Assembly (NCBI GenBank): GCA_963776985.1
Contig: CAVZOV010000002.1
Coordinates: 1,058,338 to 1,122,337 of the forward strand
Reading direction: 5' to 3'
Source of the DNA: an uncultured Solirubrobacterales bacterium
GTDB lineage: Bacteria; Actinomycetota; Thermoleophilia; Solirubrobacterales; Solirubrobacteraceae
DNA length: 64,000 nucleotides
The notes beneath the pieces are model-generated. The model was not told the DNA's origin. It saw only the letters and a program-made list of their open reading frames with translations, and did no database searches. Positions 1 through 64,000 of this stretch are shown piece after piece. The position numbers and the translations under genes are program-made. Positions within the stretch are counted from its first letter, which is position 1, and every line of letters begins with the position of its first letter.

Positions 1-160
1 CGCGCAGCACCACGCAGTGCACCGACTGCTCGGCGTCGGCCTCGCGCAGGGCTTGGGCGAGCGCACGCAGCAGCTCCTGGCTCATCGCGTTGCGCTTCTC
101 CGGGCGGTTGAGCACGATGTGGCGGGCCGCCCCGCGGTCTTCTGTGGTGACGATGCTCAT
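1..160 (-). CDS. enoyl-CoA hydratase/isomerase (crotonase) family protein, first 53 codons only (runs off window edge)
   Basis: Own minus-strand translation from ATG 160-158 gives MSIVTTEDRGAARHIVLNRPEKRNAMSQELLRALAQALREADAEQSVHCVVLR, a typical crotonase N-terminus (LNRPEKRNA). ATGA start/stop overlap with CDS 157-987. Confidence 0.6.
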   Translation of the reverse strand, partial: MSIVTTEDRGAARHIVLNRPEKRNAMSQELLRALAQALREADAEQSVHCVVLR

Positions 161-987
161 GACAGGTCCAGTACCGGCGTCGGCGCTTCGATCGACCCGT
201 CGTGGTCCTCGCTCGGCACGATCGCCGTGCCCACCGCGAAAAACTCGATCGTGTGGCTGCCCCAGCCGTGGCTCTTCTCCTGCAGATCCACACCGACGAT
301 CCCCTCCGCGCTCAGCGTTTGCGCCTCCGACTGCATGCGCTCCATCGCAAGCTCGCGCGCGTCATACAGCGCCTGGGTGAAGTTCGACAGCTCCACGTTG
401 CGTCCCGTTTGCGCCATTGACTTGAGCATGCCGCGGTGGGCAACGTGGTAGACACAGCTGCCCATCACCATGCCCACGGGCCGGTGACCGGTGCGCAGCA
501 GCGTCCAGAAGTCCTGCCCCGAGAGGTCGCTCGTGAACGGCCTGCCGTTGGGCGCGCGGTGCAGCTTGCCCTCGCGATGCTTCACCGCGGTGCCGATCGC
601 GATGAACTCCGCCATGTCCTGGCCCCACTCATAGCGGCCGATATCGAGGCGTACTCCCACCACACCGTCCGCCCCGAGCTGGTCGGCCTCCTCCTCCATG
701 CGTGTCATCGCCAGCTGTCGCGCCCCATACATGGCTTCGGAGAGCACCGTCATCTCCTGGCTCTTCTTCCAGCCCGCCAGCTGGATGCCGATGTGGTAGA
801 TCGAGCTACCCACCACCAGGCCCACCGGGTCGAAGCCGGCCTGCTTGATCAGCAGGAACTCGTTGACGCTGAGGTCTGAGGTGAACAGGCCCGCGCGGTT
901 CTGCTGCAGGCGCGCCTTGCCCGCCTCGGGCACCCCCTCGAGCGAGGTCGGGTCGTACGTGCTCTCGGTCTCCTCTGTCTCGCTCAT
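157..987 (-). CDS. tandem (2x) YbjQ/UPF0145 (DUF74)-domain protein
   Basis: 276-aa ORF with two internal repeats. Each carries FTSDLS-x-x-(E/D)F, PVG-x-V-x-GS-x-YH and (A/G)-x-G(V/I)VGV motifs typical of YbjQ domains. Confidence 0.7.
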   Translation of the reverse strand: MSETEETESTYDPTSLEGVPEAGKARLQQNRAGLFTSDLSVNEFLLIKQAGFDPVGLVVGSSIYHIGIQLAGWKKSQEMTVLSEAMYGARQLAMTRMEEEADQLGADGVVGVRLDIGRYEWGQDMAEFIAIGTAVKHREGKLHRAPNGRPFTSDLSGQDFWTLLRTGHRPVGMVMGSCVYHVAHRGMLKSMAQTGRNVELSNFTQALYDARELAMERMQSEAQTLSAEGIVGVDLQEKSHGWGSHTIEFFAVGTAIVPSEDHDGSIEAPTPVLDLS

Positions 988-1052
988 GCTTGCGCTCCTG
1001 TTGGTGGGCTCATTGTTGTGTTCCTCTGCTTCGTTCGAAGATTGCTCAAAAG

Positions 1053-2066
1053 CTATGCCGTCAAATCGATGGTCGTCTCGGGCGCGTTCGGGATCGTCGC
1101 GCGGTCCTCCCGGATCGCCGTGCCGATCACATGGAAAGTCACCATCAGCCCGCTGCGTGAGTAGGCGCCGCCGCCAAGCGACACCTGGCGGATGCCGTGC
1201 GCGATGCGCACGCCGATCACGCCGCTCGCATCGAGCCTGGCCGCCTGCTCGGTCACTCGTCCCACTGCGATCTCTCGCGCGCTGTAGATGCCTTGCGTGA
1301 ATTCAGGCAGCTCCTGGTTTTGGATGAAGTTCATGCCGCCCAACCTCTGCGTCGAGTAAGACGCTCCCACGAAGAACACCGAACTCCACGCCACGATCCC
1401 CAGCGGCTCCACGCCCGCGCTCAGCAGCTTCGCGTAGTCGGCCACCGACAGCTCCGTGAGCACCGGGCCGTCCTCGCGCGAGCTGCCGCCATGCCGGGAT
1501 CGCTTGTCGTGGCGTGTGTTGCCGGCGGATCGTGCGGGCGGTGTGGTCTGGGTGCGCGTGCCGGGCGGAGTGCCGTGGCGTACCGCGGTGCCGATCACCA
1601 CGTACTCGATTGAGTTTTCCGCCCAATCGTGGGCGCCTGTTTGCAAGTCAACGCCGATCACGGCGTCCGCGCCCACGTGTCCTGCCTCCAGCGCCAGCCT
1701 GTGCAGGGCCCGCTCGCGCACCTCGTTCCATCCTTGTGAGAGCGCCTGCATCTCGAACATATACCCGCCGCCCATCGTCGACTGCCACGGCGTGTTCTGG
1801 TAGCCGACTTGATAAATGGAGCTGCCCATCACCTGCGACACCGGCTTCAGGCCGAGTTGGTGGCACAGCGCGAAGTCGGCGACCGACAGGTCGGAGGTGA
1901 ACGCGCCGCCGTGCTCGCCCAGCTCGCGCAGTCGCCGCTCGGCTCCGAGCGGGATGCCGCCCTGCTCGACCCGCGCCAACGACTCGGCCTGCTCTGCGGG
2001 GCTCTCGCCCGGGTCCGCGGGCTCGTCGTCCTCTTCGACGTCGGGCGGCGGCTCGTTCGCGCTCAT
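1053..2066 (-). CDS. tandem (2x) YbjQ/UPF0145 (DUF74)-domain protein, paralogue of 157-987
   Basis: 337-aa ORF with the same two-repeat architecture (FTSDLSVADF...PVSQVMGSSIYQVG; LTELSVADY...PLGIVAWSSVFFVG). A basic/Gly-Pro-rich linker separates the halves. Confidence 0.7.
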   Translation of the reverse strand: MSANEPPPDVEEDDEPADPGESPAEQAESLARVEQGGIPLGAERRLRELGEHGGAFTSDLSVADFALCHQLGLKPVSQVMGSSIYQVGYQNTPWQSTMGGGYMFEMQALSQGWNEVRERALHRLALEAGHVGADAVIGVDLQTGAHDWAENSIEYVVIGTAVRHGTPPGTRTQTTPPARSAGNTRHDKRSRHGGSSREDGPVLTELSVADYAKLLSAGVEPLGIVAWSSVFFVGASYSTQRLGGMNFIQNQELPEFTQGIYSAREIAVGRVTEQAARLDASGVIGVRIAHGIRQVSLGGGAYSRSGLMVTFHVIGTAIREDRATIPNAPETTIDLTA

Positions 2067-2446
2067 CCCACGAGCCTTTCAAGCGCCGCGCGGGCCTCGG
2101 CGCTGCGCTGCGCTTCCTCGCGTAGGTCCGCCGCCAGCGCGCCCACCCACTCGCCCGGGTCGAGCGCCTCGCGCTTGATCGCGATGCCTCCGACCTCGCG
2201 CTTGCGAAAGCCTTCGACGCGCTCCGAGACTGTCAGCTCATAGGAGGTGTCGCCGAGACTCACGCTGAGCTGGCGCACGCGCTTCTCGCCGCGCCCCAAC
2301 AACCCGCCGCCACGGCGCTCCACACGCGTCTGCGAGGGCAGCGCGCTCTCCAGCTTGCTTGCCAACACCTCCACCGAAATCCGCAGGTCGGAACCGTCGG
2401 CGCGTAGGCCGGCGGCGGAGAGGTCGAAGTCATCCTCGGCGAGCAT
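2063..2446 (-). CDS. hypothetical 127-aa protein, translationally coupled to the YbjQ paralogue
   Basis: C-terminal 127 codons of track ORF 2063-3169, with ATG at 2446-2444. Its TGA overlaps the ATG of 1053-2066 (ATGA). The remaining N-terminal part of the 368-aa ORF is antisense shadow of the carboxyltransferase gene. No family recognised. Confidence 0.5.
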   Translation of the reverse strand: MLAEDDFDLSAAGLRADGSDLRISVEVLASKLESALPSQTRVERRGGGLLGRGEKRVRQLSVSLGDTSYELTVSERVEGFRKREVGGIAIKREALDPGEWVGALAADLREEAQRSAEARAALERLVG

Positions 2447-2518
2447 CCCCAGTGAGGGTACTCCGACCGCACGCCGCGCCGCGTACCGTCCCGGGTCTAC
2501 CGATAGGCTCAGCTGCGC

Positions 2519-4048
2519 ATGAGCGATCTGCGCCAAGCAACAGAGCGAGCGCTCACCGGTGGGCCCGAGCGCCACCGCGAGAAGGCGCGCGAGCAGGGCA
2601 AGCTGCCGGTACGCGAACGCGTGGGTTTGCTGCTCGACGAGGGCTCCTTCTCCGAGGAGGCGTTGCTGGCGAACTGGAACGAGGACGGGCTTGGCGCCGA
2701 CGGAGTCGTGACGGGAGTCGGCACGATCGGGGGGCGACCGGTTGCGCTGATGGCCAACGACCCAACGGTCAAGGCCGGCTCGTGGGGGCCGAAGACGGTC
2801 GAGAAGATCCTGCGCATCCAGGAGTGCGCCGCCAGCCTGCGCATCCCGATGGTCTACCTCGTGGACTCGGCGGGTGCGCGCATCACCGAGCAGGTGCAGA
2901 TGTTTCCGGGACGGCGCGGGGCGGGGCGGATCTTCTTCAACCAGGTGCGCATGTCCGGTGTCGTGCCGCAGGTGTGCGTGCTGTTCGGCCCCTCGGCGGC
3001 AGGGGGTGCCTACATACCGGCTTTCTGCGACATCGTCGTCATGCGCGATGGCAACGCCTCGATGTACCTGGGCTCGCCGCGCATGGCGCAGATGGTGATC
3101 GGCGAGGACGTCACCCTGGAGGAGATGGGCGGGGCGCGTATGCACACCGGTGTCTCCGGCTGCGCTCATCAGCTGGTCTCCTCAGACGAGGAGGGCATAG
3201 CGTTCGCGCGGCGCTACCTGTCCTACTTCCCGTCCAACCGCGATCAATCACCACCTGATGCCCCGTCTGCAGCGCCCGCGACTTTCGCCGGTGACGGCAG
3301 TCCCTTCGAGGTGATCCCAAGCGACGAGAACAAGCCGTTCGACATGCTCTCGTTGATCGAGGCGATTGTCGACGAGGGCTCGCTCTTGCAAATCCACGCG
3401 CGCTGGGCCAAGGAGCTGATCGTCGGCTACGCGCGCTTGGACGGTCGCGCCATCGGGATCGTCGCCAACCAGCCCAAGCACAAGGGCGGCGTGCTGTTCT
3501 CCGACTCGGCCGATAAGGCCGCGCGCTTCATCTGGACGTGCAACGCGTTCAACATCCCGCTCCTATTCCTGGCTGACGTGCCCGGCTTCATGATCGGTAC
3601 GCAGGTCGAGCGCCAGGGCATCATTCGCCATGGGGCCAAGATGATCAGCGCGGTTTCCGAAGCCACCGTGCCGAAGATCTCGGTGATCGTGCGCAAGGCC
3701 TATGGCGCTGGGCTCTACGCGATGGCCGGCCCCGCGTTCGACCCCGACTGCTGTATCGCGCTGCCGAGCGCATCGATCGCGGTCATGGGCCCGCAGGCCG
3801 CGATCAATGCCGTCTATTACAATCAGCTGCAGACGATCCCCGAGGGCGCCGAGCGCGAAGCGAAGACCGAGGAGCTGCGGCGCGAGTACGCGCAGGACAT
3901 CGACATCCTGCACCTCGCCTCCGAGCTTGTGGTCGACGCCGTGGTCGAGCCTGAGCGCCTGCGCGAGGACCTGATCCGGCGCTTTGCCCACGCGGAGAGC
4001 AAGCGGCGCGAGTGGCCCGCCAAGCGCAATCCGGTCACACCCGTTTGA
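2519..4048 (+). CDS. acyl-CoA carboxylase carboxyltransferase (beta) subunit, PccB/AccD-like
   Basis: 509 aa with the two-lobed carboxyl-transferase layout. Recognisable blocks: GRPVALMANDPTVKAGSWG, FGPSAAGGAYIPA, RAIGIVANQP, RKAYGAGLYAM. Confidence 0.9.
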   Translation: MSDLRQATERALTGGPERHREKAREQGKLPVRERVGLLLDEGSFSEEALLANWNEDGLGADGVVTGVGTIGGRPVALMANDPTVKAGSWGPKTVEKILRIQECAASLRIPMVYLVDSAGARITEQVQMFPGRRGAGRIFFNQVRMSGVVPQVCVLFGPSAAGGAYIPAFCDIVVMRDGNASMYLGSPRMAQMVIGEDVTLEEMGGARMHTGVSGCAHQLVSSDEEGIAFARRYLSYFPSNRDQSPPDAPSAAPATFAGDGSPFEVIPSDENKPFDMLSLIEAIVDEGSLLQIHARWAKELIVGYARLDGRAIGIVANQPKHKGGVLFSDSADKAARFIWTCNAFNIPLLFLADVPGFMIGTQVERQGIIRHGAKMISAVSEATVPKISVIVRKAYGAGLYAMAGPAFDPDCCIALPSASIAVMGPQAAINAVYYNQLQTIPEGAEREAKTEELRREYAQDIDILHLASELVVDAVVEPERLREDLIRRFAHAESKRREWPAKRNPVTPV

Positions 4049-4156
4049 GCGCGAGCAGACCGCGTCTTGCCGCTGGGCCCTCTCGCGCCAGCGTTTCGTG
4101 ACCGACGCTCCACGCGGCTCTGCAGCGGATCCGGCTCTGCACTAGATTCCTTTGCG

Positions 4157-5644
4157 ATGGACTCCACCGACCTCGCCTTCGCCGGCATCGCCAAGCAGGC
4201 CGAGTTGATCGCCGCGGGCGAGGTGTCCTCACGCGAGCTTGTTGACCTCTATCTGGAGCGGATCGCGCGCTTCAACCCGATGCTGAACGCGTTCCGCGTG
4301 GTGTTCGCTGAGCGCGCGCGTATGGAAGCCGATCAGGCCGACGCCAGGCGCGGTGCCGGAGGGGAACGCCCGCTGCTGGGTGTGGCGATCGCGGTCAAGG
4401 ACGAATTCGACGTCGCCGGTGAGCTGACCACGTTCGGCACCAACGCCTACGGCGAGCCCGCGCGCGAGGACTCGGAGATCGTGCGCCGCATGCGCGCCGC
4501 CGGTGCGATCGTGATCGGCAAGACGCACATGCCCGAGCTGGGCGCCTTCCCGTGGACCGAGTCACCCACCTGGGGCGCCACGCACAACCCTTGGCGGCTT
4601 GAGCACAGCCCTGGCGGCTCCAGCGGGGGCAGCGCGGCCGCCGTCGCCGCTGGTCTTGTCGGCGCCGCGCTCGCAGGCGACGGCGGCGGCTCGATCCGCT
4701 TTCCCGCCGCCTACTGCGGGCTGTTTGGGCTGAAGACCCAGCGCGGACGAGTACCGCTTGCGCCACATGTGGGCGCGTGGCACGGTCTGGTCGTCAATGG
4801 CGTGCTCGCGCGCTCGGTGCGCGACACCGCGCTGTTCTACGACGCGATCGCTGAGGGTCCGAGCGATCCCGACGCCGACCCTGTGCCTCCGTGTTCGTTC
4901 CTGGCAGCGCTTGGGCAGGCCGGACTCCAGACGCCGGTGGGAGAACCCCCGACGCTCGAGGAAGAGTCGTCCTCCTCCGGTAATGGTCAAGCGTCCCGTC
5001 CGCTGAAGATCGCGCTCGCGAGCAAGCTGCCGCCCTCGCCGCTGACGAAGCTGCACCCAGAGAATCGTGCCGCACTGGACGACATGGTTGCGCTGTTGCG
5101 CAGCCTTGGCCACGATGTGCAGGAGTGCGAGATCGACCACGGCCCGCTGGTGCCGCCGCCAGAGTTCACCGCGATCTACCTGCGCAGCGTCCACGAGGAG
5201 GCCGCCACGTTCGCTCACCCCGAGCGCCTTGAACGGCGCATCCGCACGCTTGCGCGCCTAGGCGGGATGCTGCCGCCCGGCGCGGTCGACTGGGCGCTCG
5301 GTCGCCAAGCGGACTACGCTGAGCGCCTGAACGAGCCGCTGGCCGACCACGACGTGCTGTTGATGCCCGTAACCCCCGCACCCCCACCGAAGATCGGCGC
5401 CCGCGAGGGTCGCGGCTGGCTGCGGACGACGATCGCGGCGTCCGCCACCGTCCCCTACGCGGCGCCCTGGAACTTCACCGGTCAGCCCGCCTGCTCGGTG
5501 CCCGCGGGGTTCGCCGCGGACGGGCTGCCGCGCGCGGTGCAATTCGTTGGCAAGCCCAACGACGAGGCCACGCTGGTCGCGCTCGCCGCACAGCTCGAGG
5601 CCGAGCGGCCCTGGACGCCGCAGCGCCCCGCCGCGTTTTCGTGA
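4157..5644 (+). CDS. amidase (amidase-signature family)
   Basis: AS-family signature GGSSGGSAAAVAAG and AVKDEFDV. ATG at 4157 (MDSTDLAFAGIAKQAELI...) preferred over track start 4067. Confidence 0.85.
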   Translation: MDSTDLAFAGIAKQAELIAAGEVSSRELVDLYLERIARFNPMLNAFRVVFAERARMEADQADARRGAGGERPLLGVAIAVKDEFDVAGELTTFGTNAYGEPAREDSEIVRRMRAAGAIVIGKTHMPELGAFPWTESPTWGATHNPWRLEHSPGGSSGGSAAAVAAGLVGAALAGDGGGSIRFPAAYCGLFGLKTQRGRVPLAPHVGAWHGLVVNGVLARSVRDTALFYDAIAEGPSDPDADPVPPCSFLAALGQAGLQTPVGEPPTLEEESSSSGNGQASRPLKIALASKLPPSPLTKLHPENRAALDDMVALLRSLGHDVQECEIDHGPLVPPPEFTAIYLRSVHEEAATFAHPERLERRIRTLARLGGMLPPGAVDWALGRQADYAERLNEPLADHDVLLMPVTPAPPPKIGAREGRGWLRTTIAASATVPYAAPWNFTGQPACSVPAGFAADGLPRAVQFVGKPNDEATLVALAAQLEAERPWTPQRPAAFS

Positions 5645-6528
5645 GCGACTCGCCGGAGCAGGGGAGGCCATCCTCTGAGCTGTCTGTGGCCGGCGAGCAG
5701 GCGGCGCCTGAGAGGGAGAGCCAGTCGCCCGAGCCCACCTTTGCGGGCAAGCCGGCGGCCCAGCAGGAGCTGCTGGCGCTGGCGGTCGATCTTGCCAAGC
5801 GCGCCGGTACGCTGCTATTGGAGCGATTCGAGGCCGGTCGCGAGCCGGCGCTCGCCAGCAAGAGCACGCCTACCGATCTTGTCAGCGAAGCCGACCTCGC
5901 CTCCGAGCGCCTGATTCGCGACACACTCGCACGGTCTCGACCAGCGGACGGATTCCTCGGCGAGGAGAGCGGAGGAGAGGACGGTTCGAGCGGCCTCACC
6001 TGGATCGTCGATCCGCTCGACGGCACGGTCAACTTCCTCTTTGGCATCCCCCAGTGGTGCGTCAGCGTGGCCGTCGCCGACTCCCGTGGATCGCTCGTGG
6101 GCGCGATCTTCGATCCCTGTCGCGATGAGCTGTTTGCCGCCACGCGCGAGGGGCGACCGACGTTGAATGGCGCGCCGATCCTCGCGTCAGATCGCGGCGA
6201 GCTGGCGAGCGCGATGGTTGCCACCGGCTTCGCCTACAGCGCTGAGGTGCGCGCCGCGCAGGCCGAGGTGCTGGCGCGCCTACTGCCGCGCGTACGCGAC
6301 ATCCGCCGCTTCGGCAGCGCCGCGCTCGACCTCGCGTGGACCGCCTGTGGGCGCTATGACGCCTACTTCGAGCGCACCACCAAGCCATGGGACATCGCGG
6401 CCGGCACGCTCGTGTGCGAGCGGGCCGGGCTCACGGTGACGGAGTTGCCCGAGCGGGGTGGCCTGCCGCTTGGGGTGCTGGCATGTGTGCCGGCGCTGGC
6501 CGGGGAGCTGCTCGAGCTTGTGGGCTGA
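5641..6528 (+). CDS. inositol monophosphatase/SuhB family protein
   Basis: Motifs EESG, WIVDPLDGTVNF and WDIAAG. GTG start overlaps the amidase stop. True start uncertain because the N-terminal ~45 aa are low-complexity. Confidence 0.8.
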   Translation: MSDSPEQGRPSSELSVAGEQAAPERESQSPEPTFAGKPAAQQELLALAVDLAKRAGTLLLERFEAGREPALASKSTPTDLVSEADLASERLIRDTLARSRPADGFLGEESGGEDGSSGLTWIVDPLDGTVNFLFGIPQWCVSVAVADSRGSLVGAIFDPCRDELFAATREGRPTLNGAPILASDRGELASAMVATGFAYSAEVRAAQAEVLARLLPRVRDIRRFGSAALDLAWTACGRYDAYFERTTKPWDIAAGTLVCERAGLTVTELPERGGLPLGVLACVPALAGELLELVG

Positions 6529-6618
6529 GCATCGCTCTGGTGTGCCGCCTTGGCAGCGGTCGGTTGCGGGGCGAGGCGGCGTTAGCCGCCAGCCGGTCGA
6601 GGTGATCCGCTCAATTCA

Positions 6619-6701
6619 TGCGGCGGGTGGGAATCGAACCCACACGCCCTTTCGGACAATGCCTTTTGAGAGCATCGCGTCTACCGTTCCGCCACCGCCG
6701 C
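6619..6701 (-). tRNA. tRNA-Leu (anticodon CAA)
   Basis: Hand-folded cloverleaf from the reverse complement: acceptor GCGGCGG/CCGCCGC, anticodon stem ATGCT/GGCAT with loop CTCAAAA, long variable arm, T-arm GTGGG-TTCGATT-CCCAC. No encoded CCA. Confidence 0.9.
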
Positions 6702-6732
6702 AATATCTCAATATTACGGGTACGCGGCGTCT

Positions 6733-7254
6733 CTATGCGGGTCTGGCGAGCGCGCTCTCCTCGGCACCCGCGTCGAGCTTCTCAAGCTCCACGTTCCAGC
6801 CCTGGGAGAAGCCGCGCATTGCGAACGCGATCAGCAGTATCTGCACCGGCACGATCAGCAGCGTGACGATGCCGAGCAGGCCGGCATTGAGGTTCGGCGG
6901 CGCATAGCCGGCTTTGTTGCGTTCAAACCAGGATGGGGCCGCCACGAGCGCGAAGATCAGCAGCAGCAGTCCCAGCGCGGCGGCGATTGGCAGCACGCCA
7001 CGACTCCAGCGGACGGCGTAGTAGGCCATCAGCAGATACACGGCCGCCCACGCCAGCAGGATCGGGATGCCGCCCTCGAGCGTGCTCCAACCTCCAATCG
7101 TCACGACCAGGATCAGCGCGGTGGACACGAGCAGCAGCAGCACAACCGTGGCGCGCGTGGCCTGAACGACCGGCTTGCCGCGGTTTGGGTGCGTCACGAT
7201 CACGCCCGCCGGCGTCCTGCTCCCCGAAGTTGAAGACATCTCGCTCATGACCAT
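6733..7254 (-). CDS. hypothetical integral membrane protein
   Basis: Track ORF 6733-7341 trimmed to ATG 7254 because its 5' end would overlap tRNA-Leu(TAG). About four hydrophobic helices (VVLLLLVSTALILVV, ILLAWAAVYLLMAYY, PIAAALGLLLLIFALV, LLGIVTLLIVPVQILLIAFA). Confidence 0.55.
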   Translation of the reverse strand: MVMSEMSSTSGSRTPAGVIVTHPNRGKPVVQATRATVVLLLLVSTALILVVTIGGWSTLEGGIPILLAWAAVYLLMAYYAVRWSRGVLPIAAALGLLLLIFALVAAPSWFERNKAGYAPPNLNAGLLGIVTLLIVPVQILLIAFAMRGFSQGWNVELEKLDAGAEESALARPA

Positions 7255-7282
7255 ACAATCTCTGGCGGTCCTCACGCAACCT

Positions 7283-7366
7283 GCGGGCGTGGTGGAATTG
7301 GTAGACACGCTGGCCTTAGGAGCCAGTGGGCTTTTGCCCATGGGGGTTCGAGTCCCTCCGCCCGCA
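7283..7366 (+). tRNA. tRNA-Leu (anticodon TAG)
   Basis: Acceptor GCGGGCG/CGCCCGC, anticodon stem CTGGC/GCCAG with loop CTTAGGA, long variable arm TGGGCTTTTGCCCAT, T-loop TTCGAGT. Confidence 0.9.
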
Positions 7367-7377
7367 CTATTTGGCTC

Positions 7378-8784
7378 TCAGCTGGAGGCAAGTGCCGCGG
7401 GGCACGCGAGCGCGTTTTCGGCGGCGCGCACCGACTCCACGAAGATCTCGATGCCGGTGAGCATCAGCTTGCGCGAGATAACCAGCGGCGGCAGGAAGCG
7501 AGCGACGTTGCCGTAGTGGCCGCCCACCTCAATGATCGCGCCTCGATGGAAGCACTCGGTGCGGACCCGTGCCGCCATCTCCGGCCACGGCTTCTTGGAG
7601 TCGCGATCCTTCACCAGCTCGATACCGATCATCAGGCCCCGGCCGCGCACATCCCCAACCGAGGGCAGTGTCTCCTGTGCTTCGCGCAGTAGTCCAAGCG
7701 TCATTTCGCCGAGCGTCATCGCGTGGGCTGGCAGATCGACCTCGCTCATGAACTCGATGGCCGCAAGCCCCGCCGCCATCGCGACCTGATGACCCCGGAA
7801 CGTGCCGATGTGAGCGCCCGGCTTCCACGTGTCCAGCTGCAGGTCATAAGCGACGCACGACAGCGGGTAGCCGATCCCACCCAGCGCCTTTGACAGCGTC
7901 ATCACATCTGGAGTGACCTGGTCGTGTTCACACGCAAAGAACGTGCCAGTCCTCCCAAACCCAGACTGGATCTCGTCGACGATCAGCGGCACGTCCTGCT
8001 CGTGCGTGATCCTGCGCACCTCCGCGAGATACCCGTCCGGGGGCACGATCGTGCCGCCCTCGCCCTGGATCGGCTCGATCAGCACGGCAGCCGGCTTGGG
8101 TATGCCGCTGTGCGGGTCTTCCAGGGACGTCTCGAGCAAACGCGCGCAAGCCATCTCGCACGAGTCGGGCTTCAAGCCAAGCGGACAGCGGTAGCAGTAG
8201 GGGTAGGGCATGAAGTGCACCGGGCTCGACGTCGGCCCGCCGAAACCGACGTCGCTGGTTACCGACAACGCTCCTGTCGTCATGCCGTGATAGGAGCCCT
8301 GGAAGGCGATCACAGCCTCGCGTCCGGTGTGCGCACGGGTCAGCTTCAGCGCCGACTCGATCGCGTCCGATCCGGTTGGGCCGCCGAAGTGAAAACGTGC
8401 GCGCTCGCGCAACCGGCCCGGCAGCAGCAACTTTAGCTTGCGCATCAGCTTCAGCTTCGGCTCGGTCGGGAAGTCGAGCGCATGCACGAGCTTGCTCTGT
8501 TGTGCCGTCGCGGCCTCCATCGCTGCCGGCAGGCTGTGGCCGGTGTTGAGCACGCCCGCTCCGCCAAACAGGTCGATGAACGTGTTGCCGTCGACGTCGC
8601 GCATCGTTGCGCCCTTGCCCGCCTCGATTGCGACCGGCACGCTACGCGGGTAGGAGCGTGCGCTTGACTCCAACTCCTCCTGCTCTGCCAGCATCTCGCG
8701 CGAGCGCGGTCCCGGTACCTCGCCCGAGAGCGACGGGGCCGGGTCGAAGTGCATCTGCTCGAAGCTGTGGTCGCTGTCGCTCAT
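7378..8784 (-). CDS. class-III pyridoxal-phosphate aminotransferase (GABA/diaminobutyrate transaminase-like)
   Basis: 468 aa with blocks GPTGSDAIESALKL, DEIQSGFGRTG and TLSKALGG (PLP lysine). Confidence 0.9.
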   Translation of the reverse strand: MSDSDHSFEQMHFDPAPSLSGEVPGPRSREMLAEQEELESSARSYPRSVPVAIEAGKGATMRDVDGNTFIDLFGGAGVLNTGHSLPAAMEAATAQQSKLVHALDFPTEPKLKLMRKLKLLLPGRLRERARFHFGGPTGSDAIESALKLTRAHTGREAVIAFQGSYHGMTTGALSVTSDVGFGGPTSSPVHFMPYPYCYRCPLGLKPDSCEMACARLLETSLEDPHSGIPKPAAVLIEPIQGEGGTIVPPDGYLAEVRRITHEQDVPLIVDEIQSGFGRTGTFFACEHDQVTPDVMTLSKALGGIGYPLSCVAYDLQLDTWKPGAHIGTFRGHQVAMAAGLAAIEFMSEVDLPAHAMTLGEMTLGLLREAQETLPSVGDVRGRGLMIGIELVKDRDSKKPWPEMAARVRTECFHRGAIIEVGGHYGNVARFLPPLVISRKLMLTGIEIFVESVRAAENALACPAALASS

Positions 8785-8914
8785 CGTTCAGGTCTGTCGC
8801 GACTATAGCTTTCCGGTAGGTGCGTGCAGTCGGATGGTGGCGGGTTGGTGGCGGGGGCGAAGTGTGAGGGCCTGGCGTGGCCGGGGATGAAGATCGGTGC
8901 GTGCGGTCCGGTGC

Positions 8915-10414
8915 TCAATCCGCAGCGCCGCCGTGCAGCTCGCGCATCACTGGAAACGGTGCCACCTCGCGCAACGTCTCGTGTCCAGTGAGAATCATCA
9001 GCAGGCGATCCACGCCCATTCCGCCACTGGCGGACGGCGCAAGGCCATACTCCAGTGCGCGCACATACTCCTCGTCGTGGGGGTGTGGCGCGTCGTCGTC
9101 ATCCGCGCGGCGCTGCTTGCGCTGCTCGACGAAGCGCTCGCGCTGCTCGACAGGGTCGTTGACCTCCGAGTCGCCGCTGACCAGCTCGATACCGCCGATC
9201 ACGGCGTCGAAGTGCTCGGCCAGGCGCGGGTCTTGCGCGTGGGCCTTGGTGATCGGAAACGACTCCAGCGGGAAGTCGTAAACGTGCGTGGGTTGGTTGA
9301 GCGTCGGCTCCACGAGCTTTGAGTACACGGCCTGAACAGTCTGTGCCCAGCTCGCGTCGGGGTGGATCTTGCCCTCAAGCAGCGCCGCCAGCTCCTCGCG
9401 CTCGGCCGCCAGGAAGTCGACGCCCGTCACGCGCAGGATCTCCGCTTGCATGGTCGTGTTGTGCCACGGCTTTGCCAGATCGATCTGCTCGCCGCCGCGC
9501 TCGATCGTTGTCGTGCCGAGCACATGCCGGGCGACGTAAGCGACCATCTCTTCGGTGAAGGTCGCGACGTCTTTGTGATCGGCGTAGGCCATCAGCCACT
9601 CGAGCATCGTGAACTCAGGGCTGTGCCGGTAGGAGATGCCCTCGTTGCGAAAGCACTTGCCGAGGTCATACACATTCTCAAGCCCACCGATCAGACAGCG
9701 GTTGAGATACAGCTCCACGGAGATTCGCAGCGACATCTCCTGGTCGAGCGCGTTGTGGTGAGTCAGAAACGGTCGCGCCGACGCTCCGCCCGCAAGCGAT
9801 TGCAGGACGGGAGTTTCGACCTCGATGAAGCCGCGCTCGGCCATGAAAGCGCGCAGTGCGTCGATCGTCTTCGCGCGCGTCACGAACAGTTCGCGTGTGC
9901 TCTCGTTCGCGAGCAGGTCCAGCTCGCGATAGCGGTAGCGCGTGCCCGTATCGCCAAGCCCGTGGCGCTTGTCTGGCGGCGGCCGTAGCGCCTTCGTGAG
10001 CAAGGCGCAGCGGTGGGCGCTCAGCGCGAGCTGACCGCGCTGGGTGACGTAGATAGGGCCCTCCGCTTCGACGATGTCGCCGACGTCGAGGTCCACGGTG
10101 CGCTCGTAGGCCTCCTCGCCGAGCGTGTCGTGGCGCACCGCCAGCTGGATCTCCCCGGAGAAGTCGCGCAGGTCGATGAACGTCGTCTTGCCGTGCCCGC
10201 GTCTGGAGGTCACGCGTCCGGCGATGCGATAGCTGAAGTTGGGGTGCTCGCCCGCCTTCAGCTCGGCTGGGTCGTGCGTTTGCTGCAGCTTGGCTATCTC
10301 GGTGCGCTTCGCGGCTGGTATGTGGGGGAACGGTTCGATCCCCTGCGCTCGCAGGCGGTCCGCCTTGGCTCGCCGTTCGTGTGTAACAGCATCGTCGGGT
10401 GCGCTATCGAACAT
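8915..10414 (-). CDS. lysS: lysine--tRNA ligase, class II
   Basis: 499 aa with an OB-fold N-terminal part. Class II motifs: FRNEGISYRHSPEFTMLEW and GGMGVDRLLMIL. Confidence 0.95.
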   Translation of the reverse strand: MFDSAPDDAVTHERRAKADRLRAQGIEPFPHIPAAKRTEIAKLQQTHDPAELKAGEHPNFSYRIAGRVTSRRGHGKTTFIDLRDFSGEIQLAVRHDTLGEEAYERTVDLDVGDIVEAEGPIYVTQRGQLALSAHRCALLTKALRPPPDKRHGLGDTGTRYRYRELDLLANESTRELFVTRAKTIDALRAFMAERGFIEVETPVLQSLAGGASARPFLTHHNALDQEMSLRISVELYLNRCLIGGLENVYDLGKCFRNEGISYRHSPEFTMLEWLMAYADHKDVATFTEEMVAYVARHVLGTTTIERGGEQIDLAKPWHNTTMQAEILRVTGVDFLAAEREELAALLEGKIHPDASWAQTVQAVYSKLVEPTLNQPTHVYDFPLESFPITKAHAQDPRLAEHFDAVIGGIELVSGDSEVNDPVEQRERFVEQRKQRRADDDDAPHPHDEEYVRALEYGLAPSASGGMGVDRLLMILTGHETLREVAPFPVMRELHGGAAD

Positions 10415-10562
10415 CCTGGATCACCAGCATGACGGTACCATCGCGCCCCGCGCCAAGTCCGTTTGCGCTCGATGGGGGAGCGGCGTGTGTGTCACCTCCG
10501 CGCTAGCTCGCGCTTGTGTTTTTACAGTGGTGTTTCTGTAGGCGAGCGTCGATGATGCCCTC

Positions 10563-11060
10563 GTGCGACACACCGGCGACCCCGAAATCGACGAGCAGGT
10601 GGCGGCGTTCGGTGAGAACATGCGCGCCGCTCGCCTGCGTGCCGAGCTATCGCAGGTCGCGCTGTCAGAGGCAACGCAGCTCGATCGTGCCGCGATCAGC
10701 TTCCTGGAGCGGGCTGAGCGCTCGCCTGATCTTTCGACGCTGGTGCGCATCGCCAGCGCGCTCGCCGTGGCGCCCGCCGCGCTGCTTGACGGTATCGGTT
10801 CGGCTGGCGCGCGCACGTCCGGTCCGCCCGCCGATCCGCACATCAGCACCGAGCCGGCGTCGCTGCTCGGTGGCAACCTGCGCGCCGCCCGCGTGCACGC
10901 CGCGCTCTCTCAGGAGGCGCTCGCCTACGAGGCCGAAGTCGATCGCGCCGCCATCAGCGTTTACGAGCGCGGAGGCCGCGGGCCCAACCTGCGCACCGTG
11001 CTCAAGCTCGCGCGCGCTCTCGGGCTGCGTCCGGCGGCTTTGTTCGCGGGAGTCAGGTAG
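10563..11060 (+). CDS. XRE-family transcriptional regulator with two HTH_3 domains
   Basis: Two repeats of the Cro/C1 HTH pattern (FGENMRAARLRAELSQVALSEATQLDRAAISFLERAERSPDLSTL; LGGNLRAARVHAALSQEALAYEAEVDRAAISVYERGGRGPNLRTV). Non-ATG start in track. Close paralogue at 41944-42504. Confidence 0.75.
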   Translation: MRHTGDPEIDEQVAAFGENMRAARLRAELSQVALSEATQLDRAAISFLERAERSPDLSTLVRIASALAVAPAALLDGIGSAGARTSGPPADPHISTEPASLLGGNLRAARVHAALSQEALAYEAEVDRAAISVYERGGRGPNLRTVLKLARALGLRPAALFAGVR

Positions 11061-11213
11061 TCGGACGCGCGAGGTCGCAGCCCGGCGCATGTGAGGTAGC
11101 GTGGGCTCTGACGTAGCCGGGCGCGGAGCGTGCCAGGGTCAAGGATTGCGGACGCGGGCATAGCCGGGCGCGGAGAGCGGCATAGGGGCAAGGATCCCGG
11201 GCGCGGATGTCGC

Positions 11214-11480
11214 TCAGAAGCTCAGCTCGGCGGCGCGTATGGCGGCTCGGCTCGGCTTGAACTGGTTGCCCTCCCGCGTCGCCAGGTTGGCTTCGAGTAG
11301 GACGTCCAGCGCTGCTTCGGTTTCGTTTAGTTCTGATGTGTTGGTGGGGTCCCGCTCGCATGCGCTTGCGAGTTCGGCAACGGTCATGCCCTCGCGTCCT
11401 TCGTTCACGAGGGCGTGCAACGCCACCGCCGCGAGTGCGTCCGGGTGTTGGGAGCCCTGGGCGTCTTGTGAATTCGCCAC
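11214..11480 (-). CDS. hypothetical small protein (possible winged-helix)
   Basis: 88-aa ORF with good third-position GC. No motif recognised beyond an HTH-like MTVAELASAC segment. Confidence 0.4.
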   Translation of the reverse strand: MANSQDAQGSQHPDALAAVALHALVNEGREGMTVAELASACERDPTNTSELNETEAALDVLLEANLATREGNQFKPSRAAIRAAELSF

Positions 11481-11655
11481 ATTTCGAAACTACACGACGG
11501 AGCGGTCGAATGCGCCGTGGGGGAGTGGCGTAGGCGTGCCGCATGAGCACCCGACCGCAATTCGGCTGCCCGACGCAATTCGGCCGCGGTTCACCGTACG
11601 GTCGTAAGTATGGCCTGCCCTGACCTGCTACTCGGCCGTGCCCGCGTCCGACTTG

Positions 11656-13254
11656 CTATTCGGGTGCGGCCCCCGTCTCGCGCTCGACCTTCCAGCCGGC
11701 GTTCAGCGGGCTCAGGAAATAGGGGGGCTCGTCGGTAGCGAGGCGTTCGTCGTAGTTGTAGTTCTTGATGTACCCGGTGCCGCCCGATGTGCCGACCGGG
11801 CCACGGAACTTTTGGGCGACCGCGCCATATATGTTCAGTTCGCCCAGGTTTTCGCCGCAGCCGAAGTTGTCGACCACGAATGAGTGGCTGGTGGAGAGGA
11901 TCGCCGCGTAGATCCACGGGTTGGTCAGCGAGCCGCTGGCGTTGCCACAGCCTCCGCGTCCTTCTTCTTTGATCGGGTGATAGACGCGAACGTATTCGGT
12001 CGCGATCAGGCCGAGCGTGGTCGTACCGGACGGTTCGGTGCCAAGTTTGCCTTCGACGCTGGTGGGGTAGACGCTGCCGTTGACGATGAGGTTGTCTTCA
12101 GCGGCGATCGTCAACGATTCGCTATACGTACCCTTGACGTACACGTTCCCGCATTCGTTCTCTTTGCTGGTCTCGTTGCTTTCGTCCGATTCTTCTGGGG
12201 TGTAGGTATACCCGCAGCCTTCGCCGGTCTGCACGTAGATCAAGCCGTTTTTGGGCCATTTGATCGCTTTGAGTTTTTCAAGTTTTTTCGTCGTTTTGTT
12301 GTAGTTGGTAACGGCGATTTCTTTGGTTGTGCCGTTCAGTTCCAGGTAGGTGACGCCAGTGAACTTGTCTTCTTCTTCCACATACGAGCGCAAGCTTTTG
12401 TCGCTTTCTGGGGCCTTGAGTTCTTCGCCTTTGGTGGGTTCTTTCTTGAGATCGTTGTATGTCGGTTCGGACCCTTTGGCGCAAGCTGGCCAGGTACCGC
12501 CGTTGATTTCCACAGAGTCGGTATGTCCCGGGCGCCCAAAGTTGAGTTCTTTGCTACAGGTCACATTGGTTGCATCGTCGGTGTGAAACGGGCCGTTAAC
12601 GCTGTCTTCCTTGGCAAAAAGGATCGTCTGGCATTTCGCACCGGTTTTGGTTCGTTCGGCATAATATTTTTCGCATTCGGTCGTCGAATCGCCGGCGATC
12701 GTGGGATCCTCGACTTCGTATTGGGTGAAGTACACGTAGTTGAGGAAGCCGATGACGTGGAAGGTGGCGATCACCGTGCGCTTGTCCGTGCCGGCGTAGC
12801 CCGTCGATTCGATCCGGAAGGTGTTGGCCAGCGCACCCGTCGATTGGATCATCGAGCCAAACGGGTTGGTTGTCAGGCATTCTTTGGTGCCGCCCGGCGC
12901 GGTACTCGCCACCAGCAGTTTGATCGTGTAGTGGCCGTTGTATTCGTTTTCCTTGGTTTCGTACGATTCTTTGCCTTTAGACAGCAGGTTTGAGGGCGTT
13001 TTGCACGTCTCCCAGTAATCGGGGTTGCTCTGCAGCTGATACTCGTACTCCTGCACGCCACCAAGCGCGGCGTAGTAAGCCTGCTTTTGGATGATTTCGT
13101 TGCGCGATAGCTTGGCGTCTCCAGTTACGGCGGTGTAGGAGGCGACCAGCAGTAGGCCTGTGACGATCATCACGCCCAGCGCGATGATCATCGTAAACCC
13201 GTCCTCGGAGCGGGCGCGGGTGCGTAGTCGGTTGAGCGTTTTGATCATTCGCAT
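11656..13254 (-). CDS. large PilX/GspK-like minor pseudopilin (prepilin-type N-terminus lacking Glu5)
   Basis: N-terminus RSEDG|FTMIIALGVMIVTGLLLVASY matches a class-III signal followed by a hydrophobic helix, with no Glu at +5 as in PilX/GspK-type proteins. 532 aa, low GC. Confidence 0.7.
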   Translation of the reverse strand: MRMIKTLNRLRTRARSEDGFTMIIALGVMIVTGLLLVASYTAVTGDAKLSRNEIIQKQAYYAALGGVQEYEYQLQSNPDYWETCKTPSNLLSKGKESYETKENEYNGHYTIKLLVASTAPGGTKECLTTNPFGSMIQSTGALANTFRIESTGYAGTDKRTVIATFHVIGFLNYVYFTQYEVEDPTIAGDSTTECEKYYAERTKTGAKCQTILFAKEDSVNGPFHTDDATNVTCSKELNFGRPGHTDSVEINGGTWPACAKGSEPTYNDLKKEPTKGEELKAPESDKSLRSYVEEEDKFTGVTYLELNGTTKEIAVTNYNKTTKKLEKLKAIKWPKNGLIYVQTGEGCGYTYTPEESDESNETSKENECGNVYVKGTYSESLTIAAEDNLIVNGSVYPTSVEGKLGTEPSGTTTLGLIATEYVRVYHPIKEEGRGGCGNASGSLTNPWIYAAILSTSHSFVVDNFGCGENLGELNIYGAVAQKFRGPVGTSGGTGYIKNYNYDERLATDEPPYFLSPLNAGWKVERETGAAPE

Positions 13255-14042
13255 GGCTTTGCTTCGATCGGGGTTTCGGCGTTGGGCACGCTAAAGGACA
13301 GGGTCACAAGTGTTTTGAGGTCTGTGCTGCGAGCTTCGGTTACGTTTTTGTCAACGGGTCCCTGGCGGAAGTTGATTTCCACGGCAGCGGCTTCTTCCGC
13401 GCCTTTGGCGGTGAGGATGTTTTCGGCGCCTTTGGTTTCCAGGCCGATCTGTTTCAGCGTGCTGAGGCCTTCTGTTTCGGAGCTTAGTTTGCTGGCTTCC
13501 TTACTATATTTATAGTACTGAAACATCGGTTCGATTTCAGTTTCTTTTCCTTTGACGGGGTTCTCCCATATGTGTTCCCCAAGGCGCGTTTCTGTCTTTG
13601 TCGCGGGAAATGTGAATTTGGGCCAAGTTCCGCCATTGCTTTGGTATGTCCTGTTGACGAGTAGTCCAGTGCTCTTTTGCCACACGATTTCATGCTTGTA
13701 GGCGGTCGAGATTTCCGCTTCTTTGCTGTACGCGTTGATGAATACGAGCTTAGCTTCGCTATTGCTTGTGGTTTCCATGCTGCCTACCTGGATCGGAACG
13801 AATTCCGAGGCGATGCAGGCCGAGTGCAGTTCTCCCACAACCTTTGTCATCGTGGTTCTGCCGATCTGGGTCGCTTGTACAACATCGGTGACGCGCGCGG
13901 CCTGCTGAACGGAGACATCGAGGATTGCATACAGGGCGCCGACGACAACCACGGCGCTGAACATCGCCACCAGCGTTTCGATTAGCGTGAAGCCATGCTG
14001 GTCGCGGCGGAGGCTGGCTAGTGTGGGGCGCGATGGTCTCAT
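13245..14042 (-). CDS. prepilin-type N-terminal cleavage/methylation domain protein (PilW-like minor pilin)
   Basis: N-terminus RRDQHG|FTLIETLVAMFSAVVVVGALYAIL is the canonical G|FTLIE motif. Overlaps both neighbouring pilin-like ORFs. Confidence 0.75.
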   Translation of the reverse strand: MRPSRPTLASLRRDQHGFTLIETLVAMFSAVVVVGALYAILDVSVQQAARVTDVVQATQIGRTTMTKVVGELHSACIASEFVPIQVGSMETTSNSEAKLVFINAYSKEAEISTAYKHEIVWQKSTGLLVNRTYQSNGGTWPKFTFPATKTETRLGEHIWENPVKGKETEIEPMFQYYKYSKEASKLSSETEGLSTLKQIGLETKGAENILTAKGAEEAAAVEINFRQGPVDKNVTEARSTDLKTLVTLSFSVPNAETPIEAKPCE

Positions 14043-15655
14043 CAGCAGGAAGACGCTTTCGCTACCGTTATCGAGTCTTTGCTTCCGAGTGAGGTGTACG
14101 TTTCTTCTTTTTGTTTGAGGTAGATCGTGTCGCTGTGTTCGGTCGTCGAGTTGAGGTTTGCTTCGAACGTGTAGGTATGTTTTTCCGCCGGGTTATAGAG
14201 ACACACCTGCTCCTTACCAAACGGCTGGAAGGGGTGTTCTAGATGCCCGAGCGTCGTGGTTTCCTGCGTATGTTCGAGGTTGGCGGCCGAAGCGTTGCTG
14301 GGGACGGGGGCTTTGGCGCAGGTCGTGTTGGTGATCTTTACTTTGTAGGCTGTGCTCGCAAGTGCGCCCTGGGCCGCGCTGGTGCCGGTGTAGACGTTGA
14401 CCTGTAGGTAGGTCATGGGTATGTTGACGCCAGTCGTCGTTTCGCCAATCGTCGTTTCCCCATGGTTTACGGTAGCTTTGCCGTCTGTAACGACGCTGTC
14501 GATGCTGTTGGCGTTGTTTTCCTTGCAGTCGCCGGCATACACGATCCAGTACTTTTTGGTCGCGAGCGAGGGAAACGGGAACAGGTCGCCTTTCGTATAT
14601 CCCGTGCCCATCGGCGTTGTTGCGTTGATTCCGTAGGTGCCGGTGACAGGCTTGTACTTGTGTTCGCCACTGGCTTCGTATTCGAATTTAGTGGCGCCGA
14701 CCGTAAATTCGTTGGCACTGGTGGCTTCTTCGAATGCGGCCACAAATGTGTCGCCGGTGACGGTTTCCACTCTGCCTTCGTGTGTAAAGGTCGAGCTTTC
14801 GGTGCCGGCGGGTGGCGTGTACATAAATTTTGCCGTGATCGCGCCGCCTTCGTTGAGCACTACCGCGTCATGCGTCGTGATGTTCGGAGCGATCGTGACT
14901 TCCTTAGGCGGCACTTTGACCGCGCCGCTGGTTGTGACATAGCCAGGTATTTCTTTGATTTCGACTTTTGCCGAGGTCGAGGGGATGCCGCCGAACACGA
15001 CGCAGCCTGCCGTGCCAGTCGTCCCTTCGAGATTGGTTGCTTCGGTGGCTTCGACCCCCGTATATTTCACGAGGGTGGTGACGCCCGCGAGCGGTTCTTC
15101 GGGGCTCCAGCCGTTGGTCGCGTCGACCTCGAGCGCCGATCCGTCGGGCGGCGTGATGATGCTCGACTCGGTTACCGGTTCGCGTTTCGCGGCTTTTATT
15201 TGGGGCCAGGTGACGCTTGACGTGACGCGGAGGTAGTCGCCGTCGCCCTTGGAGCTGGATTCGCTGGCGGCGGTCGCCAGGCAGTCGGAACTGGGTTTCG
15301 ATTCGTTGACGTAGACTGCGGCCTGCGTAATCGTGTATACGGTGCCATCGACGTTCTTGGTGACGTAGTTGCGCATCGCTTTGGAGGTACCGGCGAGCAG
15401 GTTGAGCGTGCTGGCCGGGTCGCTGCGCAGCTGCTGCTGGGACTCTTCGGCCAGCTGCGCGGCCACATTGTGGAAACGCTGGTCGGCGGAGACGCGGTCG
15501 ATGACCTGAAAGCCCGTGAGGGTGCCAACCACGATCAGCGCGACGAACAGCGACGTGATCACCACTTCGATCAGCGTCAGCCCGTCCTCGCGTCGCGCGA
15601 TATTTCGAAAGATTGTGCGGAATGTCACAAGCGTGTCCCTGTTGTGTCTGGACAC
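14042..15655 (-). CDS. large prepilin-type N-terminal domain protein (PilV/FimT-like minor pilin with long Thr-rich C-terminal region)
   Basis: N-terminus ARREDG|LTLIEVVITSLFVALIVVGTLTGF with Glu at +5. 537 aa, GTG start at 15655. Confidence 0.7.
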   Translation of the reverse strand: MSRHNRDTLVTFRTIFRNIARREDGLTLIEVVITSLFVALIVVGTLTGFQVIDRVSADQRFHNVAAQLAEESQQQLRSDPASTLNLLAGTSKAMRNYVTKNVDGTVYTITQAAVYVNESKPSSDCLATAASESSSKGDGDYLRVTSSVTWPQIKAAKREPVTESSIITPPDGSALEVDATNGWSPEEPLAGVTTLVKYTGVEATEATNLEGTTGTAGCVVFGGIPSTSAKVEIKEIPGYVTTSGAVKVPPKEVTIAPNITTHDAVVLNEGGAITAKFMYTPPAGTESSTFTHEGRVETVTGDTFVAAFEEATSANEFTVGATKFEYEASGEHKYKPVTGTYGINATTPMGTGYTKGDLFPFPSLATKKYWIVYAGDCKENNANSIDSVVTDGKATVNHGETTIGETTTGVNIPMTYLQVNVYTGTSAAQGALASTAYKVKITNTTCAKAPVPSNASAANLEHTQETTTLGHLEHPFQPFGKEQVCLYNPAEKHTYTFEANLNSTTEHSDTIYLKQKEETYTSLGSKDSITVAKASSC

Positions 15656-15763
15656 CTTTTCGACCGAACGGCCGAGTTGCTTGAGTCTTGGGCCGGGCGG
15701 TCGAATACGCGCGCTTTGTGGTCGGGCGACGCGTCGCCCGACCGGGATGCCTGGGCTACGGCG

Positions 15764-16444
15764 CTACTGGTTCAGCGCGAGCGTTTCGAGCAACGTGTTC
15801 CAGTCGTCCTGGCCGTGCACGAATTCGAGTTCTTCAAATCTATGTGCTTCGCGTTCGACGCGAACCATCAGAGCTTGGTCGGCGGAGGCGAGGTAAGGCG
15901 CGAGTAGTTTCCGAGGAAGTTCCTTGATTTCGATGGCTTCCACCTGCCGATCAAACTGTTCGGTGTCGGTCGGTACCGTCCTGTAGTCGCTCGCGACCCA
16001 AGCACGCGTATCCGCACACAGGTCTGGCACGGACAGGACGGTCATCGCGTGCAGATTCCGCGCATACGTGCGGGCGGCACGAGTAATCCGGGGATTGCTC
16101 CATTTCAATGGATCGACCGCGTGCAGGAACCGACGAGCGATCGCCGCATCCGCGCGATAAGAGGTCGCCCACAGCGCGCCGATGACCTCGTCGCTCAGCT
16201 TCTGCTCCTCCCCGCTCTGCGGGGAGCCAGCGCCCACGTCCGGGCATTCGGCCTGCAGACCCAGGTCGAGTCGGTGGATGCCGGCTTCGACCGTCGGCCA
16301 CCCGCTCACAACCGCGTGAAGCGCAGCGTAGGATGCGACCAGGTAGGCGTGCGTGGACGCAGCGTCCCGTGGCGTCGTCGAAGCGGTCGCGGGCACAGCC
16401 CCCACCGCAAGCACCGCCAAAGCTATCGCAAGGCATCTCAGCAT
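15764..16444 (-). CDS. hypothetical secreted protein
   Basis: Track ORF trimmed to ATG 16444, giving a signal peptide MLRCLAIALAVLAVGAVPATA. No family recognised. Confidence 0.5.
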   Translation of the reverse strand: MLRCLAIALAVLAVGAVPATASTTPRDAASTHAYLVASYAALHAVVSGWPTVEAGIHRLDLGLQAECPDVGAGSPQSGEEQKLSDEVIGALWATSYRADAAIARRFLHAVDPLKWSNPRITRAARTYARNLHAMTVLSVPDLCADTRAWVASDYRTVPTDTEQFDRQVEAIEIKELPRKLLAPYLASADQALMVRVEREAHRFEELEFVHGQDDWNTLLETLALNQ

Positions 16445-16612
16445 CCCCGCCCAAGGGTATCCTAGAAAGTGCTCCGATCCGCCGATACCGGGGGTCCTGC
16501 GGTTGTTGGTCCTTGCGTGGTCGAGTGCGCTCTCGCGCATGGCCGTGTAGAGTCTGTCGGGCGTTCACGAGCGCCTGAGGCACTCGGAATGGCCTGCAAA
16601 CCAGGCAGTTCT

Positions 16613-16683
16613 GGGGGACTGGTGTAACGGTAACATGGGGGTCTCCAAAACCCTTGCTCGAGGTTCGATTCCTCGGTCCCCCG
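16613..16683 (+). tRNA. tRNA-Trp (anticodon CCA)
   Basis: Acceptor GGGGGAC/GTCCCCC, anticodon stem GGGGT/ACCCT with loop CTCCAAA, T-arm CGAGG-TTCGATT-CCTCG. 71 nt with short D and variable loops. Confidence 0.85.
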
Positions 16684-16845
16684 TTGGTGTGCGAACTGCT
16701 TCGCTTCGAGCGGGGGTGGTGTTGGTTGGTTCGGAGACGGCCTGGCAGGGTGGTCTATCGCATCGACGACGCAATCCCGATGTGTCGGTACTTGACGTTG
16801 CGCATCGGGCGGATATCCACCGACCGCGGTGAGCGATGGCCCAGG

Positions 16846-17721
16846 TCACAAACGGTGAGTCTCGGCCCGCTTGAGGAGAAGCAGGTAGAGGTGTTCCTGG
16901 GTGGCTGCTGGGAAGGGTCGCAGTGCGCCGCTGCTGGACATCGAAACCTCGGCTGGACCGTAGACAAAACCAAGGATGTCGATGTAGTAGGACAGCTTGA
17001 TGTGGTGGATAACGACTGTTGCCTTGATTCGCCACCAGAAACTTCCCGTCGCGCCGGGAGCGGGAGGAGTGCCGTCCGATATCGACAGCGAGATCGAGTT
17101 TGGGTTGACGATGGTCCGGGAGCCCTGACTCTTGATGATCTGATACTTGAGGAGTAGCTCGAGATAGTGCGAAAGGCACCCCCGGACGTGGTTGCCACGC
17201 ATTGCCGACAGCTCCTTGGCGGCCAGGGCCGGGGTTTGCGCGACACTGACTTCGGAACTCACACTGAAGTGCAGGATCGCGTGTTCGAGCTTGAAGTCCT
17301 TTGAGTTCTCTTCGGCGAGATCCGTGGGGGAGTTCGCGGACTTCCCCACGCAGTCCGTCAGTTCGCGTTCGAGTCGCTTTTCCACCGCCGTTTTATGTTC
17401 GTTTTTGTGTCTTGCCGTTGCCGTGAAACCGGGCACGTCCGCAGCGGTGAGGTTGACCGCGCGAGCGAATGCGATCGCCTGTGCCTTGGTGAGCGGTCTA
17501 ACCGTGTCGGCTCGTTCCCCCGTTTCGGGTGACGTGCGCGAATTGGTCGTGGTTGCCATGCTTGCCGCTGTTGAGGTGGTCGGATGGTCACTCTTTCCGC
17601 ATGCAGCAAGGACCCAGGTCATCGCCACGAGCGCAAGGATGACGACCGGTCGGCAGAGCACCGGGCGCATTCTGTCAGACGGCGCGGAGAGCCCCGATCG
17701 GACTGCTGCCAGCGCGCGCAA
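16846..17721 (-). CDS. hypothetical lipoprotein (paralogue of 33569-34231)
   Basis: Lipobox VLAAC|GKS after a hydrophobic segment. An alternative start at 17670 is possible. Shares blocks with the island lipoprotein (AQAIAFARAVNL vs AQALAYAHAVNL; LLKRAETHRL vs LYKRAEAYKL). Confidence 0.6.
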   Translation of the reverse strand: MRALAAVRSGLSAPSDRMRPVLCRPVVILALVAMTWVLAACGKSDHPTTSTAASMATTTNSRTSPETGERADTVRPLTKAQAIAFARAVNLTAADVPGFTATARHKNEHKTAVEKRLERELTDCVGKSANSPTDLAEENSKDFKLEHAILHFSVSSEVSVAQTPALAAKELSAMRGNHVRGCLSHYLELLLKYQIIKSQGSRTIVNPNSISLSISDGTPPAPGATGSFWWRIKATVVIHHIKLSYYIDILGFVYGPAEVSMSSSGALRPFPAATQEHLYLLLLKRAETHRL

Positions 17722-17758
17722 GCTCGGGGTTCGATCCTTCAGTCCCCGCTTCGCACTG

Positions 17759-18601
17759 TCATTCCCCGGCGTCGGCTCCAGTTTTTGTCACGAACATCGA
17801 TGCTCCATCGCTGGAGAGCGCCTTTCTCACAAGGCCCGGGGCGAGTACCCGAGCAATGCCCGCGAGGGCGTACGGTCTCGGTACATAGCGCTCCGCCTTG
17901 CCATGCAAGCCGACATCCACGATCGCCTCGGCCGCGCGCTCGGGGGTTGAGACGATCCAGCGCGTCATGCGGCGGGCCGTCAGCTCGGCGGCCGGGAAGC
18001 CCTCGGTCACAATGAAGCCAGGAAGCACCAGACCGACGTGGATGCCATGGGGACGCTCCTCGGCAAACAGCGCATCGCTCCAACCCGTAAGCGCGAACTT
18101 GCTGGCAGAATAGGCGCCGGCGCCAGGCCTGGCGACGCGCGCTGCCGTGCTGGACACGTTCACGATCGCGCCGGGGGCAGACGAGCGCAACAGAGGCAGC
18201 AGCTTCTCGGTGAGGCGCACGGTTGCGTCGAAGTTGAGCTGCATCGTTTGGCGCACGTTGGCGTAGCCACCATCGGCGAAGCCCGCTCGCCACGACGCGC
18301 CGGCATTGTTGACCAACAGCGTCAGATTCTCGTGATGGCCGCGTACGTGATCGAGCACTCGCTGAGGAGCATCCGCCGTCGTCAGATCCACGGCGAGAAA
18401 GCTGGTTTGCGCTGGCAACGTGTCCGCGAGCGCGCGCAAGCGATCCTCGCGACGCGCGACAAGCACCAGCCGCGCACCCGGCTCGCGCGCCAAGCGACGC
18501 GCGGTGGCCTCGCCGATGCCGCTCGACGCGCCGGTTATGAGCGCAACCAGAGACGCCGGTCCAGCGCCCGCGTGATGTTTATGTGGGGTGTGGTCGCTCA
18601 T
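17759..18601 (-). CDS. SDR-family short-chain dehydrogenase/reductase
   Basis: TGASSGIG cofactor motif, NNAG, and catalytic YSASK. ATG 18601 chosen over track start 18730. Confidence 0.85.
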   Translation of the reverse strand: MSDHTPHKHHAGAGPASLVALITGASSGIGEATARRLAREPGARLVLVARREDRLRALADTLPAQTSFLAVDLTTADAPQRVLDHVRGHHENLTLLVNNAGASWRAGFADGGYANVRQTMQLNFDATVRLTEKLLPLLRSSAPGAIVNVSSTAARVARPGAGAYSASKFALTGWSDALFAEERPHGIHVGLVLPGFIVTEGFPAAELTARRMTRWIVSTPERAAEAIVDVGLHGKAERYVPRPYALAGIARVLAPGLVRKALSSDGASMFVTKTGADAGE

Positions 18602-18789
18602 AGGTTGCAGGCGCCATTGCGTTTGGGCCGCGAGGATCGTGCAGAACAATACGACTCTCCGGTAGCTCCGATCGGATGGTCTCACGATCAACAGCTCAGA
18701 GACATGGTGCCCGCGGGTTCGCGATGGCATCGCCGTTGGCCGAGGGATCTTGCGCCTACCATCCGATCGATGAGGAAGGTCGCTCAGTC

Positions 18790-19239
18790 ATGGTGTGGGG
18801 ATCGGCGGTCGCGTTGAGCGAACCCGATGGCTCCCAGCGAGCGCTGCAGATCGCCGATGGGCCGACGATCCCACTCTCCGAGGTGACTGTGCGCGCAAGT
18901 CGCTCATCTGGTCCGGGAGGCCAGCACGCCAACGTCACCGCGTCGCGTGTCGAAGCGAGTTTCGACGTGCTCGCCTCGCCCACGCTAAGCGACGCGCAAC
19001 GGGACCGAATCCTGGCGCGCATCGGGCCACGAGTGGTCGCGATCGCCCAGGACGAGCGCTCCCAAGCACGCAACCGCGAGTTGGCCTTGGCCCGCCTCGG
19101 CGAGCGGCTCTCGAGGGCGCTGGCCGTTCCCAAGAGCCGACGTGCCACCAGACCGACTGCGGCCTCGCGCGAGCGACGCCTTCAAGCCAAGCGCCGGGCG
19201 ACCGAACGCAAGCGCGAGCGTCGTCCGCCCGAGGAATAG
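18790..19239 (+). CDS. arfB: alternative ribosome-rescue factor ArfB (peptidyl-tRNA hydrolase, GGQ protein)
   Basis: GPGGQHANVT GGQ motif and a basic C-terminal tail (KSRRATRPTAASRERRLQAKRRATERKRERR). The ~150-aa size from ATG 18790 fits ArfB. Confidence 0.8.
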   Translation: MVWGSAVALSEPDGSQRALQIADGPTIPLSEVTVRASRSSGPGGQHANVTASRVEASFDVLASPTLSDAQRDRILARIGPRVVAIAQDERSQARNRELALARLGERLSRALAVPKSRRATRPTAASRERRLQAKRRATERKRERRPPEE

Positions 19240-19271
19240 CCGCGGTTCGGGCGGGACGGTTGCTCGCGGCT

Positions 19272-21401
19272 CTATCCGAGCGTGGCTTCGCGCGGTAGGA
19301 CCGGCAAAGCTGTCCGCCGCTTGGGGGAGGTGGCAAGCTCCGGCACGGGGTCGGCCTCGCCGCGCAAACGACGATACGGCCAAACAACATTGCAGTAGGA
19401 CAGTACGCGCCGCCGGTCCTCCTCCTCGCAAGCGACGATCGCGGCGCCGATGCGCCACTCCCCACTGTGTGCCAAGCATGAGCGTACGGCCACCTGAAGT
19501 CTTGTCGGGACAGAGTCACGGCCGACGCCGGGGAGCTGGACGGTGAGATCCGCGAGCGTGCCGATGGGCAAGGGACGCGATAGCTCAAAGCCGACCCCGC
19601 TGGTGGTGATGTCGTGCATCCGTCCGAGCAGCGAAGGATCGCTGTCGCGCAAATTCCCGTTCGGGACGATTACCGCTCCGGCGGCTATGGGAGTCCGGTA
19701 CTCGCCTCGCAGCTGTCGCCGGCGCCCCACGAACGCAAGAGTGCGCGTGATTCGGCGCAACTCGAAAGCGCCGAGCAGGGGTAGGAACCATGCGGCGAAG
19801 CCATGCATCACAGGCAGTGGCCCAACGCCAAAATCCTCGAGGATTCGCAGCAAAAGCCCCAAGCCGAGCAGCCCGGCGAGGACGAGCAGCGCGCGGAACT
19901 GGCGTACCGCTTCCCAGCCGCCACGGTCGATACCCTCCTTCGGGGTTACTCGAAAGTTAGCCCGCCCCGGTCGAACGACGCAGCGCAGCGCACGCGCAAA
20001 AATCTCGGCCGTACACAGTTCGTAGTGTGTCGCCTCGCCGCTGCTCTGTTGTCCACGGCACAGGGCGGAGCCGGCAAGCACCATCAGCAAAGTCGCGGGA
20101 GCCCATAGGGATGCGAGCGCCACTGGAGCGATTCGCAGTGGTAGCGCTCCCGTCCAAAGCACAGCCGCGAGCACCAACACCATCAGCAGCCGCACCGGAC
20201 CGGCCAGGTAAGAGAGCAGGCTGGCCAGGTAGCTCAGGCGCTGACTGAACGTCAGCTCGTGTGCGCGCAGGGGACTCTCTGGCGTCGTGAAGACGGCGAG
20301 ATTGCCTCGCGCCCAGCGGTCGCGCTGGAGAAGATAGGCAGCGAGATCGTGAGGAGCGCGTCCTTGCGCGATGATGCGCTCGTCGTAGTGGGTGCGCCAG
20401 CCGCGCCGGTGGAGCTTGATCGTCGTATGGAAATCCTCCGCGATGGTGTCGGTGGCCACGCCCCCGACGGAGAGCAGCGCCTCACGTCGGATCAGCGCAC
20501 ACGAGCCACACCAAAAAGCGGCGTTGTGGCGGTTCTTGCCGACGCAAATCGCCGAGAAGAACACCGACTGCTCGTGTCGGCCAAGGTCATAGTGCTGGAT
20601 CGAATCGTGGTTTGAGAAGTCGTGGGGTGTCTGCACAAGCGCCACGTTGGAGTCCTCGAAGTAGCCAACCATCGTCTCCAGCGCGTCAGGCAGCGGCACA
20701 TGGTCGGCATCGAGCACAAGCACCAGTTCGCCATCGGTTTGCGGCAGCGCATGATTGATGTTGCCCGCCTTTGCGTGACTTTTGTCGGGACGCGTCATGT
20801 AGCGAACACCCCATCGACTCGCAAGCTCGGCGATCTCTTCGCGAGCGCCGTCGTCCAAGATCCAGGTGGTGTGCGGATAGCTCATGAGCGCACAGCCCGC
20901 CAGTGTCGCCTCGAGCACCGCGGGTGCCTCGTCGTATGTGCAGATGTAGACGTCGACGCTGCTTCCCGGGGCGGCGGGCGGGCGTTCGCCCGGACTCACA
21001 TCCCAGGTGAGCCACGCAAGTGTCGCGAGATTCCACAGGCCGTACAGCTCGGTGACCAGCAGGCACGCCCACAGCAGAACGTTTGATCGATGCCAGCTCC
21101 AGCCGATTCGCCAAGCGAGATATGTCATCGACCAGCACAACGCCACGACGACGAGCAGCCGCAGCAGACGGGGATGGCGCGCCCACCAAGAGCCCCAGCT
21201 CCGTGCGACAGTGGCGCCATCGGACGGAGCGTCGGCAGCTCTCCGGGGCATCGGCAGACCAAGCAGCGCCCAGCCAAGCACGCCGAGTGCCACCCGTGGC
21301 AGCGGTTGGTGCATTCGCTTCTTATGCCCGCCAGCCGTCTGCGGTCGCGGCACTCGAAGTCGTCGCTGAGGACGGCGTGGCTGTTCCACAACGTTTGGCA
21401 T
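19272..21401 (-). CDS. BcsA-like family-2 glycosyltransferase (processive beta-glycan synthase) with C-terminal PilZ domain
   Basis: GT2 motifs LVLDADH, QTPH and QRDRWARG (QxxRW), with multiple TM helices. C-terminal PilZ signature RRRQLRGEYR ... DITTSGVGFE. Start uncertain (21401 or 21314); the track start at 21482 would overlap the divergent gene. Confidence 0.8.
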   Translation of the reverse strand: MPNVVEQPRRPQRRLRVPRPQTAGGHKKRMHQPLPRVALGVLGWALLGLPMPRRAADAPSDGATVARSWGSWWARHPRLLRLLVVVALCWSMTYLAWRIGWSWHRSNVLLWACLLVTELYGLWNLATLAWLTWDVSPGERPPAAPGSSVDVYICTYDEAPAVLEATLAGCALMSYPHTTWILDDGAREEIAELASRWGVRYMTRPDKSHAKAGNINHALPQTDGELVLVLDADHVPLPDALETMVGYFEDSNVALVQTPHDFSNHDSIQHYDLGRHEQSVFFSAICVGKNRHNAAFWCGSCALIRREALLSVGGVATDTIAEDFHTTIKLHRRGWRTHYDERIIAQGRAPHDLAAYLLQRDRWARGNLAVFTTPESPLRAHELTFSQRLSYLASLLSYLAGPVRLLMVLVLAAVLWTGALPLRIAPVALASLWAPATLLMVLAGSALCRGQQSSGEATHYELCTAEIFARALRCVVRPGRANFRVTPKEGIDRGGWEAVRQFRALLVLAGLLGLGLLLRILEDFGVGPLPVMHGFAAWFLPLLGAFELRRITRTLAFVGRRRQLRGEYRTPIAAGAVIVPNGNLRDSDPSLLGRMHDITTSGVGFELSRPLPIGTLADLTVQLPGVGRDSVPTRLQVAVRSCLAHSGEWRIGAAIVACEEEDRRRVLSYCNVVWPYRRLRGEADPVPELATSPKRRTALPVLPREATLG

Positions 21402-21480
21402 GTGCAGCTCATCGGCGCAGCGAGTGGCCTGGTTGAGCCGGCCAAACCATCGTGAACGGCGATTTGCGACGCTTAGCAGC

Positions 21481-21990
21481 ATGTATCACGTCGAGCTGCG
21501 CCAGTTTCCCCACAATTTCTGCCATTTCAACCTCACCGAAGGAGAGCTGCGCGAGGCGGTCCTCGACTCGTGGGCGCGAGGAGAGTGGCTCGAGTTCGGC
21601 GAACGCAAGTGGAACCCCAACCAAGCTCAGCTGACCGTGTTCGAGGGTCCTCGCCTAGCACTCGATCAGCTCTCGATGGGACGTGGTTGGCGTGCTGCGG
21701 TACGCGAAGGTCAGGATGTCACCGAGCGGATGCTCGCGGCCACCCGTGCCGATGCCGACGTGTCAGGTGGGACGCATACGGGTACTGCTGCGAGCGGTCA
21801 GGTGCCTGCTCGCGAAGCGCCCGTGCCCGGGCCAGATCCCGCGGTCGTGACTCTGGTCGGGGAGCTGGTCGGACTGCTGGGCGAGGATCCCATGTCGCTC
21901 CTGCGAGCTTGGCAACTCGCGCTGGAACGTCATCCGGATCGCACCCCGAGCGAATCCCTCGCGCTCGCCGAAGACCTCTTGCGCGGTTGA
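21481..21990 (+). CDS. hypothetical protein
   Basis: ATG at 21481 (MYHVELRQFPHNFCHFNLTEGELREAV...). Divergent from the synthase gene. No family recognised. Confidence 0.5.
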   Translation: MYHVELRQFPHNFCHFNLTEGELREAVLDSWARGEWLEFGERKWNPNQAQLTVFEGPRLALDQLSMGRGWRAAVREGQDVTERMLAATRADADVSGGTHTGTAASGQVPAREAPVPGPDPAVVTLVGELVGLLGEDPMSLLRAWQLALERHPDRTPSESLALAEDLLRG

Positions 21991-22021
21991 TCTGACGCTA
22001 AACTCACGCCTAGCTTCGCTT

Positions 22022-22095
22022 GGTGGGCGTAGCTCAGTTGGTAGAGCTCCGGGTTGTGGTCTCGGCGGTCGCGGGTTCGAATCCCGTCGCTCACC
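22022..22095 (+). tRNA. tRNA-His (anticodon GTG) with encoded G-1
   Basis: G-1 plus acceptor GTGGGCG/CGCTCAC, discriminator C. Anticodon stem CCGGG/CTCGG with loop TTGTGGT, T-arm GCGGG-TTCGAAT-CCCGT. Confidence 0.9.
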
Positions 22096-22096
22096 C
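22051..22096. repeat. attL-like copy of a 46-bp direct repeat (3' part of tRNA-His)
   Basis: gggttgtggtctcggcggtcgcgggttcgaatcccgtcgctcaccc is identical at 34418-34463. Confidence 0.85.
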
Positions 22097-22127
22097 TCAC
22101 GAAAAGCCTGCAAAATCGTGGTTTCAT

Positions 22128-23663
22128 GTAGGCGTTCAGTCCTTTGGGCTTTACATAACAAGGTTTGGTTGGCTGGGCGGCGAACGTGGTTGGTGTGGAG
22201 CGGTCTGAGGCTGAGGCGGTTTATGACTCGGGGCGTGAGGCGTGTGTGGAGTTCTTGATGCGGTTGGAGCAACGGTTGCGCGCGGTCGAGCAGAAGGTGG
22301 CTCCCACTTCGCGTAATAGCTCCTCGCCACCGTCGGCTGATGCTCCGAAGACTCGTCAGCAGCGTCGGGCGGAGGCGCGGGAGAAAGCTAAGGATTTGGC
22401 TCGCGAGGACGCCAAGCAGCGTAAGGCGGGCGGTCAGCCCGGTCATCCGGGCGTGGGGCGAGAGCTGCTGTCTGAGGACCAGATGAGTGAGATCGTTGAT
22501 CATTACCCCGAGGAGTGCTCCGGGTGCGGGCGGGAGTTCACCGATGCTGAGAAGGTCCCGCGTCATGGGCCCGGCCGCCATCAGGTTGCCGAGCTGCCAC
22601 CAACGACGGTTGTGTATGTCGAGCATCGCACCCATCGGTTGCGGTGCTCGGGATGCGCTAAGCGGACTCGCGCAGTTCTCGGGACGATTGGCGAGTCGGC
22701 GTTCGGGCCGTGGTTGCAGGCGGCGGTGGTGGCGTTGACGGCGCGTAACCGGATCTCGCGGCGGGACATGAGCGAGCTTGCCTGGGAGCTGTTCGGGGTG
22801 CGGGTCTCGGTCGGCGCGATCGATCAGATCTGTCAGCGCACCTCAGGGCTGCTCGCCGGCCCGCACGAGCGTCTCACGAGCCAGGTGCTGGGCTCTGGCG
22901 CGGTAAACGTCGATGAGACCGGCTGGTTCCTTGCCGGAGATAACCGCACGATGTGGACTGCTACGACTGCGCAGGCGGCGATCTTCCGGATCGTTGAGGA
23001 TCGCCACCGCGACCGGCTCGAAGCGCTGCTCGGCAACGATTTTCACGGGATCGTGACCTCGGACCGGTGGTGGGCGTACGACCTCCTGAACCCCGAGCAG
23101 CGACAAGCCTGTTGGAGTCACCTGCAACGGGACTTCCGGTTCCACAGCGAAGGGTTGGCCGCCCAGCAGCAGTTCGGAGAAGCCGGCCTCGCGCTCACCC
23201 GCCGACTGTTTGAGGTCTGGCACGCGTTCGCCGAGCACCGAGATCGCCGTTGGCTGACACGCGAGATGAAACCGGTCATGGCCGATCTCCGCAAGCTGCT
23301 CGAGCATGCCGCCAACGGCAGCAAACGCCACCGCCTGCACCGCCGATTCGCGAACAACCTTCTGAAGATTTGGCCCGCGCTCTGGACGTTCGTGACGATC
23401 GACGGCGTCACCCCGACGAACAACGCTGCCGAGCGCGCGCTCCGCGGACCGGTGATCCACCGCAAGCTCTCCCACGGCAACCAATCCGATGACGGCGAGC
23501 GATTCACCGAACGGTCCCTCTCCGCCTCAGTGACCTGCCGCCTCCAACACCGCTCCCTGCTCGCCTACCTCCGCGAACTACTCACCACCCACCAACACGG
23601 CGGTGCCCTCCCCGCCCTCCTCTGACCCGCAGCCCCCGGGAACCCAAAGGACTGAACGGCTAC
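22128..23663 (+). mobile_element. IS66-family insertion sequence (single-ORF, ISBst12-like type)
   Basis: 21-bp terminal IRs: GTAGGCGTTCAGTCCTTTGGG at 22128-22148, against the reverse complement of 23643-23663, GTAGCCGTTCAGTCCTTTGGG (20/21). 8-bp target duplication GGTTTCAT at 22120-22127 and 23664-23671. Confidence 0.85.
22165..23625 (+). CDS. IS66-family transposase
   Basis: zf-IS66-like CSGCG...CSGC, VNVDETGW (DETP-type) and CWSHLQRDF (CWAHxRR-type) blocks. 486 aa. Confidence 0.8.
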   Translation: MVGWAANVVGVERSEAEAVYDSGREACVEFLMRLEQRLRAVEQKVAPTSRNSSSPPSADAPKTRQQRRAEAREKAKDLAREDAKQRKAGGQPGHPGVGRELLSEDQMSEIVDHYPEECSGCGREFTDAEKVPRHGPGRHQVAELPPTTVVYVEHRTHRLRCSGCAKRTRAVLGTIGESAFGPWLQAAVVALTARNRISRRDMSELAWELFGVRVSVGAIDQICQRTSGLLAGPHERLTSQVLGSGAVNVDETGWFLAGDNRTMWTATTAQAAIFRIVEDRHRDRLEALLGNDFHGIVTSDRWWAYDLLNPEQRQACWSHLQRDFRFHSEGLAAQQQFGEAGLALTRRLFEVWHAFAEHRDRRWLTREMKPVMADLRKLLEHAANGSKRHRLHRRFANNLLKIWPALWTFVTIDGVTPTNNAAERALRGPVIHRKLSHGNQSDDGERFTERSLSASVTCRLQHRSLLAYLRELLTTHQHGGALPALL

Positions 23664-23901
23664 GGTTTCATGCGGAGAGGTGCCTGGGAGGCATTTGTTC
23701 CGTGCGGAACAAATTTCGGTACGTTTTGCGCTCGCTTGGCGAGATGCGCCATGCAATTGGGCTGCGAGTGGGATAGCGATTCGCGCTCATACGGGGTAGG
23801 GGCGGCGTTTTCGCTCGCTCTTTGGGGAGTCATCAGGTCGAAGTCAGTCAAGGAATCCAGTAACCGCCGGGACGCTTTTGACGCAGACGGGGGAGGGTTT
23901 A

Positions 23902-24993
23902 CTAGTGTCCCGCGCCGTTAATTCGTTGTAGAAGTCGTGAGATGGAGTCTAGGGTTTGCTCTGCGGTCTTGGTCCAGATGAATGGCTTGGGGCTTTCGTT
24001 CCATTTGTTGACCCAGTCGCGGATATCTTTCTCCAACGCGTGGACGCTGCGGTGATCTGAGCGACGTAGCAGATCGTCTGTGAGGTAGGCGAACCATCGC
24101 TCGACCTGGTTGATCCAGCTGGAGTACGTCGGGGTGTAGTGCATGTGAAACCGGGGGTGTGCGGTCAGCCAGCGTTGGATGGCGGGGCTCTTGTGGGTGG
24201 CGTAGTTATCGCAGACGAGGTGCACGTCGAGATGCTCGGGGACCTGACTGTCGATCTTGACCAGGAACTTCTTGAACTCGATCGCGCGGTGGCGGCGGTG
24301 CGTTGAGCTGATGACGGTCCCGTCGGCGGTGTTAAACGCAGCAAACAGGCTGGTCGTGCCGTGGCGCAGATAGTCGTGGGTGCGCTTCTCCGGCATGCCC
24401 GGCATCATTGGAAACGCCGGCTGGGAGCGCGCGAGCGCTTGCACCTGGCTCTTCTCATCCACGCTCAAGACGACTGCGGCTTCGGGCGGATTCAGATACA
24501 GGCCGCAGATGTCATAGACCTTCTCCACAAACAGCGGGTCGTTGGAGAGCTTGAATGTATCCGCGCGATGGGGCTTCAGATCAAACGCTCGCCAGATCCG
24601 CCCGATCGTCGACTTTGACAATCCCGAGCGCTCGGCCATCTTCGCGCGCGACCAATGCGTCGCGTTCTCCGGCGTGGACTCCAACGTCGCTACGACCACG
24701 TCCTCGACCTGCTCAGCGGTGATGCTCGCCGGACGTCCCGGACGCGGATCATCGGACAATCCGTCCAACCGCAGCTCACAAAACCGTCGGCGCCACTTCC
24801 CGACCGTCGGCGTCGACACACCACACGCCACCGCAACATCCTTATTGGAATACCCCTCCGCGCACCGCAAAACGATCCGCGAGCGCAACGCCAACGCCTG
24901 CGAAGACTTCCTACGCCGCTCCCACCGCACCAACTGATCGCGCTCCGCATCGGTCAACTCCAACACCTGCTTGGGCCGTCCAGTTCTCACCAT
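23902..24993 (-). CDS. IS630-family transposase
   Basis: HTH N-terminus plus a DDE_3-type core (LSVDEKSQVQAL, LVCDNYATHKS, YSSWINQVERWF). ATG 24993 preferred. The TAG stop spans the element tip and the flanking TA. Confidence 0.9.
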   Translation of the reverse strand: MVRTGRPKQVLELTDAERDQLVRWERRRKSSQALALRSRIVLRCAEGYSNKDVAVACGVSTPTVGKWRRRFCELRLDGLSDDPRPGRPASITAEQVEDVVVATLESTPENATHWSRAKMAERSGLSKSTIGRIWRAFDLKPHRADTFKLSNDPLFVEKVYDICGLYLNPPEAAVVLSVDEKSQVQALARSQPAFPMMPGMPEKRTHDYLRHGTTSLFAAFNTADGTVISSTHRRHRAIEFKKFLVKIDSQVPEHLDVHLVCDNYATHKSPAIQRWLTAHPRFHMHYTPTYSSWINQVERWFAYLTDDLLRRSDHRSVHALEKDIRDWVNKWNESPKPFIWTKTAEQTLDSISRLLQRINGAGH

Positions 24994-25041
24994 GCCACAG
25001 CTTATCACACTTAAGTACCGAACTTAAGGCGCAGGACACTA
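23903..25041 (-). mobile_element. IS630-family insertion sequence flanked by TA
   Basis: IRs: GTGTCCCGCGCCGTTAATTCG from 23905, against the reverse complement of the right end, GTGTCCTGCGCCTTAAGTTCG (17/21). TA on both flanks (23903-23904 and 25040-25041). Confidence 0.85.
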
Positions 25042-25425
25042 GGTCACCGTGCCAGGAGAGTTCGACCCATTGTGATCCTCGGATCGTGCTTCAGGTGCGT
25101 ACTCTTCTGCCGATCAGGCGATGAATGATCAGCGATATTGGCTCGATCACGGTCGCTCACCGGAAATTGTTGGTTCAGGTAGTCGCTAACACCCGAAGGC
25201 ATTAGCGCGAGGTGGGGCTGATCCAACGCCTCTTTTCGTCCGAAGGGGGCACGAGATCGGCGGCAACGATGGCTACCGCTCGCCCAAAGCAAAGCAGGTG
25301 CCGCAGCCCTCCTTTCCGCGCACAGCAGGTGGCTTGGCGCACACGCGAAGATGCTCGTCGCACGGTGGACGCAGGCTGTTGCTTTGCGACTTCGATGTCC
25401 GAGCCCGGCGAGACGATCACCCGTT

Positions 25426-26787
25426 ATGAACGTGATCCTGAATCAGAAGACGATCAATCAGTGGATCTACGAGGTGGAACCGCACCAGTTGGTGTTCCCG
25501 CCGACCTGCGATGTCTGCGGGAAATCGGAGGTCACAAAGGTCGTGTCGCGTGAGATTGATCGTGGGCGGATGTACATCGTGCGGCACTCTAACCCGGGCT
25601 TCGATCCCTCAGCGGCACTCGCGTTCTGTGAGGAATGCTGGCCCCGCTGGCTGATGTGGAGGGCTCGGATGGGTTTTGACCTGCACTGGGAGCACTCGTC
25701 TGGCGCGGCGTGCCACGCCGGATGCCTAGCTCGGCAGGGCGGACGGCGTACCCAGTTGCTGGCTCAGATGTCGATGCTCACGTCTCGCACTGACGGGTTC
25801 TTCGCACAGAAGAGTATCGACGGGATGCCCACGATCAACGGGTCGCCCTTGCTCATGGCTATGCGGATGAGCCACTTCTTGTACCGGATGCTCCAACGCC
25901 AGGCGTACTACGAGTCGATCGGGGACCCGACCGAGGTACAGTCCCAGTTGCTGCGCGCGTTCCAGCTCAGCGAGATCATTGGTGTCCCGAGGGCGCAGAC
26001 TGACGGGATTTTGATCATCGTCGAGGCGTTCGAGTCGTGGTACAAGGCGCCAGATGGGGACGTCGGTATGCCGAAGCCGGGCGACAAGTCGATCGGGCTG
26101 CACTGCGTTCACCTCACCCACTACTCAGACTCGGGGGCGATTCTCGGCTTCTGGAACTCTTGGGGTTCCGGATGGGGAAAGCGCGGCCACGGCACGATCT
26201 CGTTCGAGTACCTCGAGATGTACTTCTATGAGGCCTTCGTAACCAGGCGCGCACGGTTCGGTCCCGCAGCCTGGAACTTCGCCTCTCTTCCGGATGACAT
26301 GACACGCCAGGACCTTCGCGGTCGTCTAATGCTCCAGACTTGGCGCCAGCGAATTCGCAAGAGGGGCCTGCACGAGGAGAACTGGGTGGTCGAGGTCTAT
26401 GAGACGCCCTCGCCGACTACCGGTCGTCGGGTGCTATGCGCCGAAGTGCAGAACGGGTTTGGCCTGCGCCTCGGATGGGCCTTTCTGAGGGACCATCACG
26501 ACCCAGATGGTCACATTCTCGAGATCACCGAGCTATTCGTCTGGCCGACATTTCGGAGAATGGGTATAGGCCGGTTCCTTGAGGATGTCGCAGTCGACTA
26601 CGCGACCGCTTGGGGTTGCGGTGAACTCCATCTGATGATGAACGAGGCCGACGCTGTCGTCGGGCCGCCACGCGCGGCGGCGAGACTCTTCGCTCAGGCG
26701 CTCGGCTACCAGTGGCGATGGCGCAACGAGGTGGCGCCGCGCCGCATGGCCACCGCGATCAAGTCGGTCAGTCGCGCGTCGACGTGA
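25426..26787 (+). CDS. hypothetical multidomain protein: N-terminal CxxC...CxxC Zn-ribbon-like segment, papain-like (C1-type) peptidase-like core, C-terminal GNAT acetyltransferase-like domain
   Basis: CDVCG...CEEC. HCVHLTHY...FWNSWGSGWGKRGHG resembles the His...Asn-Ser-Trp-Gly-x-x-Trp-Gly block of papain-family peptidases. ITELFVWPTFRRMGIGRFL resembles GNAT motif A (R/Q-x-x-G-x-G/A). ATG 25426 chosen. Confidence 0.55.
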   Translation: MNVILNQKTINQWIYEVEPHQLVFPPTCDVCGKSEVTKVVSREIDRGRMYIVRHSNPGFDPSAALAFCEECWPRWLMWRARMGFDLHWEHSSGAACHAGCLARQGGRRTQLLAQMSMLTSRTDGFFAQKSIDGMPTINGSPLLMAMRMSHFLYRMLQRQAYYESIGDPTEVQSQLLRAFQLSEIIGVPRAQTDGILIIVEAFESWYKAPDGDVGMPKPGDKSIGLHCVHLTHYSDSGAILGFWNSWGSGWGKRGHGTISFEYLEMYFYEAFVTRRARFGPAAWNFASLPDDMTRQDLRGRLMLQTWRQRIRKRGLHEENWVVEVYETPSPTTGRRVLCAEVQNGFGLRLGWAFLRDHHDPDGHILEITELFVWPTFRRMGIGRFLEDVAVDYATAWGCGELHLMMNEADAVVGPPRAAARLFAQALGYQWRWRNEVAPRRMATAIKSVSRAST

Positions 26788-26980
26788 AATTCCCCTTCGG
26801 CCACACGAGCCTGCCCCGCTCTTTGCAAACGCTCGAAGCTCCGTGCTGGCGAAGGTGCAAGACGAGCAATCCCTCCGCTCGGGCACCTACTAGTCTCGCG
26901 CCAATGGCAAGTCGAGAACCGGCACCCGAGGAGCTGGCAGCGGTCGACCTTGTCGCCGCGCGCTCGGCGGGTGTTGGGAG

Positions 26981-27716
26981 TTGCGTGACGGCGAGGGCGA
27001 CCCTCCGGGGATGCACGACTTCGACGTGATCCTCCCGGATGGACGCTGCGTCGCGCTGGAGGTCACGAGTGCGATCGACGGGGTAGTCGTCGCGCTCTCG
27101 GATGCAGCTTTTGGAAGAGAAGGGCGACAGCAGCGCTGGCCCGCTCCCGACCTGGCGAACGATTGGATCGTGACGATCCCGCAGCGCCCGGTCCGTGTCG
27201 CCGAGATGATGAGCGCGATGCTCCCCATCCTGGAGATCTTCGAGGAGCACGAACACGCCGATGTCGACCCGCACATCAACTATGCCTACGTCAGTCCACG
27301 CTCGGAGATGCCTACGGCGGTCGTTGAGGCCGCCCGACGGATGGTCGAGCTTGGGGGTGACTCGGGCGCGGGTGCTCGCGCCGCGGGCCGAGGGCGACGC
27401 GGAGATGTTCGTCACGATCAGTGGCGGTTTCGCGGGCGACCCCGGCGCCGTTAACCGACTGGTCGCCGAACGGGCGGAGCCCAAGCGCGAGAAGCTCGCT
27501 AGGGCTAAGGCCGACAGTGCGAGCGAGTGCCATTTGTTCGTCTGGCTGGACGGGACGCAACCGGGCGCAGAGTTGGCTGTGTCAACGATGTCGCCGCCGC
27601 CGGCGCCTGAGATCCCGTCGGAGGTCGACGTCGTTTGGCTGGCGACGCCGCCGCTGGCCACGCCCGAGAAGCTCTGGCGCGCGCGGCCGTCGGCAGGCTG
27701 GGAAGTGCTGCGCTAG
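26981..27716 (+). pseudogene. frameshifted hypothetical gene (possible PD-(D/E)xK-like fold)
   Basis: Track ORFs 26981-27454 and 27261-27716 are in different frames and read as one protein. Third-position GC switches frame at the G5 run 27353-27357. N-terminal HDFDVILPDGRCVALEVTS resembles a D...E-x-(K/T) nuclease core. Confidence 0.45.
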
Positions 27717-28675
27717 CTGTTGTGCCCGGTGACGTCCCGAACGCGGGCGCGGGGTGGCCGGTTGCCGAGCGCTGAGTGGGTGCGGCGCTCGTTGTAGTGG
27801 TTGATCCAGTGTGGCAGGGCCTCTTGGCGCGCGTCGGATGAGGCGTATTGGAGTGCGTAAGCCCACTCCCGAATGAGTGTTTGGTGGAAGCGCTCGACCT
27901 TGCCGTTGGTCCTGGGCGTGTAAGGCCGCGTGCGGATATGGAGGATCGCTCGTTGCCAGAGCAACTGCTTGAAGCTCCTGCTCTTGGTGTAGGTGAACGC
28001 GTTGTCGGTCATGATCCGCTCGCAGACGATCCCCTGTTCCAAAAACCAGTCAAGCGCGCGACGCGTGAACGCGGTGACCGTGGCAGCGGTCTCGTCCTTG
28101 TGGATCTCCGAGTAGGCCATCCTTGAGCAGTCATCGACGATCGAATGCACGTACTCCCAGCCGACCCTCCTTGAGCGTTTGGTGCGATCGCCGGTCACGG
28201 CGTGCCCGGGCTCGGTGAACTTCCCGAGCTTCTTGACGTCCATGTGCAACAGGTTGCCGGGACACGGCCACTCGTAGCGGACCACCGCGGGAGCATCGGG
28301 CCGTGGATGGCGTGAGCAGCCGCTACGGCGCAGCACCTGATGGATCGTCGAATGGGGTCTTGCGATGTCCGTCTCGTCTGCGAGCCGCCGCGGGCTCCAG
28401 CCGGTGCGTTGGCGCCGCTCACAGATCCGTGCGGCCTCCCCAGCCGGCACCTGGTTCGGGCTTCGGTGCGGCCGCGAGCTGCGGTCTTCCAAGCAGGCGA
28501 GCGTGACGCGATCGGTCTCCTCCGCTTCGCGCCAGCGGCGCACCCACTCCCAGCACGTCGACTTCGCCACATTGCAAGCATCCGCCGCCGCCTGCAACGT
28601 GAACCCGTCCTCCTCGACCAGCAGCACCAAGCGGAGCCTGCCGATCTGAGTGAGTGGAGCGTTAGCGTGTTGCAT
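27713..28675 (-). CDS. IS481-family transposase (rve integrase core)
   Basis: 320 aa with an HTH N-terminus and DDE blocks HMDVKKLG, DDCSRMAY and TDNAFTY...NGKVERFHQTL. The stop TAG lies in the CTAG target. Confidence 0.9.
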   Translation of the reverse strand: MQHANAPLTQIGRLRLVLLVEEDGFTLQAAADACNVAKSTCWEWVRRWREAEETDRVTLACLEDRSSRPHRSPNQVPAGEAARICERRQRTGWSPRRLADETDIARPHSTIHQVLRRSGCSRHPRPDAPAVVRYEWPCPGNLLHMDVKKLGKFTEPGHAVTGDRTKRSRRVGWEYVHSIVDDCSRMAYSEIHKDETAATVTAFTRRALDWFLEQGIVCERIMTDNAFTYTKSRSFKQLLWQRAILHIRTRPYTPRTNGKVERFHQTLIREWAYALQYASSDARQEALPHWINHYNERRTHSALGNRPPRARVRDVTGHNS

Positions 28676-28771
28676 TCCGGGCCTCCCTGAGGTCAGTGAG
28701 CTTTGACACCCACAGCCTCTCGGCAGGCCCGGACCTACCTCACACCGTTCGCAACGTCCCTGGGCACATCA
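27718..28771 (-). mobile_element. IS481-family insertion sequence
   Basis: IRs: TGTTGTGCCCGGTGACGTCCCGAACG against the reverse complement of the right end, TGATGTGCCCAGGGACGTTGCGAACG. 6-bp duplication GCTAGC (27712-27717 and 28772-28777), matching the known NCTAGN target of IS481. Confidence 0.85.
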
Positions 28772-29175
28772 GCTAGCGCGCCTGTCACGCCGTTGGCGGG
28801 CACAGGCTCGCGGATCGGTGCTATGTCTTCGTCTGTCGAGAGGCAGTACCGAGCTCTGGCCGCCGTTCGACTCGTGGGCGCCAGCTGTGTCCTCCCGGCC
28901 CTGAAAGCAGGACAATTCTCAAACGAGATGTTCCCTGCTTCTCGCCAATCGCAGGGGGCTGCGGCATCATTAGGAGGTGCCCAAGGGCAAACCTCGGAAG
29001 CAACAGCGTCGTCAGCGGCCGCGCCCTCGGCGGCCGACGGAGCGGGTCACGCCGATAATGATCCACGAGGGCGCCCACAGTCCGCTCGGAAGGAGTTAGA
29101 GGCCCTGAGAACGGCCCACGATGCCAGCCTTTTGCTTCACGACGTGCTCATGGGCCTCAGTGGGCCGGCGGCGGA

Positions 29176-29586
29176 TTGGGCAACACCACGCGGACGACAG
29201 AAAATCGCTGTCGGGTTCCTGTCGGCAATCTCGCTTCGATCTTCGCGGGCCCCATGGGGATCATCGGCTGGGGCTACGTGCCGGAGGCGATGGGACTCAA
29301 GCGCCGGATTGGTGAGGCGCTTTGGCGTACAGAAAAGGTCATCAACGACCAAAGCGGCGAGTACGCTCGTCTTTGGGTCGATGGGAAGCCTCCGAGCGGC
29401 GGCATTCGCGTTCCTGAGTTGTGGAGCGTCTACTCCGCCGGCACACACGCCGACATTCGGATGATGGGCCTTGAAGTGGCGGAAGTCGCTGGCATGAAGC
29501 GAATGACTGTCCCGATCCTGCCCACTCGCCAGGCCGACATCGCGAATGGCATGCTGACGGAAATCGCGGTTGAGGTTCTTGACTAA
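29176..29586 (+). pseudogene. fragment of a decayed hypothetical gene
   Basis: Good third-position GC from about 29235. The upstream coding signal continues in another frame (track ORF 28703-29464 up to about 29240). The same frame stays coding-like for 57 more codons after the TAA at 29584-29586. Confidence 0.3.
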
Positions 29587-29795
29587 GCCGCGATCGCTGT
29601 CGAGTGGGTGCGAGAGCGCGAGTTCACAGACGATGAGCAACGGCGCGGAGACGAAATCGTGGAGGCGATTGAGAGGCTGCGCACCAAGTATTTCGACGGA
29701 ATCTCCGAGCCAATTGAGGCGTCGGAGGGAGAGGCTTCGACCGTCCGATCCGCGCCGTAGCTTGGTCGAATGCCAAGGGATCTACTCGGAACGGA

Positions 29796-31513
29796 CGGTG
29801 GGTGTCGCGCAAAGTTGTGCGAGTGATGGGTGAATGTCAGCGGTGCCCGTAGAGATCTGGTTCGGTGGGCCTGGTCGAGTCTCTGTGCAATTCAGGTGAG
29901 CGTTTTAGGCCGTTTGGGCGACCAGGTGGTGTTTGTGGAGCTTCATCAGGTTGTGAGTCGCGGTGATCAGCCGCCATTCCGAGCGTGCTGCGGATCTGCC
30001 TCGCCTGTGGAACTGGTTGATGCGCCGGTTGTGCTTGGTTTGAGCGAACACCGGCTCGACCATCGCCTTGCGTTTTCGATAGAGCCCGCCGCCGACCTGG
30101 CCGGCGAGCATGGTGCGCATGAAGGCGTAGCGCCCGCAGTCCCAGCCGCGGCGGGGTGTGTTGCGCTTGCCGGCATCGGGCGGGATCAGCACCTGGGTGC
30201 CGCTGCTGACGACGTTGTCGATTTGATCTTCATGCCAGTAGCCACTGTCAGCGACCGCGACCCCAGGCGCCTCGCTCACACCGACCTGCTGTAGCTCGCG
30301 CCTGGTGGCCTTGATCATCGGCTCGAGCTGCCCGAAGTCTGGTGAGGTGAGCGTTATCTCGGCCGCCAAGACGATCTGATGCTCATTCACGGCGGCCTGC
30401 ACGTTGTAACCCTGGGTGTAGCTGCGCGGCGTCTTCACGTTCCGCGAATCAAGATCGGTTGTGTTGATCTTCCCCGCTGGCGTCTCGGGCGGCTCGTATG
30501 GCTTTGGCGGGCAACTGAGCCGTCGGCCTTGCGTGTCCCGACCGTGTGCTCGGTAGTGCTCATATGCCTCGTTCGCTTCGCGCTCGACCCGCAGGTTCTC
30601 CTGCAGGCGACGCTCGCACTCGAGTAGGCGCTCTGGCCGCGACCTTGGGATCGGATGTGCCGCGCGACGGCCGTGCTCATCGAGCTGGTGGCGCGCCTCA
30701 CGCAACCACCCTTCATGCCCATCAGCCCGAGCGACGATCACCTCGGGGTCAAGCACCAGCTTCACACCCTGCGACTCCGCATCAACCATCTCGGTGTTCA
30801 TGTCTTGCCCGCCTGCACGCTCACGCGCGAGATTCTGTTTGGCCTCACGCAGCGCAGCACGTCGCCCCTCACGCGTCCACAAATGCTCAGGCAGCTCATC
30901 GCCACACGCCTCGCCGTAGAGCTCATCCTCGGCCGCGTCGAGGGCGCCCGCCTCTTTCAGAATCTCCCGCGCGAGCTGCTCATAGTCAACGTTTGAGTGG
31001 TGCGACGCGTTCGCGTGCACCTTCGTCCCGTCGATCGCAATCACCCCGACCTTCACCAACCCCGATTCCCGACAGAGCCCCAGCACCTCGCTGAACAAGC
31101 CCGCCAGCGCTGCCTCGTGGCGGACACGAAACCGCGCGATCGTCGCGTGATCGGGCGTCTGCTGCGCCGCGATCACCCGCTAGGCGACATCCTCAACACA
31201 CTTGCGCTCGATCCCGCGCGAGGACCGCTCACCCCTTGCATAGGAATACAGCAAGAGCGAGACCATCATCCCTGGCTCGAACGCCGCGCGGCCCCACCCA
31301 TCCCGGCGGTAGGAGCCATAGAACGCCGCGAGATCCATCTCCTCGACCGACGCCAACACAAACCACGCCAAATGACCCTCCGGCAGCCAATCACGAGGGT
31401 CCGGCGGCATCAAAAACACCTGCTCACGATCACACTCAAGAAAGTTCTGGGGCATACCCCAAAAGTGTCATAACCACGCCGGACAGACCCAGGACTTTGT
31501 GCGACACTCACCG
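29796..31513 (-). mobile_element. IS1182-family-like insertion sequence
   Basis: 20-bp IRs: CGGTGGGTGTCGCGCAAAGT (29796-29815) against the reverse complement of 31494-31513, CGGTGAGTGTCGCACAAAGT (18/20). No clear target duplication. Confidence 0.7.
29905..31455 (-). pseudogene. IS1182-family transposase interrupted by an in-frame TAG
   Basis: Track ORFs 31180-31455 and 29905-31176 are in the same frame, separated only by TAG (31182-31180) plus one codon (...CVEDVA*RVIAAQQTPDH...). N-terminal DUF772-like block LPEGHLAWFV...YSYARGERSSRGIE and DDE block IAIDGTKVHANAS. Confidence 0.8.
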
Positions 31514-32567
31514 CGCAAACGGAAAGCAACGCTGGGAGTCCTGTCGCACACTCGACGAGGCCCGCAGAGCGAAGGCAGCCAGGATGGCCGATATCGGCCG
31601 TGGCGAGTTTGACGAGCGCTCTCGAATCACGCTGCACGAATACGTCCTCGAATGGATCGAGCGCTACCAGGGACGTGGCAGGCGCAGCTTCCGTGACTTA
31701 ACCCGCGAGGAGTACCGGCGGATGCTCACACAGTACGCGCTGAGGTTCTTCTCCGACCGGATGCTGTTGACCGAGGTCACACCGAGTCGGGTCGCGGCGT
31801 TTGTCGCTTGGTTGTGCGACGAGCGAGAGCAGGGGGGTGCAGCCTTGGCGGATAAGACCGTCAAAAATATCGTCGGACCTTTGCGGACCTGCCTTGCGAC
31901 AGCGACCAGGGAGGGCCTGATCCGCTCTAACCTTGCTCGTGATGTCGACTTGCCGCATCGACCGACAGCAGAGGACTCGGAGGAGGATGAGGTCAAAGCG
32001 ATGACGCGGGAGGAGCTGTCTAGGTTGCTGGCGTCGGTGCCGGAGCGGTGGCGCCTGTTCTTCTGGCTGCTGGCGGTCACGGGCCTACGCATCAGCGAGG
32101 CTGTGGGGCTCCAGTGGCGACACATCGAGCTTGATGGAGGCCAGCCGGATGTGGGGGTCCGGCGCGGTGTCGTACGAGGCAAGCTCGGTCCTCCAAAGTC
32201 TCGATACGCGCGCCGCGACGTTCCAATCAGCAACGCTCTCGCCGATGCCCTACGCGAGTATCGTCGCGGGACTGAATGGCCGGGCGATGAGGATCTCGTG
32301 TGGCCCGCGAGCAACGGTCAGTTCCTCCATGTCGGCAACCTGCGTCGCCGCGTGCTGCTGCCCGCACGAGAAAAGGCGGACCTGGACTGGATTGGCTTCC
32401 ATGCCTTCCGGCACACGTGCGCCACGCTCCTGTTCGCCGAGGGTCGCAACGCAGTCCAGGTGCAGCGGTGGCTCGGCCACCACTCTCCTGCCTTCACGCT
32501 CGCGACATACGTCCATCTACTCGACGGCGACGTCGGAGCGCCGCTCGAAGGTATTCAGGCGGCGTGA
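31514..32567 (+). pseudogene. tyrosine-type (phage) integrase, 5' end severed by the IS1182-like element
   Basis: Catalytic signature: TGLRISEA (Arg), HAFRHTCAT (HxxR), LATYVHL (Tyr). The track ORF N-terminus (31236-31513) lies inside the IS. Joining 29770-29795 to 31514 restores ATG-MPRDLLGTDANGKQRWES... in frame. Confidence 0.8.
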
Positions 32568-32761
32568 GCGAGCTGCCTGACGAGACTCTCGTACTCGTCG
32601 GCCAGCGGAGTGGCGCCTAGCGAGAGCAACATGGCGGAATGGCCGAGGGCGGCAAGTGCCTTGGGCGTGTTGAGCGGCAGCATCTCTTCGCCGGTGGCGA
32701 TGTAGAGCCCTGTCGGTCCATCGTAATCACTGAACTCGTCGTTCATTGTGTTCTTGCTCAT
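32555..32761 (-). CDS. hypothetical 68-aa acidic protein coupled to the Fic gene
   Basis: Its ATG overlaps the Fic stop (ATGA at 32758-32761). No family recognised. Confidence 0.5.
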   Translation of the reverse strand: MSKNTMNDEFSDYDGPTGLYIATGEEMLPLNTPKALAALGHSAMLLSLGATPLADEYESLVRQLAHAA

Positions 32762-33525
32762 GCTCTTATCGTACCGGCGTCCTGCGATGAGACACGGATG
32801 GTTCGCTCGAAAAGGTCTGCGAGGGCGTCATAGCCATGGTGTCGGCCTCCAGGCCGTAGCCCTTGACCGAGCGCCCATTGTTGCTCATCGTGGTCGGGTA
32901 GCGCGACGCCCGTCGCGCCGAGCCGGATAAGGGCGTACTGAAGTGCCACGTAGGCGGTGCGTCCGTTGCCGTCGAAGAATGGGTGCGTGGAGAGGAGCTT
33001 GGCGTAGAACGCGGCAGCCGGCAGGGTTGCCTCGTGAAGCTTTCGCCTACGGCCTTGGCGGTGTGCGTCTTCTCGCTCCCCGACGGCTTGCTGCAGCCCG
33101 GTGAACGCTCGTCTCAAGCGCGCTGGGATGTTGCGGCCCTTGCAACTCACCACGGTCAAAGACTCTGGGGCTTGCCGGCTGCCCCAGACGACGCCGTACT
33201 GGCCCTGCTCGTCACCCCGGCGGAATCGCCCGGCCTGGTCGGGAAACCACTTCTCAAAGATCAGCCGATGCCACCGACTGATGTCCCGTGGTGTGGCGTC
33301 GTATCCGCGGGTCGCTTCGACGGCCGCGTCAGCGGCGATGATCGCGACCTGCTCGGTAATGGCACGCCAGGTCTGCTCCGGGCTCATCCCTGCAGCGCAG
33401 TACAGCTCGGAGGTGGGGTCATCGTGGAAGACCGCGAATGTGGCGCGCGCGGCCGCCACGGCAACCTGGGCGAACTCGTCCTCTGCTGCTGTTCGCTTCG
33501 CTATCTGTCCATGCCCTCGCCCCAT
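32758..33525 (-). CDS. Fic/DOC family protein
   Basis: Fic motif HPFFDGNGRTAY (HxFx(D/E)GNGRxxR with the last Arg replaced by Tyr). ATG 33525 chosen. Confidence 0.8.
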   Translation of the reverse strand: MGRGHGQIAKRTAAEDEFAQVAVAAARATFAVFHDDPTSELYCAAGMSPEQTWRAITEQVAIIAADAAVEATRGYDATPRDISRWHRLIFEKWFPDQAGRFRRGDEQGQYGVVWGSRQAPESLTVVSCKGRNIPARLRRAFTGLQQAVGEREDAHRQGRRRKLHEATLPAAAFYAKLLSTHPFFDGNGRTAYVALQYALIRLGATGVALPDHDEQQWALGQGLRPGGRHHGYDALADLFERTIRVSSQDAGTIRA

Positions 33526-33568
33526 CGCTCGAAGATACCCCGAGCACAAGACCTCATCCTGGGTGCCC

Positions 33569-34231
33569 TCAACCGAGCTTGTATGCCTCGGCGCGCTTGT
33601 AGAGCAGGGAGAGGAGGCGCTGATCGGTTGTGAGAGACGGTGTCCTTGACCCTGAGATGGTCAACGTCACTACGCCGCGCCCGGCGGCAAAGGCGAAGAA
33701 GTCCTGGTGTGTCTGCGCGGGCGTGCCGACGCCGTCCGTCGCGCGGAGTCCCATGCTCGGAGGCGCTACCGGAAGCGTGCTGAATGCCACCTTGAGTTCT
33801 GGCTGTGGCGGAAGGAGGCAGTGACGGTCGTGCGGATTGCCGAGAGCCGAGACATATGCCGCGGCGAAAGTCTCGCTCGACATCGCCGCGACGGTCGAGC
33901 GCGCCCACCAATACGCGCTGCCAAAGATGGGCGATTGAACCTTCATCAGCAGCTCGCCCGCTGGGAGGTGGGAGCAGCGCGGGAAAGGACCATGCTTGCG
34001 CTGGTACTTGACGACTTCAACGTATCTTTTGCTCGTCGTCCCCGGCAGATCAACAGCGCGCAGATTGACGGCGTGCGCGTAGGCGAGGGCTTGGGCGCTG
34101 GTGATCGGCGTGTCCGGGTCAAGGGCAGCGCCACTTGAGGACGCGGAGCTGCTTCCACATCCGGAGAGGATTGCTGTGCTCACGACGAGGGCAAGCATTG
34201 TGCTGGTGGGCCGACGCATCACTGGGATCAT
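33569..34231 (-). CDS. hypothetical lipoprotein (paralogue of 16846-17721)
   Basis: Signal peptide plus lipobox ILSGC|GSS. Start at ATG 34231 or 34219. Shares blocks with 16846-17721. Confidence 0.6.
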   Translation of the reverse strand: MIPVMRRPTSTMLALVVSTAILSGCGSSSASSSGAALDPDTPITSAQALAYAHAVNLRAVDLPGTTSKRYVEVVKYQRKHGPFPRCSHLPAGELLMKVQSPIFGSAYWWARSTVAAMSSETFAAAYVSALGNPHDRHCLLPPQPELKVAFSTLPVAPPSMGLRATDGVGTPAQTHQDFFAFAAGRGVVTLTISGSRTPSLTTDQRLLSLLYKRAEAYKLG

Positions 34232-34417
34232 CCCAAGCCGTTGGCTTGTCAGGCGTCCACGCTTGGCATCGATGCGGCGCTCACATGTGCGCAGGGTCAA
34301 ACAAAGTGCAAACATGCCCCACGCCATCCGACACCACGACGGTTTGCGCGAAAAGGCAGATCCCGCATAACAAAGCCAAAACGCCGACTCTACGACACCC
34401 TACGCCACGCCATGATG

Positions 34418-34463
34418 GGGTTGTGGTCTCGGCGGTCGCGGGTTCGAATCCCGTCGCTCACCC
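34418..34463. repeat. attR-like orphan copy of the tRNA-His 3' segment (46 bp, identical to 22051-22096)
   Basis: Exact 46/46 identity. No tRNA 5' half precedes it. Confidence 0.85.
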
Positions 34464-34613
34464 CTCTGATGTGTCTCGGGATATCGGAGACTGGCGCCTC
34501 GAGATTTAGGTTGCGGTCAGGCTTAGCTGATCTCCTAGCCGCCTCCTCTGAGCACCCTGTCAGAACCTCCACGCGACGCCGCGGTGGCGCGCTAGATACG
34601 TCGATCGTCGATA

Positions 34614-34895
34614 ATGGTCCCAGCGGTGAAGCTCTACGTTTGTTACGGCACATTTGGCCCTGGCACACGGCATCCGTGCGCTCGGGCTCACAGGGCGCTT
34701 GTCGCGGCCGGTTACACTCCGGAAGTCATAAGAACGTACGGCTGCTATGGAACCGATCGCCTATTCCGTGGACGCTGCGCGGTCAAGCGCTTGACCGGCA
34801 ACTACAAGGTCCCCACGCTCGTGCTCGATGACGACACGGTCGTCGACGAATCCGACAAGATTGTCGCGTGGGCTGAGGCTCATCAACGAACCTAA
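34614..34895 (+). CDS. glutaredoxin/GST-N-like thioredoxin-fold protein
   Basis: 93 aa. KLYVCYG...HPC...KVPTLVLDDDTVVDESDKIVAW resembles glutaredoxin-family/GST N-terminal domains. Confidence 0.55.
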   Translation: MVPAVKLYVCYGTFGPGTRHPCARAHRALVAAGYTPEVIRTYGCYGTDRLFRGRCAVKRLTGNYKVPTLVLDDDTVVDESDKIVAWAEAHQRT

Positions 34896-34995
34896 CACTC
34901 GGACTGCGGGCGAGTGATGCGACGGGGTTGTCGTCTCGATCCGGGCGCTAATCCACGCGGCGGCTCCGCCCTGGCCAGCGCGGCGACCGTGGACC

Positions 34996-35592
34996 TCAAC
35001 CCTCGCGACGGTCGAGCGCGCGCGTCGTCATCCTGGCCAGCGCGATGCCGATCAGAGCGCCGCCGATCGCATCGCCGGGATAGTGCACGCCGGTGTGCAC
35101 GCGCGAGTATGCGACGAGCGCCGCGAGGATGTGTAGCGGGATCGCGGCGGTTGACATCGTCGTGCCCACGCCGCTTGCGAACGCGAACGCCGCGGCGGAG
35201 TGGCCCGATGGAAACGACGTCGACACAGGCATTCGCACGTGGCGCTCGGGCGGTACTCGCTCGGCCGTGCGATTCGGACGCCCCCGGCGACTGAGTGGCT
35301 TGATCGCCAGGTTGACGATGGTCGCCGTGACCGCGACGGACGCGAGGCCGCGGGCCGCCGCTCGACGCCCAGTCGGACCGCACGCGAGGGCGAGCACCGT
35401 CCCCGAGGCAAGCGAAAGTCGCGAATAGTTGGCCGCGTGCGAGAGTCGGCGCATCGATCTGTCCAGGGCGGGCGTCGGAGTGCTGGCGACCCTTGCGTAG
35501 AGCGCGGCGTCGAGCCGCTCCGCTTCGATCATCCACCGGCGATACCCAGGGATGGGCTTATAGGCGACGGGGTCGATGTCGGTGCGGATCAT
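34996..35592 (-). CDS. PAP2-family phosphatase (membrane)
   Basis: PAP2 motifs KPLSRRGRP, SFPSGHS and SRVHTGVHYPGD. Confidence 0.8.
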   Translation of the reverse strand: MIRTDIDPVAYKPIPGYRRWMIEAERLDAALYARVASTPTPALDRSMRRLSHAANYSRLSLASGTVLALACGPTGRRAAARGLASVAVTATIVNLAIKPLSRRGRPNRTAERVPPERHVRMPVSTSFPSGHSAAAFAFASGVGTTMSTAAIPLHILAALVAYSRVHTGVHYPGDAIGGALIGIALARMTTRALDRREG

Positions 35593-35992
35593 GTGCGGTC
35601 ATCCTATGAGGAGCAAGTCAGCAAGGGCCGTTGACGGCGTGCGCTCGGCGATTGTCAGAGACATTCTCCGCGAGCTGAGCCGCATGATTGCTGGCTTTAC
35701 GCGCTTCAAGCGTCTGCTCGGTTGCGCGATGGCGGCCGAATCGTCAAATTCGCCGCTCAACGGGTCCGAGCGGGCGGGACTGGCGGTGCGACCGGCGTTT
35801 TGCGAACTTCGACGGCATTCAGGCACGGAGTAGGAGACACGGCTCGACTTGAGCGCTCGAACCCATGAACCTCTGTGTGCGATGCGCGACCGAGACTGCG
35901 GGTTCGGCGACATCGCATTAGCAACCGGGTGCCGTGCCCGTGGGCCACGGAGTTCGGATCAACGTTGAATAGCACCGACCAGGCAGGGAAAC

Positions 35993-36988
35993 ATGGCTTC
36001 AACTAGCAGGACGCGTCCGATGAGGACGCGCTCAAGAGCGCAAACGCAGCCGGCAGAGCCGGACGCGTTGCCGCGCGGCCACGTAACTGAGATCCAGCGT
36101 GCCCGGATGCTTAGCGCGGCGGTCGAGGCGATCGAGGAAAACGGCTATGCACGACTCACGGTCGCGCAGGTGATCAACCGCGCAAAAGTCTCGCGCAAGA
36201 CGTTCTATGACTTGTTCGTCGATCGCGAGGACTGTTTTTTGGCCGTGTTCGAACGGACGCTTGAGCAGGTCAGGGCGAGGGTCATCGAAGCGTACGCACA
36301 GGAATCGTCGTGGCGTGAGGGTGTTCGGGCAGGCTTGGCGGCGCTGTTGATATTCATCGACGAGGAGCCTGAGCTTGCGCGGTTGTGCGTCGTGGATGCG
36401 CTCGGTGGAGGTCCGCGTGTACTGGAGATGCGTGCGCGCGTGCTTGCCGAATTGCGCTCGGTGATCGACGAAGGTCGCGGCGCCGCCACGACCAGACGCG
36501 AGCCTCCGAGCGTGACTGCCGAAGGCGTAATCGGTGCGGCATTTGCGGTGATCCACACACGTATGCTCGAACGCAGTTCCAAGCCCTACATCGGATTGCA
36601 CGGCCCACTCATGAGCATGATCGTGCTTCCCTACCTCGGGACGCGCGCGGCGAGTCGCGAACTGGCTCGCCCTGCACCACAGGTGCGCCGCCGCGCAAAG
36701 TCAGAGCGGGGTGTTGGCAAGGACCCGATGGCCGGGCTAGACATGCGCTTGACCTACCGGACCGTGCGTGTATTGAGTGCGATCAAGGAGCATCCACAGG
36801 CAAGCAACCGTGAAGTGGCAGACGGGGCTGGGATCGCCGACCAGGGCCAAATATCCAAGCTGCTGTCTCGCCTTGAGCGTCTCGACTTGATCGAAAACGT
36901 CGATCAGGCGCAGTCAAAGGGCGCGCCAAACGAATGGCGCTTGACGGCTCGCGGCGAGCGTGTCGAGAGGGCCACCAGACCGATGTAG
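35993..36988 (+). CDS. transcriptional regulator: TetR-type N-terminal HTH plus ligand-domain-sized middle, with a C-terminal MarR/ArsR-like winged helix
   Basis: TetR HTH: YARLTVAQVINRAKVSRKTFYDLFVDREDCF. C-terminal wHTH-like: LTYRTVRVLSAIKEHPQASNREVADGAGIADQGQISKLLSRLERLDLI. Confidence 0.65.
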   Translation: MASTSRTRPMRTRSRAQTQPAEPDALPRGHVTEIQRARMLSAAVEAIEENGYARLTVAQVINRAKVSRKTFYDLFVDREDCFLAVFERTLEQVRARVIEAYAQESSWREGVRAGLAALLIFIDEEPELARLCVVDALGGGPRVLEMRARVLAELRSVIDEGRGAATTRREPPSVTAEGVIGAAFAVIHTRMLERSSKPYIGLHGPLMSMIVLPYLGTRAASRELARPAPQVRRRAKSERGVGKDPMAGLDMRLTYRTVRVLSAIKEHPQASNREVADGAGIADQGQISKLLSRLERLDLIENVDQAQSKGAPNEWRLTARGERVERATRPM

Positions 36989-37024
36989 GAGCCATCTCGG
37001 GGTCGATACCCAACCGGCCTGTCC

Positions 37025-40000
37025 GTGCGGCGCGTCAGACAGCGCTTCGGATGGCCGTTGGCGGCCGTCCCGTCGCACACGCGCGGTCGGATCAGGGGGT
37101 GTGTATCAGAACCGGCGCCGCCGCACACAATCCCCCCATCCCGTCGACCGCTCGCAAGCCCAGCCTTGATTGCGACTCTCGCCACGACCGCGCTCGCGTC
37201 CGGGAGTGTCCTCGGGGCTGCGCTTGCGCTGTCCTGTGCGACCTCGACCACATGGCGCTTGAGGGCTCGTCGACGGCGACGCTACGTGCGTCTGAGCGTG
37301 GTCCCATACCGCGGCGACGATCCGACGGCTGAGGCGATCGTCAACATGTTCGAGGCGCTCCACAAGCGACTTCTGCGCCGCTGGTGGAGACGACTGCTCG
37401 ACGGCCAGCCGTCGATCGGTCTGGAGGTCCACTACGACCGCGAAGCATGGCTGTCGCTGACGTGTCCCGTCGGGCTGGAGTCGCTGGTCGAGGCCGCGCT
37501 GCGCAGCGCTTATACGAACTGCGTCGTGAGGTCAGCGACCCGTGAACCCGGGCCGCCTCCATGCGTGCTGCGCCTGAAGAAGCACGCTCCGTTCACCAAG
37601 CGAGCAAAGCGGATCGATCGCTTCGAGCACGATCGTGCGCCCGCCGTCAACCGCCTGATCACGACGATGGCGGCGTGTGCCTCGCCTGCGTTCGTGCAGA
37701 TTGCGTTGACGCCGACGCCAGCCCTCTTTGAGGGGCACTCCAAGCGTGCCTACAAGCGCCACGAGCACCATCTCTCGCGCGAGCGCAAGTTGCGCCTGCC
37801 GCCGCTCGACCGCTCGATGGTCGAGGACGAGGAGTTGAAGGGTGGCCTCGATGTGCAGCATCGTCCGCTGTTCTTCGCGGACATACGCATCGTGGGGCAG
37901 AGGCGGGAGGTGTGCGAGCGAATCGCCTCAGAGCTGCGTGCCGCATCCGCGGAGAACCGCATCGTGGAGCGCGGAACCCCCATCCGCCATGGCTGGCTGG
38001 GCCTGTACACGCGGCGGGTGCAGCGCGGCGAGGGTAACCCCTTGCCGTCGATTCGCAAGGGCGTCTTCGCCTCGACCGAGCTGGCGAGTATGTGGCACAT
38101 GCCCTCCGTCGACTACTCGACCGTGCCGTTCGCACGCAACCCACTGCCACTCGCACCCGCGCCGCCCGCGATCCTGCGTGTGCAGGAGGGAATCGGTGGC
38201 ACGCTGCGTGACATCTGCGGCCTCGTATCGATCCATCCTGGGCTGCGCCGCCAAAACACGGCTGTACCTGGGACCGTGGAGCAAGGCAAGTCGAGCTATC
38301 TCGTGGCGACGGTCGCCGAGGATCTACGGCGCGAGCGTTGCGCGGTGATTGTGCTCGACCCAAAGGGGGACGCGGCCGAGGCGGCGCTCAGCCTTGTGCC
38401 GCCCGAGCGCACGTGCACGCTGCTCGACTTCGCTCACCCCACATGCGGGTTCAACCCGCTGGCCGTGGATGCGCCGGCGGACACGATCGCCGACTACGTC
38501 GTCTCGGCGCTGAAGCATCTCTTCGATGATGGAGAAATCAAAGCCTCATCCGATCGCTATCTGCGCAACGCGATCATCGCGGTGCTGGCGTACGACCGTG
38601 CGAGCACGCTGTGGGACGCCGCACGGCTGCTGTCGGTGGGGGAGGAGGGCTATGCCTACCGCGCACGCGTGGCCGGACGACTGCGCACTCAGCCCGAGCT
38701 CAAGGAGATTTCAGAGTTTTTCACGGCGGAGCTTTCAGCTCAGCTGGCGGACGCGCGCGGTATGACCACAGCGAAGCTCGATGCCCCTGTCAACAAGCTT
38801 GCGCGGCTGCTCAACTCTCCCTCGATCAAGCGAGTGTTGCTGAACGATTCGTTGCAGGTCAGCTTCGACCGAGTGATCGAGGGTGCGGAGGTGCTCGTCG
38901 TGAAGGGCGCGCTTGGTGCGATGGGCGCTGGCAACACGAGCGTATTGATGCAATTGCTGATTGGAATGCTCGACGCGGCGCTCGCCCGCACTCAGGACGG
39001 GGTGGCGGCCGGGCAGCGCACGGCCGTCGCGCTGAAGGTGGACGAGGCTCCGCTCGTGCTCAACCGCGGCTTCGCCGAGACGATGGCGCTGAAGCGCTCC
39101 GCCGGCCTTGAGACGGTCGCCTGCTGGCAGACGGATTCCCAGTGGATCGATCGCGATGTACGCGCACAGCTCGACGCACTGTTCGCTCACCGCGTGTATT
39201 TCGCCACCGCCTCGGTGCGTGACGCGCGTGACGCGGCAAGCCTGACGATGGCGGAGTTCTCCGACACCGTACGTCCCGGCATCCGCAACCTGTCCGATCT
39301 TGGCCGTCCCGACGTGCGCTTGCATCTGCCGCGGCATAGCGCGATCGTCAGCTGGGTGACGCCCGAGGGGCGCCAGGCGCCATTCGTCGCGCACACGCTT
39401 CCGCTGCACATCGACGAGCAGCGGCTGGCACTGCACGCCTCCAGGCAGGTCGAGCGCGGAGGACGCTATCGCGAGGACCTCAGCCAGCCTCACTGGGAGC
39501 GCGAGACTAAATTGGACGGCGGCGACGCCGCAAAGTCGCCAGGGACCGAGCAAGCCCCACCGCCAAGCGGGTCGCCAACGATCGAGAAAGCCCTACCGCC
39601 AAGCGAAGCACTCCCGCCGACGGCGGCAGAGAGCTATCGCGAGCTGGTGGATCTCAGTGATGCCCAGAGCGTGCGTTGGGCCAAGAGCGCAAGCTCGCCG
39701 ACCACGCTCGACCCCGAACCGCTCGATATCGAGATACTTACGCTGATCGCCTCGATGCGGCACCTGCTGAGCAGCCAGATCCACCGTCGCTTCAACAGTG
39801 GTCGTGCCGCCACCACCACGCAACGTCGCCTCAAGCGTTTGTCGGACGCGGGCCTGGTGGCGCGCCTTCAGCTTCATCGCAAAGACGGCGGCGGCGTGCC
39901 GATGTGCTATTCGATCACACCCACAGGACTCGATCTTTGCGTCAAGCACGGCGGGTCGGCTATTAGGTCCATCGCGGGCGAGGAATTTCCCGGGAACGAC

Positions 40001-40762
40001 CCATCCCCTCCCCAATCCACTCCACGCAACGAAGAACGATTGCTGCAACAGGCCCGCCACGACGTTCGAGTAGCCGGCTGGGCACTGGCTGTGGAGGGCG
40101 CGCTTGCCAGCGGCCCGTGCGCATTGAGCGGTCCCGAGCATTCGCTCCTGACGCCGCCAACGCGCTCTAAGTCGGGTGAGCGGCGGATGGTGGGTCCCGT
40201 CGACCTATGTCTCCCGGGGGGTCGAACGCCCCACGGCTTCCTGCGCACGGTCGCCTCCGCTCAGAGAGTCGAGGTCGAGCACTTCCAGAGCGTGCGCCCC
40301 GATGCCACAGTGGCTCCCAGCGATGGGTACGAGCTGCTCGTCGAGCTTGACGATCGTCTGCCGGAGAATGCCGGTGCGGCAAAGCTCGAGCGCTACGACC
40401 ACTTTCTTGCCGGTTGGTCCACTGGGCTGCGACGCTATGCACGACCCGGAGCCGCGCTGCCGCTGGTGGTCTTCGTGTGTCGCGACCGGGCTCGCGCTCG
40501 CGAGTGCGCGCGCCGCGCCGACGGTGTGCTGACGGCCTGTAGGGCCTATGCCGGGGAGTATCCGTCGGACTGGGAGTACCCTGGCCGCGAACGGGTCGTG
40601 TTCGCGTCCGAGCGTGACGCACACGAGGGACTGCTGTGTGCTTGGGGTGTCGCTCGGCTGCCCCCTGAGGTGCGGGTCCCGGCTGCCTCAGGCGATCCCC
40701 GTGGGCGCGATCCGCTCGTAGAGTCGCGTGAGATCTGGAGCGGTCAATCGCCCCGAACGTGA
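37025..40762 (+). CDS. 1245-aa fusion: coupling-protein-like (TraD/VirD4- or HerA/FtsK-clade) P-loop ATPase plus a C-terminal Replic_Relax-like wHTH/nuclease-fold domain
   Basis: Walker A PGTVEQGKSS (about 38270-38296), Walker B ALKVDEAPLVL. C-terminal LTLIASMRHLLSSQIHRRF...RLKRLSDAGLVAR, then HD...RPDATV...LLVELDD...KLERYDHF, resembles the Replication-relaxation family as I recall it. GTG track start is uncertain. Confidence 0.6.
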   Translation: MRRVRQRFGWPLAAVPSHTRGRIRGCVSEPAPPHTIPPSRRPLASPALIATLATTALASGSVLGAALALSCATSTTWRLRARRRRRYVRLSVVPYRGDDPTAEAIVNMFEALHKRLLRRWWRRLLDGQPSIGLEVHYDREAWLSLTCPVGLESLVEAALRSAYTNCVVRSATREPGPPPCVLRLKKHAPFTKRAKRIDRFEHDRAPAVNRLITTMAACASPAFVQIALTPTPALFEGHSKRAYKRHEHHLSRERKLRLPPLDRSMVEDEELKGGLDVQHRPLFFADIRIVGQRREVCERIASELRAASAENRIVERGTPIRHGWLGLYTRRVQRGEGNPLPSIRKGVFASTELASMWHMPSVDYSTVPFARNPLPLAPAPPAILRVQEGIGGTLRDICGLVSIHPGLRRQNTAVPGTVEQGKSSYLVATVAEDLRRERCAVIVLDPKGDAAEAALSLVPPERTCTLLDFAHPTCGFNPLAVDAPADTIADYVVSALKHLFDDGEIKASSDRYLRNAIIAVLAYDRASTLWDAARLLSVGEEGYAYRARVAGRLRTQPELKEISEFFTAELSAQLADARGMTTAKLDAPVNKLARLLNSPSIKRVLLNDSLQVSFDRVIEGAEVLVVKGALGAMGAGNTSVLMQLLIGMLDAALARTQDGVAAGQRTAVALKVDEAPLVLNRGFAETMALKRSAGLETVACWQTDSQWIDRDVRAQLDALFAHRVYFATASVRDARDAASLTMAEFSDTVRPGIRNLSDLGRPDVRLHLPRHSAIVSWVTPEGRQAPFVAHTLPLHIDEQRLALHASRQVERGGRYREDLSQPHWERETKLDGGDAAKSPGTEQAPPPSGSPTIEKALPPSEALPPTAAESYRELVDLSDAQSVRWAKSASSPTTLDPEPLDIEILTLIASMRHLLSSQIHRRFNSGRAATTTQRRLKRLSDAGLVARLQLHRKDGGGVPMCYSITPTGLDLCVKHGGSAIRSIAGEEFPGNDPSPPQSTPRNEERLLQQARHDVRVAGWALAVEGALASGPCALSGPEHSLLTPPTRSKSGERRMVGPVDLCLPGGRTPHGFLRTVASAQRVEVEHFQSVRPDATVAPSDGYELLVELDDRLPENAGAAKLERYDHFLAGWSTGLRRYARPGAALPLVVFVCRDRARARECARRADGVLTACRAYAGEYPSDWEYPGRERVVFASERDAHEGLLCAWGVARLPPEVRVPAASGDPRGRDPLVESREIWSGQSPRT

Positions 40763-40936
40763 TGTTCCGCGAGAGTTTGGTGTGGGTCGAACGGGTCGCT
40801 TGCCGGTTGCCTGACATCGAGCGTCCGAGAGGAAAGGTTTGACAAAAATGCTTTGTTGCTGACAGCCCAAGCAATCCTATTTAGTTGAACATAGAGCGGT
40901 CATCGGAAACAATTTTGGAGGACTCCAGAGATTTTC

Positions 40937-40965
40937 TTGACACCGCAATGGGTGTGGCAAAGAAT
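40937..40965 (+). promoter_or_regulatory. sigma-70-like promoter motif TTGACA-N17-AAGAAT
   Basis: Perfect -35 hexamer, 17-nt spacer, 4/6 -10 hexamer. Lies in an ORF-free region. Confidence 0.35.
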
Positions 40966-41315
40966 GCGCGCCAGGCCCGTTCCGCGGGTCTGAATGACAC
41001 GGTTCTGGGACTTCTCTGACCAAGGACGGACGTCCCGAACCGGGCCAACCACCCCCGGAGGGCCGGCTGGCGTGGTCGCGCTGCCGGCGAAAACAACCCG
41101 GATAGGCTCGGCCTCCCAGTCGGTCCTTCAGACGGATGCCACAGCCCATTCGTGCGCGCTGGCGAGTGGTCCAGGGGGTCTGTATGCGCGGGCGCAATGA
41201 GTTCGGCGAAGGCCGCCTCGGGTGGATTGGTAGGTGTGATGTGTGTACCCGTAAGCGCAAGGCTGGAGCCAAACCGACAAGTCAGAGACAGGCTGATGGA
41301 ACTGTACGTATGGAT

Positions 41316-41344
41316 TTGACAATGCCCGAAGCGTTCGCGATGAT
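41316..41344 (+). promoter_or_regulatory. sigma-70-like promoter motif TTGACA-N17-GATGAT
   Basis: Perfect -35 hexamer, 17-nt spacer, 4/6 -10 hexamer. Lies in an ORF-free region. Confidence 0.35.
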
Positions 41345-41595
41345 GCGGCCGTCGTCAGCGCGCAGGCGGCATGGTCAGACCCGGGACGTCTCGCGGACTA
41401 GCGTCTCAGAGGCCGGCCAACCCTCACAGAGGGCCGACTGGGCGCGACCGTGACAGCCGGAGAAGGCCTCTCCTGGCTCCGGTCGCCGCCCCGGTCGGCC
41501 TGCCGGTCGATCTTTTTGGTAGGTAAACCGTGCCGCCGTCAGCCATCGCGGAATGCGGTTTCGGTTACCAGGTTGTTGACGTTGCCGTGTGTGCC

Positions 41596-41624
41596 TTGAC
41601 ACCTTTTCAACGCTGTGCAATTAT
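41596..41624 (+). promoter_or_regulatory. sigma-70-like promoter motif TTGACA-N17-AATTAT
   Basis: Perfect -35 hexamer, 17-nt spacer, 4/6 -10 hexamer. Lies in an ORF-free region. Confidence 0.35.
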
Positions 41625-41943
41625 CCCCTCTCGTCGAAGATACGGAATACAGATCGGAGCGCTGCCAATGGTTCGATCAGTCAACGTCAGACCTCGGTGT
41701 CTCCGGTGCTCGTCTAACCGAGTGTGAAGGAGTCAATACTTCCCAGGAACCGAATGGGCGGAGAAGGGAAGAGGGTTCGGATGCGCAGTCGCCCCCGCTG
41801 CGACCCCGAACAAGGCTCGGGCTGGCAGATGCGCCTCGTGCCGAGCACTGGGCCCGTGCGGTAGCGGCGGCATGACCTGAGCCGCGGTTGTCGCACGGGA
41901 CCCCCTATGGAGAGCGATCGGCCACGAGGCTGCGCTCGCGCTT

Positions 41944-42504
41944 CTACTGCTTGCACGCCTCGGCGTTCCACTCGATGCCGCTAAGCAGCACAGCTGGTCG
42001 GATGTCCAGCTTGAGTGCGAGCTTCAACACTGTGCGCAGGTTCGGTTCGCGCCGTCCGTTCTCATACACGCTGATCGCGGCGCGATCGACTTTGGCGTCA
42101 AGCGCAAGTCGCTCCTGGGAGATGCCGGTGCGCGCGCGAGCCCATTTTAGGTTGGCGCCGAATACCGCCGCCGGAGAACGGTCGGTGCGCTTGGCACGGC
42201 GCGGTCTGCTTCCTGGTGAGTCGCCCGCTCCTACGCCCCGCAGTAGATCGGTTGGTCTGACTCGCAGTGCCGCACATACCCGCAAGAGGGTCGGCATGTC
42301 CGGAGAGCGCTCGCCACACTCCATGCGACTGATTGCGGCCCGATCGATCGGGACGGGCGGTACCACCTGGGCTTCCGTGGCCGCTGACAGCTCGGCCTGC
42401 GTGTATCCCGCAAGTCCGCGCGCGCGTCGTAGGTTGGTACCAAACGCCCTGATCTGCTCGGAAATCTCCCCGCTGTCGGCTCCACCCATGAATACATAAT
42501 TCAC
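41944..42504 (-). CDS. XRE-family transcriptional regulator with two HTH_3 domains (paralogue of 10563-11060)
   Basis: FGTNLRRARGLAGYTQAELS... and FGANLKWARARTGISQERLALDAKVDRAAISVYENGRREPNLRTVLKLALKL. The second domain is near-identical in pattern to that of 10563-11060. Confidence 0.75.
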   Translation of the reverse strand: MNYVFMGGADSGEISEQIRAFGTNLRRARGLAGYTQAELSAATEAQVVPPVPIDRAAISRMECGERSPDMPTLLRVCAALRVRPTDLLRGVGAGDSPGSRPRRAKRTDRSPAAVFGANLKWARARTGISQERLALDAKVDRAAISVYENGRREPNLRTVLKLALKLDIRPAVLLSGIEWNAEACKQ

Positions 42505-42607
42505 GGCTGATTACAAAAGAGCCACTGAATAAACGCCACAACTACTTCCGGTCGACCATTTCGTGCTGTCGGTCGCGTTGCATCGGTCCAACCATCCGAC
42601 ATGGACC

Positions 42608-44098
42608 TCATCGGAGTAAGACTGGCCGTGGTTGGCGAAGGCGACCATATCGGCAGGAGTACTGGGGCGAGCGCTTGTGGACGGTCAGCGAACGCTCACG
42701 CCAACGAATGGCCGCAGCGCAACGTACTCGGCAACCTCGGTCAGGACGGGGGAGCTCGCGTGTCCGCTCGCTCACTACATACACGAAGCACAGCTCGACA
42801 AGGGCGTCGGCAGTGGCCTCCACCGCGATCGCCGTTGGGGGCTGATCGTTGGCGCTGAGTTCAAGTCCTGGCTCGAGCATCGCCGAGTAGGCACCTATCG
42901 CCTGATGGGCGGTGCTCGCCGCCTTGGGACTCGCCGTCAACGCGTCGATCAGTGCCAGATGTGCGTAGGCCGGCTCGGAGGCGAGGAACTCGAGCAGCGC
43001 GGCGATTCCCGCGCGCACGGCGGTCGGCCAGTCCTCCTGGGTTTCGTAGGCGCGCTCGACGATCCCCAGCGCCTTACGATGGCCGAGCTCGTAAGCCACG
43101 AGAAACGCGTCCTCCTTGCCGGAAAAGTGCTCGTAAAACGCTTGTACCGACACTGCCGCCTCCTGCACTATCTCGGGGATCGTGCTGGCGCCGTAGCCCT
43201 TCGCGGCCGATAGGTTCGCCAGTGCGTCGAGAATTCGCTCGCGCTGGTTGTGCACCACGAAGCTGCGCGAGACGTTGCCTTCGCCACGTGGCAATCCCCT
43301 GCGCTCGATCGCGCGCGAGCTGAGAGACAGCGTGCCCGGTGCCCGCCCACCGACTGGCACCGCTGCGCCACTGTCGCCGGTTGCCGGCTGTACCGGCATC
43401 GGGTTAGCGCCAAACTTGTAGCGGACCGCCCATCCGGCCACCTGCGGCGCGAGTGCCAGGAACTCGGCGCGTCGCGGTCGGCGTACGCGAGCGCCGCGTC
43501 GTGCCCTTGCGTACATGATCCGCAGGATCGCCCCGATGATGATTCTCGACAGCATCTCGCCATCGGCGGAACTCTCGCCAAGTGCCTCGCCGAGCGGACG
43601 CGCAAGCGCGTGCAACGTGCGCTCCCGCCGCTCGATGCCGGTCGGTCCCGCGGCCGTCAGCTCGACCGCGAGTACCCTCAGCGCCGCGGGGTTCTCTAGG
43701 GCCAGGTCGAACAGCTCGCCTACGAGCGCCTCGACCGTGCTGGAAGGATCGCCTGCACCTACTGTCCCGTCGGCGCTCGCTTCGTCGTTGTCCTCTGGCG
43801 TGCCGGTCGCCCGGTGAACCCGCTCCACCCATTCGTCTGCGATCTCGTCGCTGACGGCAAAGAAGCACGCTTGCTTGTCCTCAAAGTGCTCGTAGAAGGT
43901 CTTGCGCGACGCCACCGCCTTGGCGATCACATCGGCTACGACAGTCGCCGCGTAGCCCTGATCGCCCACGCTCGCGAGCATCGCCTGGACCATTCTGGCG
44001 CGGGGGTCAACCATGGCTTTCTTGCGCTTGCGTGCCTTTCGAGGTTCCCGTCGGCCGATTGGCGGCGGGTCGGCTGTAGGTTCGTCGGTCTTGTCCAC
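42608..44098 (-). CDS. duplicated TetR-family regulator (two complete TetR units in one 496-aa chain)
   Basis: Two TetR HTH blocks: YAATVVADVIAKAVASRKTFYEHFEDKQACF and YGASTIPEIVQEAAVSVQAFYEHFSGKEDAF. Each is followed by about 150-200 aa. Confidence 0.7.
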   Translation of the reverse strand: MDKTDEPTADPPPIGRREPRKARKRKKAMVDPRARMVQAMLASVGDQGYAATVVADVIAKAVASRKTFYEHFEDKQACFFAVSDEIADEWVERVHRATGTPEDNDEASADGTVGAGDPSSTVEALVGELFDLALENPAALRVLAVELTAAGPTGIERRERTLHALARPLGEALGESSADGEMLSRIIIGAILRIMYARARRGARVRRPRRAEFLALAPQVAGWAVRYKFGANPMPVQPATGDSGAAVPVGGRAPGTLSLSSRAIERRGLPRGEGNVSRSFVVHNQRERILDALANLSAAKGYGASTIPEIVQEAAVSVQAFYEHFSGKEDAFLVAYELGHRKALGIVERAYETQEDWPTAVRAGIAALLEFLASEPAYAHLALIDALTASPKAASTAHQAIGAYSAMLEPGLELSANDQPPTAIAVEATADALVELCFVYVVSERTRELPRPDRGCRVRCAAAIRWRERSLTVHKRSPQYSCRYGRLRQPRPVLLR

Positions 44099-44711
44099 TA
44101 ACCGACATTGTGACTACCAACGCCGATTGGTGCCAACTGCTCACTTTCGCGTCTAGCTCTTGTCAGGCGATTTTGAGCACAGTTTGACCTGGGAACGCCC
44201 ATAAATCTACCCTGTCTCACTGGCCGTAACCCCCTTTGTGTCTGCAGTTGCCCGCTCTATGCCCCGCGTCGGCCTGCAGTCGCCCGAGCATCGCGAATAA
44301 GGGCAACGGCGGCCGGCCGCCGGATTGTCGCCGCAATCGCCTGAGTTGCGTAGCGCAGTCGGGTACGTGTGCCTTCCTCGGCGCAAGCATGGCCTGTCAC
44401 GGGTGGCGTCTTTCCATGGATTGGCTAGGCTGGCCACCCCTTTCTTTCGCGTACCCACTGGCCGTATGCCCGGAACGGGCACCCATAGCTCGCTTCGGCG
44501 AGAGTCAGAGACAACCAATCTACGTCGCTGAGGTCTGCTCTGGCTGCCTACACGCACATTGGCGTTTGCGCTGGCGCCGAACCGGCTGTGCGCTAGATCC
44601 GCCACCCAGCTCCTGCTGTCTATCCGGTCCTCGCTCGGCCGATCTAGTCGATTCCCATCTGAGCGGATCCCGGCCAGCTTCCTCTTCTGCGTGCGGCCCG
44701 ATCGATGCCTT

Positions 44712-44744
44712 CCGAGACCCCCATAGGGGGGCTCGGAGTTTTCC
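44712..44744 (+). terminator. candidate intrinsic terminator hairpin
   Basis: CCGAGaCCCCC-ATA-GGGGGgCTCGG (5+5 bp around one mismatch) followed by AGTTTT. Lies in a 770-bp ORF-free region, 120 bp upstream of the next CDS. Confidence 0.4.
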
Positions 44745-44867
44745 ACTGATCCGCTTGCCGCTGCCCAGCGTCGCTTGACGGTTGCTCTGCGCGCGCCTAC
44801 AAGGCACGGCACACCGGCCAACCCGACAGCCGAGATATGCCGGGGTTTCGACCGCAAGGAGCGCACC

Positions 44868-45812
44868 ATGACAGCAGCACTGTTCTGCCCACCAGCCACC
44901 GCGCGTCGTTCGTCGTCGCATCGGGATGCCCAAGCGCGACGGCTTGCGCGATCTTCGACTTCGGCAAGCTGCGGTGAGGGAATCGTAATCGGACGTCCGC
45001 TCGCCGGTTACCTCGATGTCGAGGGTTGTGCGCGTGAGCTGCTTGCGGTTCCCGGTCATGCCGGCAGCACGCTTGTGCTCGACCGGGACGCCGCCACGCT
45101 CTGCGATCGTCGCCTAGTCGCCCATCTGGCCGCGGACGAGCCGCCCGAGAACGCCGAGATCGTCTGCCGCCATTACCTCGCGGACACGAATGGGCATTGG
45201 TGCCGACGCGTGCGACCCGAGGATCTAGAAAGCGTGCCGTTCGTCCACTCCGTCGCTCAGGCTGATGTCGAGGTTCCCGTCTTCGACGGGAAGGGCAACG
45301 CTTATCGTCTCGCGGCCCTCGCCGGTGAAGGATCTACACCCCAGCTGCGCTGGTGTATGCGTCGCGCCGACGCAGACGACGAAGACTGGGAGCAGACCGC
45401 TCTCCGCGACGTGGTGGCCGCGCTTGAGAGCTACGAACCAATGCGTAACCTCACCGAGCGCGCCGTCGCCTCCCGTCGACACGACCGCGGCGTACTCGTA
45501 ACACGCGTTTGCTACGAGCTAGAGCGTCTCTATGCGAGCCCCGTCATCCTCAACCGCGCGCTTCGCGAAGCCGTGCTCGACGCGATCGATCGCCACGGCA
45601 TGAGCATGAGCGAGATCGCGTTGCGCTGCGGGATCGTGAAGCACGACCGGCGTGGCAAGATCAGCGGCGAGACGAGCTGGCTCGCGCGACGCGTCGGGAT
45701 CATGCCCGAAGGCGGAGAGACCGAGATCACGCCGTGGGTTCACAGCGACGTGCTTGCGACGATCGCACGCAAGGGACTCGGCATCAGCCCACGCGAGGTC
45801 GAACTGCAGTGA
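44868..45812 (+). CDS. hypothetical protein (314 aa) with a possible C-terminal HTH
   Basis: AAGGAG lies 6 nt upstream of ATG 44868. The stop overlaps the next gene's start (GTGA). No family recognised; the C-terminal MSMSEIALRCGI segment is HTH-like. Confidence 0.55.
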   Translation: MTAALFCPPATARRSSSHRDAQARRLARSSTSASCGEGIVIGRPLAGYLDVEGCARELLAVPGHAGSTLVLDRDAATLCDRRLVAHLAADEPPENAEIVCRHYLADTNGHWCRRVRPEDLESVPFVHSVAQADVEVPVFDGKGNAYRLAALAGEGSTPQLRWCMRRADADDEDWEQTALRDVVAALESYEPMRNLTERAVASRRHDRGVLVTRVCYELERLYASPVILNRALREAVLDAIDRHGMSMSEIALRCGIVKHDRRGKISGETSWLARRVGIMPEGGETEITPWVHSDVLATIARKGLGISPREVELQ

Positions 45813-46561
45813 ACCGTGCCACCGTCCGAGCTGCTCGGCCCGCCGGTGCCGACCCGTGTCGGGCACGAATTCTCGTTGTCGAGTCAAACGCGCATGTCGG
45901 AGGCAAGCTCGTCGAGCGCCTTTGTGCCGACCGCTATCAAGCGATACTGGCCCGCACTCCCGGGCACGCTCGCACACTCGCGCGCGCCGAGCCGCTCCGG
46001 GCGATCGTGCTTTGCGCGCTCGACCCACCGCGCGTCGCGCTCGACATGCTTGAGGAGATTCGCAGCTCGGGCCGCGACTCGCACCATGCATCGGCTTGGG
46101 ATGAATGCCTGCCGGCGATCGTGATCAGTTCGCGCGCCGAGCAACTGGACATGCTGCGCGCGTTTGAGATGGGCGCGGACGACTTCATCGGCGGCAAGCA
46201 CTCCTATCTAGAGGTGCGCGCTCGTCTGGGGGCGGTACTGCGCCGCTCCGAGGGGCTCCCGGCCACGCGATTGTTGCGAGCTGGCCCGCTTGAGATCGAC
46301 ACGCGCGCGCACGTTGTGCTTGTCGGCGGCGTAACAGTTGAGTTGTGTCGCCTGGAGTATGAGCTGCTCGTCCATCTCGCTCGCAACCCCAGTGGCGTCT
46401 GCTCCAAGCGTGAGCTACTAAATGCGATCTGGCGCGAGCGTGCCGGCGCCGGCGCTCGGACGGTCGATAGTCACGCCAGTCGCCTGCGGCGCAAGCTCGA
46501 TACGGCAGGCGCACCCGGGCTCGTCGTAAACGTTTGGGGCGTCGGCTACCGCCTCACCTGA
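45809..46561 (+). CDS. OmpR/PhoB-type response-regulator-like protein with a degenerate receiver acidic pocket
   Basis: C-terminal winged helix LEYELLVHLARNPSGVCSKRELLNAIW...VDSHASRLRRKL...WGVGYRL. The receiver-like N-terminus has ILVVESN where DD is expected. GTG 45809 overlaps the upstream stop. Confidence 0.7.
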   Translation: MNRATVRAARPAGADPCRARILVVESNAHVGGKLVERLCADRYQAILARTPGHARTLARAEPLRAIVLCALDPPRVALDMLEEIRSSGRDSHHASAWDECLPAIVISSRAEQLDMLRAFEMGADDFIGGKHSYLEVRARLGAVLRRSEGLPATRLLRAGPLEIDTRAHVVLVGGVTVELCRLEYELLVHLARNPSGVCSKRELLNAIWRERAGAGARTVDSHASRLRRKLDTAGAPGLVVNVWGVGYRLT

Positions 46562-46740
46562 GCGATCCGCGAGCGCCATCTCGGCGGGATCGCAACCACT
46601 CACCAAGACGTGCAATAGCTCGATCTTGACGGGTCCCAGCGACCCGCCATGCCACACCTCAGCGGCGAGACCCAGCGGTCTCGCCGCTGCTCGTTAACCA
46701 CCACGACTGGCGCGAGCCGGTCTACAGAAAGGAGCGGCGC

Positions 46741-48393
46741 ATGCCGTCGTCCACTTACACCACCGAACCAGCGGTAAACCCGCTAGCGCCACTGGCCGAA
46801 CTGGCCGGCTGGCTGATCTCGACAACCCTGCACGTAGCGCTCGGCCTGCTCGTCGGCATGATCGCGGCTCGTGCGATGCGCGGACACCACCTGCGTTGGA
46901 CGTGGGCCGCGCCGGCGCTTGTGCCGGTTGTGCTCGACCCCACCATGTTCTCCGGGTTGGCCACGACGCTTGCCGCCGGCGGCGTGTGTGCCGCCATGCG
47001 TGGAAGGCGCTGGCACCGCGAAGACCTGATGGCCGGCGGCGATCTCGCCGAGATCGCATCGCGGCGGCGTGGCCCGCTCGATGCCCTGCGCACTCTCATA
47101 CAGGAGCTTAGGGCGCGCCTCGCCGCAGTGTCGCCGCCGACAGCACTGCGCGGGGGGCGCATGCCGATCGGACGCACCGAGTCGGGCGAGACGATGTCAA
47201 TCCCCTTCGGCGCGGGCGACGGCGGTAGACACACACTGATCGTCGGCGCCACCGGCTCGGGCAAGACTGTTACCGAGACATGGATTGTTGCCAGGGCGAT
47301 AGAAGCCGGCATGGCTGCTGTCGTGATCGATCCGAAGGGGGATGCTCGACTGCGCGAGCATCTAGAGGAGGCCGCTCGGGAAGTCGGTCGGCGGTTTCTT
47401 CAGTGGACTCCTTGGGGCCCGTCGGTCTACAACCCGTTCGGTCATGGCGAGGCCAGTGAGATCGCCGACAAGGCGCTTGCGGGAGAGCGTTTCACCGAGC
47501 CCCACTACCAGCGCCAGGCGCAGCGTTATCTTGGCTATGCGGTGCGTGCCTTGCGTGGCGCGGGCGTCGAGGTGAGCCTGCCGGCGCTCGTAGAGCAACT
47601 TGACCCCGAGAACCTGGCGGCGCTCTGTCTGAGTCTGCCCGAACCTCAGCAGGAGGTAACCGACGCCTATCTGAACTCGCTCACGCCGCGCCAGCGGACA
47701 GACCTGAGCGGGGTGCGCGATCGTCTGGCGATTGTGGTCGAGTCAGACGTTTCGCCATGGCTCGATCCGGCCACGGCGGGCGCGGACACGTTCGAGCTGC
47801 TCGGCGCTATCGAAGAACGCGCCGTCGTCTACTTCGATCTCAAAGCTGATGCCTGGCCGCTGTTGGCGCACATGCTGGGCGTGGCGATCGTTCAAGACCT
47901 ACAGACGACGATGGCGGCACTGCAGCACGCTCCGATTGCCACTGTCGTGGCAATCGACGAGTTCGCCGCGATCGCCGCCGGCCGGGTGGGGCATCTGTTC
48001 GGCCGAGCTCGCTCGGCCGGCATCAACCTACTGTTGGGCACGCAGGAGCTGTCGGACCTGCGTCCCGACGGACACCGGCAGCTGCAGGAGCAGGTGTTGG
48101 GCAACCTGGCCTCGCTGATCGTCCACCGTCAGGTTGTACCTGAGTCGAGCGAGCTTATCTCTCGACTCGCTGGCAACCGCGGGGTGTGGCGAACTTCGCA
48201 AAGCGACAAGGGTCGCTGGACGCGCACACGCACAAGCGCTCCGTTGCTTGCAGCCCAGGATGTCCGTGCCCTACCCACCGGCTGGGCCGCGGCGATCGAT
48301 CTGGGCGGGAGCGCGACGGTGCGCGTCGGCCAGGTCTTCTCCGCTGTAGCCAAGACGACGACAAGCAAGCCCACGATAAGGAGGTCAGCATGA
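46741..48393 (+). CDS. type IV coupling-protein-like (TraD/VirD4-type) membrane-anchored P-loop ATPase
   Basis: Two N-terminal TM helices, Walker A VGATGSGKT (about 47246-47269), Walker B VVAIDEFAAI, LLLGTQELSDL. SD AAAGGAG lies before ATG 46741. Confidence 0.7.
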   Translation: MPSSTYTTEPAVNPLAPLAELAGWLISTTLHVALGLLVGMIAARAMRGHHLRWTWAAPALVPVVLDPTMFSGLATTLAAGGVCAAMRGRRWHREDLMAGGDLAEIASRRRGPLDALRTLIQELRARLAAVSPPTALRGGRMPIGRTESGETMSIPFGAGDGGRHTLIVGATGSGKTVTETWIVARAIEAGMAAVVIDPKGDARLREHLEEAAREVGRRFLQWTPWGPSVYNPFGHGEASEIADKALAGERFTEPHYQRQAQRYLGYAVRALRGAGVEVSLPALVEQLDPENLAALCLSLPEPQQEVTDAYLNSLTPRQRTDLSGVRDRLAIVVESDVSPWLDPATAGADTFELLGAIEERAVVYFDLKADAWPLLAHMLGVAIVQDLQTTMAALQHAPIATVVAIDEFAAIAAGRVGHLFGRARSAGINLLLGTQELSDLRPDGHRQLQEQVLGNLASLIVHRQVVPESSELISRLAGNRGVWRTSQSDKGRWTRTRTSAPLLAAQDVRALPTGWAAAIDLGGSATVRVGQVFSAVAKTTTSKPTIRRSA

Positions 48394-49106
48394 GCAAGTC
48401 CACACACCCACCCACCCCCGAGCAAATCGAGTTGGTCCGCTGGGCAGCCTCGCTCGGGGCCGTCACAGCCGAGGCATTGGCTCACCGACGCGGCGTGAGC
48501 GTAGCTTCGGCTCGCGCTCGCCTGGGCGCCGCTCGACGCGCCGGTCTGCTCTCACGCGAGCGTCCGCTGACCGAGCATCCGGCGCTGTTCGGCGCCACGC
48601 GTGCGGGTCTGCGAGCGTGCGGGGCGCGTGGCATCGATACATGTCGCATCACGTCGAGCAACGCGCATCATCTGACCGTGTGCGCGGCGGTCGCCGCGGC
48701 GCTCGAGCGTTGCTACCCCGATCATCACGTCAGCGGCGAGCACGAGCTGCGTCGAGACGAGCGCGACCACGACGGTCCGCTCGCCAGCGCTCAGCTCGGC
48801 TGGTTGCACGCGCGGGGTACCGACAGGCACCGGCCCGATCTCGTGCTGTGGCCGAGTGTCGCCGCGCGGGAACGCCCGGTGGCCGTCGAGGTCGAGTTGA
48901 CGATCAAGGCGCCTCGGCGCCTCCGTGACATCTGTCGCGCCTGGGCTCGCAGCCAGACGGTTGCGGGCGTGCTGTATTTCGCGCCGCCGGATGTCGAGCG
49001 GGCGCTCTCGCGGGCGATCGAGCGTGCGCGCGCGTCGGAGCGCGTCGTCGTGCTGCCGCTGGATTGTCTTCTCGCTGTGGATGGCGGCACGGCGGGCATC
49101 GGCTGA
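48390..49106 (+). CDS. Replic_Relax-like protein (wHTH plus PD-(D/E)xK-like core)
   Basis: ATGA overlap with the ATPase gene and AAGGAGG SD. wHTH-like LVRWAASLGAVTAEALAHRRGVSVASARARLGAARRAGLL. HH...RPDLVLW...VAVEVELTIK core, similar in layout to the C-terminus of 37025-40762. Confidence 0.55.
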   Translation: MSKSTHPPTPEQIELVRWAASLGAVTAEALAHRRGVSVASARARLGAARRAGLLSRERPLTEHPALFGATRAGLRACGARGIDTCRITSSNAHHLTVCAAVAAALERCYPDHHVSGEHELRRDERDHDGPLASAQLGWLHARGTDRHRPDLVLWPSVAARERPVAVEVELTIKAPRRLRDICRAWARSQTVAGVLYFAPPDVERALSRAIERARASERVVVLPLDCLLAVDGGTAGIG

Positions 49107-49234
49107 ATTCGTGCACAACGAATTTAGCCCGTCAATCCGGGCTAAACGGGGTGTTTGGGCGTCTCTCGCCGAGAACCGTCCCAAGCGCCGCGTAGCTTCA
49201 ACGAGGGGGCGAGCCAACAGCAAAGGAGAAACCC

Positions 49235-49690
49235 ATGTCTTACTCAAGCATCAACCGAGTAGTGCTCGTCGGCCGTCTCACAAGCGATCCCGAGTTGCGC
49301 GCGCTGCCGTCGGGCACGAGCGTGTGCGCGCTGCGTATCGCCTGCAACACGACGCGCAAGACCAGCGAAGGCGAGTACACGGAGAAGCCCAACTTCTTCA
49401 ATGTCAGCGTTTTTGGTCCCGCCGGCGAGTCTGTCCACCGCTATATGAGCCGCGGTCGCCGGGTTGCCATCGACGGGCGCCTGGACTGGCGCGAGTGGGA
49501 AACGGCGGAGGGCTCAAAGCGACAAGCCGTCGAGGTCGTCGCCGAAAGCGTCCAGTTCCTTGATGGTCGCGGCGATCAGAACTCGCCCAACGGCTCCTCC
49601 GGTGAGGAGGACTCGGCCGATGGCGCCCTGGCGGAGGAGCGCGAGCTCGTCGGAGTGGGGTCGGGCATCGAGGACGACCTCGTCTTCTAG
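49235..49690 (+). CDS. ssb: single-stranded DNA-binding protein
   Basis: OB-fold N-terminus INRVVLVGRLTSDPELR...VAIDGRLDWREWE, Gly/Ser-rich linker, acidic tail EDDLVF. Confidence 0.9.
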   Translation: MSYSSINRVVLVGRLTSDPELRALPSGTSVCALRIACNTTRKTSEGEYTEKPNFFNVSVFGPAGESVHRYMSRGRRVAIDGRLDWREWETAEGSKRQAVEVVAESVQFLDGRGDQNSPNGSSGEEDSADGALAEERELVGVGSGIEDDLVF

Positions 49691-49857
49691 CGCCCGGCTA
49701 CAGCGGATATTGGCGGGTGGGATGTCCATAGCGGCATCCCACTCCGCCTCGATCGGCGCCCCAGACGCCTTTTTCTATTTAAAGGCGCGTAAACTGCCGG
49801 CCGCGGCGCCATCAGTAGGCGCTCGCCCACCTTCGAGCCGACAAGGAGCCCTTCCCG

Positions 49858-50298
49858 GTGCCAGTTAACACCAAAGCGATCGGAAAGACCTATGCACCTA
49901 CCACGTATGCGGTGGGTCGAGAGAAGATCAAGGAGTATGCGCGGGCGGTTGGCGAGACCAACCCGCTCTACCTCGACGAGCAGGCCGCGCGCGAGGAGGG
50001 CTATGCCGACGTCGTCGCACCGCCGATGTTCGCTGTCGTTTACAGCTCCCCGTCCGTTGCTCCCTCGCTATTCGATCCCGAGGTCGAAATGAACTTCGCG
50101 ATGATGGTGCACGGTGGGCAGGAGTTCGAGTGGGGGTCGCTTGTCGTGGCCGGCGACGAGATCACGACGACGGCGTCGGTGAAGGACATCTCCGAACGCG
50201 ACGGTCGTGGCTACTACGTGTTCGAGTCCGTGTCTGTCAACCAGCGCGGCGAGCAGGTGTGCCGCGGAACCTGGACCAACATCGTCCGAGGAGTTTGA
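49858..50298 (+). CDS. MaoC-like dehydratase, N-terminal (HadA-like) hot-dog protein
   Basis: 146 aa with a hot-dog-fold pattern. Paired with the following MaoC gene, as in hadAB-type pairs. Confidence 0.7.
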   Translation: MPVNTKAIGKTYAPTTYAVGREKIKEYARAVGETNPLYLDEQAAREEGYADVVAPPMFAVVYSSPSVAPSLFDPEVEMNFAMMVHGGQEFEWGSLVVAGDEITTTASVKDISERDGRGYYVFESVSVNQRGEQVCRGTWTNIVRGV

Positions 50299-50301
50299 GC
50301 C

Positions 50302-50697
50302 ATGGCTGATTTTTCCTTCTCCGAGGGAGCGCAGATCCCCGAGGTGCGCGTAACCCCCGACAAGTACCTCACCGCTCGCTATGCAGGCGCGTCGGGCGAC
50401 TTCAACCCGATCCACATCGATGAGGAGTTCGCCAAAGCCGTCGGCTTGCCCGGACGCATCCTGCACGGGTTGTGGTCGATGGCGCAGGTTGCCCGTGCCC
50501 AGACCGAGGCGGCCGGCGGTCCCGCGGCGCTCAAGCGTCTGTCGGTGCAGTTCCGTGGCATGGGCGTGCCCGAGCAAGAGGTCGTTGTGAGCGGCACCGT
50601 GCGCGAGGTCAGCGATGGGCGAGTGCTGATCGACACGGTGGGCGAGCAGGCCGGCAACCAGATCATCCGCAACGCCGAGGCTGAACTGCAGGTCTGA
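50302..50697 (+). CDS. MaoC-family (R)-specific enoyl-CoA hydratase/dehydratase (HadB-like)
   Basis: YAGASGDFNPIHIDEEFA hydratase-2 motif. Confidence 0.8.
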   Translation: MADFSFSEGAQIPEVRVTPDKYLTARYAGASGDFNPIHIDEEFAKAVGLPGRILHGLWSMAQVARAQTEAAGGPAALKRLSVQFRGMGVPEQEVVVSGTVREVSDGRVLIDTVGEQAGNQIIRNAEAELQV

Positions 50698-50743
50698 GGT
50701 CGCCGTCACGTTCCGCGCCAGCGTGGCGCCTACAATCGAATCC

Positions 50744-51769
50744 ATGCTCACACCACGTCAGGAGCTGATCCTGTGCAAGGTGGTGGAGGATTACCTGCAC
50801 AGCGGCCAACCGGTGGCATCGAAGACGATCGCCGCCGACTCGAGCCTCGACTGCGGGCCCTCCACCGTCCGCTACGAGCTTGCCCTGCTCGAGGAGCACG
50901 ACTTGCTCGCCCATCCCCATACCTCGGCCGGGCGTGTGCCCACCGACGCCGGGCATCGCTACGTGGTGGACATGATGCTTGGCGCCGGCAAGAGCATCTC
51001 GCCGGTTCGCCCGCTTGCGCTGTCGCTGACGCGCCGGGAGATCGAGGAGGCGATGCGCGTGACGAGCGAGGCGATCTCCCGCGTCACGAGTCTGCTCGCG
51101 GTCGTCTCGGCCCCATCGCTGAATACGGCCACGATCCGCCATGTGGAGGTGCTGGCGTTGCAGCCCGAGGTCGTGATGGTCGTCGTCATCACCTCGACCG
51201 GCGGTGTGTCCAAGCTTCTCACGACATTCGACCGGTCTGTCGATCCGGGACTCATCGCGTGGGCAGGCGAATATCTCAACGAGCGGCTCGTCGGATACGG
51301 GCTCGGCGCTCGGATGCTCTCCAAGCGTCTTGAGGACCCGAGCCTCGGCGCCAGCGAGCAGTCGTTTGTCGGTCGCTTGGCGTCCGCGTTTGGTGGCCTG
51401 GCGGCTGAGACGGAGGACACTCTCTATGTCGACGGCACGGCCCACCTGCTGTCGGATCGCCGCTTGCAAGACCCGATTCAGGTCAACGAGCTGATGAGCT
51501 TGCTGGAGCGTCGGGTGGCGCTGCTGGGCGTGCTGCGCTCGGCGCTCGGCGAGCCCGACGTGTATGTGCGGATTGGTCGCGAGAACGAGATTCCCGCGAT
51601 GCGCTCGCTGGCGTTCGTCGCGGCCGGGTATGGTCTCGCGCGTCGTAAGCTCGGCACCGTGTCGGTGATCGGGCCCGTGCATATGGACTACGCGGGTGCA
51701 ATCGCCACGGTCAGACAGGCAGCACACGAGCTGTCGCGCTTTGTCGAAGACGCATACGCTGAGCGCTAG
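50744..51769 (+). CDS. hrcA: heat-inducible transcription repressor HrcA
   Basis: MLTPRQELILCKVVEDY... N-terminal wHTH. Synteny hrcA-dnaJ. ATG 50744 preferred over the track start. Confidence 0.9.
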   Translation: MLTPRQELILCKVVEDYLHSGQPVASKTIAADSSLDCGPSTVRYELALLEEHDLLAHPHTSAGRVPTDAGHRYVVDMMLGAGKSISPVRPLALSLTRREIEEAMRVTSEAISRVTSLLAVVSAPSLNTATIRHVEVLALQPEVVMVVVITSTGGVSKLLTTFDRSVDPGLIAWAGEYLNERLVGYGLGARMLSKRLEDPSLGASEQSFVGRLASAFGGLAAETEDTLYVDGTAHLLSDRRLQDPIQVNELMSLLERRVALLGVLRSALGEPDVYVRIGRENEIPAMRSLAFVAAGYGLARRKLGTVSVIGPVHMDYAGAIATVRQAAHELSRFVEDAYAER

Positions 51770-51774
51770 CCCGG

Positions 51775-52908
51775 ATGAGCGCGACAACTCCCCGCGATCC
51801 CTACGAGGTGCTCGGCCTGCCGCGCGACGCCGCCGAGCAGGACATCAAGAAGGCTTTTCGTCGACTCGCCCGCGAGCTTCATCCCGACGTCAACGCCCAC
51901 GACCCCAACGCGGAGGACAAGTTCAAGGAGGCCGCGGAGGCGTACGAGATCCTCTCCGATCCCGAGCGACGCGCGACGTACGACCGCTACGGTCACGAGG
52001 GACTGCGCTCTGGCGGGTTTGCTCCGAACTTCGACTCGTTCGGTTCGATTGGCGACCTGTTCAACGCGTTCTTCGGCTCGGGCAGTCCGTTTGGTGGCGG
52101 CTCCGGGCAGGCGCTTGGCGGCGACATCGCGGTGGCGGTCGAGATGTCGCTGCTGGAGGCTTCGCAGGGAAGCACGACCGAGATTCGCTACGAGGCGGTC
52201 GATCGCTGCGAGCACTGCAACGGCAACGGCGCCGAGCCGGGCACCCCGATCGAACGCTGCTCGCACTGCAACGGCGCCGGCCAGCTGCAAGGCGTGGTGC
52301 GCACTCCCTTCGGGCAGATGGCTCGAACGAGCATCTGCGAGGTGTGTCATGGCGATGGGCGGGTCCCCAGCTCTCCGTGCCACGAGTGCCGGGGACGGGG
52401 ACGCAAGGCAGTCAAGCGCGAGGAGCAGGTGAGCGTCCCTGCCGGTATCGCCGACGGTCAGCGCATTCGCGTCAGCGGGCGTGGTCACGCGGGCGAACAT
52501 GGTGCTCCACCGGGGGATCTGTATGTGCTCGTGCGGGTGCGTCCCGACGAGCGCTTCGTGCGCGAAGGCGACGATTTGATTACCGCGCTGGACGTCGCCG
52601 CGCCACTCGCCTCGCTTGGTGCGACGCTCCAGGCACCCACCTTGGAGGGCAGCGCCTCGGTGCAGGTTCCGGCGGGCACGCAACCCGGCACCGTGCTGAG
52701 CGTGCGCGGAGAGGGCATGCCAGCGTTGCGCGGCGGGCGCCGCGGCAACCTTCGTGTGGTCGTAAACATCGTGATCCCCCGGCACCTCGACGACGCGCAA
52801 CGCGACCTACTCGCCCAGCTCAACGAGAGTCTCACCGACCACAATCTGGCTGGCGAGGAGTCGGTCCTCGCGAAGCTGCGCAGGGTGTTGCGCCACCAAG
52901 CCGCGTGA
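51775..52908 (+). CDS. dnaJ: molecular chaperone DnaJ
   Basis: J domain with HPD (ELHPDVN), G/F region, and four CxxCxGxG repeats (CEHCNGNG, CSHCNGAG, CEVCHGDG, CHECRGRG). Confidence 0.95.
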   Translation: MSATTPRDPYEVLGLPRDAAEQDIKKAFRRLARELHPDVNAHDPNAEDKFKEAAEAYEILSDPERRATYDRYGHEGLRSGGFAPNFDSFGSIGDLFNAFFGSGSPFGGGSGQALGGDIAVAVEMSLLEASQGSTTEIRYEAVDRCEHCNGNGAEPGTPIERCSHCNGAGQLQGVVRTPFGQMARTSICEVCHGDGRVPSSPCHECRGRGRKAVKREEQVSVPAGIADGQRIRVSGRGHAGEHGAPPGDLYVLVRVRPDERFVREGDDLITALDVAAPLASLGATLQAPTLEGSASVQVPAGTQPGTVLSVRGEGMPALRGGRRGNLRVVVNIVIPRHLDDAQRDLLAQLNESLTDHNLAGEESVLAKLRRVLRHQAA

Positions 52909-53888
52909 TTCGTCTCGCGCTGCGCGTGCGCCAAGCCGACGCGGAGATCGTGCTGGCCGAGCTGTTGGAGCTTGCGCCTGGCGGGGTGGAGGAGATCGAG
53001 CTACCGGGCGCCGAAGGCGCGCAGGCCATGGTTGAATACGCGGTATATGGCGCTCCCGGCGAGCTGCCAGACTTGCCGGACGTGAAGGCTGCTGCCGGTG
53101 GTGTGCCGATCGAGGTGTCAACCCGCGAGGTACCCGACGATTGGTCTGAGCGCTGGAAGCAGTTTCACCGGCCGGTGTTGATCGAGCCGCCGCGCGATGG
53201 CGCTCATGCGACGGACGTCCCGTCGCTACACGTGCGTCCGCCGTGGGAGGCTCCGAGCATGCATCCGGGTGCGCTTGAGATCGCGATCGACCCGGCACAG
53301 GCGTTTGGCACCGGCGCGCACGCGACCACCCACCTGTGCCTAGAGCTGCTCTTGGAGCTTGCCGCGCACGATGAAGCCCGCGGACACTTGCTCGATGTCG
53401 GTTGTGGCTCAGGCGTGCTCGCGATTGCCGCGGCCAAGCTCGGCTATCGTCCGGTGCTCGCGCTCGACAACGACCGCGAGAGCGTGCGCGCGACGCTCGC
53501 CAACGCGGCCGCGAACGGCGTGGAATTGGGGGCCCGTCGCTTCGACCTGCGCGCCGAGGCGCTGCCGTGGGCTGCCGGAGGTGCGGATTTGGGGGTCGCT
53601 CCCTCGGTACTCGGCACCTGCACCACCAGCGAGCGCACCTCAAGCTCGGCTGGGCGAACGGTGGTGCTCGCCAACCTTCTGCGACCCCTGCTGCTTGAGC
53701 TGGCCGAGACGATGCCCGCCTCCCAGCTGCCGCGGCGGCTCGATTTGATCGCGAGCGGCCTGTTGCGCGAGCAGGCCGACGAGGTGGCCGGCGCTTTCGC
53801 TACGCGCCTGGGCCTCAGCGAGCGAGCGCGTCGGGAGCGCGGGGAGTGGTCGGCCCTGTGGCTGACACAGCCTGCGGCTGCTCGGTAG
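52905..53888 (+). CDS. prmA: ribosomal protein L11 methyltransferase
   Basis: GTGA overlap with the dnaJ stop. FGTGAHATT and the SAM motif DVGCGSGVLAIAAAKLG. Synteny dnaJ-prmA. Confidence 0.85.
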   Translation: MIRLALRVRQADAEIVLAELLELAPGGVEEIELPGAEGAQAMVEYAVYGAPGELPDLPDVKAAAGGVPIEVSTREVPDDWSERWKQFHRPVLIEPPRDGAHATDVPSLHVRPPWEAPSMHPGALEIAIDPAQAFGTGAHATTHLCLELLLELAAHDEARGHLLDVGCGSGVLAIAAAKLGYRPVLALDNDRESVRATLANAAANGVELGARRFDLRAEALPWAAGGADLGVAPSVLGTCTTSERTSSSAGRTVVLANLLRPLLLELAETMPASQLPRRLDLIASGLLREQADEVAGAFATRLGLSERARRERGEWSALWLTQPAAAR

Positions 53889-54996
53889 CGGCGCGCGCGA
53901 CTGCCCTGAAGAGAAGGTCGATCGCGGGCCGCGCACCTCCCTCGGTCTCGATCAATGCTCGGGCCGCCCTCAGCGCCGAGCCGATCGTGTCGAGCGCCTC
54001 GCCGCTGGCGCCCGGTTCGGGGTCGCGACATGCCGCAATCGCCAGGTCGAGCATTCCCTTGGCTTGGTCTGATGCACCGGCGAACAGCGCCGGTCCGGCA
54101 AGACTGGCATAACCGTAAACACGGGCGAGGCGACCGGACATGGCAAGCTCGTCCGAGCCACGCGGTGGGCTGGTTGGGGGAAGGCCCTTGCCATCGACCA
54201 GGCTTGCCATCGTCTCGCCCAGGACGAGGCGCGTGGCCTGCTCGTCAAGGCCGGCGTGCGCAGCTACGCGCAGCGTGAGATACAGGCCGCTGGAGGTCAG
54301 GCCATAGGGCGGGTCGGTGGCGAACACGACGCGCTCGGCGGGCACGCGCGCAAGCAGTTGGATGACGTCCACCGGGAAGAAGCAGGAGGTGTCGTACAAA
54401 ATCCCGGGATGGCCGGCCAGGCGCGAGGTGAGGATGCCCTGGTCGCAGATAGCGCCGTGCGCGAGGATCAACACGACGCCCGGATGACGCAGCGCAAGGT
54501 CGGCGAGGCCGTCGGCGATCGGAGGCATACCGCGTCCCGCATGGATCAGGATCGGCACGCTTGCTTCTTCGGCGAGCGAGAAGATGCCCTCCATCTCTGC
54601 GCCGTCGAACGCGAACGCTTGCGCTCGCGGATGAAGCTTTATGCCGCGCGCTCCCCGCTCGATGCAACGCATGCCCTCGACTGTGGGGGCTTCGGCCGGG
54701 TCGAGCCGGCAGAAGGGGATCAGTCGACCCTCGCTTTCTCCGGCCCATGCGAGCACCCGGTCGTTGGGCACGCTGTAGGAGGGCTTGCGCTCGGGGTCGT
54801 GCAGCGGGAACACGCACGCCCGCCGCGCGTCCGCCGCGTCAAGCTGGGAGAGCAGCGTCGGCAGGTCCAGCGAGCGACCGTCCTCGTCGAGCCCCAGGTG
54901 TGTGTGCGCGTCGAACGTTTCGCCGTCTGCGGGCCGCAGCCGCTCGGCTTCTGCCACGAAGGGAGCAATGGCGTTGGCGTACAGGGTCGCGTTCAC
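53815..54996 (-). CDS. amidohydrolase-family (TIM-barrel metal hydrolase) protein with a C-terminal extension
   Basis: DAHTHLG metal motif, GIKLHP, ILIHAG. GTG start at 54996. The 3' end overlaps prmA by 74 bp. Confidence 0.65.
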   Translation of the reverse strand: MNATLYANAIAPFVAEAERLRPADGETFDAHTHLGLDEDGRSLDLPTLLSQLDAADARRACVFPLHDPERKPSYSVPNDRVLAWAGESEGRLIPFCRLDPAEAPTVEGMRCIERGARGIKLHPRAQAFAFDGAEMEGIFSLAEEASVPILIHAGRGMPPIADGLADLALRHPGVVLILAHGAICDQGILTSRLAGHPGILYDTSCFFPVDVIQLLARVPAERVVFATDPPYGLTSSGLYLTLRVAAHAGLDEQATRLVLGETMASLVDGKGLPPTSPPRGSDELAMSGRLARVYGYASLAGPALFAGASDQAKGMLDLAIAACRDPEPGASGEALDTIGSALRAARALIETEGGARPAIDLLFRAVARAATEQPQAVSATGPTTPRAPDALAR

Positions 54997-55133
54997 AGTG
55001 ACCTATTCTGCCGATCCCGGCAGCTGACGGGGTTGCGCCTGTCCCGGCTAATGGTGGCGCGCGGTTCTCGCAAGCCGCCGCGAGGAGCGGTTATCGCGTG
55101 CGTCGCGGCCAGTCGGCGTATCCTGAGCCGAGG

Positions 55134-55565
55134 ATGACGATTGCCGAGCAGGTCCAGACGGATGTGACGAGCGCGATGCGCGCGGGCGAGAAGCAGCGTC
55201 TGAGCGCGCTGCGCATGATTCTCTCCGAGCTGCGCAAGGATGCCAAGGAGGGTGCGGGGGACGAGCTTGCGGTGCTGCGTCGCGAGCGCAAGCGTCGCCT
55301 GGAGGCAGCGAAGGCGTTTCGCGAGGGTGGGCGCGAGGATCTCGCCGACGGCGAGGAGTCCGAGGCACGGCTGATAGAGGGGTATCTGCCGGCCGAGCTT
55401 TCCAACGCGGAGCTTGAGGAGATCGTGCAGCGCGCCGTGGCAGACAGCGGGGCGCAGTCGCCGAAGGACATGGGTCAGGCGATGAAGAGCGCGATGGCGG
55501 CCGTCGATGGGCGCGCCGACGGCAAGCGGGTGTCGGACTTGGTCAGGGCGGCGCTCGGGGGATGA
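55134..55565 (+). CDS. GatB/YqeY domain protein
   Basis: MTIAEQVQTDVTSAMRAGEKQRLSALRMILSELRK is a typical YqeY N-terminus. Confidence 0.8.
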   Translation: MTIAEQVQTDVTSAMRAGEKQRLSALRMILSELRKDAKEGAGDELAVLRRERKRRLEAAKAFREGGREDLADGEESEARLIEGYLPAELSNAELEEIVQRAVADSGAQSPKDMGQAMKSAMAAVDGRADGKRVSDLVRAALGG

Positions 55566-56551
55566 GGACGCAGATCGAGCTGGGAAACGAGGTTGCCGCC
55601 GAGCTGGCGGGCACCCAGGACGCGGTGTTGCGGACGCTTGAGGCTCATCTGCGCTGCAGGGTGTTTTTGCGCGGCAACCTGCTGACGCTGGAGGGCTCCG
55701 AGGAGGATGCGCGCACGGGCGAGCGGGTCGTGCACGAGCTGTCGGAGCTGATCGGCCGCGGTCATGAGATCGGTCCTGGCACGATTGCCGCTGTGACGGG
55801 CGCGCTGGATGCGCACGAATCGCCGGCCAGCGTGCTTGAGGATGTCGTGTGGCGACATCGTGGGTTGCACGTCGCTCCGAAGACGGTCAACCAGAAGCGT
55901 TACGTCGACTCGATTCGCTCGTGCACCGTCACGTTTGGTGTCGGCCCCGCAGGTACCGGCAAGACATTTCTGGCGGTCGCGATGGCTGCCGCGGCACTGT
56001 CGCGCCATGAAGTGAACCGCATCATCCTGACCCGTCCGGCTGTCGAGGCGGGCGAGCGACTTGGCTTCTTGCCGGGCGATTTGATGGCGAAGGTGGATCC
56101 GTACTTGCGCCCGCTGTTCGATGCGTTGCATGACATGCTCGACCCGGAGAAGGTTTCCCAGTACCTGGAGCGGGGGGTGATCGAGATCGCGCCGCTCGCG
56201 TTCATGCGCGGACGCACGCTCAACGACTCGTTCGTGATCCTCGACGAGGCGCAGAACACGACGCCCGAGCAGATGAAGATGTTTCTCACCAGGCTTGGGT
56301 TTGGTTCGAAGATGGTTGTGACGGGCGACATCACCCAGGTCGATTTGCCGCGTGAGCAGCGCTCGGGCCTGATCGCGGTGGGCGAGGTGCTGGACTCGAT
56401 CGAGGGCATTCGCTTCGTGCGCTTCGGCGGGGAGGACGTGGTGCGGCACAAGCTGGTGCAACGGATCGTCGAGGCTTACGACGAGCACAGCCGGCGCGAG
56501 GCGCCTGAGCGACCGGAGGTCGTTCAGCGCCTGGCCGAGCGGCGAGCCTGA
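55562..56551 (+). CDS. phoH: PhoH-family ATPase
   Basis: Walker A GPAGTGKTFLAVA and FVILDEAQN. ATGA overlap with the upstream gene. Confidence 0.9.
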   Translation: MRTQIELGNEVAAELAGTQDAVLRTLEAHLRCRVFLRGNLLTLEGSEEDARTGERVVHELSELIGRGHEIGPGTIAAVTGALDAHESPASVLEDVVWRHRGLHVAPKTVNQKRYVDSIRSCTVTFGVGPAGTGKTFLAVAMAAAALSRHEVNRIILTRPAVEAGERLGFLPGDLMAKVDPYLRPLFDALHDMLDPEKVSQYLERGVIEIAPLAFMRGRTLNDSFVILDEAQNTTPEQMKMFLTRLGFGSKMVVTGDITQVDLPREQRSGLIAVGEVLDSIEGIRFVRFGGEDVVRHKLVQRIVEAYDEHSRREAPERPEVVQRLAERRA

Positions 56552-56563
56552 GTCGCGCCGTCG

Positions 56564-57019
56564 ATGATCGAGGTCGAGGTTTTCGGCGCACTGGCCCCCT
56601 CGGAGTGGCTCGCTCACGGGGAGGTTGAGCGTTTGTGCGCGCTCGCGCTCGCCTCTGCCGGCGTGCGCTACGGTCATCTCGCGGTCGAGTTCGTAGACGC
56701 CGAGCGGATCGGCGAGTTGAACGCTAGGTATCGGCGCAAAGAGGGCCCGACCGACGTGCTTTCCTTTCCGATCGACGGCGCCGAGCCGGGCGATATGACG
56801 CCGAAGGATGCCGAGAGAGCCGCGGACGTGGGTTGCGACCCGAACGAGGAGCGAGTGCCGCGCGAGCTTGGCGACATCGTGATCTGCCCTGAGCACACGG
56901 TTGATTTGCGCGAGGCGGTCGTACACGGTGCCCTGCATCTGGTGGGAATGGACCACGAGACCGACGAGGGGCAGATGCTCGCCGTGCAAGCGGAGATCCT
57001 GCGCTGGGTGGGTTCGTGA
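56564..57019 (+). CDS. ybeY: rRNA maturation endoribonuclease YbeY
   Basis: Zinc motif HGALHLVGMDHE. Confidence 0.9.
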   Translation: MIEVEVFGALAPSEWLAHGEVERLCALALASAGVRYGHLAVEFVDAERIGELNARYRRKEGPTDVLSFPIDGAEPGDMTPKDAERAADVGCDPNEERVPRELGDIVICPEHTVDLREAVVHGALHLVGMDHETDEGQMLAVQAEILRWVGS

Positions 57020-57897
57020 CTCGCAGCGGCTTCGTCGCGCTCGCGGGGCGGCCCAACGTCGGCAAGTCCACGCTCGTCAATGCGATCGTCGGCGGGAAGA
57101 TCGCAATTGTCTCCGACCGCCCGCAGACGACGCGCAGGGCGATCCGCGGGGTGCGCAGCGACGGCGAGCGCCAGCTCGTGCTGGTCGATCTACCTGGCGT
57201 GCAACGGCCTCGGGACGCGCTCACCGAACGGATGGCTGGACGTGTGCGCGAGGAGCTGGAGGGTTGCGACGCCGCGTTGCTGGTACTCAACGGCGAGCAG
57301 GGCGTGGGGCCGGGCGACCGCTATATCGCCCAGGCGCTCGCGGCGGCAAGCGCACCTGCGGCGATTGCGGTCAACAAGGTGGATCGTCTCGATCGTGCCG
57401 CCACTGTGGCGGTGCTGGCGGCGGCGGGTGAGCTGGATGTGGGCGAGGAGATATTCCCGATCTCGGCGCGCACCGGCAAGGGTGTGGAGGCGCTTGTGAA
57501 GTATCTGGCCGAGTTGATGCCGCTCGGGCCGTTCATGTTCCCGGCGGAGGCCGTCTCCGACCAGCCGCTATCGCTGCTGCTCGCCGAGCTGATCCGCGAG
57601 GCCGTCATCCGGCGCACTTTCCAGGAGCTGCCGCACGCAGTGGAGACGATCGTGGAAGAGGTCGAACGCCCACGCGAGGGCCTCGTGCGGGTGCGCGCGC
57701 TGATCTGGGTCGAGAGCGAGTCTCAGAAGGGGATCGTCGTCGGCGCACGCGGGCGGATGGTCAAGGCGATCGGTATCGCCGCGCGCAAGGAGATCGAGCG
57801 TGAGCTTGACTCTCAGGTTCATCTCGACCTGTCGGTGCGGGTGCGTCGGGATTGGCGCGGGGACGAGGGGCTGCTGGATCGGCTGGGGATTACCTGA
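57016..57897 (+). CDS. era: GTPase Era
   Basis: G1 GRPNVGKST, G3 DLPG, G4 NKVD, and a C-terminal KH domain. Confidence 0.95.
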   Translation: MTRSGFVALAGRPNVGKSTLVNAIVGGKIAIVSDRPQTTRRAIRGVRSDGERQLVLVDLPGVQRPRDALTERMAGRVREELEGCDAALLVLNGEQGVGPGDRYIAQALAAASAPAAIAVNKVDRLDRAATVAVLAAAGELDVGEEIFPISARTGKGVEALVKYLAELMPLGPFMFPAEAVSDQPLSLLLAELIREAVIRRTFQELPHAVETIVEEVERPREGLVRVRALIWVESESQKGIVVGARGRMVKAIGIAARKEIERELDSQVHLDLSVRVRRDWRGDEGLLDRLGIT

Positions 57898-57951
57898 GCG
57901 AGGTTCCTTGGTGGCGGCTCAGCGCGAGCATGTGACGAGGCCGCGAAGACG

Positions 57952-59052
57952 CTATCGCTCGAGCTTGCGCTCCAAGACTCCGGAGATGTCCCTGATCGTC
58001 GTCAAGTCCAGCTCGCCCACGAAAGCGAACGGGACCGTGAGCACGGCGGGTGGCGCACCACCGGCAAAGCGCTGACGTCGCAAACGCGCGATCTGGCTTT
58101 GCTGGACACGTGCGCGTTCGTATGAGGCGCTAGCCACCCGCACAGCGCTGCCGATGACCCGCGCGTCGACGTGGGGCGGCGCTAACCGCTCCACGACAAG
58201 CGCTTCGATTCGCCCCAGCTCCTCGCGCGTGAACCGTCGCGGCAACGTGCCGTTGACGACTACGGCGTCGAGATCGCGGTCAAGCGCTCGGCGCAGGCCT
58301 TCCTCTAGCTCGAGTGTCTCGGTGACCGCCATCTCGCTCGCGTGTGTGACCGCGACGTAGCCTGACCTCTGCGGGTCTTCGAGCAGCTGCCGCGCCCTGC
58401 CTGCCTGCTCGGCCAGCGGTCCGACGCGCACGATCGAGGAGAACGTTTGCGGCGAGCGCAACATCGCAAGCGCATGTCCGGTGGCGGGGGCGTCGAGCAC
58501 GACAAGGTCGTAGGGCGCGCCACCGGACCCCCGGCGGCGCGAATCGCTCGCTGTCCGTTTAGCCGCGCCGCGCCCTTCGCACAGCTCGCGCACCTTGATC
58601 AGGCTGACCAGCTCCTTCGCGCCTGGAGCGGCAGCGGCGAAATAGTGGAAGGTGCTGCTTGCGGCCAGCAGGCGTGCGGAGATGCGGCCGGTGAGGGTTT
58701 GCAGCCACTCGATCATGGCTCTGTCCGGGTCGATGCTTGTGCTCCAGAGGTTCTCTCCCAGCTTGACCTCCTCACCGTGGCCGCGATGGTGGTTGTGGTG
58801 GGCGCGCTCACCGGCGTGCGCTCCGTGCGTGTGCTCGAAAAGATTGGAACCGTCGCCGCTGGAGCGCCCATCGCTGCCGGGCTGCTCATCGCCAAACAGG
58901 TCGGCCGCGTGGTGTTGCTGGCCGACCTCGACGACGACCGTCCGCAGCCCGCGCCTGGCGGCGATCAGGCCGAGGGCGCAGGCAACGGTGCTCTTGCCGG
59001 TGCCGCCCTTGCCCGTCACGACGATCAGCTTGCGCTCTAGCAGTGGGGCCAT
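57952..59052 (-). CDS. ArsA/GET3-like P-loop ATPase with a His-rich insert
   Basis: Deviant Walker [10 protein letters not shown] and the DAPATGHAL switch motif. Start at 59052 or 59061 rather than the track start 59343. Confidence 0.8.
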
Positions 59053-59080
59053 TGTCGTCATCCAACCTACAATTCCGCGG

Positions 59081-59707
59081 ATGAGCACACCCGCCGACAG
59101 CACTATCGAGCAACTCCTCGTGTATGACGAGCGCGGCCTGGTGCCGTGCATTGTGCAGGACTGGACCACCGGCGAGGTACTGACACTCGCGTACATGAAC
59201 GAGCTAGCGCTCCAGCGCACGCGCGCCACGGGCGAGCTGCACCTGTGGAGCCGCTCGCGCCAGGAGCTGTGGCACAAGGGCGCGACGAGCGGCAACACGC
59301 AGGCGGTTCGCGCACTGCGCGTGGACTGCGATGGCGATGCCATCCTCGTGCTTGTCGAGCCGGCCGGGCCAGCCTGTCATACGGGAGAGCGCACCTGTTT
59401 TTATCGAGGTGAGCTGGAGCTGCTCGCACCGCACGAGACGCTGCCGGCACTCGAGCGCACGCTGCGCGACCGTGCCCGCGAGCGACCCGCGGGCTCCTAC
59501 ACGGTGGAGTTGCTCGACAATCCCGGCCGGATCGGTGAGAAGGTCATGGAGGAGGCGGAGGAGGTTGCTCGCGCCGCGCGCGAGGAGAGCGACGAGCGCG
59601 TGCACGAAGAGGCCGCGGACCTGCTGTATCACCTGCTCGTGCTGCTGCACAGTCGCGGGCGTGCCCTGTCCGATGCGGAGCGGGTGCTCGATGACCGTCG
59701 TCGCTGA
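59081..59707 (+). CDS. hisIE: bifunctional phosphoribosyl-AMP cyclohydrolase / phosphoribosyl-ATP diphosphatase
   Basis: HisI block [18 protein letters not shown]...DCDGDA...CHTG. HisE block YT..LL......KV.EEA.EV. Confidence 0.9.
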
Positions 59708-59728
59708 CCCCGGCGGGGAGAGCACCCG

Positions 59729-61210
59729 ATGAGCACGGTCGGCGGGACACAAGCGGACCCGCGTATCGGTGCGCACAATCTGATCCCGGTGTGGGAGACA
59801 TTCATCGCCGACTGTGAGACGCCGGTGTCGGCGTTCTTGAAGCTGCGCGAGCTGGCCCCCGGCGAGCCGGCCTTTCTATTGGAGTCGGCCGAGCAGGGCC
59901 AGCGCATGGGGCGCTATTCGTTCATCGGGTTTCGCCCGCGCTCGGTGTTGCGCTGGTCGCTCGGCGACGCTGGCGATCCGTACGCGCTTGCGGCTGCCGC
60001 GGTCGCGCACTGCCGGCAGGCGCTGCGGCCTGACGGGGTGGATGGGTTCCCATTCATGGGCGGTGCGGTCGGCTTCTTTGGCTATGACCTGGTGCGCACG
60101 GTCGAGCCGCTGGGCGAGCCGGCGGGTGGGCGGGAAGGTGATCCTCTCGGCTTGCCGGACATGGCGCTAATGCTGACCGACGTGGTGGTTGCCTTCGATC
60201 ACCTGGAGCACACGATCACGATTCTCGCGAACGCCGACCTCGACGCCGAGCCGGACATCGAGCGTGCGCGTGAGGCCGCCGCGGCAACTATCGCCGAAGT
60301 GCGCGCGTGTCTCGCGGGTCCTGTGCCGGCGGTCGCGCGCTCAGGCGGGCACACTGATCGCCAGGCCCCGAAGTTTGAGTCGAACATGAGCCGCGAGCGT
60401 TTCGAAGCGATGGTGGCGCGCATTGTCGAGTATGTGCACGCGGGGGATGCTTTTCAGGTCGTTCCCTCCCAGCGCTGGTCGGCGGCGGTGCCGGTGGAGG
60501 CCTTCTCTATTTACAGAGGCTTGCGCGCGGTCAACCCGAGCCCTTACATGTACTACCTCGACTTCGGCGATTTTCAGATCGCGGGAGCGAGCCCCGAGCC
60601 GCTGCTCACCGTCACGGGCCACCGCGTCTCGACGCGGCCGATCGCGGGCACCCGCGCGCGCGGCGCCACGCCGGAGGAGGATCGCGAGATCGCGCGTGGG
60701 CTGCTGGAGGATGAGAAGGAGCGCTCCGAGCATGTGATGCTCGTGGACCTCGGCAGAAACGATCTGGGGCGCGTGTGCGAGTACGGCAGCGTCGTTGTGG
60801 ACGAGCTGATGGAGGTCGAGACCTACAGTCACGTGATGCACATCGTCTCCTCAGTGTCGGGCACTCTGCGCGAGGATGTCGGCGCGATGGACGCGCTTCG
60901 CTCGGTGCTCCCGGCGGGCACGCTGTCAGGCGCGCCAAAGGTGCGCGCGATGCAGATCATTGACGAGCTGGAGCCCGTCAAGCGCGGTGGCTATGGGGGT
61001 GCGATCGGCTATCTCAGCTATGCGGGCGACCTGGACACAGCGATTCACATCCGTACTGTCGTCGTCAAGGACGGTGTCGCGCATGTGCAGGCGGGCGGCG
61101 GCACGGTCGCCGACGCCAAGCCGGAGTACGAGTACGAGGAGTCGGTGAACAAGACCAGAGCGGTACTGCGCGCGGTCGAGCTGGCCTGCGAGCAGCCAGA
61201 TTGGGCATGA
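59729..61210 (+). CDS. trpE: anthranilate synthase component I
   Basis: 493 aa. LLESAE, the chorismate-binding C-terminus [15 protein letters not shown]...[10 protein letters not shown]. Confidence 0.95.
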
Positions 61211-61845
61211 AGATGAGGGTGCTCGTGATCGACAACTACGACTCCTTCACCTACAACCTCGTGCAGTATCTGGGCGAGCTGGGCGCCGAGGTGGTGACGG
61301 TTCGCAACGACGCCACCACGGTGCAGGAGCTGCTCCAAGGCGACTATGAGCGTTGCGTCATCTCGCCGGGGCCGTGCACCCCGAACGAGGCGGGCATCTC
61401 CATGGATGTGGCCAGGCGGCTGCCCGAAGCGGGGATCCCGACGCTTGGGGTGTGTCTCGGTCACCAGTCGATGGCGCAGGCGTTCGGCGGCGCCGTCAAG
61501 CTGCATGCGCCCGTTCACGGCAAGGCCACGACGATCGAGCACGACGGGCGCACGATCTTCACAGGGCTGGCCTCGCCGCTGACGGTTGGGCGCTATCACT
61601 CGCTTGTAGTCGATAGCGAGCTGCCCGACTGCCTGGAAGCGACGGCGCAGGGCGGCGGTGTGCTGATGGGCTTGCGCCATCGCGAACTACCTGCCGAGGG
61701 CGTTCAGTTTCATCCGGAGTCGGTGCTCACCCAGCAGGGCAAGCAGTTGCTCGCGAACTTTCTCGGGCTCGATTGGCCCGTAGCCGGGGTTACGGCGCCT
61801 TCGTATGGAGCGGCCGCGGGCGCCTTGCGGAAGACAGCGCACTGA
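61207..61845 (+). CDS. trpG: anthranilate synthase component II (glutamine amidotransferase)
   Basis: [12 protein letters not shown], catalytic GVCLGHQ, and FHPES. Confidence 0.9.
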
Positions 61846-62894
61846 TGCCAAACACGGTTCTCACAAGCGCGATCGACGCGCTTGCCTCGCGCAGGGACCT
61901 GAGCCAGCAGGAGGCCTCGGAGGTGCTCGCGGAGATCATGCATGGCGAGGTGTCCGAGACGCAGATAGCGGCGTTTCTGATCGCGCTGCGCACTAAGGGC
62001 GAGACGGTTGACGAGCTGGCGGGGTTGGCCGCCACGATGCGCGCGCTTGCGGCGCACGTGCCGGTCGAGCGCGACGATCTGCTGGACACGGCGGGCACGG
62101 GCGGCGGGCGGCGCACCTTCAACGTCTCGACCACGGCGGCGCTTGTCGCGGCCGGCGCGGGTTGCGCGGTAGCCAAGCACGGCAACCGCTCGGCGACCAG
62201 CTCCTCAGGCTCGGCCGACGTGCTGGAGGCGCTCGGCGCACGGATCGATCTCGACCCGCAAGGAGTGGCGAGGTGCATTGAGGAGGCGGGGTTCGGGTTC
62301 ATGTTCGCGCCCGCCCACCATCAGGCCACGCGCTTCGTGATCCCGGTCAGACGCGAGCTGGCGGTGCGCACAGCTTTCAACCTGCTGGGGCCGCTCACCA
62401 ACCCGGCGGGCGCGACGCGTCAGCTGATCGGCGTGGCGGACGCGAGCTTTCTGGAGCGGATCGCCGGTGCGCTGGCTCGCCTCGGCGTGCGGCGCGCGCT
62501 GGTGGTTGCGAGCGAGGATGGGTTGGATGAGGTTTCCAACTCCGCGGCCACCCAGGTCGTCGAGGTCAACGGGGAGGAGTTGAGGCGCTACACGCTCACC
62601 CCACAGGAGATCGGTATCGCGCTTGCCGACCCGTCCGATCCGCTGCTCTGCGGCGGCACGCCCGGCGAGAACGCACAGGTTACGCGCGCGGTGTTCGCCG
62701 GGGAGAGCGGCGCTCGCGCGGATCTCGTGCTTGCCAACGCGGGCGCCGCGATCTACACGGCCGGTGCCGCCGACAGCGTCGCGGAGGGCGTCGAGGCTGC
62801 CCGCGCCGCGATCGGCTCGGGCGCCGCTGCGGCTGCGCTGGAGCGGTACGTGCGCGCCAGCCGCGAGTACGCCCCGGAGCAGGCGGCGTCGTGA
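61845..62894 (+). CDS. trpD: anthranilate phosphoribosyltransferase
   Basis: DTAGTGGG, KHGNRS and FMFAPAHH blocks. Confidence 0.9.
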   Translation: MPNTVLTSAIDALASRRDLSQQEASEVLAEIMHGEVSETQIAAFLIALRTKGETVDELAGLAATMRALAAHVPVERDDLLDTAGTGGGRRTFNVSTTAALVAAGAGCAVAKHGNRSATSSSGSADVLEALGARIDLDPQGVARCIEEAGFGFMFAPAHHQATRFVIPVRRELAVRTAFNLLGPLTNPAGATRQLIGVADASFLERIAGALARLGVRRALVVASEDGLDEVSNSAATQVVEVNGEELRRYTLTPQEIGIALADPSDPLLCGGTPGENAQVTRAVFAGESGARADLVLANAGAAIYTAGAADSVAEGVEAARAAIGSGAAAAALERYVRASREYAPEQAAS

Positions 62895-63712
62895 CGGTGC
62901 TGGATCGCATTCTGGCCGAAACGCGCGTCGAGGTGGAGCGTCGCAAGCGCGAGCGGCCACTCCAAGCTGACGCTTCACACGAGCGGCCGGGCCGCTTTCA
63001 CGACGCGCTCGCGGCTCCCGGGATCGGCGCGATAGCCGAGTTCAAGCGCCGCTCGCCCTCGGCGGGAGCGTTGCGCGAGGGCGCCGACATCGCCGAGATC
63101 GCGCGCGCCTACGAGCGGGGCGGAGCGAGCGCGATGTCGGTGCTGACGGAGGGCCCCAACTTCGGCGGGTCGCTCGAGGATCTGTGTGCCGCGCGCGTCG
63201 CGTGCGACCTTCCGATCTTGCGCAAGGACTTCGTGGTCGATCCCTATCAGCTGTATGAGGCACTGCGGGCGGGTGCCGACGCGGTGTTGCTGATCGTGGC
63301 CGCACTCGAGCAGAATGAGCTTGCCGAGCTGCACCAACTGGCGGGCACGCTCGGCTTGGACGCGCTGGTGGAGGTGCACGATCGTGAGGAGCTGGCGCGT
63401 GCGGAGCAAGCTGGGGCGAGGCTGATCGGCATCAACAACCGCGACCTGCGTGATTTCAGCGTGGATGTGGGGCGCACCGCTGGCCTCATGCCGCATATGC
63501 CGGCCGGGGCGATGGTCGTGTCGGAGTCGGGGATCGGCACGCCGCGGCAGCTGGGGGAGCTGGAGCACCTGGGCGTCGCGGCGGTGTTGGTCGGCGAGAC
63601 GCTGATGCGTGCGGCTGACCCAGAGCAGGCACTCGCCTCCCTGCTGATGGGGTCCTCGTGCGCCTCCGGCTCACACGATTTGACTCCGCGCATCGGGTCG
63701 AATCTTTTATGA
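62891..63712 (+). CDS. trpC: indole-3-glycerol-phosphate synthase
   Basis: IAEFKRRSPS, LRKDF, INNRDL and ESGI blocks. GTGA overlap with trpD. Confidence 0.9.
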   Translation: MTVLDRILAETRVEVERRKRERPLQADASHERPGRFHDALAAPGIGAIAEFKRRSPSAGALREGADIAEIARAYERGGASAMSVLTEGPNFGGSLEDLCAARVACDLPILRKDFVVDPYQLYEALRAGADAVLLIVAALEQNELAELHQLAGTLGLDALVEVHDREELARAEQAGARLIGINNRDLRDFSVDVGRTAGLMPHMPAGAMVVSESGIGTPRQLGELEHLGVAAVLVGETLMRAADPEQALASLLMGSSCASGSHDLTPRIGSNLL

Positions 63713-63767
63713 AGCATCACGGTCGTCTTTATTTTGCGTTGAGCGCGAGCAGTCATCCTGAGCGTCC

Positions 63768-64000
63768 ATGAAGCGCATGTTTGCCATCCCGTTCGTGTCG
63801 GCCCTGATCGGGGGCGGAATAGTGGTTGCCGTGATCGCCGCGACTAGCGGCTTGGGCTCCTCGCAGAAGACGGTCACGGTCGTGCAGCAGTCCTCGCCGA
63901 TCGCGCCCTCGAATGCTTCCCAGCAGACCACGGGGTTGACCCCGCACCAGATTTACGAGCGGGACGCTCCCGGCGTGGCGCTTGTCACGTCCACCATCGT
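63768..64000 (+). CDS. probable membrane-anchored trypsin-like (HtrA/S1C-type) serine protease, N-terminal part only
   Basis: ATG 63768, TM anchor FAIPFVSALIGGGIVVAVIAA, then LTPHQIYERDAPGVALVTST, typical of the start of S1C protease domains. Truncated by the window edge. Confidence 0.5.
   Translation, partial: MKRMFAIPFVSALIGGGIVVAVIAATSGLGSSQKTVTVVQQSSPIAPSNASQQTTGLTPHQIYERDAPGVALVTSTI

Follow-up and report, generated by a model that had tools for sequence, protein, structure and literature searches.

The DNA between two copies of a 46-nt tRNA-His segment in the 64-kb stretch analyzed here (the window) was acquired horizontally, through tyrosine-integrase recombination. We consider it probable, at roughly 0.7, that two elements entered the same tRNA-His gene in tandem and were fused into the present chimeric island, which lost its internal junction to a deletion and is now immobile. 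An island in tRNA-His is in itself a textbook class of feature and ordinary foreign DNA.

Attachment sites and empty sites

A repeat search recovered both copies of the perfect 46-bp direct repeat described in the original prediction, 100% identical and spaced 12367 nt apart (Table 1). By chance, 64 kb would be expected to contain ~(64000^2/2)/4^46, or ~4e-19, exact pairs of 46-mers. The repeat begins at the third base of the anticodon-stem 5' arm (GGG-TTGTGGT-CTCGG) and ends at the last tRNA base, with identity breaking off sharply on both sides (CC versus TG on the left, T versus C on the right). On reading, nothing resembling the tRNA 5' half is present in the 28 nt that precede the second core (..CTACGCCACGCCATGATG). 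ARAGORN found no tRNA near 34418, and Rfam returned the tRNA-His alone across 20000-37000, which answers the concern that the second repeat might lie inside another intact tRNA-His gene.

For comparison, 59 loci were fetched with the neighboring GT2 gene, all 59 from Solirubrobacteraceae or Solirubrobacterales MAGs, within a total of 99 fetched loci; the comparators are all MAGs, and the window itself belongs to a Solirubrobacteraceae genome, that of a soil actinobacterium. The tRNA-His sequence is 100% identical to the window copy in ~40 related loci. Among the 43 loci with tRNA-His and downstream DNA, 12 carry the empty site that had been suggested as a check, with PAP2/TetR backbone genes straight after tRNA-His and the backbone TetR 0.3-1.4 kb from the tRNA. 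Inserts of about 2-8 kb (2-7.9 kb), differing in content, occupy 9 of the 43, compared to 13.9 kb in the window, and a second core copy is present in seven loci (L005, L017, L030, L036, L039, L053 and L056). The tRNA-His site is an integration hot spot.

Relatives of the integrase (50-66% amino acid identity) occur in islands that are delimited by repeats of tRNA-Met (47 nt), -Gly (47 nt) and -Arg (42 nt). Together with the empty sites and the missing second tRNA, these relatives support the site-specific integration into a tRNA gene that was originally proposed. In this event, the attP of the element recombined with the part of the chromosomal tRNA-His gene that extends from the anticodon stem to the 3' end, the element's own copy restoring the tRNA at the left (attL) and the original 3' fragment being shifted to the right (attR).

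Table 1 Features of the tRNA-His island and its right flank, in window coordinates. E1 and E2 denote the two proposed elements.
Feature	Position	Strand	Evidence or remark
tRNA-His (GTG)	22023..22096	+	Intact, 3' part attributed to the island; ARAGORN, Rfam RF00005 62.3 bits
attL core, 46 nt, anticodon stem to tRNA 3' end	22051..22096	+	Repeat search, sequence read
Element-side "c" sequence beside attL (TCACGAAAAGCCTGCAAAATCGTG GTTTCAT)	22097..22127	+	Last 8 nt are the IS66-family TSD
IS66-family element, 1536 bp, single-ORF transposase 22165-23625	22128..23663	+	Pfam DDE_Tnp_IS66 1e-31, zf-IS66, DUF6444
E2-family left-end module with 83-codon ORF (23670-23921)	23664..23904	+	L024 comparison
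IS630-family element, 1135 bp, transposase ORF 23902-25008	23905..25039	-	Pfam DDE_3 7e-21 and HTH domains
Cargo protein, 478 aa, GNAT C-terminal domain and central weak papain-like (C1) motif	25351..26787	+	Pfam Acetyltransf_1 7e-07
Hypothetical gene in two frames (26981-27454, 27261-27716)	26981..27716	+	ORF list, GC3 frame switch
IS481-family element, 1054 bp, transposase 27713-28675	27718..28771	-	Pfam rve, rve_3, LZ_Tnp_IS481
DNA with one plausible ORF (29176-29586, 136 aa)	28772..29797	+	GC3 pattern
IS1182/IS4-like element, 1714 bp, 18-nt IRs	29798..31511	-	Pfam DDE_Tnp_1, DDE_Tnp_1_6
E1 tyrosine integrase (int), first 25 codons and promoter gone	31512..32567	+	Pfam Phage_integrase 8e-20, Phage_int_SAM_5
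68-codon ORF overlapping the Fic gene end	32555..32761	-	Kept alongside Fic in L030 (cluster 23)
Fic/DOC-domain protein, motif HPFFDGNGRTAY	32758..33549	-	Pfam Fic 3e-10
Predicted lipoprotein, likely start MRRPTSTMLALVVSTAILSGC, signal peptide and LSGC lipobox	33569..34219	-	Translation
E1 attachment-site P arm with GT-CAAACAAAGTGCAAACATGCCCCACGCCATCC and ACGACACCCTACGCCACGCC	34296..34417	+	Alignment of eight elements, blastn
attR core, displaced tRNA-His 3' fragment	34418..34463	+	Repeat search; L030 homology ends exactly at 34463
Right flank, beyond the reported coordinates	34464..34995	+	GST_N/glutaredoxin-like 93-aa ORF at 34614-34895

Contents and decay of the island

Pfam searches and comparisons bore out the content previously listed for the island, namely an integrase, four IS elements of four families, a Fic gene, a lipoprotein and damaged genes. 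Of the "peptidase-GNAT fusion", the GNAT part was confirmed by Pfam, and the peptidase part comes down to a weak papain-type motif (H..NSWG.GWG), matched by the PDB cathepsin C light chain at E=0.1 over HCVHLTHY..NSWGSGWGKRGHG and by Peptidase_C1_2 at E=0.11. This 478-aa protein has no relatives among the 99 fetched loci.

The right end has its closest counterpart in L030, a 5.98-kb tRNA-His island with two perfect cores in a Solirubrobacterales MAG (MFD06092.bin.2.7, CAVRXP010000001.1). The two share int, the small ORF, Fic, lipoprotein, P arm and the same 46-nt core in the same order, at 92.4% nucleotide identity over window positions 31510-34463, compared to ~77% for the chromosomal flank of the same genomes. 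The Fic protein (96.6% amino acid identity in L030) also gave weak PADLOC PDC-S04/SoFic and NCBIfam DOC_P1 matches, and decayed Fic copies adjoin degenerate cores in L017 and L059. Family searches with the lipoprotein (89% amino acid identity in L030) and with the 68-codon ORF returned no match.

The window integrase retains the catalytic R, K, HxxR, H and Y residues, and its 5' end is cut exactly at the end of the IS1182-like element. The L030 integrase begins with MMAAKLEKTRTPGIFKRGSRYVFSY followed by RANGKQRWES, window homology starts at RANGK, and at least 20 relatives retain the N-terminus that is missing here; neither the int 5' end nor the left part of L030 was found anywhere else in the 64 kb. 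Downstream, an alignment of eight elements with tRNA-His, -Met and -Arg targets contains 48 invariant columns, mostly in the P-arm motifs. Seven int relatives share conserved GTGCAAACA and ACGACACC repeats in a stretch of ~120 nt to the left of their displaced tRNA fragments; L060, which is the row with the least similarity in the alignment, did not show these repeats. The motifs GT-CAAACAAAGTGCAAACATGCCCCACGCCATCC and ACGACACCCTACGCCACGCC are presumably arm-type sites of the integrase.

The four IS elements make up 44% of the island. Three represent simple transposition, each with an intact target duplication: the IS66-family element has 21-nt IRs and an 8-bp TSD (GGTTTCAT), the IS630-family element a TA duplication, and the IS481-family element IRs and a 6-bp TSD (GCTAGC), its transposase stop codon lying within the target CTAG. 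Uninterrupted sites for the first two exist in L024 (..GGGTTTACTAGGTCACC.. for IS630). In nucleotide sequence, the IS630-family element is ~79% identical to transposases annotated as IS630 on plasmids of Streptomyces, and an IS481-family copy in L005 is 88% identical. The IS1182-like element has no TSD at its ends, and its two flanks are unrelated to one another. Its transposase (31455 to 29905) is broken by an in-frame TAG at 31182-31180, a position occupied by Tyr in an 80% identical copy in L005.

Three genes are damaged, comprising this transposase (nonsense), int (5'-truncated) and one hypothetical gene (frameshift). The latter shifts frame at a G5 run near 27353-27357, and residues 9-242 of its merged 244-aa product align in one piece to hypothetical proteins encoded by plasmids of Streptomyces and Arthrobacter. 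This frameshift, as well as an apparent one near the C-terminus of the L030 integrase, may be homopolymer errors of long-read MAG assembly. Interval 28772-29797 gave no family matches and has no relatives in the fetched loci. The earlier view of an immobilized, eroding element is thus supported by the loss of 25 int codons, the 44% IS content, the transposase stop codon and the frameshifted cargo gene. We infer that the structure can no longer excise, because its sole integrase lacks the arm-binding N-terminus and promoter, and because the arm sites used by this integrase family are missing from the attL side.

One element or two

Sequence comparison places the two island ends in different element families. 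Once the ISs are taken out, the left end and the L024 DNA following tRNA-His share 96-97% identity: the "c" sequence runs on into 23664 onward in L024, which is without the IS66-family element, and the left-end module matches L024 DNA directly after tRNA-His at 95.7% nucleotide identity. Module copies at 72-79% identity follow cores in L003, L005, L010, L036, L052, L053 and L056, after the second core in the case of L053 and L056, and sequence resembling "c" follows island cores in L039, L005 and L030. Searches of Pfam, NCBIfam and PADLOC with the 83-codon ORF gave no match. The islands L003, L010 and L052, which this island resembles at its left end, carry a different, minus-strand integrase next to attR. 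Given how common they are beside tRNA-His, part of "c" and the module could be old resident DNA.

These observations suggest that the island is probably not a single element but the fused ends of two different elements integrated in tandem. E1 would account for the right end (31512-34463), from int through the small ORF, Fic and lipoprotein genes to the P arm, with its GTGCAAACA repeats, and the core. To E2 would belong the left core, "c", the module with the 83-codon ORF and, probably, the GNAT gene and other cargo. A deletion beside the IS1182-like element would have removed the middle core copy, the E2 integrase, the left (P') arm of E1, E1 cargo with an accessory gene and the first 25 int codons, with the IS66-, IS630- and IS481-family insertions arriving afterwards. 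The deletion and the order of events are inferred and not observed; no intermediate with three cores and both elements intact was found among the loci compared, so the tandem-then-deletion history is a reconstruction. Likewise, cargo 25240-29797 has no relatives in any fetched locus and is therefore assigned to E2 by position only.

Alternatively, as the original prediction implied, one 12.4-kb integrative element could have been integrated once by the present int and later received four ISs, its left end differing from L030 because element families are mosaic. This would be in keeping with the presence of only two core copies, both perfect, and of one integrase gene, and with the patchy homology that is general between element families. 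We regard this as unlikely, given that the attL side is without the GTGCAAACA-type P' arm (motif GTGTGAACAGAAGTGCAAACA) found with this integrase family in L030, L011 and L074, and bears instead the left-end module of islands using a different integrase. In addition, the int 5' end, its linked upstream gene (o302) and the left part of E1 are missing at a junction whose IS has no TSD, and complete tRNA-repeat-bounded islands with this integrase family span 6-8.4 kb.

Elements with either parental end type occur at this tRNA within one bacterial family, so a chimera could also have been made elsewhere, by homologous or IS-mediated recombination, and then integrated as one hybrid unit. We find this considerably less plausible still: lambda-type integrases are arm-dependent, such that an attP with a mixed P arm and P' side would be a poor substrate. 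The truncated int could not have done the integrating, and its truncation must therefore postdate integration even in this scenario. A last alternative involves no integration: the second 46-mer would stem from a local duplication of tRNA-His, or be a pseudo-tRNA, and the genes in between would be native. We find this scarcely credible and, in our view, already refuted, both by the empty sites and by the conservation of the att arm. Although tRNA gene fragments can come from duplication and the interval GC content (0.60-0.67) is near that of the flanks, tRNA-His lies directly beside backbone genes in twelve relatives, an integrase arm region conserved in islands at other tRNAs precedes the fragment, which itself begins at the anticodon stem, the int-Fic-lipoprotein block far exceeds the flanks in identity to L030, and the ~20 nt after the second core loosely resemble, by eye with gaps and without a blastn match, the native empty-site flank of L021.

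Comparison with known systems

The island shares with the anticodon-centered "A" attP class of Islander/TIGER tDNA islands a regenerated tRNA and a displaced, direct-oriented 3' fragment running from the anticodon stem-loop to the 3' end, a PF00589 integrase inside and a kilobase size (PMC4383910). The same source counts 3919 islands in all, of which 2083 fall in class A, as well as 125 tandems, so that tandem arrays at one tDNA occur there too (PMC4383910). Whereas its tandem rule expects one fragment and one integrase per member (PMC4383910), the present island is without the internal fragment and one integrase, and consequently an array can be inferred only from the two unlike ends. The truncated integrase is a further difference from Islander-type islands.

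Small actinomycete elements and phages, such as pSAM2 (tRNA-Pro), SLP1 (tRNA-Tyr) and mycobacteriophage L5 (tRNA-Gly), likewise use tRNA 3' halves in Actinomycetota hosts. They resemble the island in their lambda-type tyrosine integrase with an N-terminal arm-binding domain, in identity segments of ~40-110 nt from the anticodon loop to the 3' end, and in an int gene near attP that is read towards it. In contrast, the cargo here consists of Fic, lipoprotein, GNAT and toxin-antitoxin-like genes; replication, FtsK-like transfer, relaxase and virion genes were not detected in the window or in its intact relative L030, and no relatives were found in IMG/VR. L030 differs from the island in that its int N-terminus and E1 P' arm are preserved, together with the 302-aa gene linked upstream, a DUF6338 protein, and GST_N and TetR genes; it has zero IS elements, and the apparent frameshift in its integrase is a further difference.

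Erosion of islands by ISs proceeds through adjacent deletions at IS ends. The island here is similar in having an IS exactly at the breakpoint of the proposed deletion, no target duplication and unrelated flanks, with further ISs piling up in non-essential DNA; nothing in it is unusual in this respect.

Beyond attR, the right flank is common to the window and L039 at 88%. Its GST_N/glutaredoxin-like ORF (Pfam GST_N_2 3e-07) is missing from the empty sites L041 and L021 and is 84% identical in nucleotides to a gene in the L030 island, and this ~0.5 kb may be an even older remnant.

The tRNA-His site and its occupancy in relatives

ARAGORN and Rfam agree on a tRNA-His(GTG) gene at 22023-22096 on the plus strand, and the 46-nt direct repeat of its 3' end, claimed in the original prediction, was recovered by repeat search as exactly two identical copies. 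Read in the sequence, this core extends from the third base of the 5' arm of the anticodon stem to the last tRNA base; by our own arithmetic, chance alone would yield approximately 4e-19 such identical 46-mer pairs in 64 kb. The 28 nt preceding the second copy are unlike the tRNA 5' half, and a check for a second tRNA-His gene at this position found none, with ARAGORN reporting no tRNA near 34418 and Rfam returning tRNA-His as the sole RNA gene in the region scanned. Three further tRNA genes are present in the window, namely Leu-CAA (6618-6702), Leu-TAG (7283-7367) and Trp-CCA (16612-16684).

We anchored a scan of genome collections on the glycosyltransferase gene neighboring the tRNA, which returned 59 loci (designated L0xx), all from soil Solirubrobacteraceae or Solirubrobacterales, with the caveat that these comparators are all MAGs. 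The anchor itself (19272-21482) encodes a 736-aa, cellulose-synthase-like GT2 glycosyltransferase with a C-terminal PilZ domain, is probably under c-di-GMP control, and serves as a good synteny anchor 0.5 kb left of the tRNA. The nearest relatives by this measure were L001 (~98-99%), a 7-kb contig ending just before the tRNA, L039 (93%) and L002 (86%). Exact-protein look-ups with the island integrase (int), the left-flank protein and the TetR regulator gave no match, and the PAP2 protein matched one 901-bp contig only. The tRNA-His sequence is identical in ~40 of the 59 loci.

The backbone order in the gene-order table is tRNA-His, PAP2 or another small gene, TetR, c2 and cl1. Empty sites, with TetR 0.3-1.4 kb from the tRNA, were present as predicted, at 12 of 43 loci (among them L041, L021, L014, L016, L020, L033 and L055), while nine of the 43 carry inserts of 2-7.9 kb at this position and the window carries 13.9 kb. 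A second core copy with 0-6 mismatches was found in seven loci (L005, L017, L030, L036, L039, L053 and L056). L039, the closest genome with both flanks (88-89% nucleotide identity), carries another island between the same two cores, 4.07 kb long and with a distinct integrase (30% amino acid identity). The ~20 nt after the second core of the window (CTCTGATGTGTCTCGGGA..) loosely resemble the empty-site flank of L021, by eye and with gaps, with no blastn hit. From the empty sites, the other inserts, the second cores and the L021-like flank, we conclude that the island interval was inserted at a hot spot and that 34463/34464 is a genuine element-chromosome junction.

Beyond this junction, 34464-34995 is missing from the empty sites and is found at 88% identity in L039. 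It includes a 93-aa GST_N/glutaredoxin-like ORF just right of attR (34614-34895), 84% identical in nucleotides to a gene inside the L030 island. The stretch may be what remains of an older integration, or else native DNA specific to the lineage. A third, degenerate core between the GST_N ORF and PAP2 was rejected, as the best candidate (GGGTTGTCGTCTCG at ~34925) scored 23 and shuffled sequences averaged 17.5 with a maximum of 26. Further right, the backbone regulator (35993-36988, 331 aa) joins a TetR_N HTH at its N terminus to a MarR-type winged helix at its C terminus, so that a single protein bears two DNA-binding domains; its conservation within the family is 83-97%.

Features of the island behind tRNA-His
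Feature	Coordinates	Strand	Evidence
attL core	22051-22096	+	Repeat search
Element-side sequence, 31 nt	22097-22127		Locus comparison
Single-ORF IS66-family element, target-site duplication (TSD) GGTTTCAT	22128-23663		Uninterrupted site in L024
Module with 83-codon ORF	23664-23904		Copies in other loci
IS630 element, TA duplication	23905-25039		Uninterrupted site in L024
478-aa protein, C-terminal GNAT	25351-26787		Pfam
Gene split across two frames at G5 run	26981-27716
IS481 element, TSD GCTAGC	27718-28771
Unassigned DNA, ~1 kb	28772-29797
IS1182/IS4-like element	29798-31511
int (tyrosine integrase)	31512-32567		Pfam and L030 comparison
68-codon ORF	32555-32761	-
Fic	32758-33549	-	Pfam
Lipoprotein	33569-34219	-
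Conserved arm region	34296-34417		Alignment of elements
attR core	34418-34463	+	Repeat search

Two unlike ends

The two ends of the island have different relatives. On the right, 31510-34463 matches the MAG MFD06092.bin.2.7 (L030; CAVRXP010000001.1) at 92.4% nucleotide identity, the chromosomal flanks of the same two genomes being ~77% identical, and the homology stops exactly at the core end. The block in L030 forms the right part of a 5.98-kb island with two perfect cores. We refer to the proposed right-end element (31512-34463) as E1.

Scanning metagenomes with int retrieved 40 loci. Relatives at 50-66% amino acid identity lie in islands bounded by tRNA repeats that each start at the anticodon stem, including 47 nt of tRNA-Met (L070), 47 nt of tRNA-Gly (L092) and 42 nt of tRNA-Arg (L061). 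The L070 metagenome contig, whose integrase is 54% identical, contains three copies of its 47-nt segment (856-902, 9286-9332 and 13406-13452, the third 81% identical), and hence two islands in tandem behind tRNA-Met. Directly to the left of the displaced fragment, ~120 nt of the window align with seven int relatives from tRNA-His, -Met and -Arg sites; this arm was not found in L060, whose row shows the lowest similarity. The alignment (A1, eight elements including the window) shows the invariant repeats GTGCAAACA(AA)GTGCAAACATGCCCCACGCCATCC and ACGACACC; in the window, the tandem GTGCAAACA and ACGACACC repeats of this P arm directly adjoin the fragment, with one GTGCAAACA copy missing a G. From their position and conservation, the repeats are best read as candidate integrase arm-type sites. 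On the opposite side, the P' arm motif GTGTGAACAGAAGTGCAAACA lies ~85 nt right of the regenerated tRNA in L030, L011 and L074.

This P' motif was not found on the attL side of the window. Instead, once its insertion sequences (ISs) are taken out, 22097-25098 shares 96-97% identity with the sequence that directly follows tRNA-His in L024, and the left end shares 72-79% with the sequences following the cores of L003, L005, L010, L036, L052, L053 and L056. In L036 the left-end module lies within an att-bounded island that is missing from the otherwise syntenic L006, and the module is therefore element DNA rather than native. Where islands of this type are complete enough to see, the integrase is a different gene, on the minus strand next to attR, with 26-32% amino acid identity to int. 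We designate this proposed left-end element E2, comprising the core, a 'c' sequence, the 83-codon ORF module and probably the GNAT gene and other cargo. Because the left end is of E2 type and lacks the E1 P' arm, the bounding 46-nt repeats come from two unlike elements. The predicted foreign integration at tRNA-His is supported, in a refined form: the island is probably a chimera of two elements, with a truncated integrase.

In the elements related to E1, int reads towards the P arm, which lies 0.15-2.7 kb away with cargo in between (Fic and the lipoprotein in the window). Upstream, L030 carries a gene for a 302-aa protein (6452-7360, minus in the locus) that overlaps the integrase start by 4 nt and has no match in Pfam, NCBIfam or PADLOC. 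Homologues occupy the same position in L060, L062, L063, L072, L074, L083 and L089, in elements targeting different tRNAs, and the protein is a possible accessory factor. E1-type right ends in more advanced decay occur in L017, with a Fic pseudogene in four frames and a core with six mismatches, and in L059. We define an E1 family of integrase elements from L030, L061, L070, L092 and others. Its members may represent a hitherto undescribed group of minimal integrative elements (6-8 kb) in soil Actinomycetota, marked by this int clade, the linked 302-aa protein without known domain and GTGCAAACA arm sites, with Fic or toxin-like cargo, lacking replication, transfer and virion genes and retargeted among tRNA-His, -Met, -Arg and -Gly; we regard this proposal as tentative and rather unlikely. 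If true, the 302-aa partner would be a new accessory recombination or mobilization factor, and the window would hold the wreck of one such element only. The conserved arm motifs and the core sequences could aid those who seek integrases as genetic tools for these poorly tractable bacteria.

Insertion sequences, truncation and decay

Four ISs make up 5439 of the 12321 bp of the island (44%), and none has a second copy within the 64-kb window. Since L024 retains both target sites uninterrupted, the boundaries of the IS66 and IS630 elements are fixed to the base. The former belongs to the single-ORF group of IS66 (DDE_Tnp_IS66 transposase, inverted repeats (IRs) starting GTA, 8-bp target duplication), and the latter has a DDE_3 transposase and duplicated its TA target. 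In the IS481 element, the rve-type transposase contains the IS481 leucine zipper, the IRs begin with TGT, and the TSD lies at an NCTAGN target. Assignment to IS1182 is normally made by ISfinder; for the fourth element, the Pfam matches (DDE_Tnp_1/DDE_Tnp_1_6), terminal IRs and 516-codon frame fit this family (~500-aa transposase expected), and membership in the IS4/IS5/IS1182 superfamily is safe. Its transposase is interrupted by a TAG (31182-31180) where the L005 copy has Tyr.

The IS1182-like element has no TSD and its two flanks are unrelated, which reads as the signature of an IS-adjacent deletion. In L030 and at least 20 other relatives, the integrase opens with ~25 residues (MMAAKLEKTRTPGIFKRGSRYVFSY) before RANGKQRWES, and in the window homology begins at RANGKQRWES, directly at the right IR of this element. 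The first 25 codons, the upstream 302-aa gene and the rest of the left part of E1 were not found anywhere in the 64-kb window. The remaining int matches Pfam PF00589 (8e-20) and a SAM-like N-domain, scores far below the cut-offs of the Xer and integron models, and retains the catalytic R, K, HxxR, H and Y. Because int is truncated, lacking its promoter, start codon and first arm-binding-domain strands, and faces a foreign attL arm, excision is predicted to be very unlikely.

The island is decayed, as originally proposed, on the evidence of the 5'-truncated int, the TAG in the IS1182-like transposase, one split gene and the IS content. The apparent frameshifts in the split gene (27353-27357) and in the otherwise intact integrase of L030 (5327-6386), which lies in two frames, broken before the HxxR/Y region, may be homopolymer errors of long-read assembly rather than real mutations. 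When its two frames are merged, the split gene gives a product that aligns over a single stretch with hypothetical proteins encoded by Streptomyces and Arthrobacter plasmids. A 297-aa minus-strand ORF (26768-27661) was rejected as an antisense artefact of this frameshifted plus-strand gene.

Pfam, NCBIfam and PADLOC gave no match for the 83-codon, 68-codon and 136-aa ORFs, the lipoprotein or the merged protein. For the GNAT protein, the sole evidence of a peptidase is a papain-type HxVxL..NSWGxGWGxxG motif (E ~0.1). By eye, the 68-codon ORF has no (S/T)xxxE(G/N) antitoxin motif, and we therefore do not name its pairing with Fic a toxin-antitoxin system.

Class, proposed history and other residents of the site

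By class, this is a textbook example of an anticodon-centred tDNA genomic island, found in an actinobacterial family that has received little study. Three features of the Islander definition are present, backing the original reading of an integration island: an intact tRNA and a same-orientation fragment on the same replicon, a non-Xer, non-integron PF00589 integrase (5'-truncated) between them, and uninterrupted targets in relatives (twelve loci). Excision as a circle, with attB and attP regenerated, is a fourth feature and is predicted to be lost. A prophage or satellite finds no support, with no Pfam matches to virion, packaging or lysis functions and no relative of int in an IMG/VR scan. 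The only plasmid matches are those of the split-gene protein and of the IS630 element, the latter alone recovered by plasmid megablast. Unlike an AICE or ICE, the window has no FtsK/SpoIIIE-like Tra, relaxase with T4SS, or replication initiator; among all ORFs of at least 60 aa with coding signal, searches against Pfam, NCBIfam and PADLOC revealed no transfer or replication genes.

We infer the following history. E1 would have entered tRNA-His, and E2 would then have entered the regenerated tRNA, to produce the order tRNA-core-E2-core-E1-core. The right part of E2, the middle core and the left part of E1 up to int codon 25 would next have been lost through a deletion at the IS1182-like element, and the IS66, IS630 and IS481 elements would have inserted cleanly later. 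Tandem arrays at one tDNA are common, Islander listing 125 tandems among 3919 islands, of which 2083 are of the anticodon-centred class (PMC4383910). In our set, L053, L056 and L070 are tandem arrays or remnants, the first two with an E2-type left-end module after the second core; L030 and L005 have a short 'c'-like sequence there, followed in L030 by chromosomal-type genes.

Added over the original prediction are the evidence for a two-element chimera, exact IS boundaries, the truncated integrase and conserved arm motifs. The locus offers a worked example of tandem islands collapsing to one pseudo-island once ISs delete the internal junction, a structure that repeat-plus-integrase island finders would count as a single island; its importance beyond annotation is small. 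It also documents tRNA-His as an integration hot spot in uncultured Solirubrobacteraceae, where at least two integrase families compete for the same 46-nt target.

Two of the att-bounded islands between tRNA-His cores, in L036 (3.5 kb) and L056 (8.3 kb), have no recognisable tyrosine integrase; both encode a UvrD-like helicase, which is fragmented in L036, together with an XRE-type HTH protein and an unknown 250-290-aa protein adjoining attR. In the other tRNA-His integrase family (L003, L010, L027 and L052, also L039 and L053), the companion genes, judged by eye, encode either a PIN-like toxin and an HTH/excisionase-like protein or a RelE/Gp49-like and a replication-relaxation-like protein.

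Follow-up and report, generated by a model that had tools for sequence, protein, structure and literature searches.

The window analysed here, a 64-kb stretch of DNA from an uncultured Solirubrobacterales bacterium, carries a module of regulators, ATPases and DNA-processing proteins in the gene order TetR-wHTH, 1245-aa fusion, 314-aa unknown, OmpR-type, T4CP, Replic_Relax-like, SSB, followed by two MaoC genes, hrcA and dnaJ. All of the items that the original prediction had listed for this locus (11/11) were recovered at their predicted coordinates from open reading frames and Pfam and NCBIfam profiles. The features are as follows.

35993-36988, plus strand: TetR_N regulator with a C-terminal MarR-like wHTH, 331 aa (Pfam TetR_N E 1.2e-10, MarR_2 E 6.9e-6)
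37025-40762, plus strand: fusion protein, 1245 aa (Pfam Replic_Relax PF13814 and T4CP-like NTPase motifs)
37151-37249, plus strand: N-terminal hydrophobic anchor of the fusion, aa ~43-75, a TM-like segment
37256-38029, plus strand: conserved N-domain of the fusion, aa 78-335
38030-39514, plus strand: T4CP-like NTPase of the fusion, aa 336-830 (Walker A, DPKGD, Walker B), joined to the next domain by a poorly conserved linker
39722-40759, plus strand: Replic_Relax/MOBC-type wHTH and PD-(D/E)XK domain of the fusion, aa ~900-1245
41316-41344, plus strand: conserved sigma-70-type promoter, TTGACA (41316-41321), 17-nt spacer, GATGAT (41339-41344), from an alignment of 18 loci
41350-41505, plus strand: candidate structured non-coding RNA, ~155 nt (nhmmer, RNAalifold)
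41944-42504, minus strand: dual-HTH XRE-family regulator, 186 aa, lineage-specific insert (two HTH_3, E 4.6e-22)
42608-44098, minus strand: double TetR regulator, 496 aa, lineage-specific insert (two TetR_N, E 1e-19)
44868-45812, plus strand: 314-aa protein, u345 (start from an invariant Met and database entry P0121)
about 45860-46561, plus strand: OmpR-type regulator with a degenerate receiver, start approximate (Trans_reg_C E 2.2e-18)
46624-46737, plus strand: conserved 5' region of the T4CP gene (alignments of loci)
46624-46630, plus strand: promoter-like TCTTGAC
46660-46672 / 46677-46689, plus strand: hairpin 1, perfect 13-nt arms
46691-46699, plus strand: invariant TCGTTAACC
about 46705-46710 / 46718-46723, plus strand: hairpin 2, arms GACTGG / CCGGTC, imperfect in the window
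46727-46734, plus strand: RBS GAAAGGAG
46741-48393, plus strand: membrane-anchored VirD4/TraD/TrwB-type coupling protein (T4CP), 550 aa (Pfam, NCBIfam, TM prediction)
48387-49106, plus strand: RR-like protein, a divergent Replic_Relax/MOBC-like wHTH and PD-(D/E)XK protein, 239 aa (hhalign, NCBIfam)
49235-49690, plus strand: SSB with an acidic C-terminal tip, …EDDLVF (PF00436 E 1.1e-31)

The predicted position of the module right after the tRNA-His island is borne out, as this IS-rich island, flanked by the two copies of a perfect 46-bp direct repeat (22051-22096 = 34418-34463), ends 1.5 kb upstream. The reported lack of an integrase holds inside the module, where integrase, excisionase and Rep are all absent by Pfam and NCBIfam profiles, but not for the adjoining island, of which an integrase at 31236-32567 is a member. 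No direct or att repeats were found at the module borders. On its other side the cluster adjoins the stress genes hrcA and dnaJ, and the GC3 of its genes, 0.72-0.77, falls a little short of the 0.78-0.83 of the core genes around it.

We found 79 species-level loci, of which the 58 with full flanks serve as the denominator for presence counts; these are carriers from a pattern search seeded on a module protein, and the counts do not give the fraction of all Solirubrobacterales. Synteny beside MaoC, hrcA and dnaJ is kept and persists down to 45-50 % identity, with the module genes present in 53-57 of the 58 Solirubrobacterales species with full flanks: u345, the most consistently kept neighbour of the fusion gene, in 57, the T4CP and the SSB in 55 each and the RR-like protein in 53. 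Module protein distances track those of HrcA (Mantel r 0.84-0.92; MaoC1-HrcA control 0.80), and comparison with one locus (L001) gives a dN/dS of 0.10-0.17 for the module genes and a dS of 0.29-0.41, level with that of the flanking MaoC genes (0.26-0.36). In dozens of species every ORF is intact, and internal content differs only by the lineage-specific regulator insert. In two loci (L020 and L025) the block from u345 to the RR-like gene is inverted and the SSB gene moves along with it, and a few species (L041, L044 and L065) have lost the T4CP and RR-like genes. The module is a vertically inherited chromosomal cluster of a large clade of Solirubrobacterales (soil actinobacteria) and is under selection. 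It had originally been described as plasmid- or ICE-like, with synteny across the lineage named beforehand as what would tell against this; such synteny is what we observe, together with purifying selection and borders lacking repeats, and the mobile-element reading is therefore not supported. The fixed site, the HrcA-like co-divergence and the absence of repeats and of an integrase largely refute an active plasmid, ICE or IME.

The fusion protein combines in a single chain a TM-like segment (present in 52/53 orthologues), an NTPase whose Walker A, DPKGD and Walker B motifs are each at least 95 % conserved, and a C-terminal domain that matches PF13814 over aa 905-1129 (48.5 bits, cut-off 25.3, E 1.4e-12, Pfam). 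It has more than 1000 homologues, and the three-part fusion is kept in 33/39 long representatives. The best Foldseek matches were the coupling proteins DotL (6sz9_A, E 2.6e-5) and TrwB (1e9s, E 4.9e-4), which rank ahead of HerA, with SIR2-HerA and HerA-DUF4297 complexes also among the matches, and in hhalign the fusion aligns with the 550-aa T4CP over all NTPase motifs (E 1.7e-3). As the fusion model is of low confidence (pLDDT 53), it is the motifs together with weak Foldseek and hhalign scores that carry the T4CP assignment.

The second ATPase is recognized directly by coupling-protein profiles, all above their cut-offs in Pfam (TrwB_AAD_bind 1.2e-11, TraG-D_C 1.8e-9, T4SS-DNA_transf 3.4e-7), and by SXT_TraD in NCBIfam (6e-26), whereas the HerA and FtsK models of both databases match it weakly, FtsK_SpoIIIE falling below its cut-off. 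One or more N-terminal TM-like segments, mostly one or two, are found in 53/57 of its orthologues. The start of the RR-like gene overlaps the T4CP stop codon. Its product is only weakly Replic_Relax, with PF13814 matched by 9/57 orthologues; its wHTH aligns with the fusion C-terminus in hhalign (E 2.7e-6), NCBIfam matches it to the MobC replication-relaxation subfamily (E 1e-3), and residues H95, P150-D151, E168-x-E170 and K174 are invariant. These results support the proposed pairing of each of two coupling-protein-like ATPases with a wHTH/nuclease module of Replic_Relax type, in one case within a single protein and in the other as separate genes.

PF13814 corresponds to the MOBC family of relaxases, kin of the PD-(D/E)XK restriction endonucleases (PMC5357655 Table 1; PMC12857230; PMC3424549), and so the statement that no relaxase is recognisable here was incorrect; the suggestion that the Replic_Relax protein acts as the DNA-processing enzyme agrees with the same literature. 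No T4SS genes were found in the 64-kb window nor within 10 kb of the module across the 79 loci. Distant relatives of the fusion do occur with such genes. In metagenomic loci (L082-L103) and in Conexibacter sp. JD483 (GCA_030646195.1) the fusion homologue is the last gene of high-GC Gram-positive T4SS clusters that carry TcpC, TcpE, a VirB4-like AAA_10 ATPase, a VirB6-sized protein and a cell-wall hydrolase, and the Desulfosporosinus plasmid pDESACI.01 has a split version, in which SLT is followed by a 1046-aa homologue and then by a separate replication-relaxation gene. All three regions of the fusion are homologous in these copies (25-43 % identity), but the T4SS-linked copies lack the u345, OmpR-type, second T4CP, RR-like and SSB genes and the hrcA neighbourhood that characterize the module. 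In 188/200 NJ bootstraps the T4SS-linked Conexibacter copy falls within the chromosomal clade, and domestication may therefore not have been a single, clean, one-way event.

The claim that this is not a described system stands in part. The combination of a T4CP with a MOBC protein is already known as a mobilisation or 'DNA translocation' operon, as in mobB/mobC of CloDF13 and orf200/201 of phage 0305phi8-36 (PMC3357382), whereas in the literature searched we found no description of the fused form, nor of its fixation without a T4SS in a core chromosomal locus. CloDF13 MobB (T4CP-like)/MobC and pAD1 TraX, the MOBC prototype, resemble the module in setting a coupling-type ATPase gene beside a PF13814 gene for a wHTH and PD-(D/E)XK protein (PMC12857230; PMC5357655; PMC3357382). 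However, those modules are plasmid-borne and act with a helper T4SS, while the pair in the module lies on the chromosome, is fixed across species with no T4SS nearby, and is duplicated, with one copy fused and a very divergent small MOBC-like protein in the other. The operon of Bacillus phage 0305phi8-36, a MobC-like relaxase (orf200) and a VirD4-like ATPase (orf201), similarly occurs without a T4SS or conjugative element, although it is phage-borne and non-essential and orf201 has no TM helices (PMC3357382), whereas both ATPases here are anchored and lie in a host core locus. The chromosomal T4SS of Patescibacteria is likewise conjugation-derived, lineage-wide and read as co-opted for a non-conjugative role (PMC12102498), but is a mirror image of the module: there the channel (VirB4 etc.) persists and the relaxase is mostly absent, and here the locus retains relaxase-type and coupling proteins but no channel.

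Regulatory genes surround these proteins. The TetR-wHTH gene is co-oriented with the fusion gene and stops 36 nt short of it, and an orthologue lies upstream of the fusion gene in 47/58 full loci. For the OmpR-type regulator Pfam finds Trans_reg_C only, with no Response_reg match, and the full-length PhoB alignment is below threshold (NCBIfam); in the orthologue of locus L112 Response_reg is intact. The XRE gene lies 3' of the fusion gene, as in the window, in about 30/79 loci (a tblastn count of 36 includes weaker matches to upstream paralogues), and directly upstream of the double TetR start a block at 44099-44170 is 83-93 % identical in more than 20 loci. Protein u345 has 1620 homologues, in none of which a Pfam domain was found, and its sequence has no match in the PDB; its AF2 model (pLDDT 67) has a beta-rich N half and a helical C half and gave no Foldseek match against PDB and BFVD.

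Two stretches had been called ORF-free, and indeed neither holds an ORF with coding-type GC3, but the first, of 1.2 kb, carries the conserved promoter and the RNA candidate. In the promoter GGATTTGACA is invariant across the 18 aligned loci and the -10 element nATnAT is conserved. nhmmer finds the RNA candidate in 28 loci besides the window, always on the same strand and 3' of the fusion gene, and restricted to the subclade in which the XRE and double-TetR genes occur too. RNAalifold predicts 47 pairs with compensatory changes in 10, 97.8 % of cells are paired (30-52 % in slid controls), the 10 double changes compare with 3.8 in shuffles (0/500), and no Rfam family matches at E<=1; we regard 41.35-41.50 kb as a candidate new structured RNA. 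The conserved 5' region of the T4CP gene also shows compensatory changes, at 9/16 pairs, and TCGTTAACC occurs once in the window and upstream of the T4CP in at least 37/57 loci. Its hairpins and TCGTTAACC could represent an oriT-like nic region, a 5'-UTR element or a terminator.

Taken together, we consider it somewhat probable that the module is a domesticated, conjugation-derived cluster without a T4SS, in which two membrane-anchored translocase and nicking-enzyme units plus an SSB are kept by the host; given vertical inheritance and selection, the host appears to have taken the cluster over for a purpose of its own. The strongest rival, which we hold to be unlikely, is a conjugation-derived exclusion or immunity device, in which a membrane-anchored NTPase and a wHTH-directed PD-(D/E)XK nuclease would sense and degrade incoming conjugative ssDNA or phage DNA. 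An ATPase with a PD-(D/E)XK nuclease is a recurrent defence architecture, and SIR2-HerA and HerA-DUF4297 are among the structural matches of the fusion; a membrane site would suit the interception of entering DNA, and a possible target exists in the T4SS elements that circulate in Solirubrobacterales and carry closely related coupling/relaxase fusions. PADLOC matches mad8 (E 4e-16) and HerA models to the 550-aa ATPase, but these are P-loop-type matches on one protein and no complete system is found. Moreover, a patchy distribution and a location in variable islands are usual for defence systems, while the present module is fixed and syntenic, with an evolution like that of the housekeeping genes beside it, coupling proteins outrank HerA structurally, and a dedicated SSB is not a usual component.

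Less probable still is a housekeeping repair or segregation machine analogous to HerA-NurA or FtsK, whose translocase would feed DNA ends or termini to a nuclease, with the SSB, in repair, division or development. Core-genome behaviour, strong purifying selection, the weak HerA and FtsK matches, the co-moving SSB and the adjacent hrcA and dnaJ all fit this, and both archaeal HerA-NurA (repair) and the SIR2-HerA and DUF4297-HerA systems (defence) share with the module a hexameric FtsK/HerA-superfamily NTPase plus a nuclease. However, T4CP domains and structures score better here (TrwB_AAD_bind and TraG-D_C above cut-off, FtsK_SpoIIIE below), the partner nuclease is a relaxase-type Replic_Relax protein with a sequence-specific wHTH and not NurA, the relatives work in T4SS clusters, and the losses of T4CP and RR-like genes indicate that the unit is dispensable; the core distribution further sets it apart from the patchy HerA defence systems. 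A still-moving IME or ICE remnant that always inserts beside MaoC/hrcA, the idea behind the original prediction, is very improbable and largely refuted: CONJscan logic would type a relaxase and T4CP without VirB4 as 'mobilisable' (PMC3158045), the IS-rich island is adjacent and GC3 is slightly low, but integrase, excisionase, Rep and border repeats are absent, the site is the same in 53-57/58 species with dS as in the flanks and distances tracking HrcA, and only the regulator insert varies internally. A functionless, decaying relic of a conjugative element that integrated long ago, suggested by the missing T4SS genes and the degenerate OmpR-type receiver, is scarcely credible and contradicted by the selection data, by ORFs intact in dozens of species, by synteny kept at 45-50 % identity and by NTP-binding and catalytic residues (Walker A/B, DPKGD, H…PD…E-x-(D/E)) that are invariant or nearly so.

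For the domesticated cluster that we favour, we infer biochemical activities, DNA substrate and biological role from sequence, which points to DNA export or transfer, or else to conflict. Unit 1 is a single protein in which a membrane anchor is followed by a hexameric NTPase of coupling-protein type and by a MOBC-type wHTH and PD-(D/E)XK nicking domain; unit 2 is its split counterpart, a two-TM VirD4/TraD-like T4CP whose gene is translationally coupled to that of a small MOBC-like protein, with the SSB next in line. Around both lie the conserved protein u345 and dedicated regulators, the TetR-wHTH and atypical OmpR-type proteins and, in one subclade, the XRE and double TetR proteins and the small structured RNA. 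The MOBC-like wHTH may bind a specific chromosomal site, one candidate being the hairpin and TCGTTAACC upstream of the T4CP, where the PD-(D/E)XK domain would nick the DNA; the anchored ATPase ring would then pump the strand at or through the cytoplasmic membrane, and the SSB would coat the single strand. An envelope channel might be supplied in trans by T4SS elements circulating in the order, or none may be needed. If this proposal is true, the outcome for these soil actinobacteria would be chromosomal DNA donation, DNA release or the handling of incoming DNA.

Calling genes by GC3 and then scanning them with Pfam and NCBIfam profiles, we recovered every item of the gene list in the original prediction from 35993-49690 of the window, which has a GC content of about 65 %.

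Genes and intergenic regions of the module
35993-36988, + strand: regulator with TetR_N and a MarR-like winged helix-turn-helix (wHTH)
37025-40762, + strand: fusion of a T4CP-like NTPase with a Replic_Relax domain, 1245 aa (Replic_Relax PF13814 at aa 905-1129)
40763-41943: 1.18 kb without a coding-type ORF
41944-42504, - strand: XRE protein with a double HTH_3
42608-44098, - strand: double TetR
44099-44867: 0.77-kb gap
44868-45812, + strand: u345, a 314-aa protein, its start placed from an invariant Met and database entry P0121
~45860-46561, + strand: OmpR-type protein, of which Pfam recognises the Trans_reg_C half only
46741-48393, + strand: coupling protein (T4CP), 550 aa, with TrwB_AAD_bind, TraG-D_C and T4SS-DNA_transf
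48387-49106, + strand: Replic_Relax-like (RR-like) protein, 239 aa, overlapping the T4CP stop codon
49235-49690, + strand: SSB

Core genes follow directly past the SSB, namely two for MaoC-type dehydratases and then hrcA, dnaJ, yqeY, phoH, ybeY, era and trpEGDC. A genome scan seeded on the fusion protein, with one genome per species, returned 79 related loci (numbered with the prefix L), almost all of them from Solirubrobacterales MAGs, and tblastn with all window proteins showed a recurrent order of TetR-wHTH regulator, fusion, u345, OmpR-type protein, T4CP, RR-like protein, SSB, MaoC1, MaoC2, hrcA and dnaJ. At the 58 loci that retain both 10-kb flanks, u345 was present in 57, the T4CP and the SSB in 55 each, the OmpR-type protein and MaoC1 in 54 each, and the RR-like protein in 53. 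This synteny is kept down to 46-52 % identity (L074, L078, L111 and L112). The T4CP block is inverted yet adjacent in five loci, the inversion in L020 and L025 covers u345 to SSB only, and three species have lost the T4CP, either alone or along with other parts. The XRE and double-TetR genes, together with a candidate RNA described below, form an insert found only in the subclade nearest the window. In the OmpR-type orthologue of the distant syntenic locus L112 (14689-15405) the Response_reg domain is intact, and in the window copy Pfam does not see the receiver, which suggests that phospho-control has been progressively lost.

The pairwise-distance matrices of the module proteins each correlated with that of HrcA at a Mantel r of 0.84-0.92, compared with 0.80 for the MaoC1-HrcA control. 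Moreover, dN/dS against L001 was 0.11 for the fusion, 0.10 for the T4CP, 0.11 for the RR-like protein, 0.17 for u345 and 0.15 for the OmpR-type protein, with a dS of 0.29-0.41 for module genes and 0.26-0.36 for the MaoC genes; the values for the TetR-wHTH regulator against L037 and for the fusion against L002 were left out as artefacts of orthologue or frame extraction. No word of at least 11 nt is common to the module's two borders, and neither Pfam nor NCBIfam found a recombinase inside 35993-49690. An att site derived from the 3' end of tRNA-His was likewise rejected, as its words recur at 34418-34463 only and none lies near 49.7 kb. An ICE or IME is set aside: the module has no integrase or att site of its own, it occupies the same locus in 53-57 of 58 species, its distances track HrcA, and its dS equals that of its flanks. 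The original prediction, which had read these genes as a plasmid- or ICE-like module, had itself named lineage-wide synteny as the observation that would speak against this, and because such synteny is what we found, the mobile-element reading is largely refuted. The module is a core, syntenic chromosomal locus and is not mobile.

The nearby tRNA-His island is a separate entity. The last 46 nt of tRNA-His (22023-22096), at 22051-22096, are repeated exactly at 34418-34463, and between these repeats lie IS66, IS630, IS481 and IS4-type transposases, a GNAT protein, a tyrosine integrase (31236-32567) and a Fic protein (32758-33549). Because the repeat pair bounds these contents, the island ends 1.5 kb short of the module, from which it is parted by a GST fragment and a PAP2 gene. 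Hence the earlier statement that no integrase is visible holds for the module itself, although one does lie close by within this separate island. Across 34-50.5 kb, the sole Rfam match at E<=1 was a sub-threshold tmRNA at 34380-34455, which is really the attR fragment of tRNA-His. Elsewhere in the window, a low-GC stretch just upstream of tRNA-Trp (11656-15655, - strand; 54-59 % against ~66 %, with strong AT skew) carries two large ORFs of 532 and 537 aa without a Pfam match and looks like another foreign insert. Beside it lies a second dual-HTH XRE regulator (165 aa, 10563-11060, + strand), whose two HTH_3 domains resemble those of the XRE protein at 41944-42504, of which it is a possible paralogue.

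The fusion protein matches PF13814 at 48.5 bits (cut-off 25.3; E 1.4e-12). Its homologues number more than 1000; the top 120 share 64-91 % identity with it along almost the entire length, and PF13814 was found in all 120 of these listed homologues. Four parts can be distinguished: an N-terminal hydrophobic segment, a conserved N-domain (aa 78-335), the NTPase (aa 336-830) and, past a variable linker, the Replic_Relax domain. By a hydropathy scan only, the hydrophobic segment scores strongly in 52 of 53 orthologues, less so in the window copy. Within the NTPase, the Walker A GxxxQGKS, DPKGD, the Walker B LKVDEAP and CWQTD are each at least 95 % conserved, and H…PD…E-x-D is conserved in the Replic_Relax domain. 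The AlphaFold model is poor (pLDDT 53 overall, with confidence confined to the C-terminal third), and the best PDB matches of this low-confidence model in Foldseek were DotL (6sz9_A, E 2.6e-5) and TrwB (1e9s, E 4.9e-4), with HerA complexes ranking behind; 4a5n and 3r0a were matched as wHTH structures. The fusion has no Pfam T4CP match and in the NCBIfam scan matched a TraD Walker A alone, and its hhalign alignment with the T4CP spans all NTPase motifs, weakly (E 1.7e-3). In the T4CP itself, TrwB_AAD_bind, TraG-D_C and T4SS-DNA_transf all exceed the Pfam cut-off, and one or two N-terminal hydrophobic segments are seen, again by hydropathy scan only. In a test for the FtsK/TraB-type dsDNA translocase of actinomycete AICEs, FtsK_SpoIIIE stayed below its Pfam cut-off of 24 on the T4CP, scoring 19.4 bits across 25 residues at the P-loop, and gave nothing on the fusion. 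T4CPs are membrane-anchored hexameric DNA-dependent NTPases that take over the relaxase-DNA complex.

Replic_Relax is not an orphan domain but corresponds to MOBC: PF13814 serves as the MOBC relaxase superfamily in CONJscan-based work (PMC5357655, Table 1), and its fold assignment can be traced to PMC3424549. A 2025 review describes MOBC relaxases such as TraX of pAD1 and MobC of CloDF13 as kin to PD-(D/E)XK restriction endonucleases, with a wHTH at the N-terminus and no covalent DNA intermediate detected (PMC12857230). We found a wHTH and a PD-(D/E)XK core with conserved acidic residues in both the fusion and the RR-like protein. The wHTHs of the two align in hhalign at E 2.7e-6, and the RR-like orthologues share the invariant residues H95, P150-D151, E168-x-E170 and K174. 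Against PF13814 the window RR-like protein gave no match and 9 of 57 orthologues did (E>=8e-4), while the NCBIfam MobC subfamily was matched at E 1e-3. Judged from these alignments, the RR-like protein appears to be a divergent protein of the same kind as the Replic_Relax domain of the fusion, and for this reason the claim of two copies of an ATPase plus Replic_Relax unit, one fused and the other split, appears to be correct. Profile searches of the RR-like protein and u345 against PDB sequences returned nothing at E<=1. For u345 none of its 1620 homologues carries a Pfam domain, Foldseek against the PDB and BFVD gave no meaningful match, and hhalign against the other module proteins gave nothing.

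Conserved elements are also found between the genes. The T4CP 5' region (46624-46737, + strand), kept in nearly all syntenic loci, holds in order a promoter-like TCTTGAC, a hairpin, TCGTTAACC, a second hairpin and an RBS. The first hairpin has 11-13 bp and a stem that co-varies extensively; one base on stands the invariant TCGTTAACC, the two together occupying 46660-46699, and the second hairpin beyond them also co-varies. TCGTTAACC occurs once in the window and is not consistently repeated near the fusion gene, and local repeat scans of the intergenic regions found short chance-level repeats only, except for a 13-nt inverted repeat upstream of the T4CP. In the oriTs of HUH relaxases, the nic region typically consists of a hairpin beside a short invariant motif. 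By analogy the hairpin and TCGTTAACC could be a candidate oriT-like nic region, and a 5'-UTR element (leader RNA) or a terminator could fit equally well.

The region earlier described as a 1.2-kb stretch free of ORFs contains a conserved promoter on the + strand (TTGACA at 41316-41321, a 17-nt spacer and GATGAT at 41339-41344), followed by an element of ~155 nt (to 41505) that is 97.6 % identical to L002, compared with ~85 % for the neighbouring proteins and far less for the flanks. Besides the window, 28 loci carry the element; it invariably follows the fusion gene and is confined to the subclade with the XRE and double-TetR genes. Its consensus fold has 47 pairs, 10 of them compensatory, and passes shuffle and slide controls; no Rfam family matched it at E<=1, and we regard it as a candidate new structured RNA. 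The 3' half of the RNA model also gives weak second hits (nhmmer E 1e-4 to 7e-4) ~200 nt upstream of the main copy, at L012 13794-13890, L069 3265-3349, L006 13740-13824 and L048 13923-14034, window positions 40900-41130 are likewise conserved, and the upstream matches may represent a related tandem element. Three further blocks are probably operators, promoters or leaders: 44099-44170, immediately 5' of the double-TetR gene (83-93 % across more than 20 loci), 35654-35992, upstream of the TetR-wHTH gene (core 35828-35875 ~90 % even in distant loci), and 49107-49234, upstream of ssb (78-90 % in 28 loci).

An exhaustive search for homologues of the fusion, reduced to representatives at 50 % identity, gave 303 clusters at E<=1e-30, and all three regions of the protein are kept in 33 of 39 long representatives, down to 25-30 % identity. 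In metagenome loci of distant fusions, fetched with a 6-sequence alignment, the fusion sits after TcpC (VirB8-like), TcpE (VirB3-like), a VirB4-type AAA_10 ATPase, a VirB6-sized protein and an SLT/NlpC-P60 hydrolase, the gene content of a Gram-positive-type T4SS. The same arrangement is seen in the cultured Conexibacter sp. JD483 (L110; GCA_030646195.1, JAUTDM010000012.1, 248-14248), where TcpC, a VirB4-like AAA_10 ATPase, an 867-aa protein, an SLT/M15 hydrolase and a 157-aa protein are followed by a 1415-aa T4CP-Replic_Relax fusion that is 43 % identical; this complete-looking, Gram-positive-type cluster is a tractable experimental entry to the fusion family. On the Desulfosporosinus plasmid pDESACI.01, an SLT gene is followed by a 1046-aa fusion homologue and then a separate replication-relaxation gene. 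Linkage to a VirB4-containing T4SS is thus found in distant relatives of the fusion and is absent at the module locus: neither the 64-kb window nor the 10-kb surroundings of the 79 loci contain genes for VirB4, TcpC, TcpE, a VirB6-like protein or the hydrolase. Just upstream of the fusion, the T4SS-linked clusters L083 (3599-6340) and L096 and L103 (6951-9455) encode a second paralogue of the N-domain and NTPase without Replic_Relax (834-913 aa), so the chromosomal module is not alone in having two coupling-type ATPases per system.

In an NJ tree of the N-domain and NTPase, the hrcA-locus copies and the Conexibacter copy form one clade (188 of 200 bootstraps), and all other T4SS-linked copies fall outside it. 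This clade structure, which for divergent sequences is weak evidence, and the T4SS-linked neighbourhoods suggest that coupling/relaxase fusions associated with T4SSs in the same order gave rise to the chromosomal fusion. One clean domestication event is not upheld as such, since the T4SS-linked Conexibacter copy nests within the chromosomal clade; there may have been a single domestication or several, or a T4SS element may later have recaptured the gene.

How might such a module work? MOBC relaxases are wHTH-guided PD-(D/E)XK nicking enzymes. Because all motifs are intact, we apply what is known of T4CPs and MOBC relaxases to the module and propose two membrane-bound units that would bind a specific DNA site. 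By this analogy the MOBC-like part would nick the bound site, for which the hairpin and TCGTTAACC upstream of the T4CP are one candidate, and the ATPases would pump DNA, with the single strand covered by the SSB. Since no channel genes are linked to the module, two options arise: the units may use T4SSs encoded elsewhere, as elements of this kind occur in the order and carry a closely related fusion, or they may need no channel and serve in the release or uptake of DNA or in dealing with incoming DNA. More specifically, we can tentatively imagine, as a rather unlikely reading, that this clade of soil actinobacteria has fixed in its core genome a channel-less relaxase, coupling protein and SSB for host-controlled donation or export of chromosomal DNA, for example through a nick at the hairpin/TCGTTAACC and passage of the strand to T4SSs of resident conjugative elements or directly across the membrane. 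A defence or exclusion role is plausible and fits the architecture, but it is disfavoured because the module behaves as core genome and matches no PADLOC system: PADLOC-DB 2.0 gave hits on one protein alone, to mad8 (E 4.3e-16) and, weakly, to HerA models, with no other MADS component and no match for the nuclease-type proteins. A role in repair or segregation is consistent with the conservation only, and the T4CP- and relaxase-specific domains do not fit it. An active IME and a dead remnant are both contradicted by the synteny and selection data.

The module parts, as far as their profiles tell, belong to known families, T4CP and MOBC/Replic_Relax, and the pair is a known mobilisation module in CloDF13 and in the 'DNA translocation operon' of phage 0305phi8-36 (PMC3357382). 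The original view that this is not a described system therefore does not extend to the pair, but it does stand for the fused form and the T4SS-less core fixation, since the searchable literature yielded no description of a T4CP-MOBC fusion family as such, nor of a duplicated T4SS-less pair that is fixed at a core position of the chromosome throughout a lineage. Conceptually, the closest precedent is a mirror case, the chromosomal T4SS without a relaxase in Patescibacteria, read as co-opted (PMC12102498): there channels are kept without relaxases, whereas here relaxase-type and coupling proteins are kept and the channel is missing at the locus.

Taken together, the mobile-element reading is corrected, and the module is a truly unexplained, strongly conserved system. 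Conjugation genes are usually taken as a sign of mobile DNA, and an automated typing pipeline would call the locus 'mobilisable', yet across dozens of species this relaxase-type and coupling-protein module acts like host genes, with a fixed position, co-divergence with the host and strong purifying selection. T4CP-MOBC fusions make up a widespread undescribed family that supplies the last gene in high-GC Gram-positive T4SS clusters, that of the culturable Conexibacter among them, and further outcomes are a conserved protein family without a known fold (u345) and a candidate new structured RNA. If the module bars incoming DNA, it would be a new type of defence made from conjugation parts. If instead it exports or donates chromosomal DNA, it would give an abundant, little-studied soil lineage a host-encoded means of exchanging genes, and were chromosome donation to prove true, this would be a vertically inherited, domesticated transfer function that mobilises the chromosome and not a selfish element.
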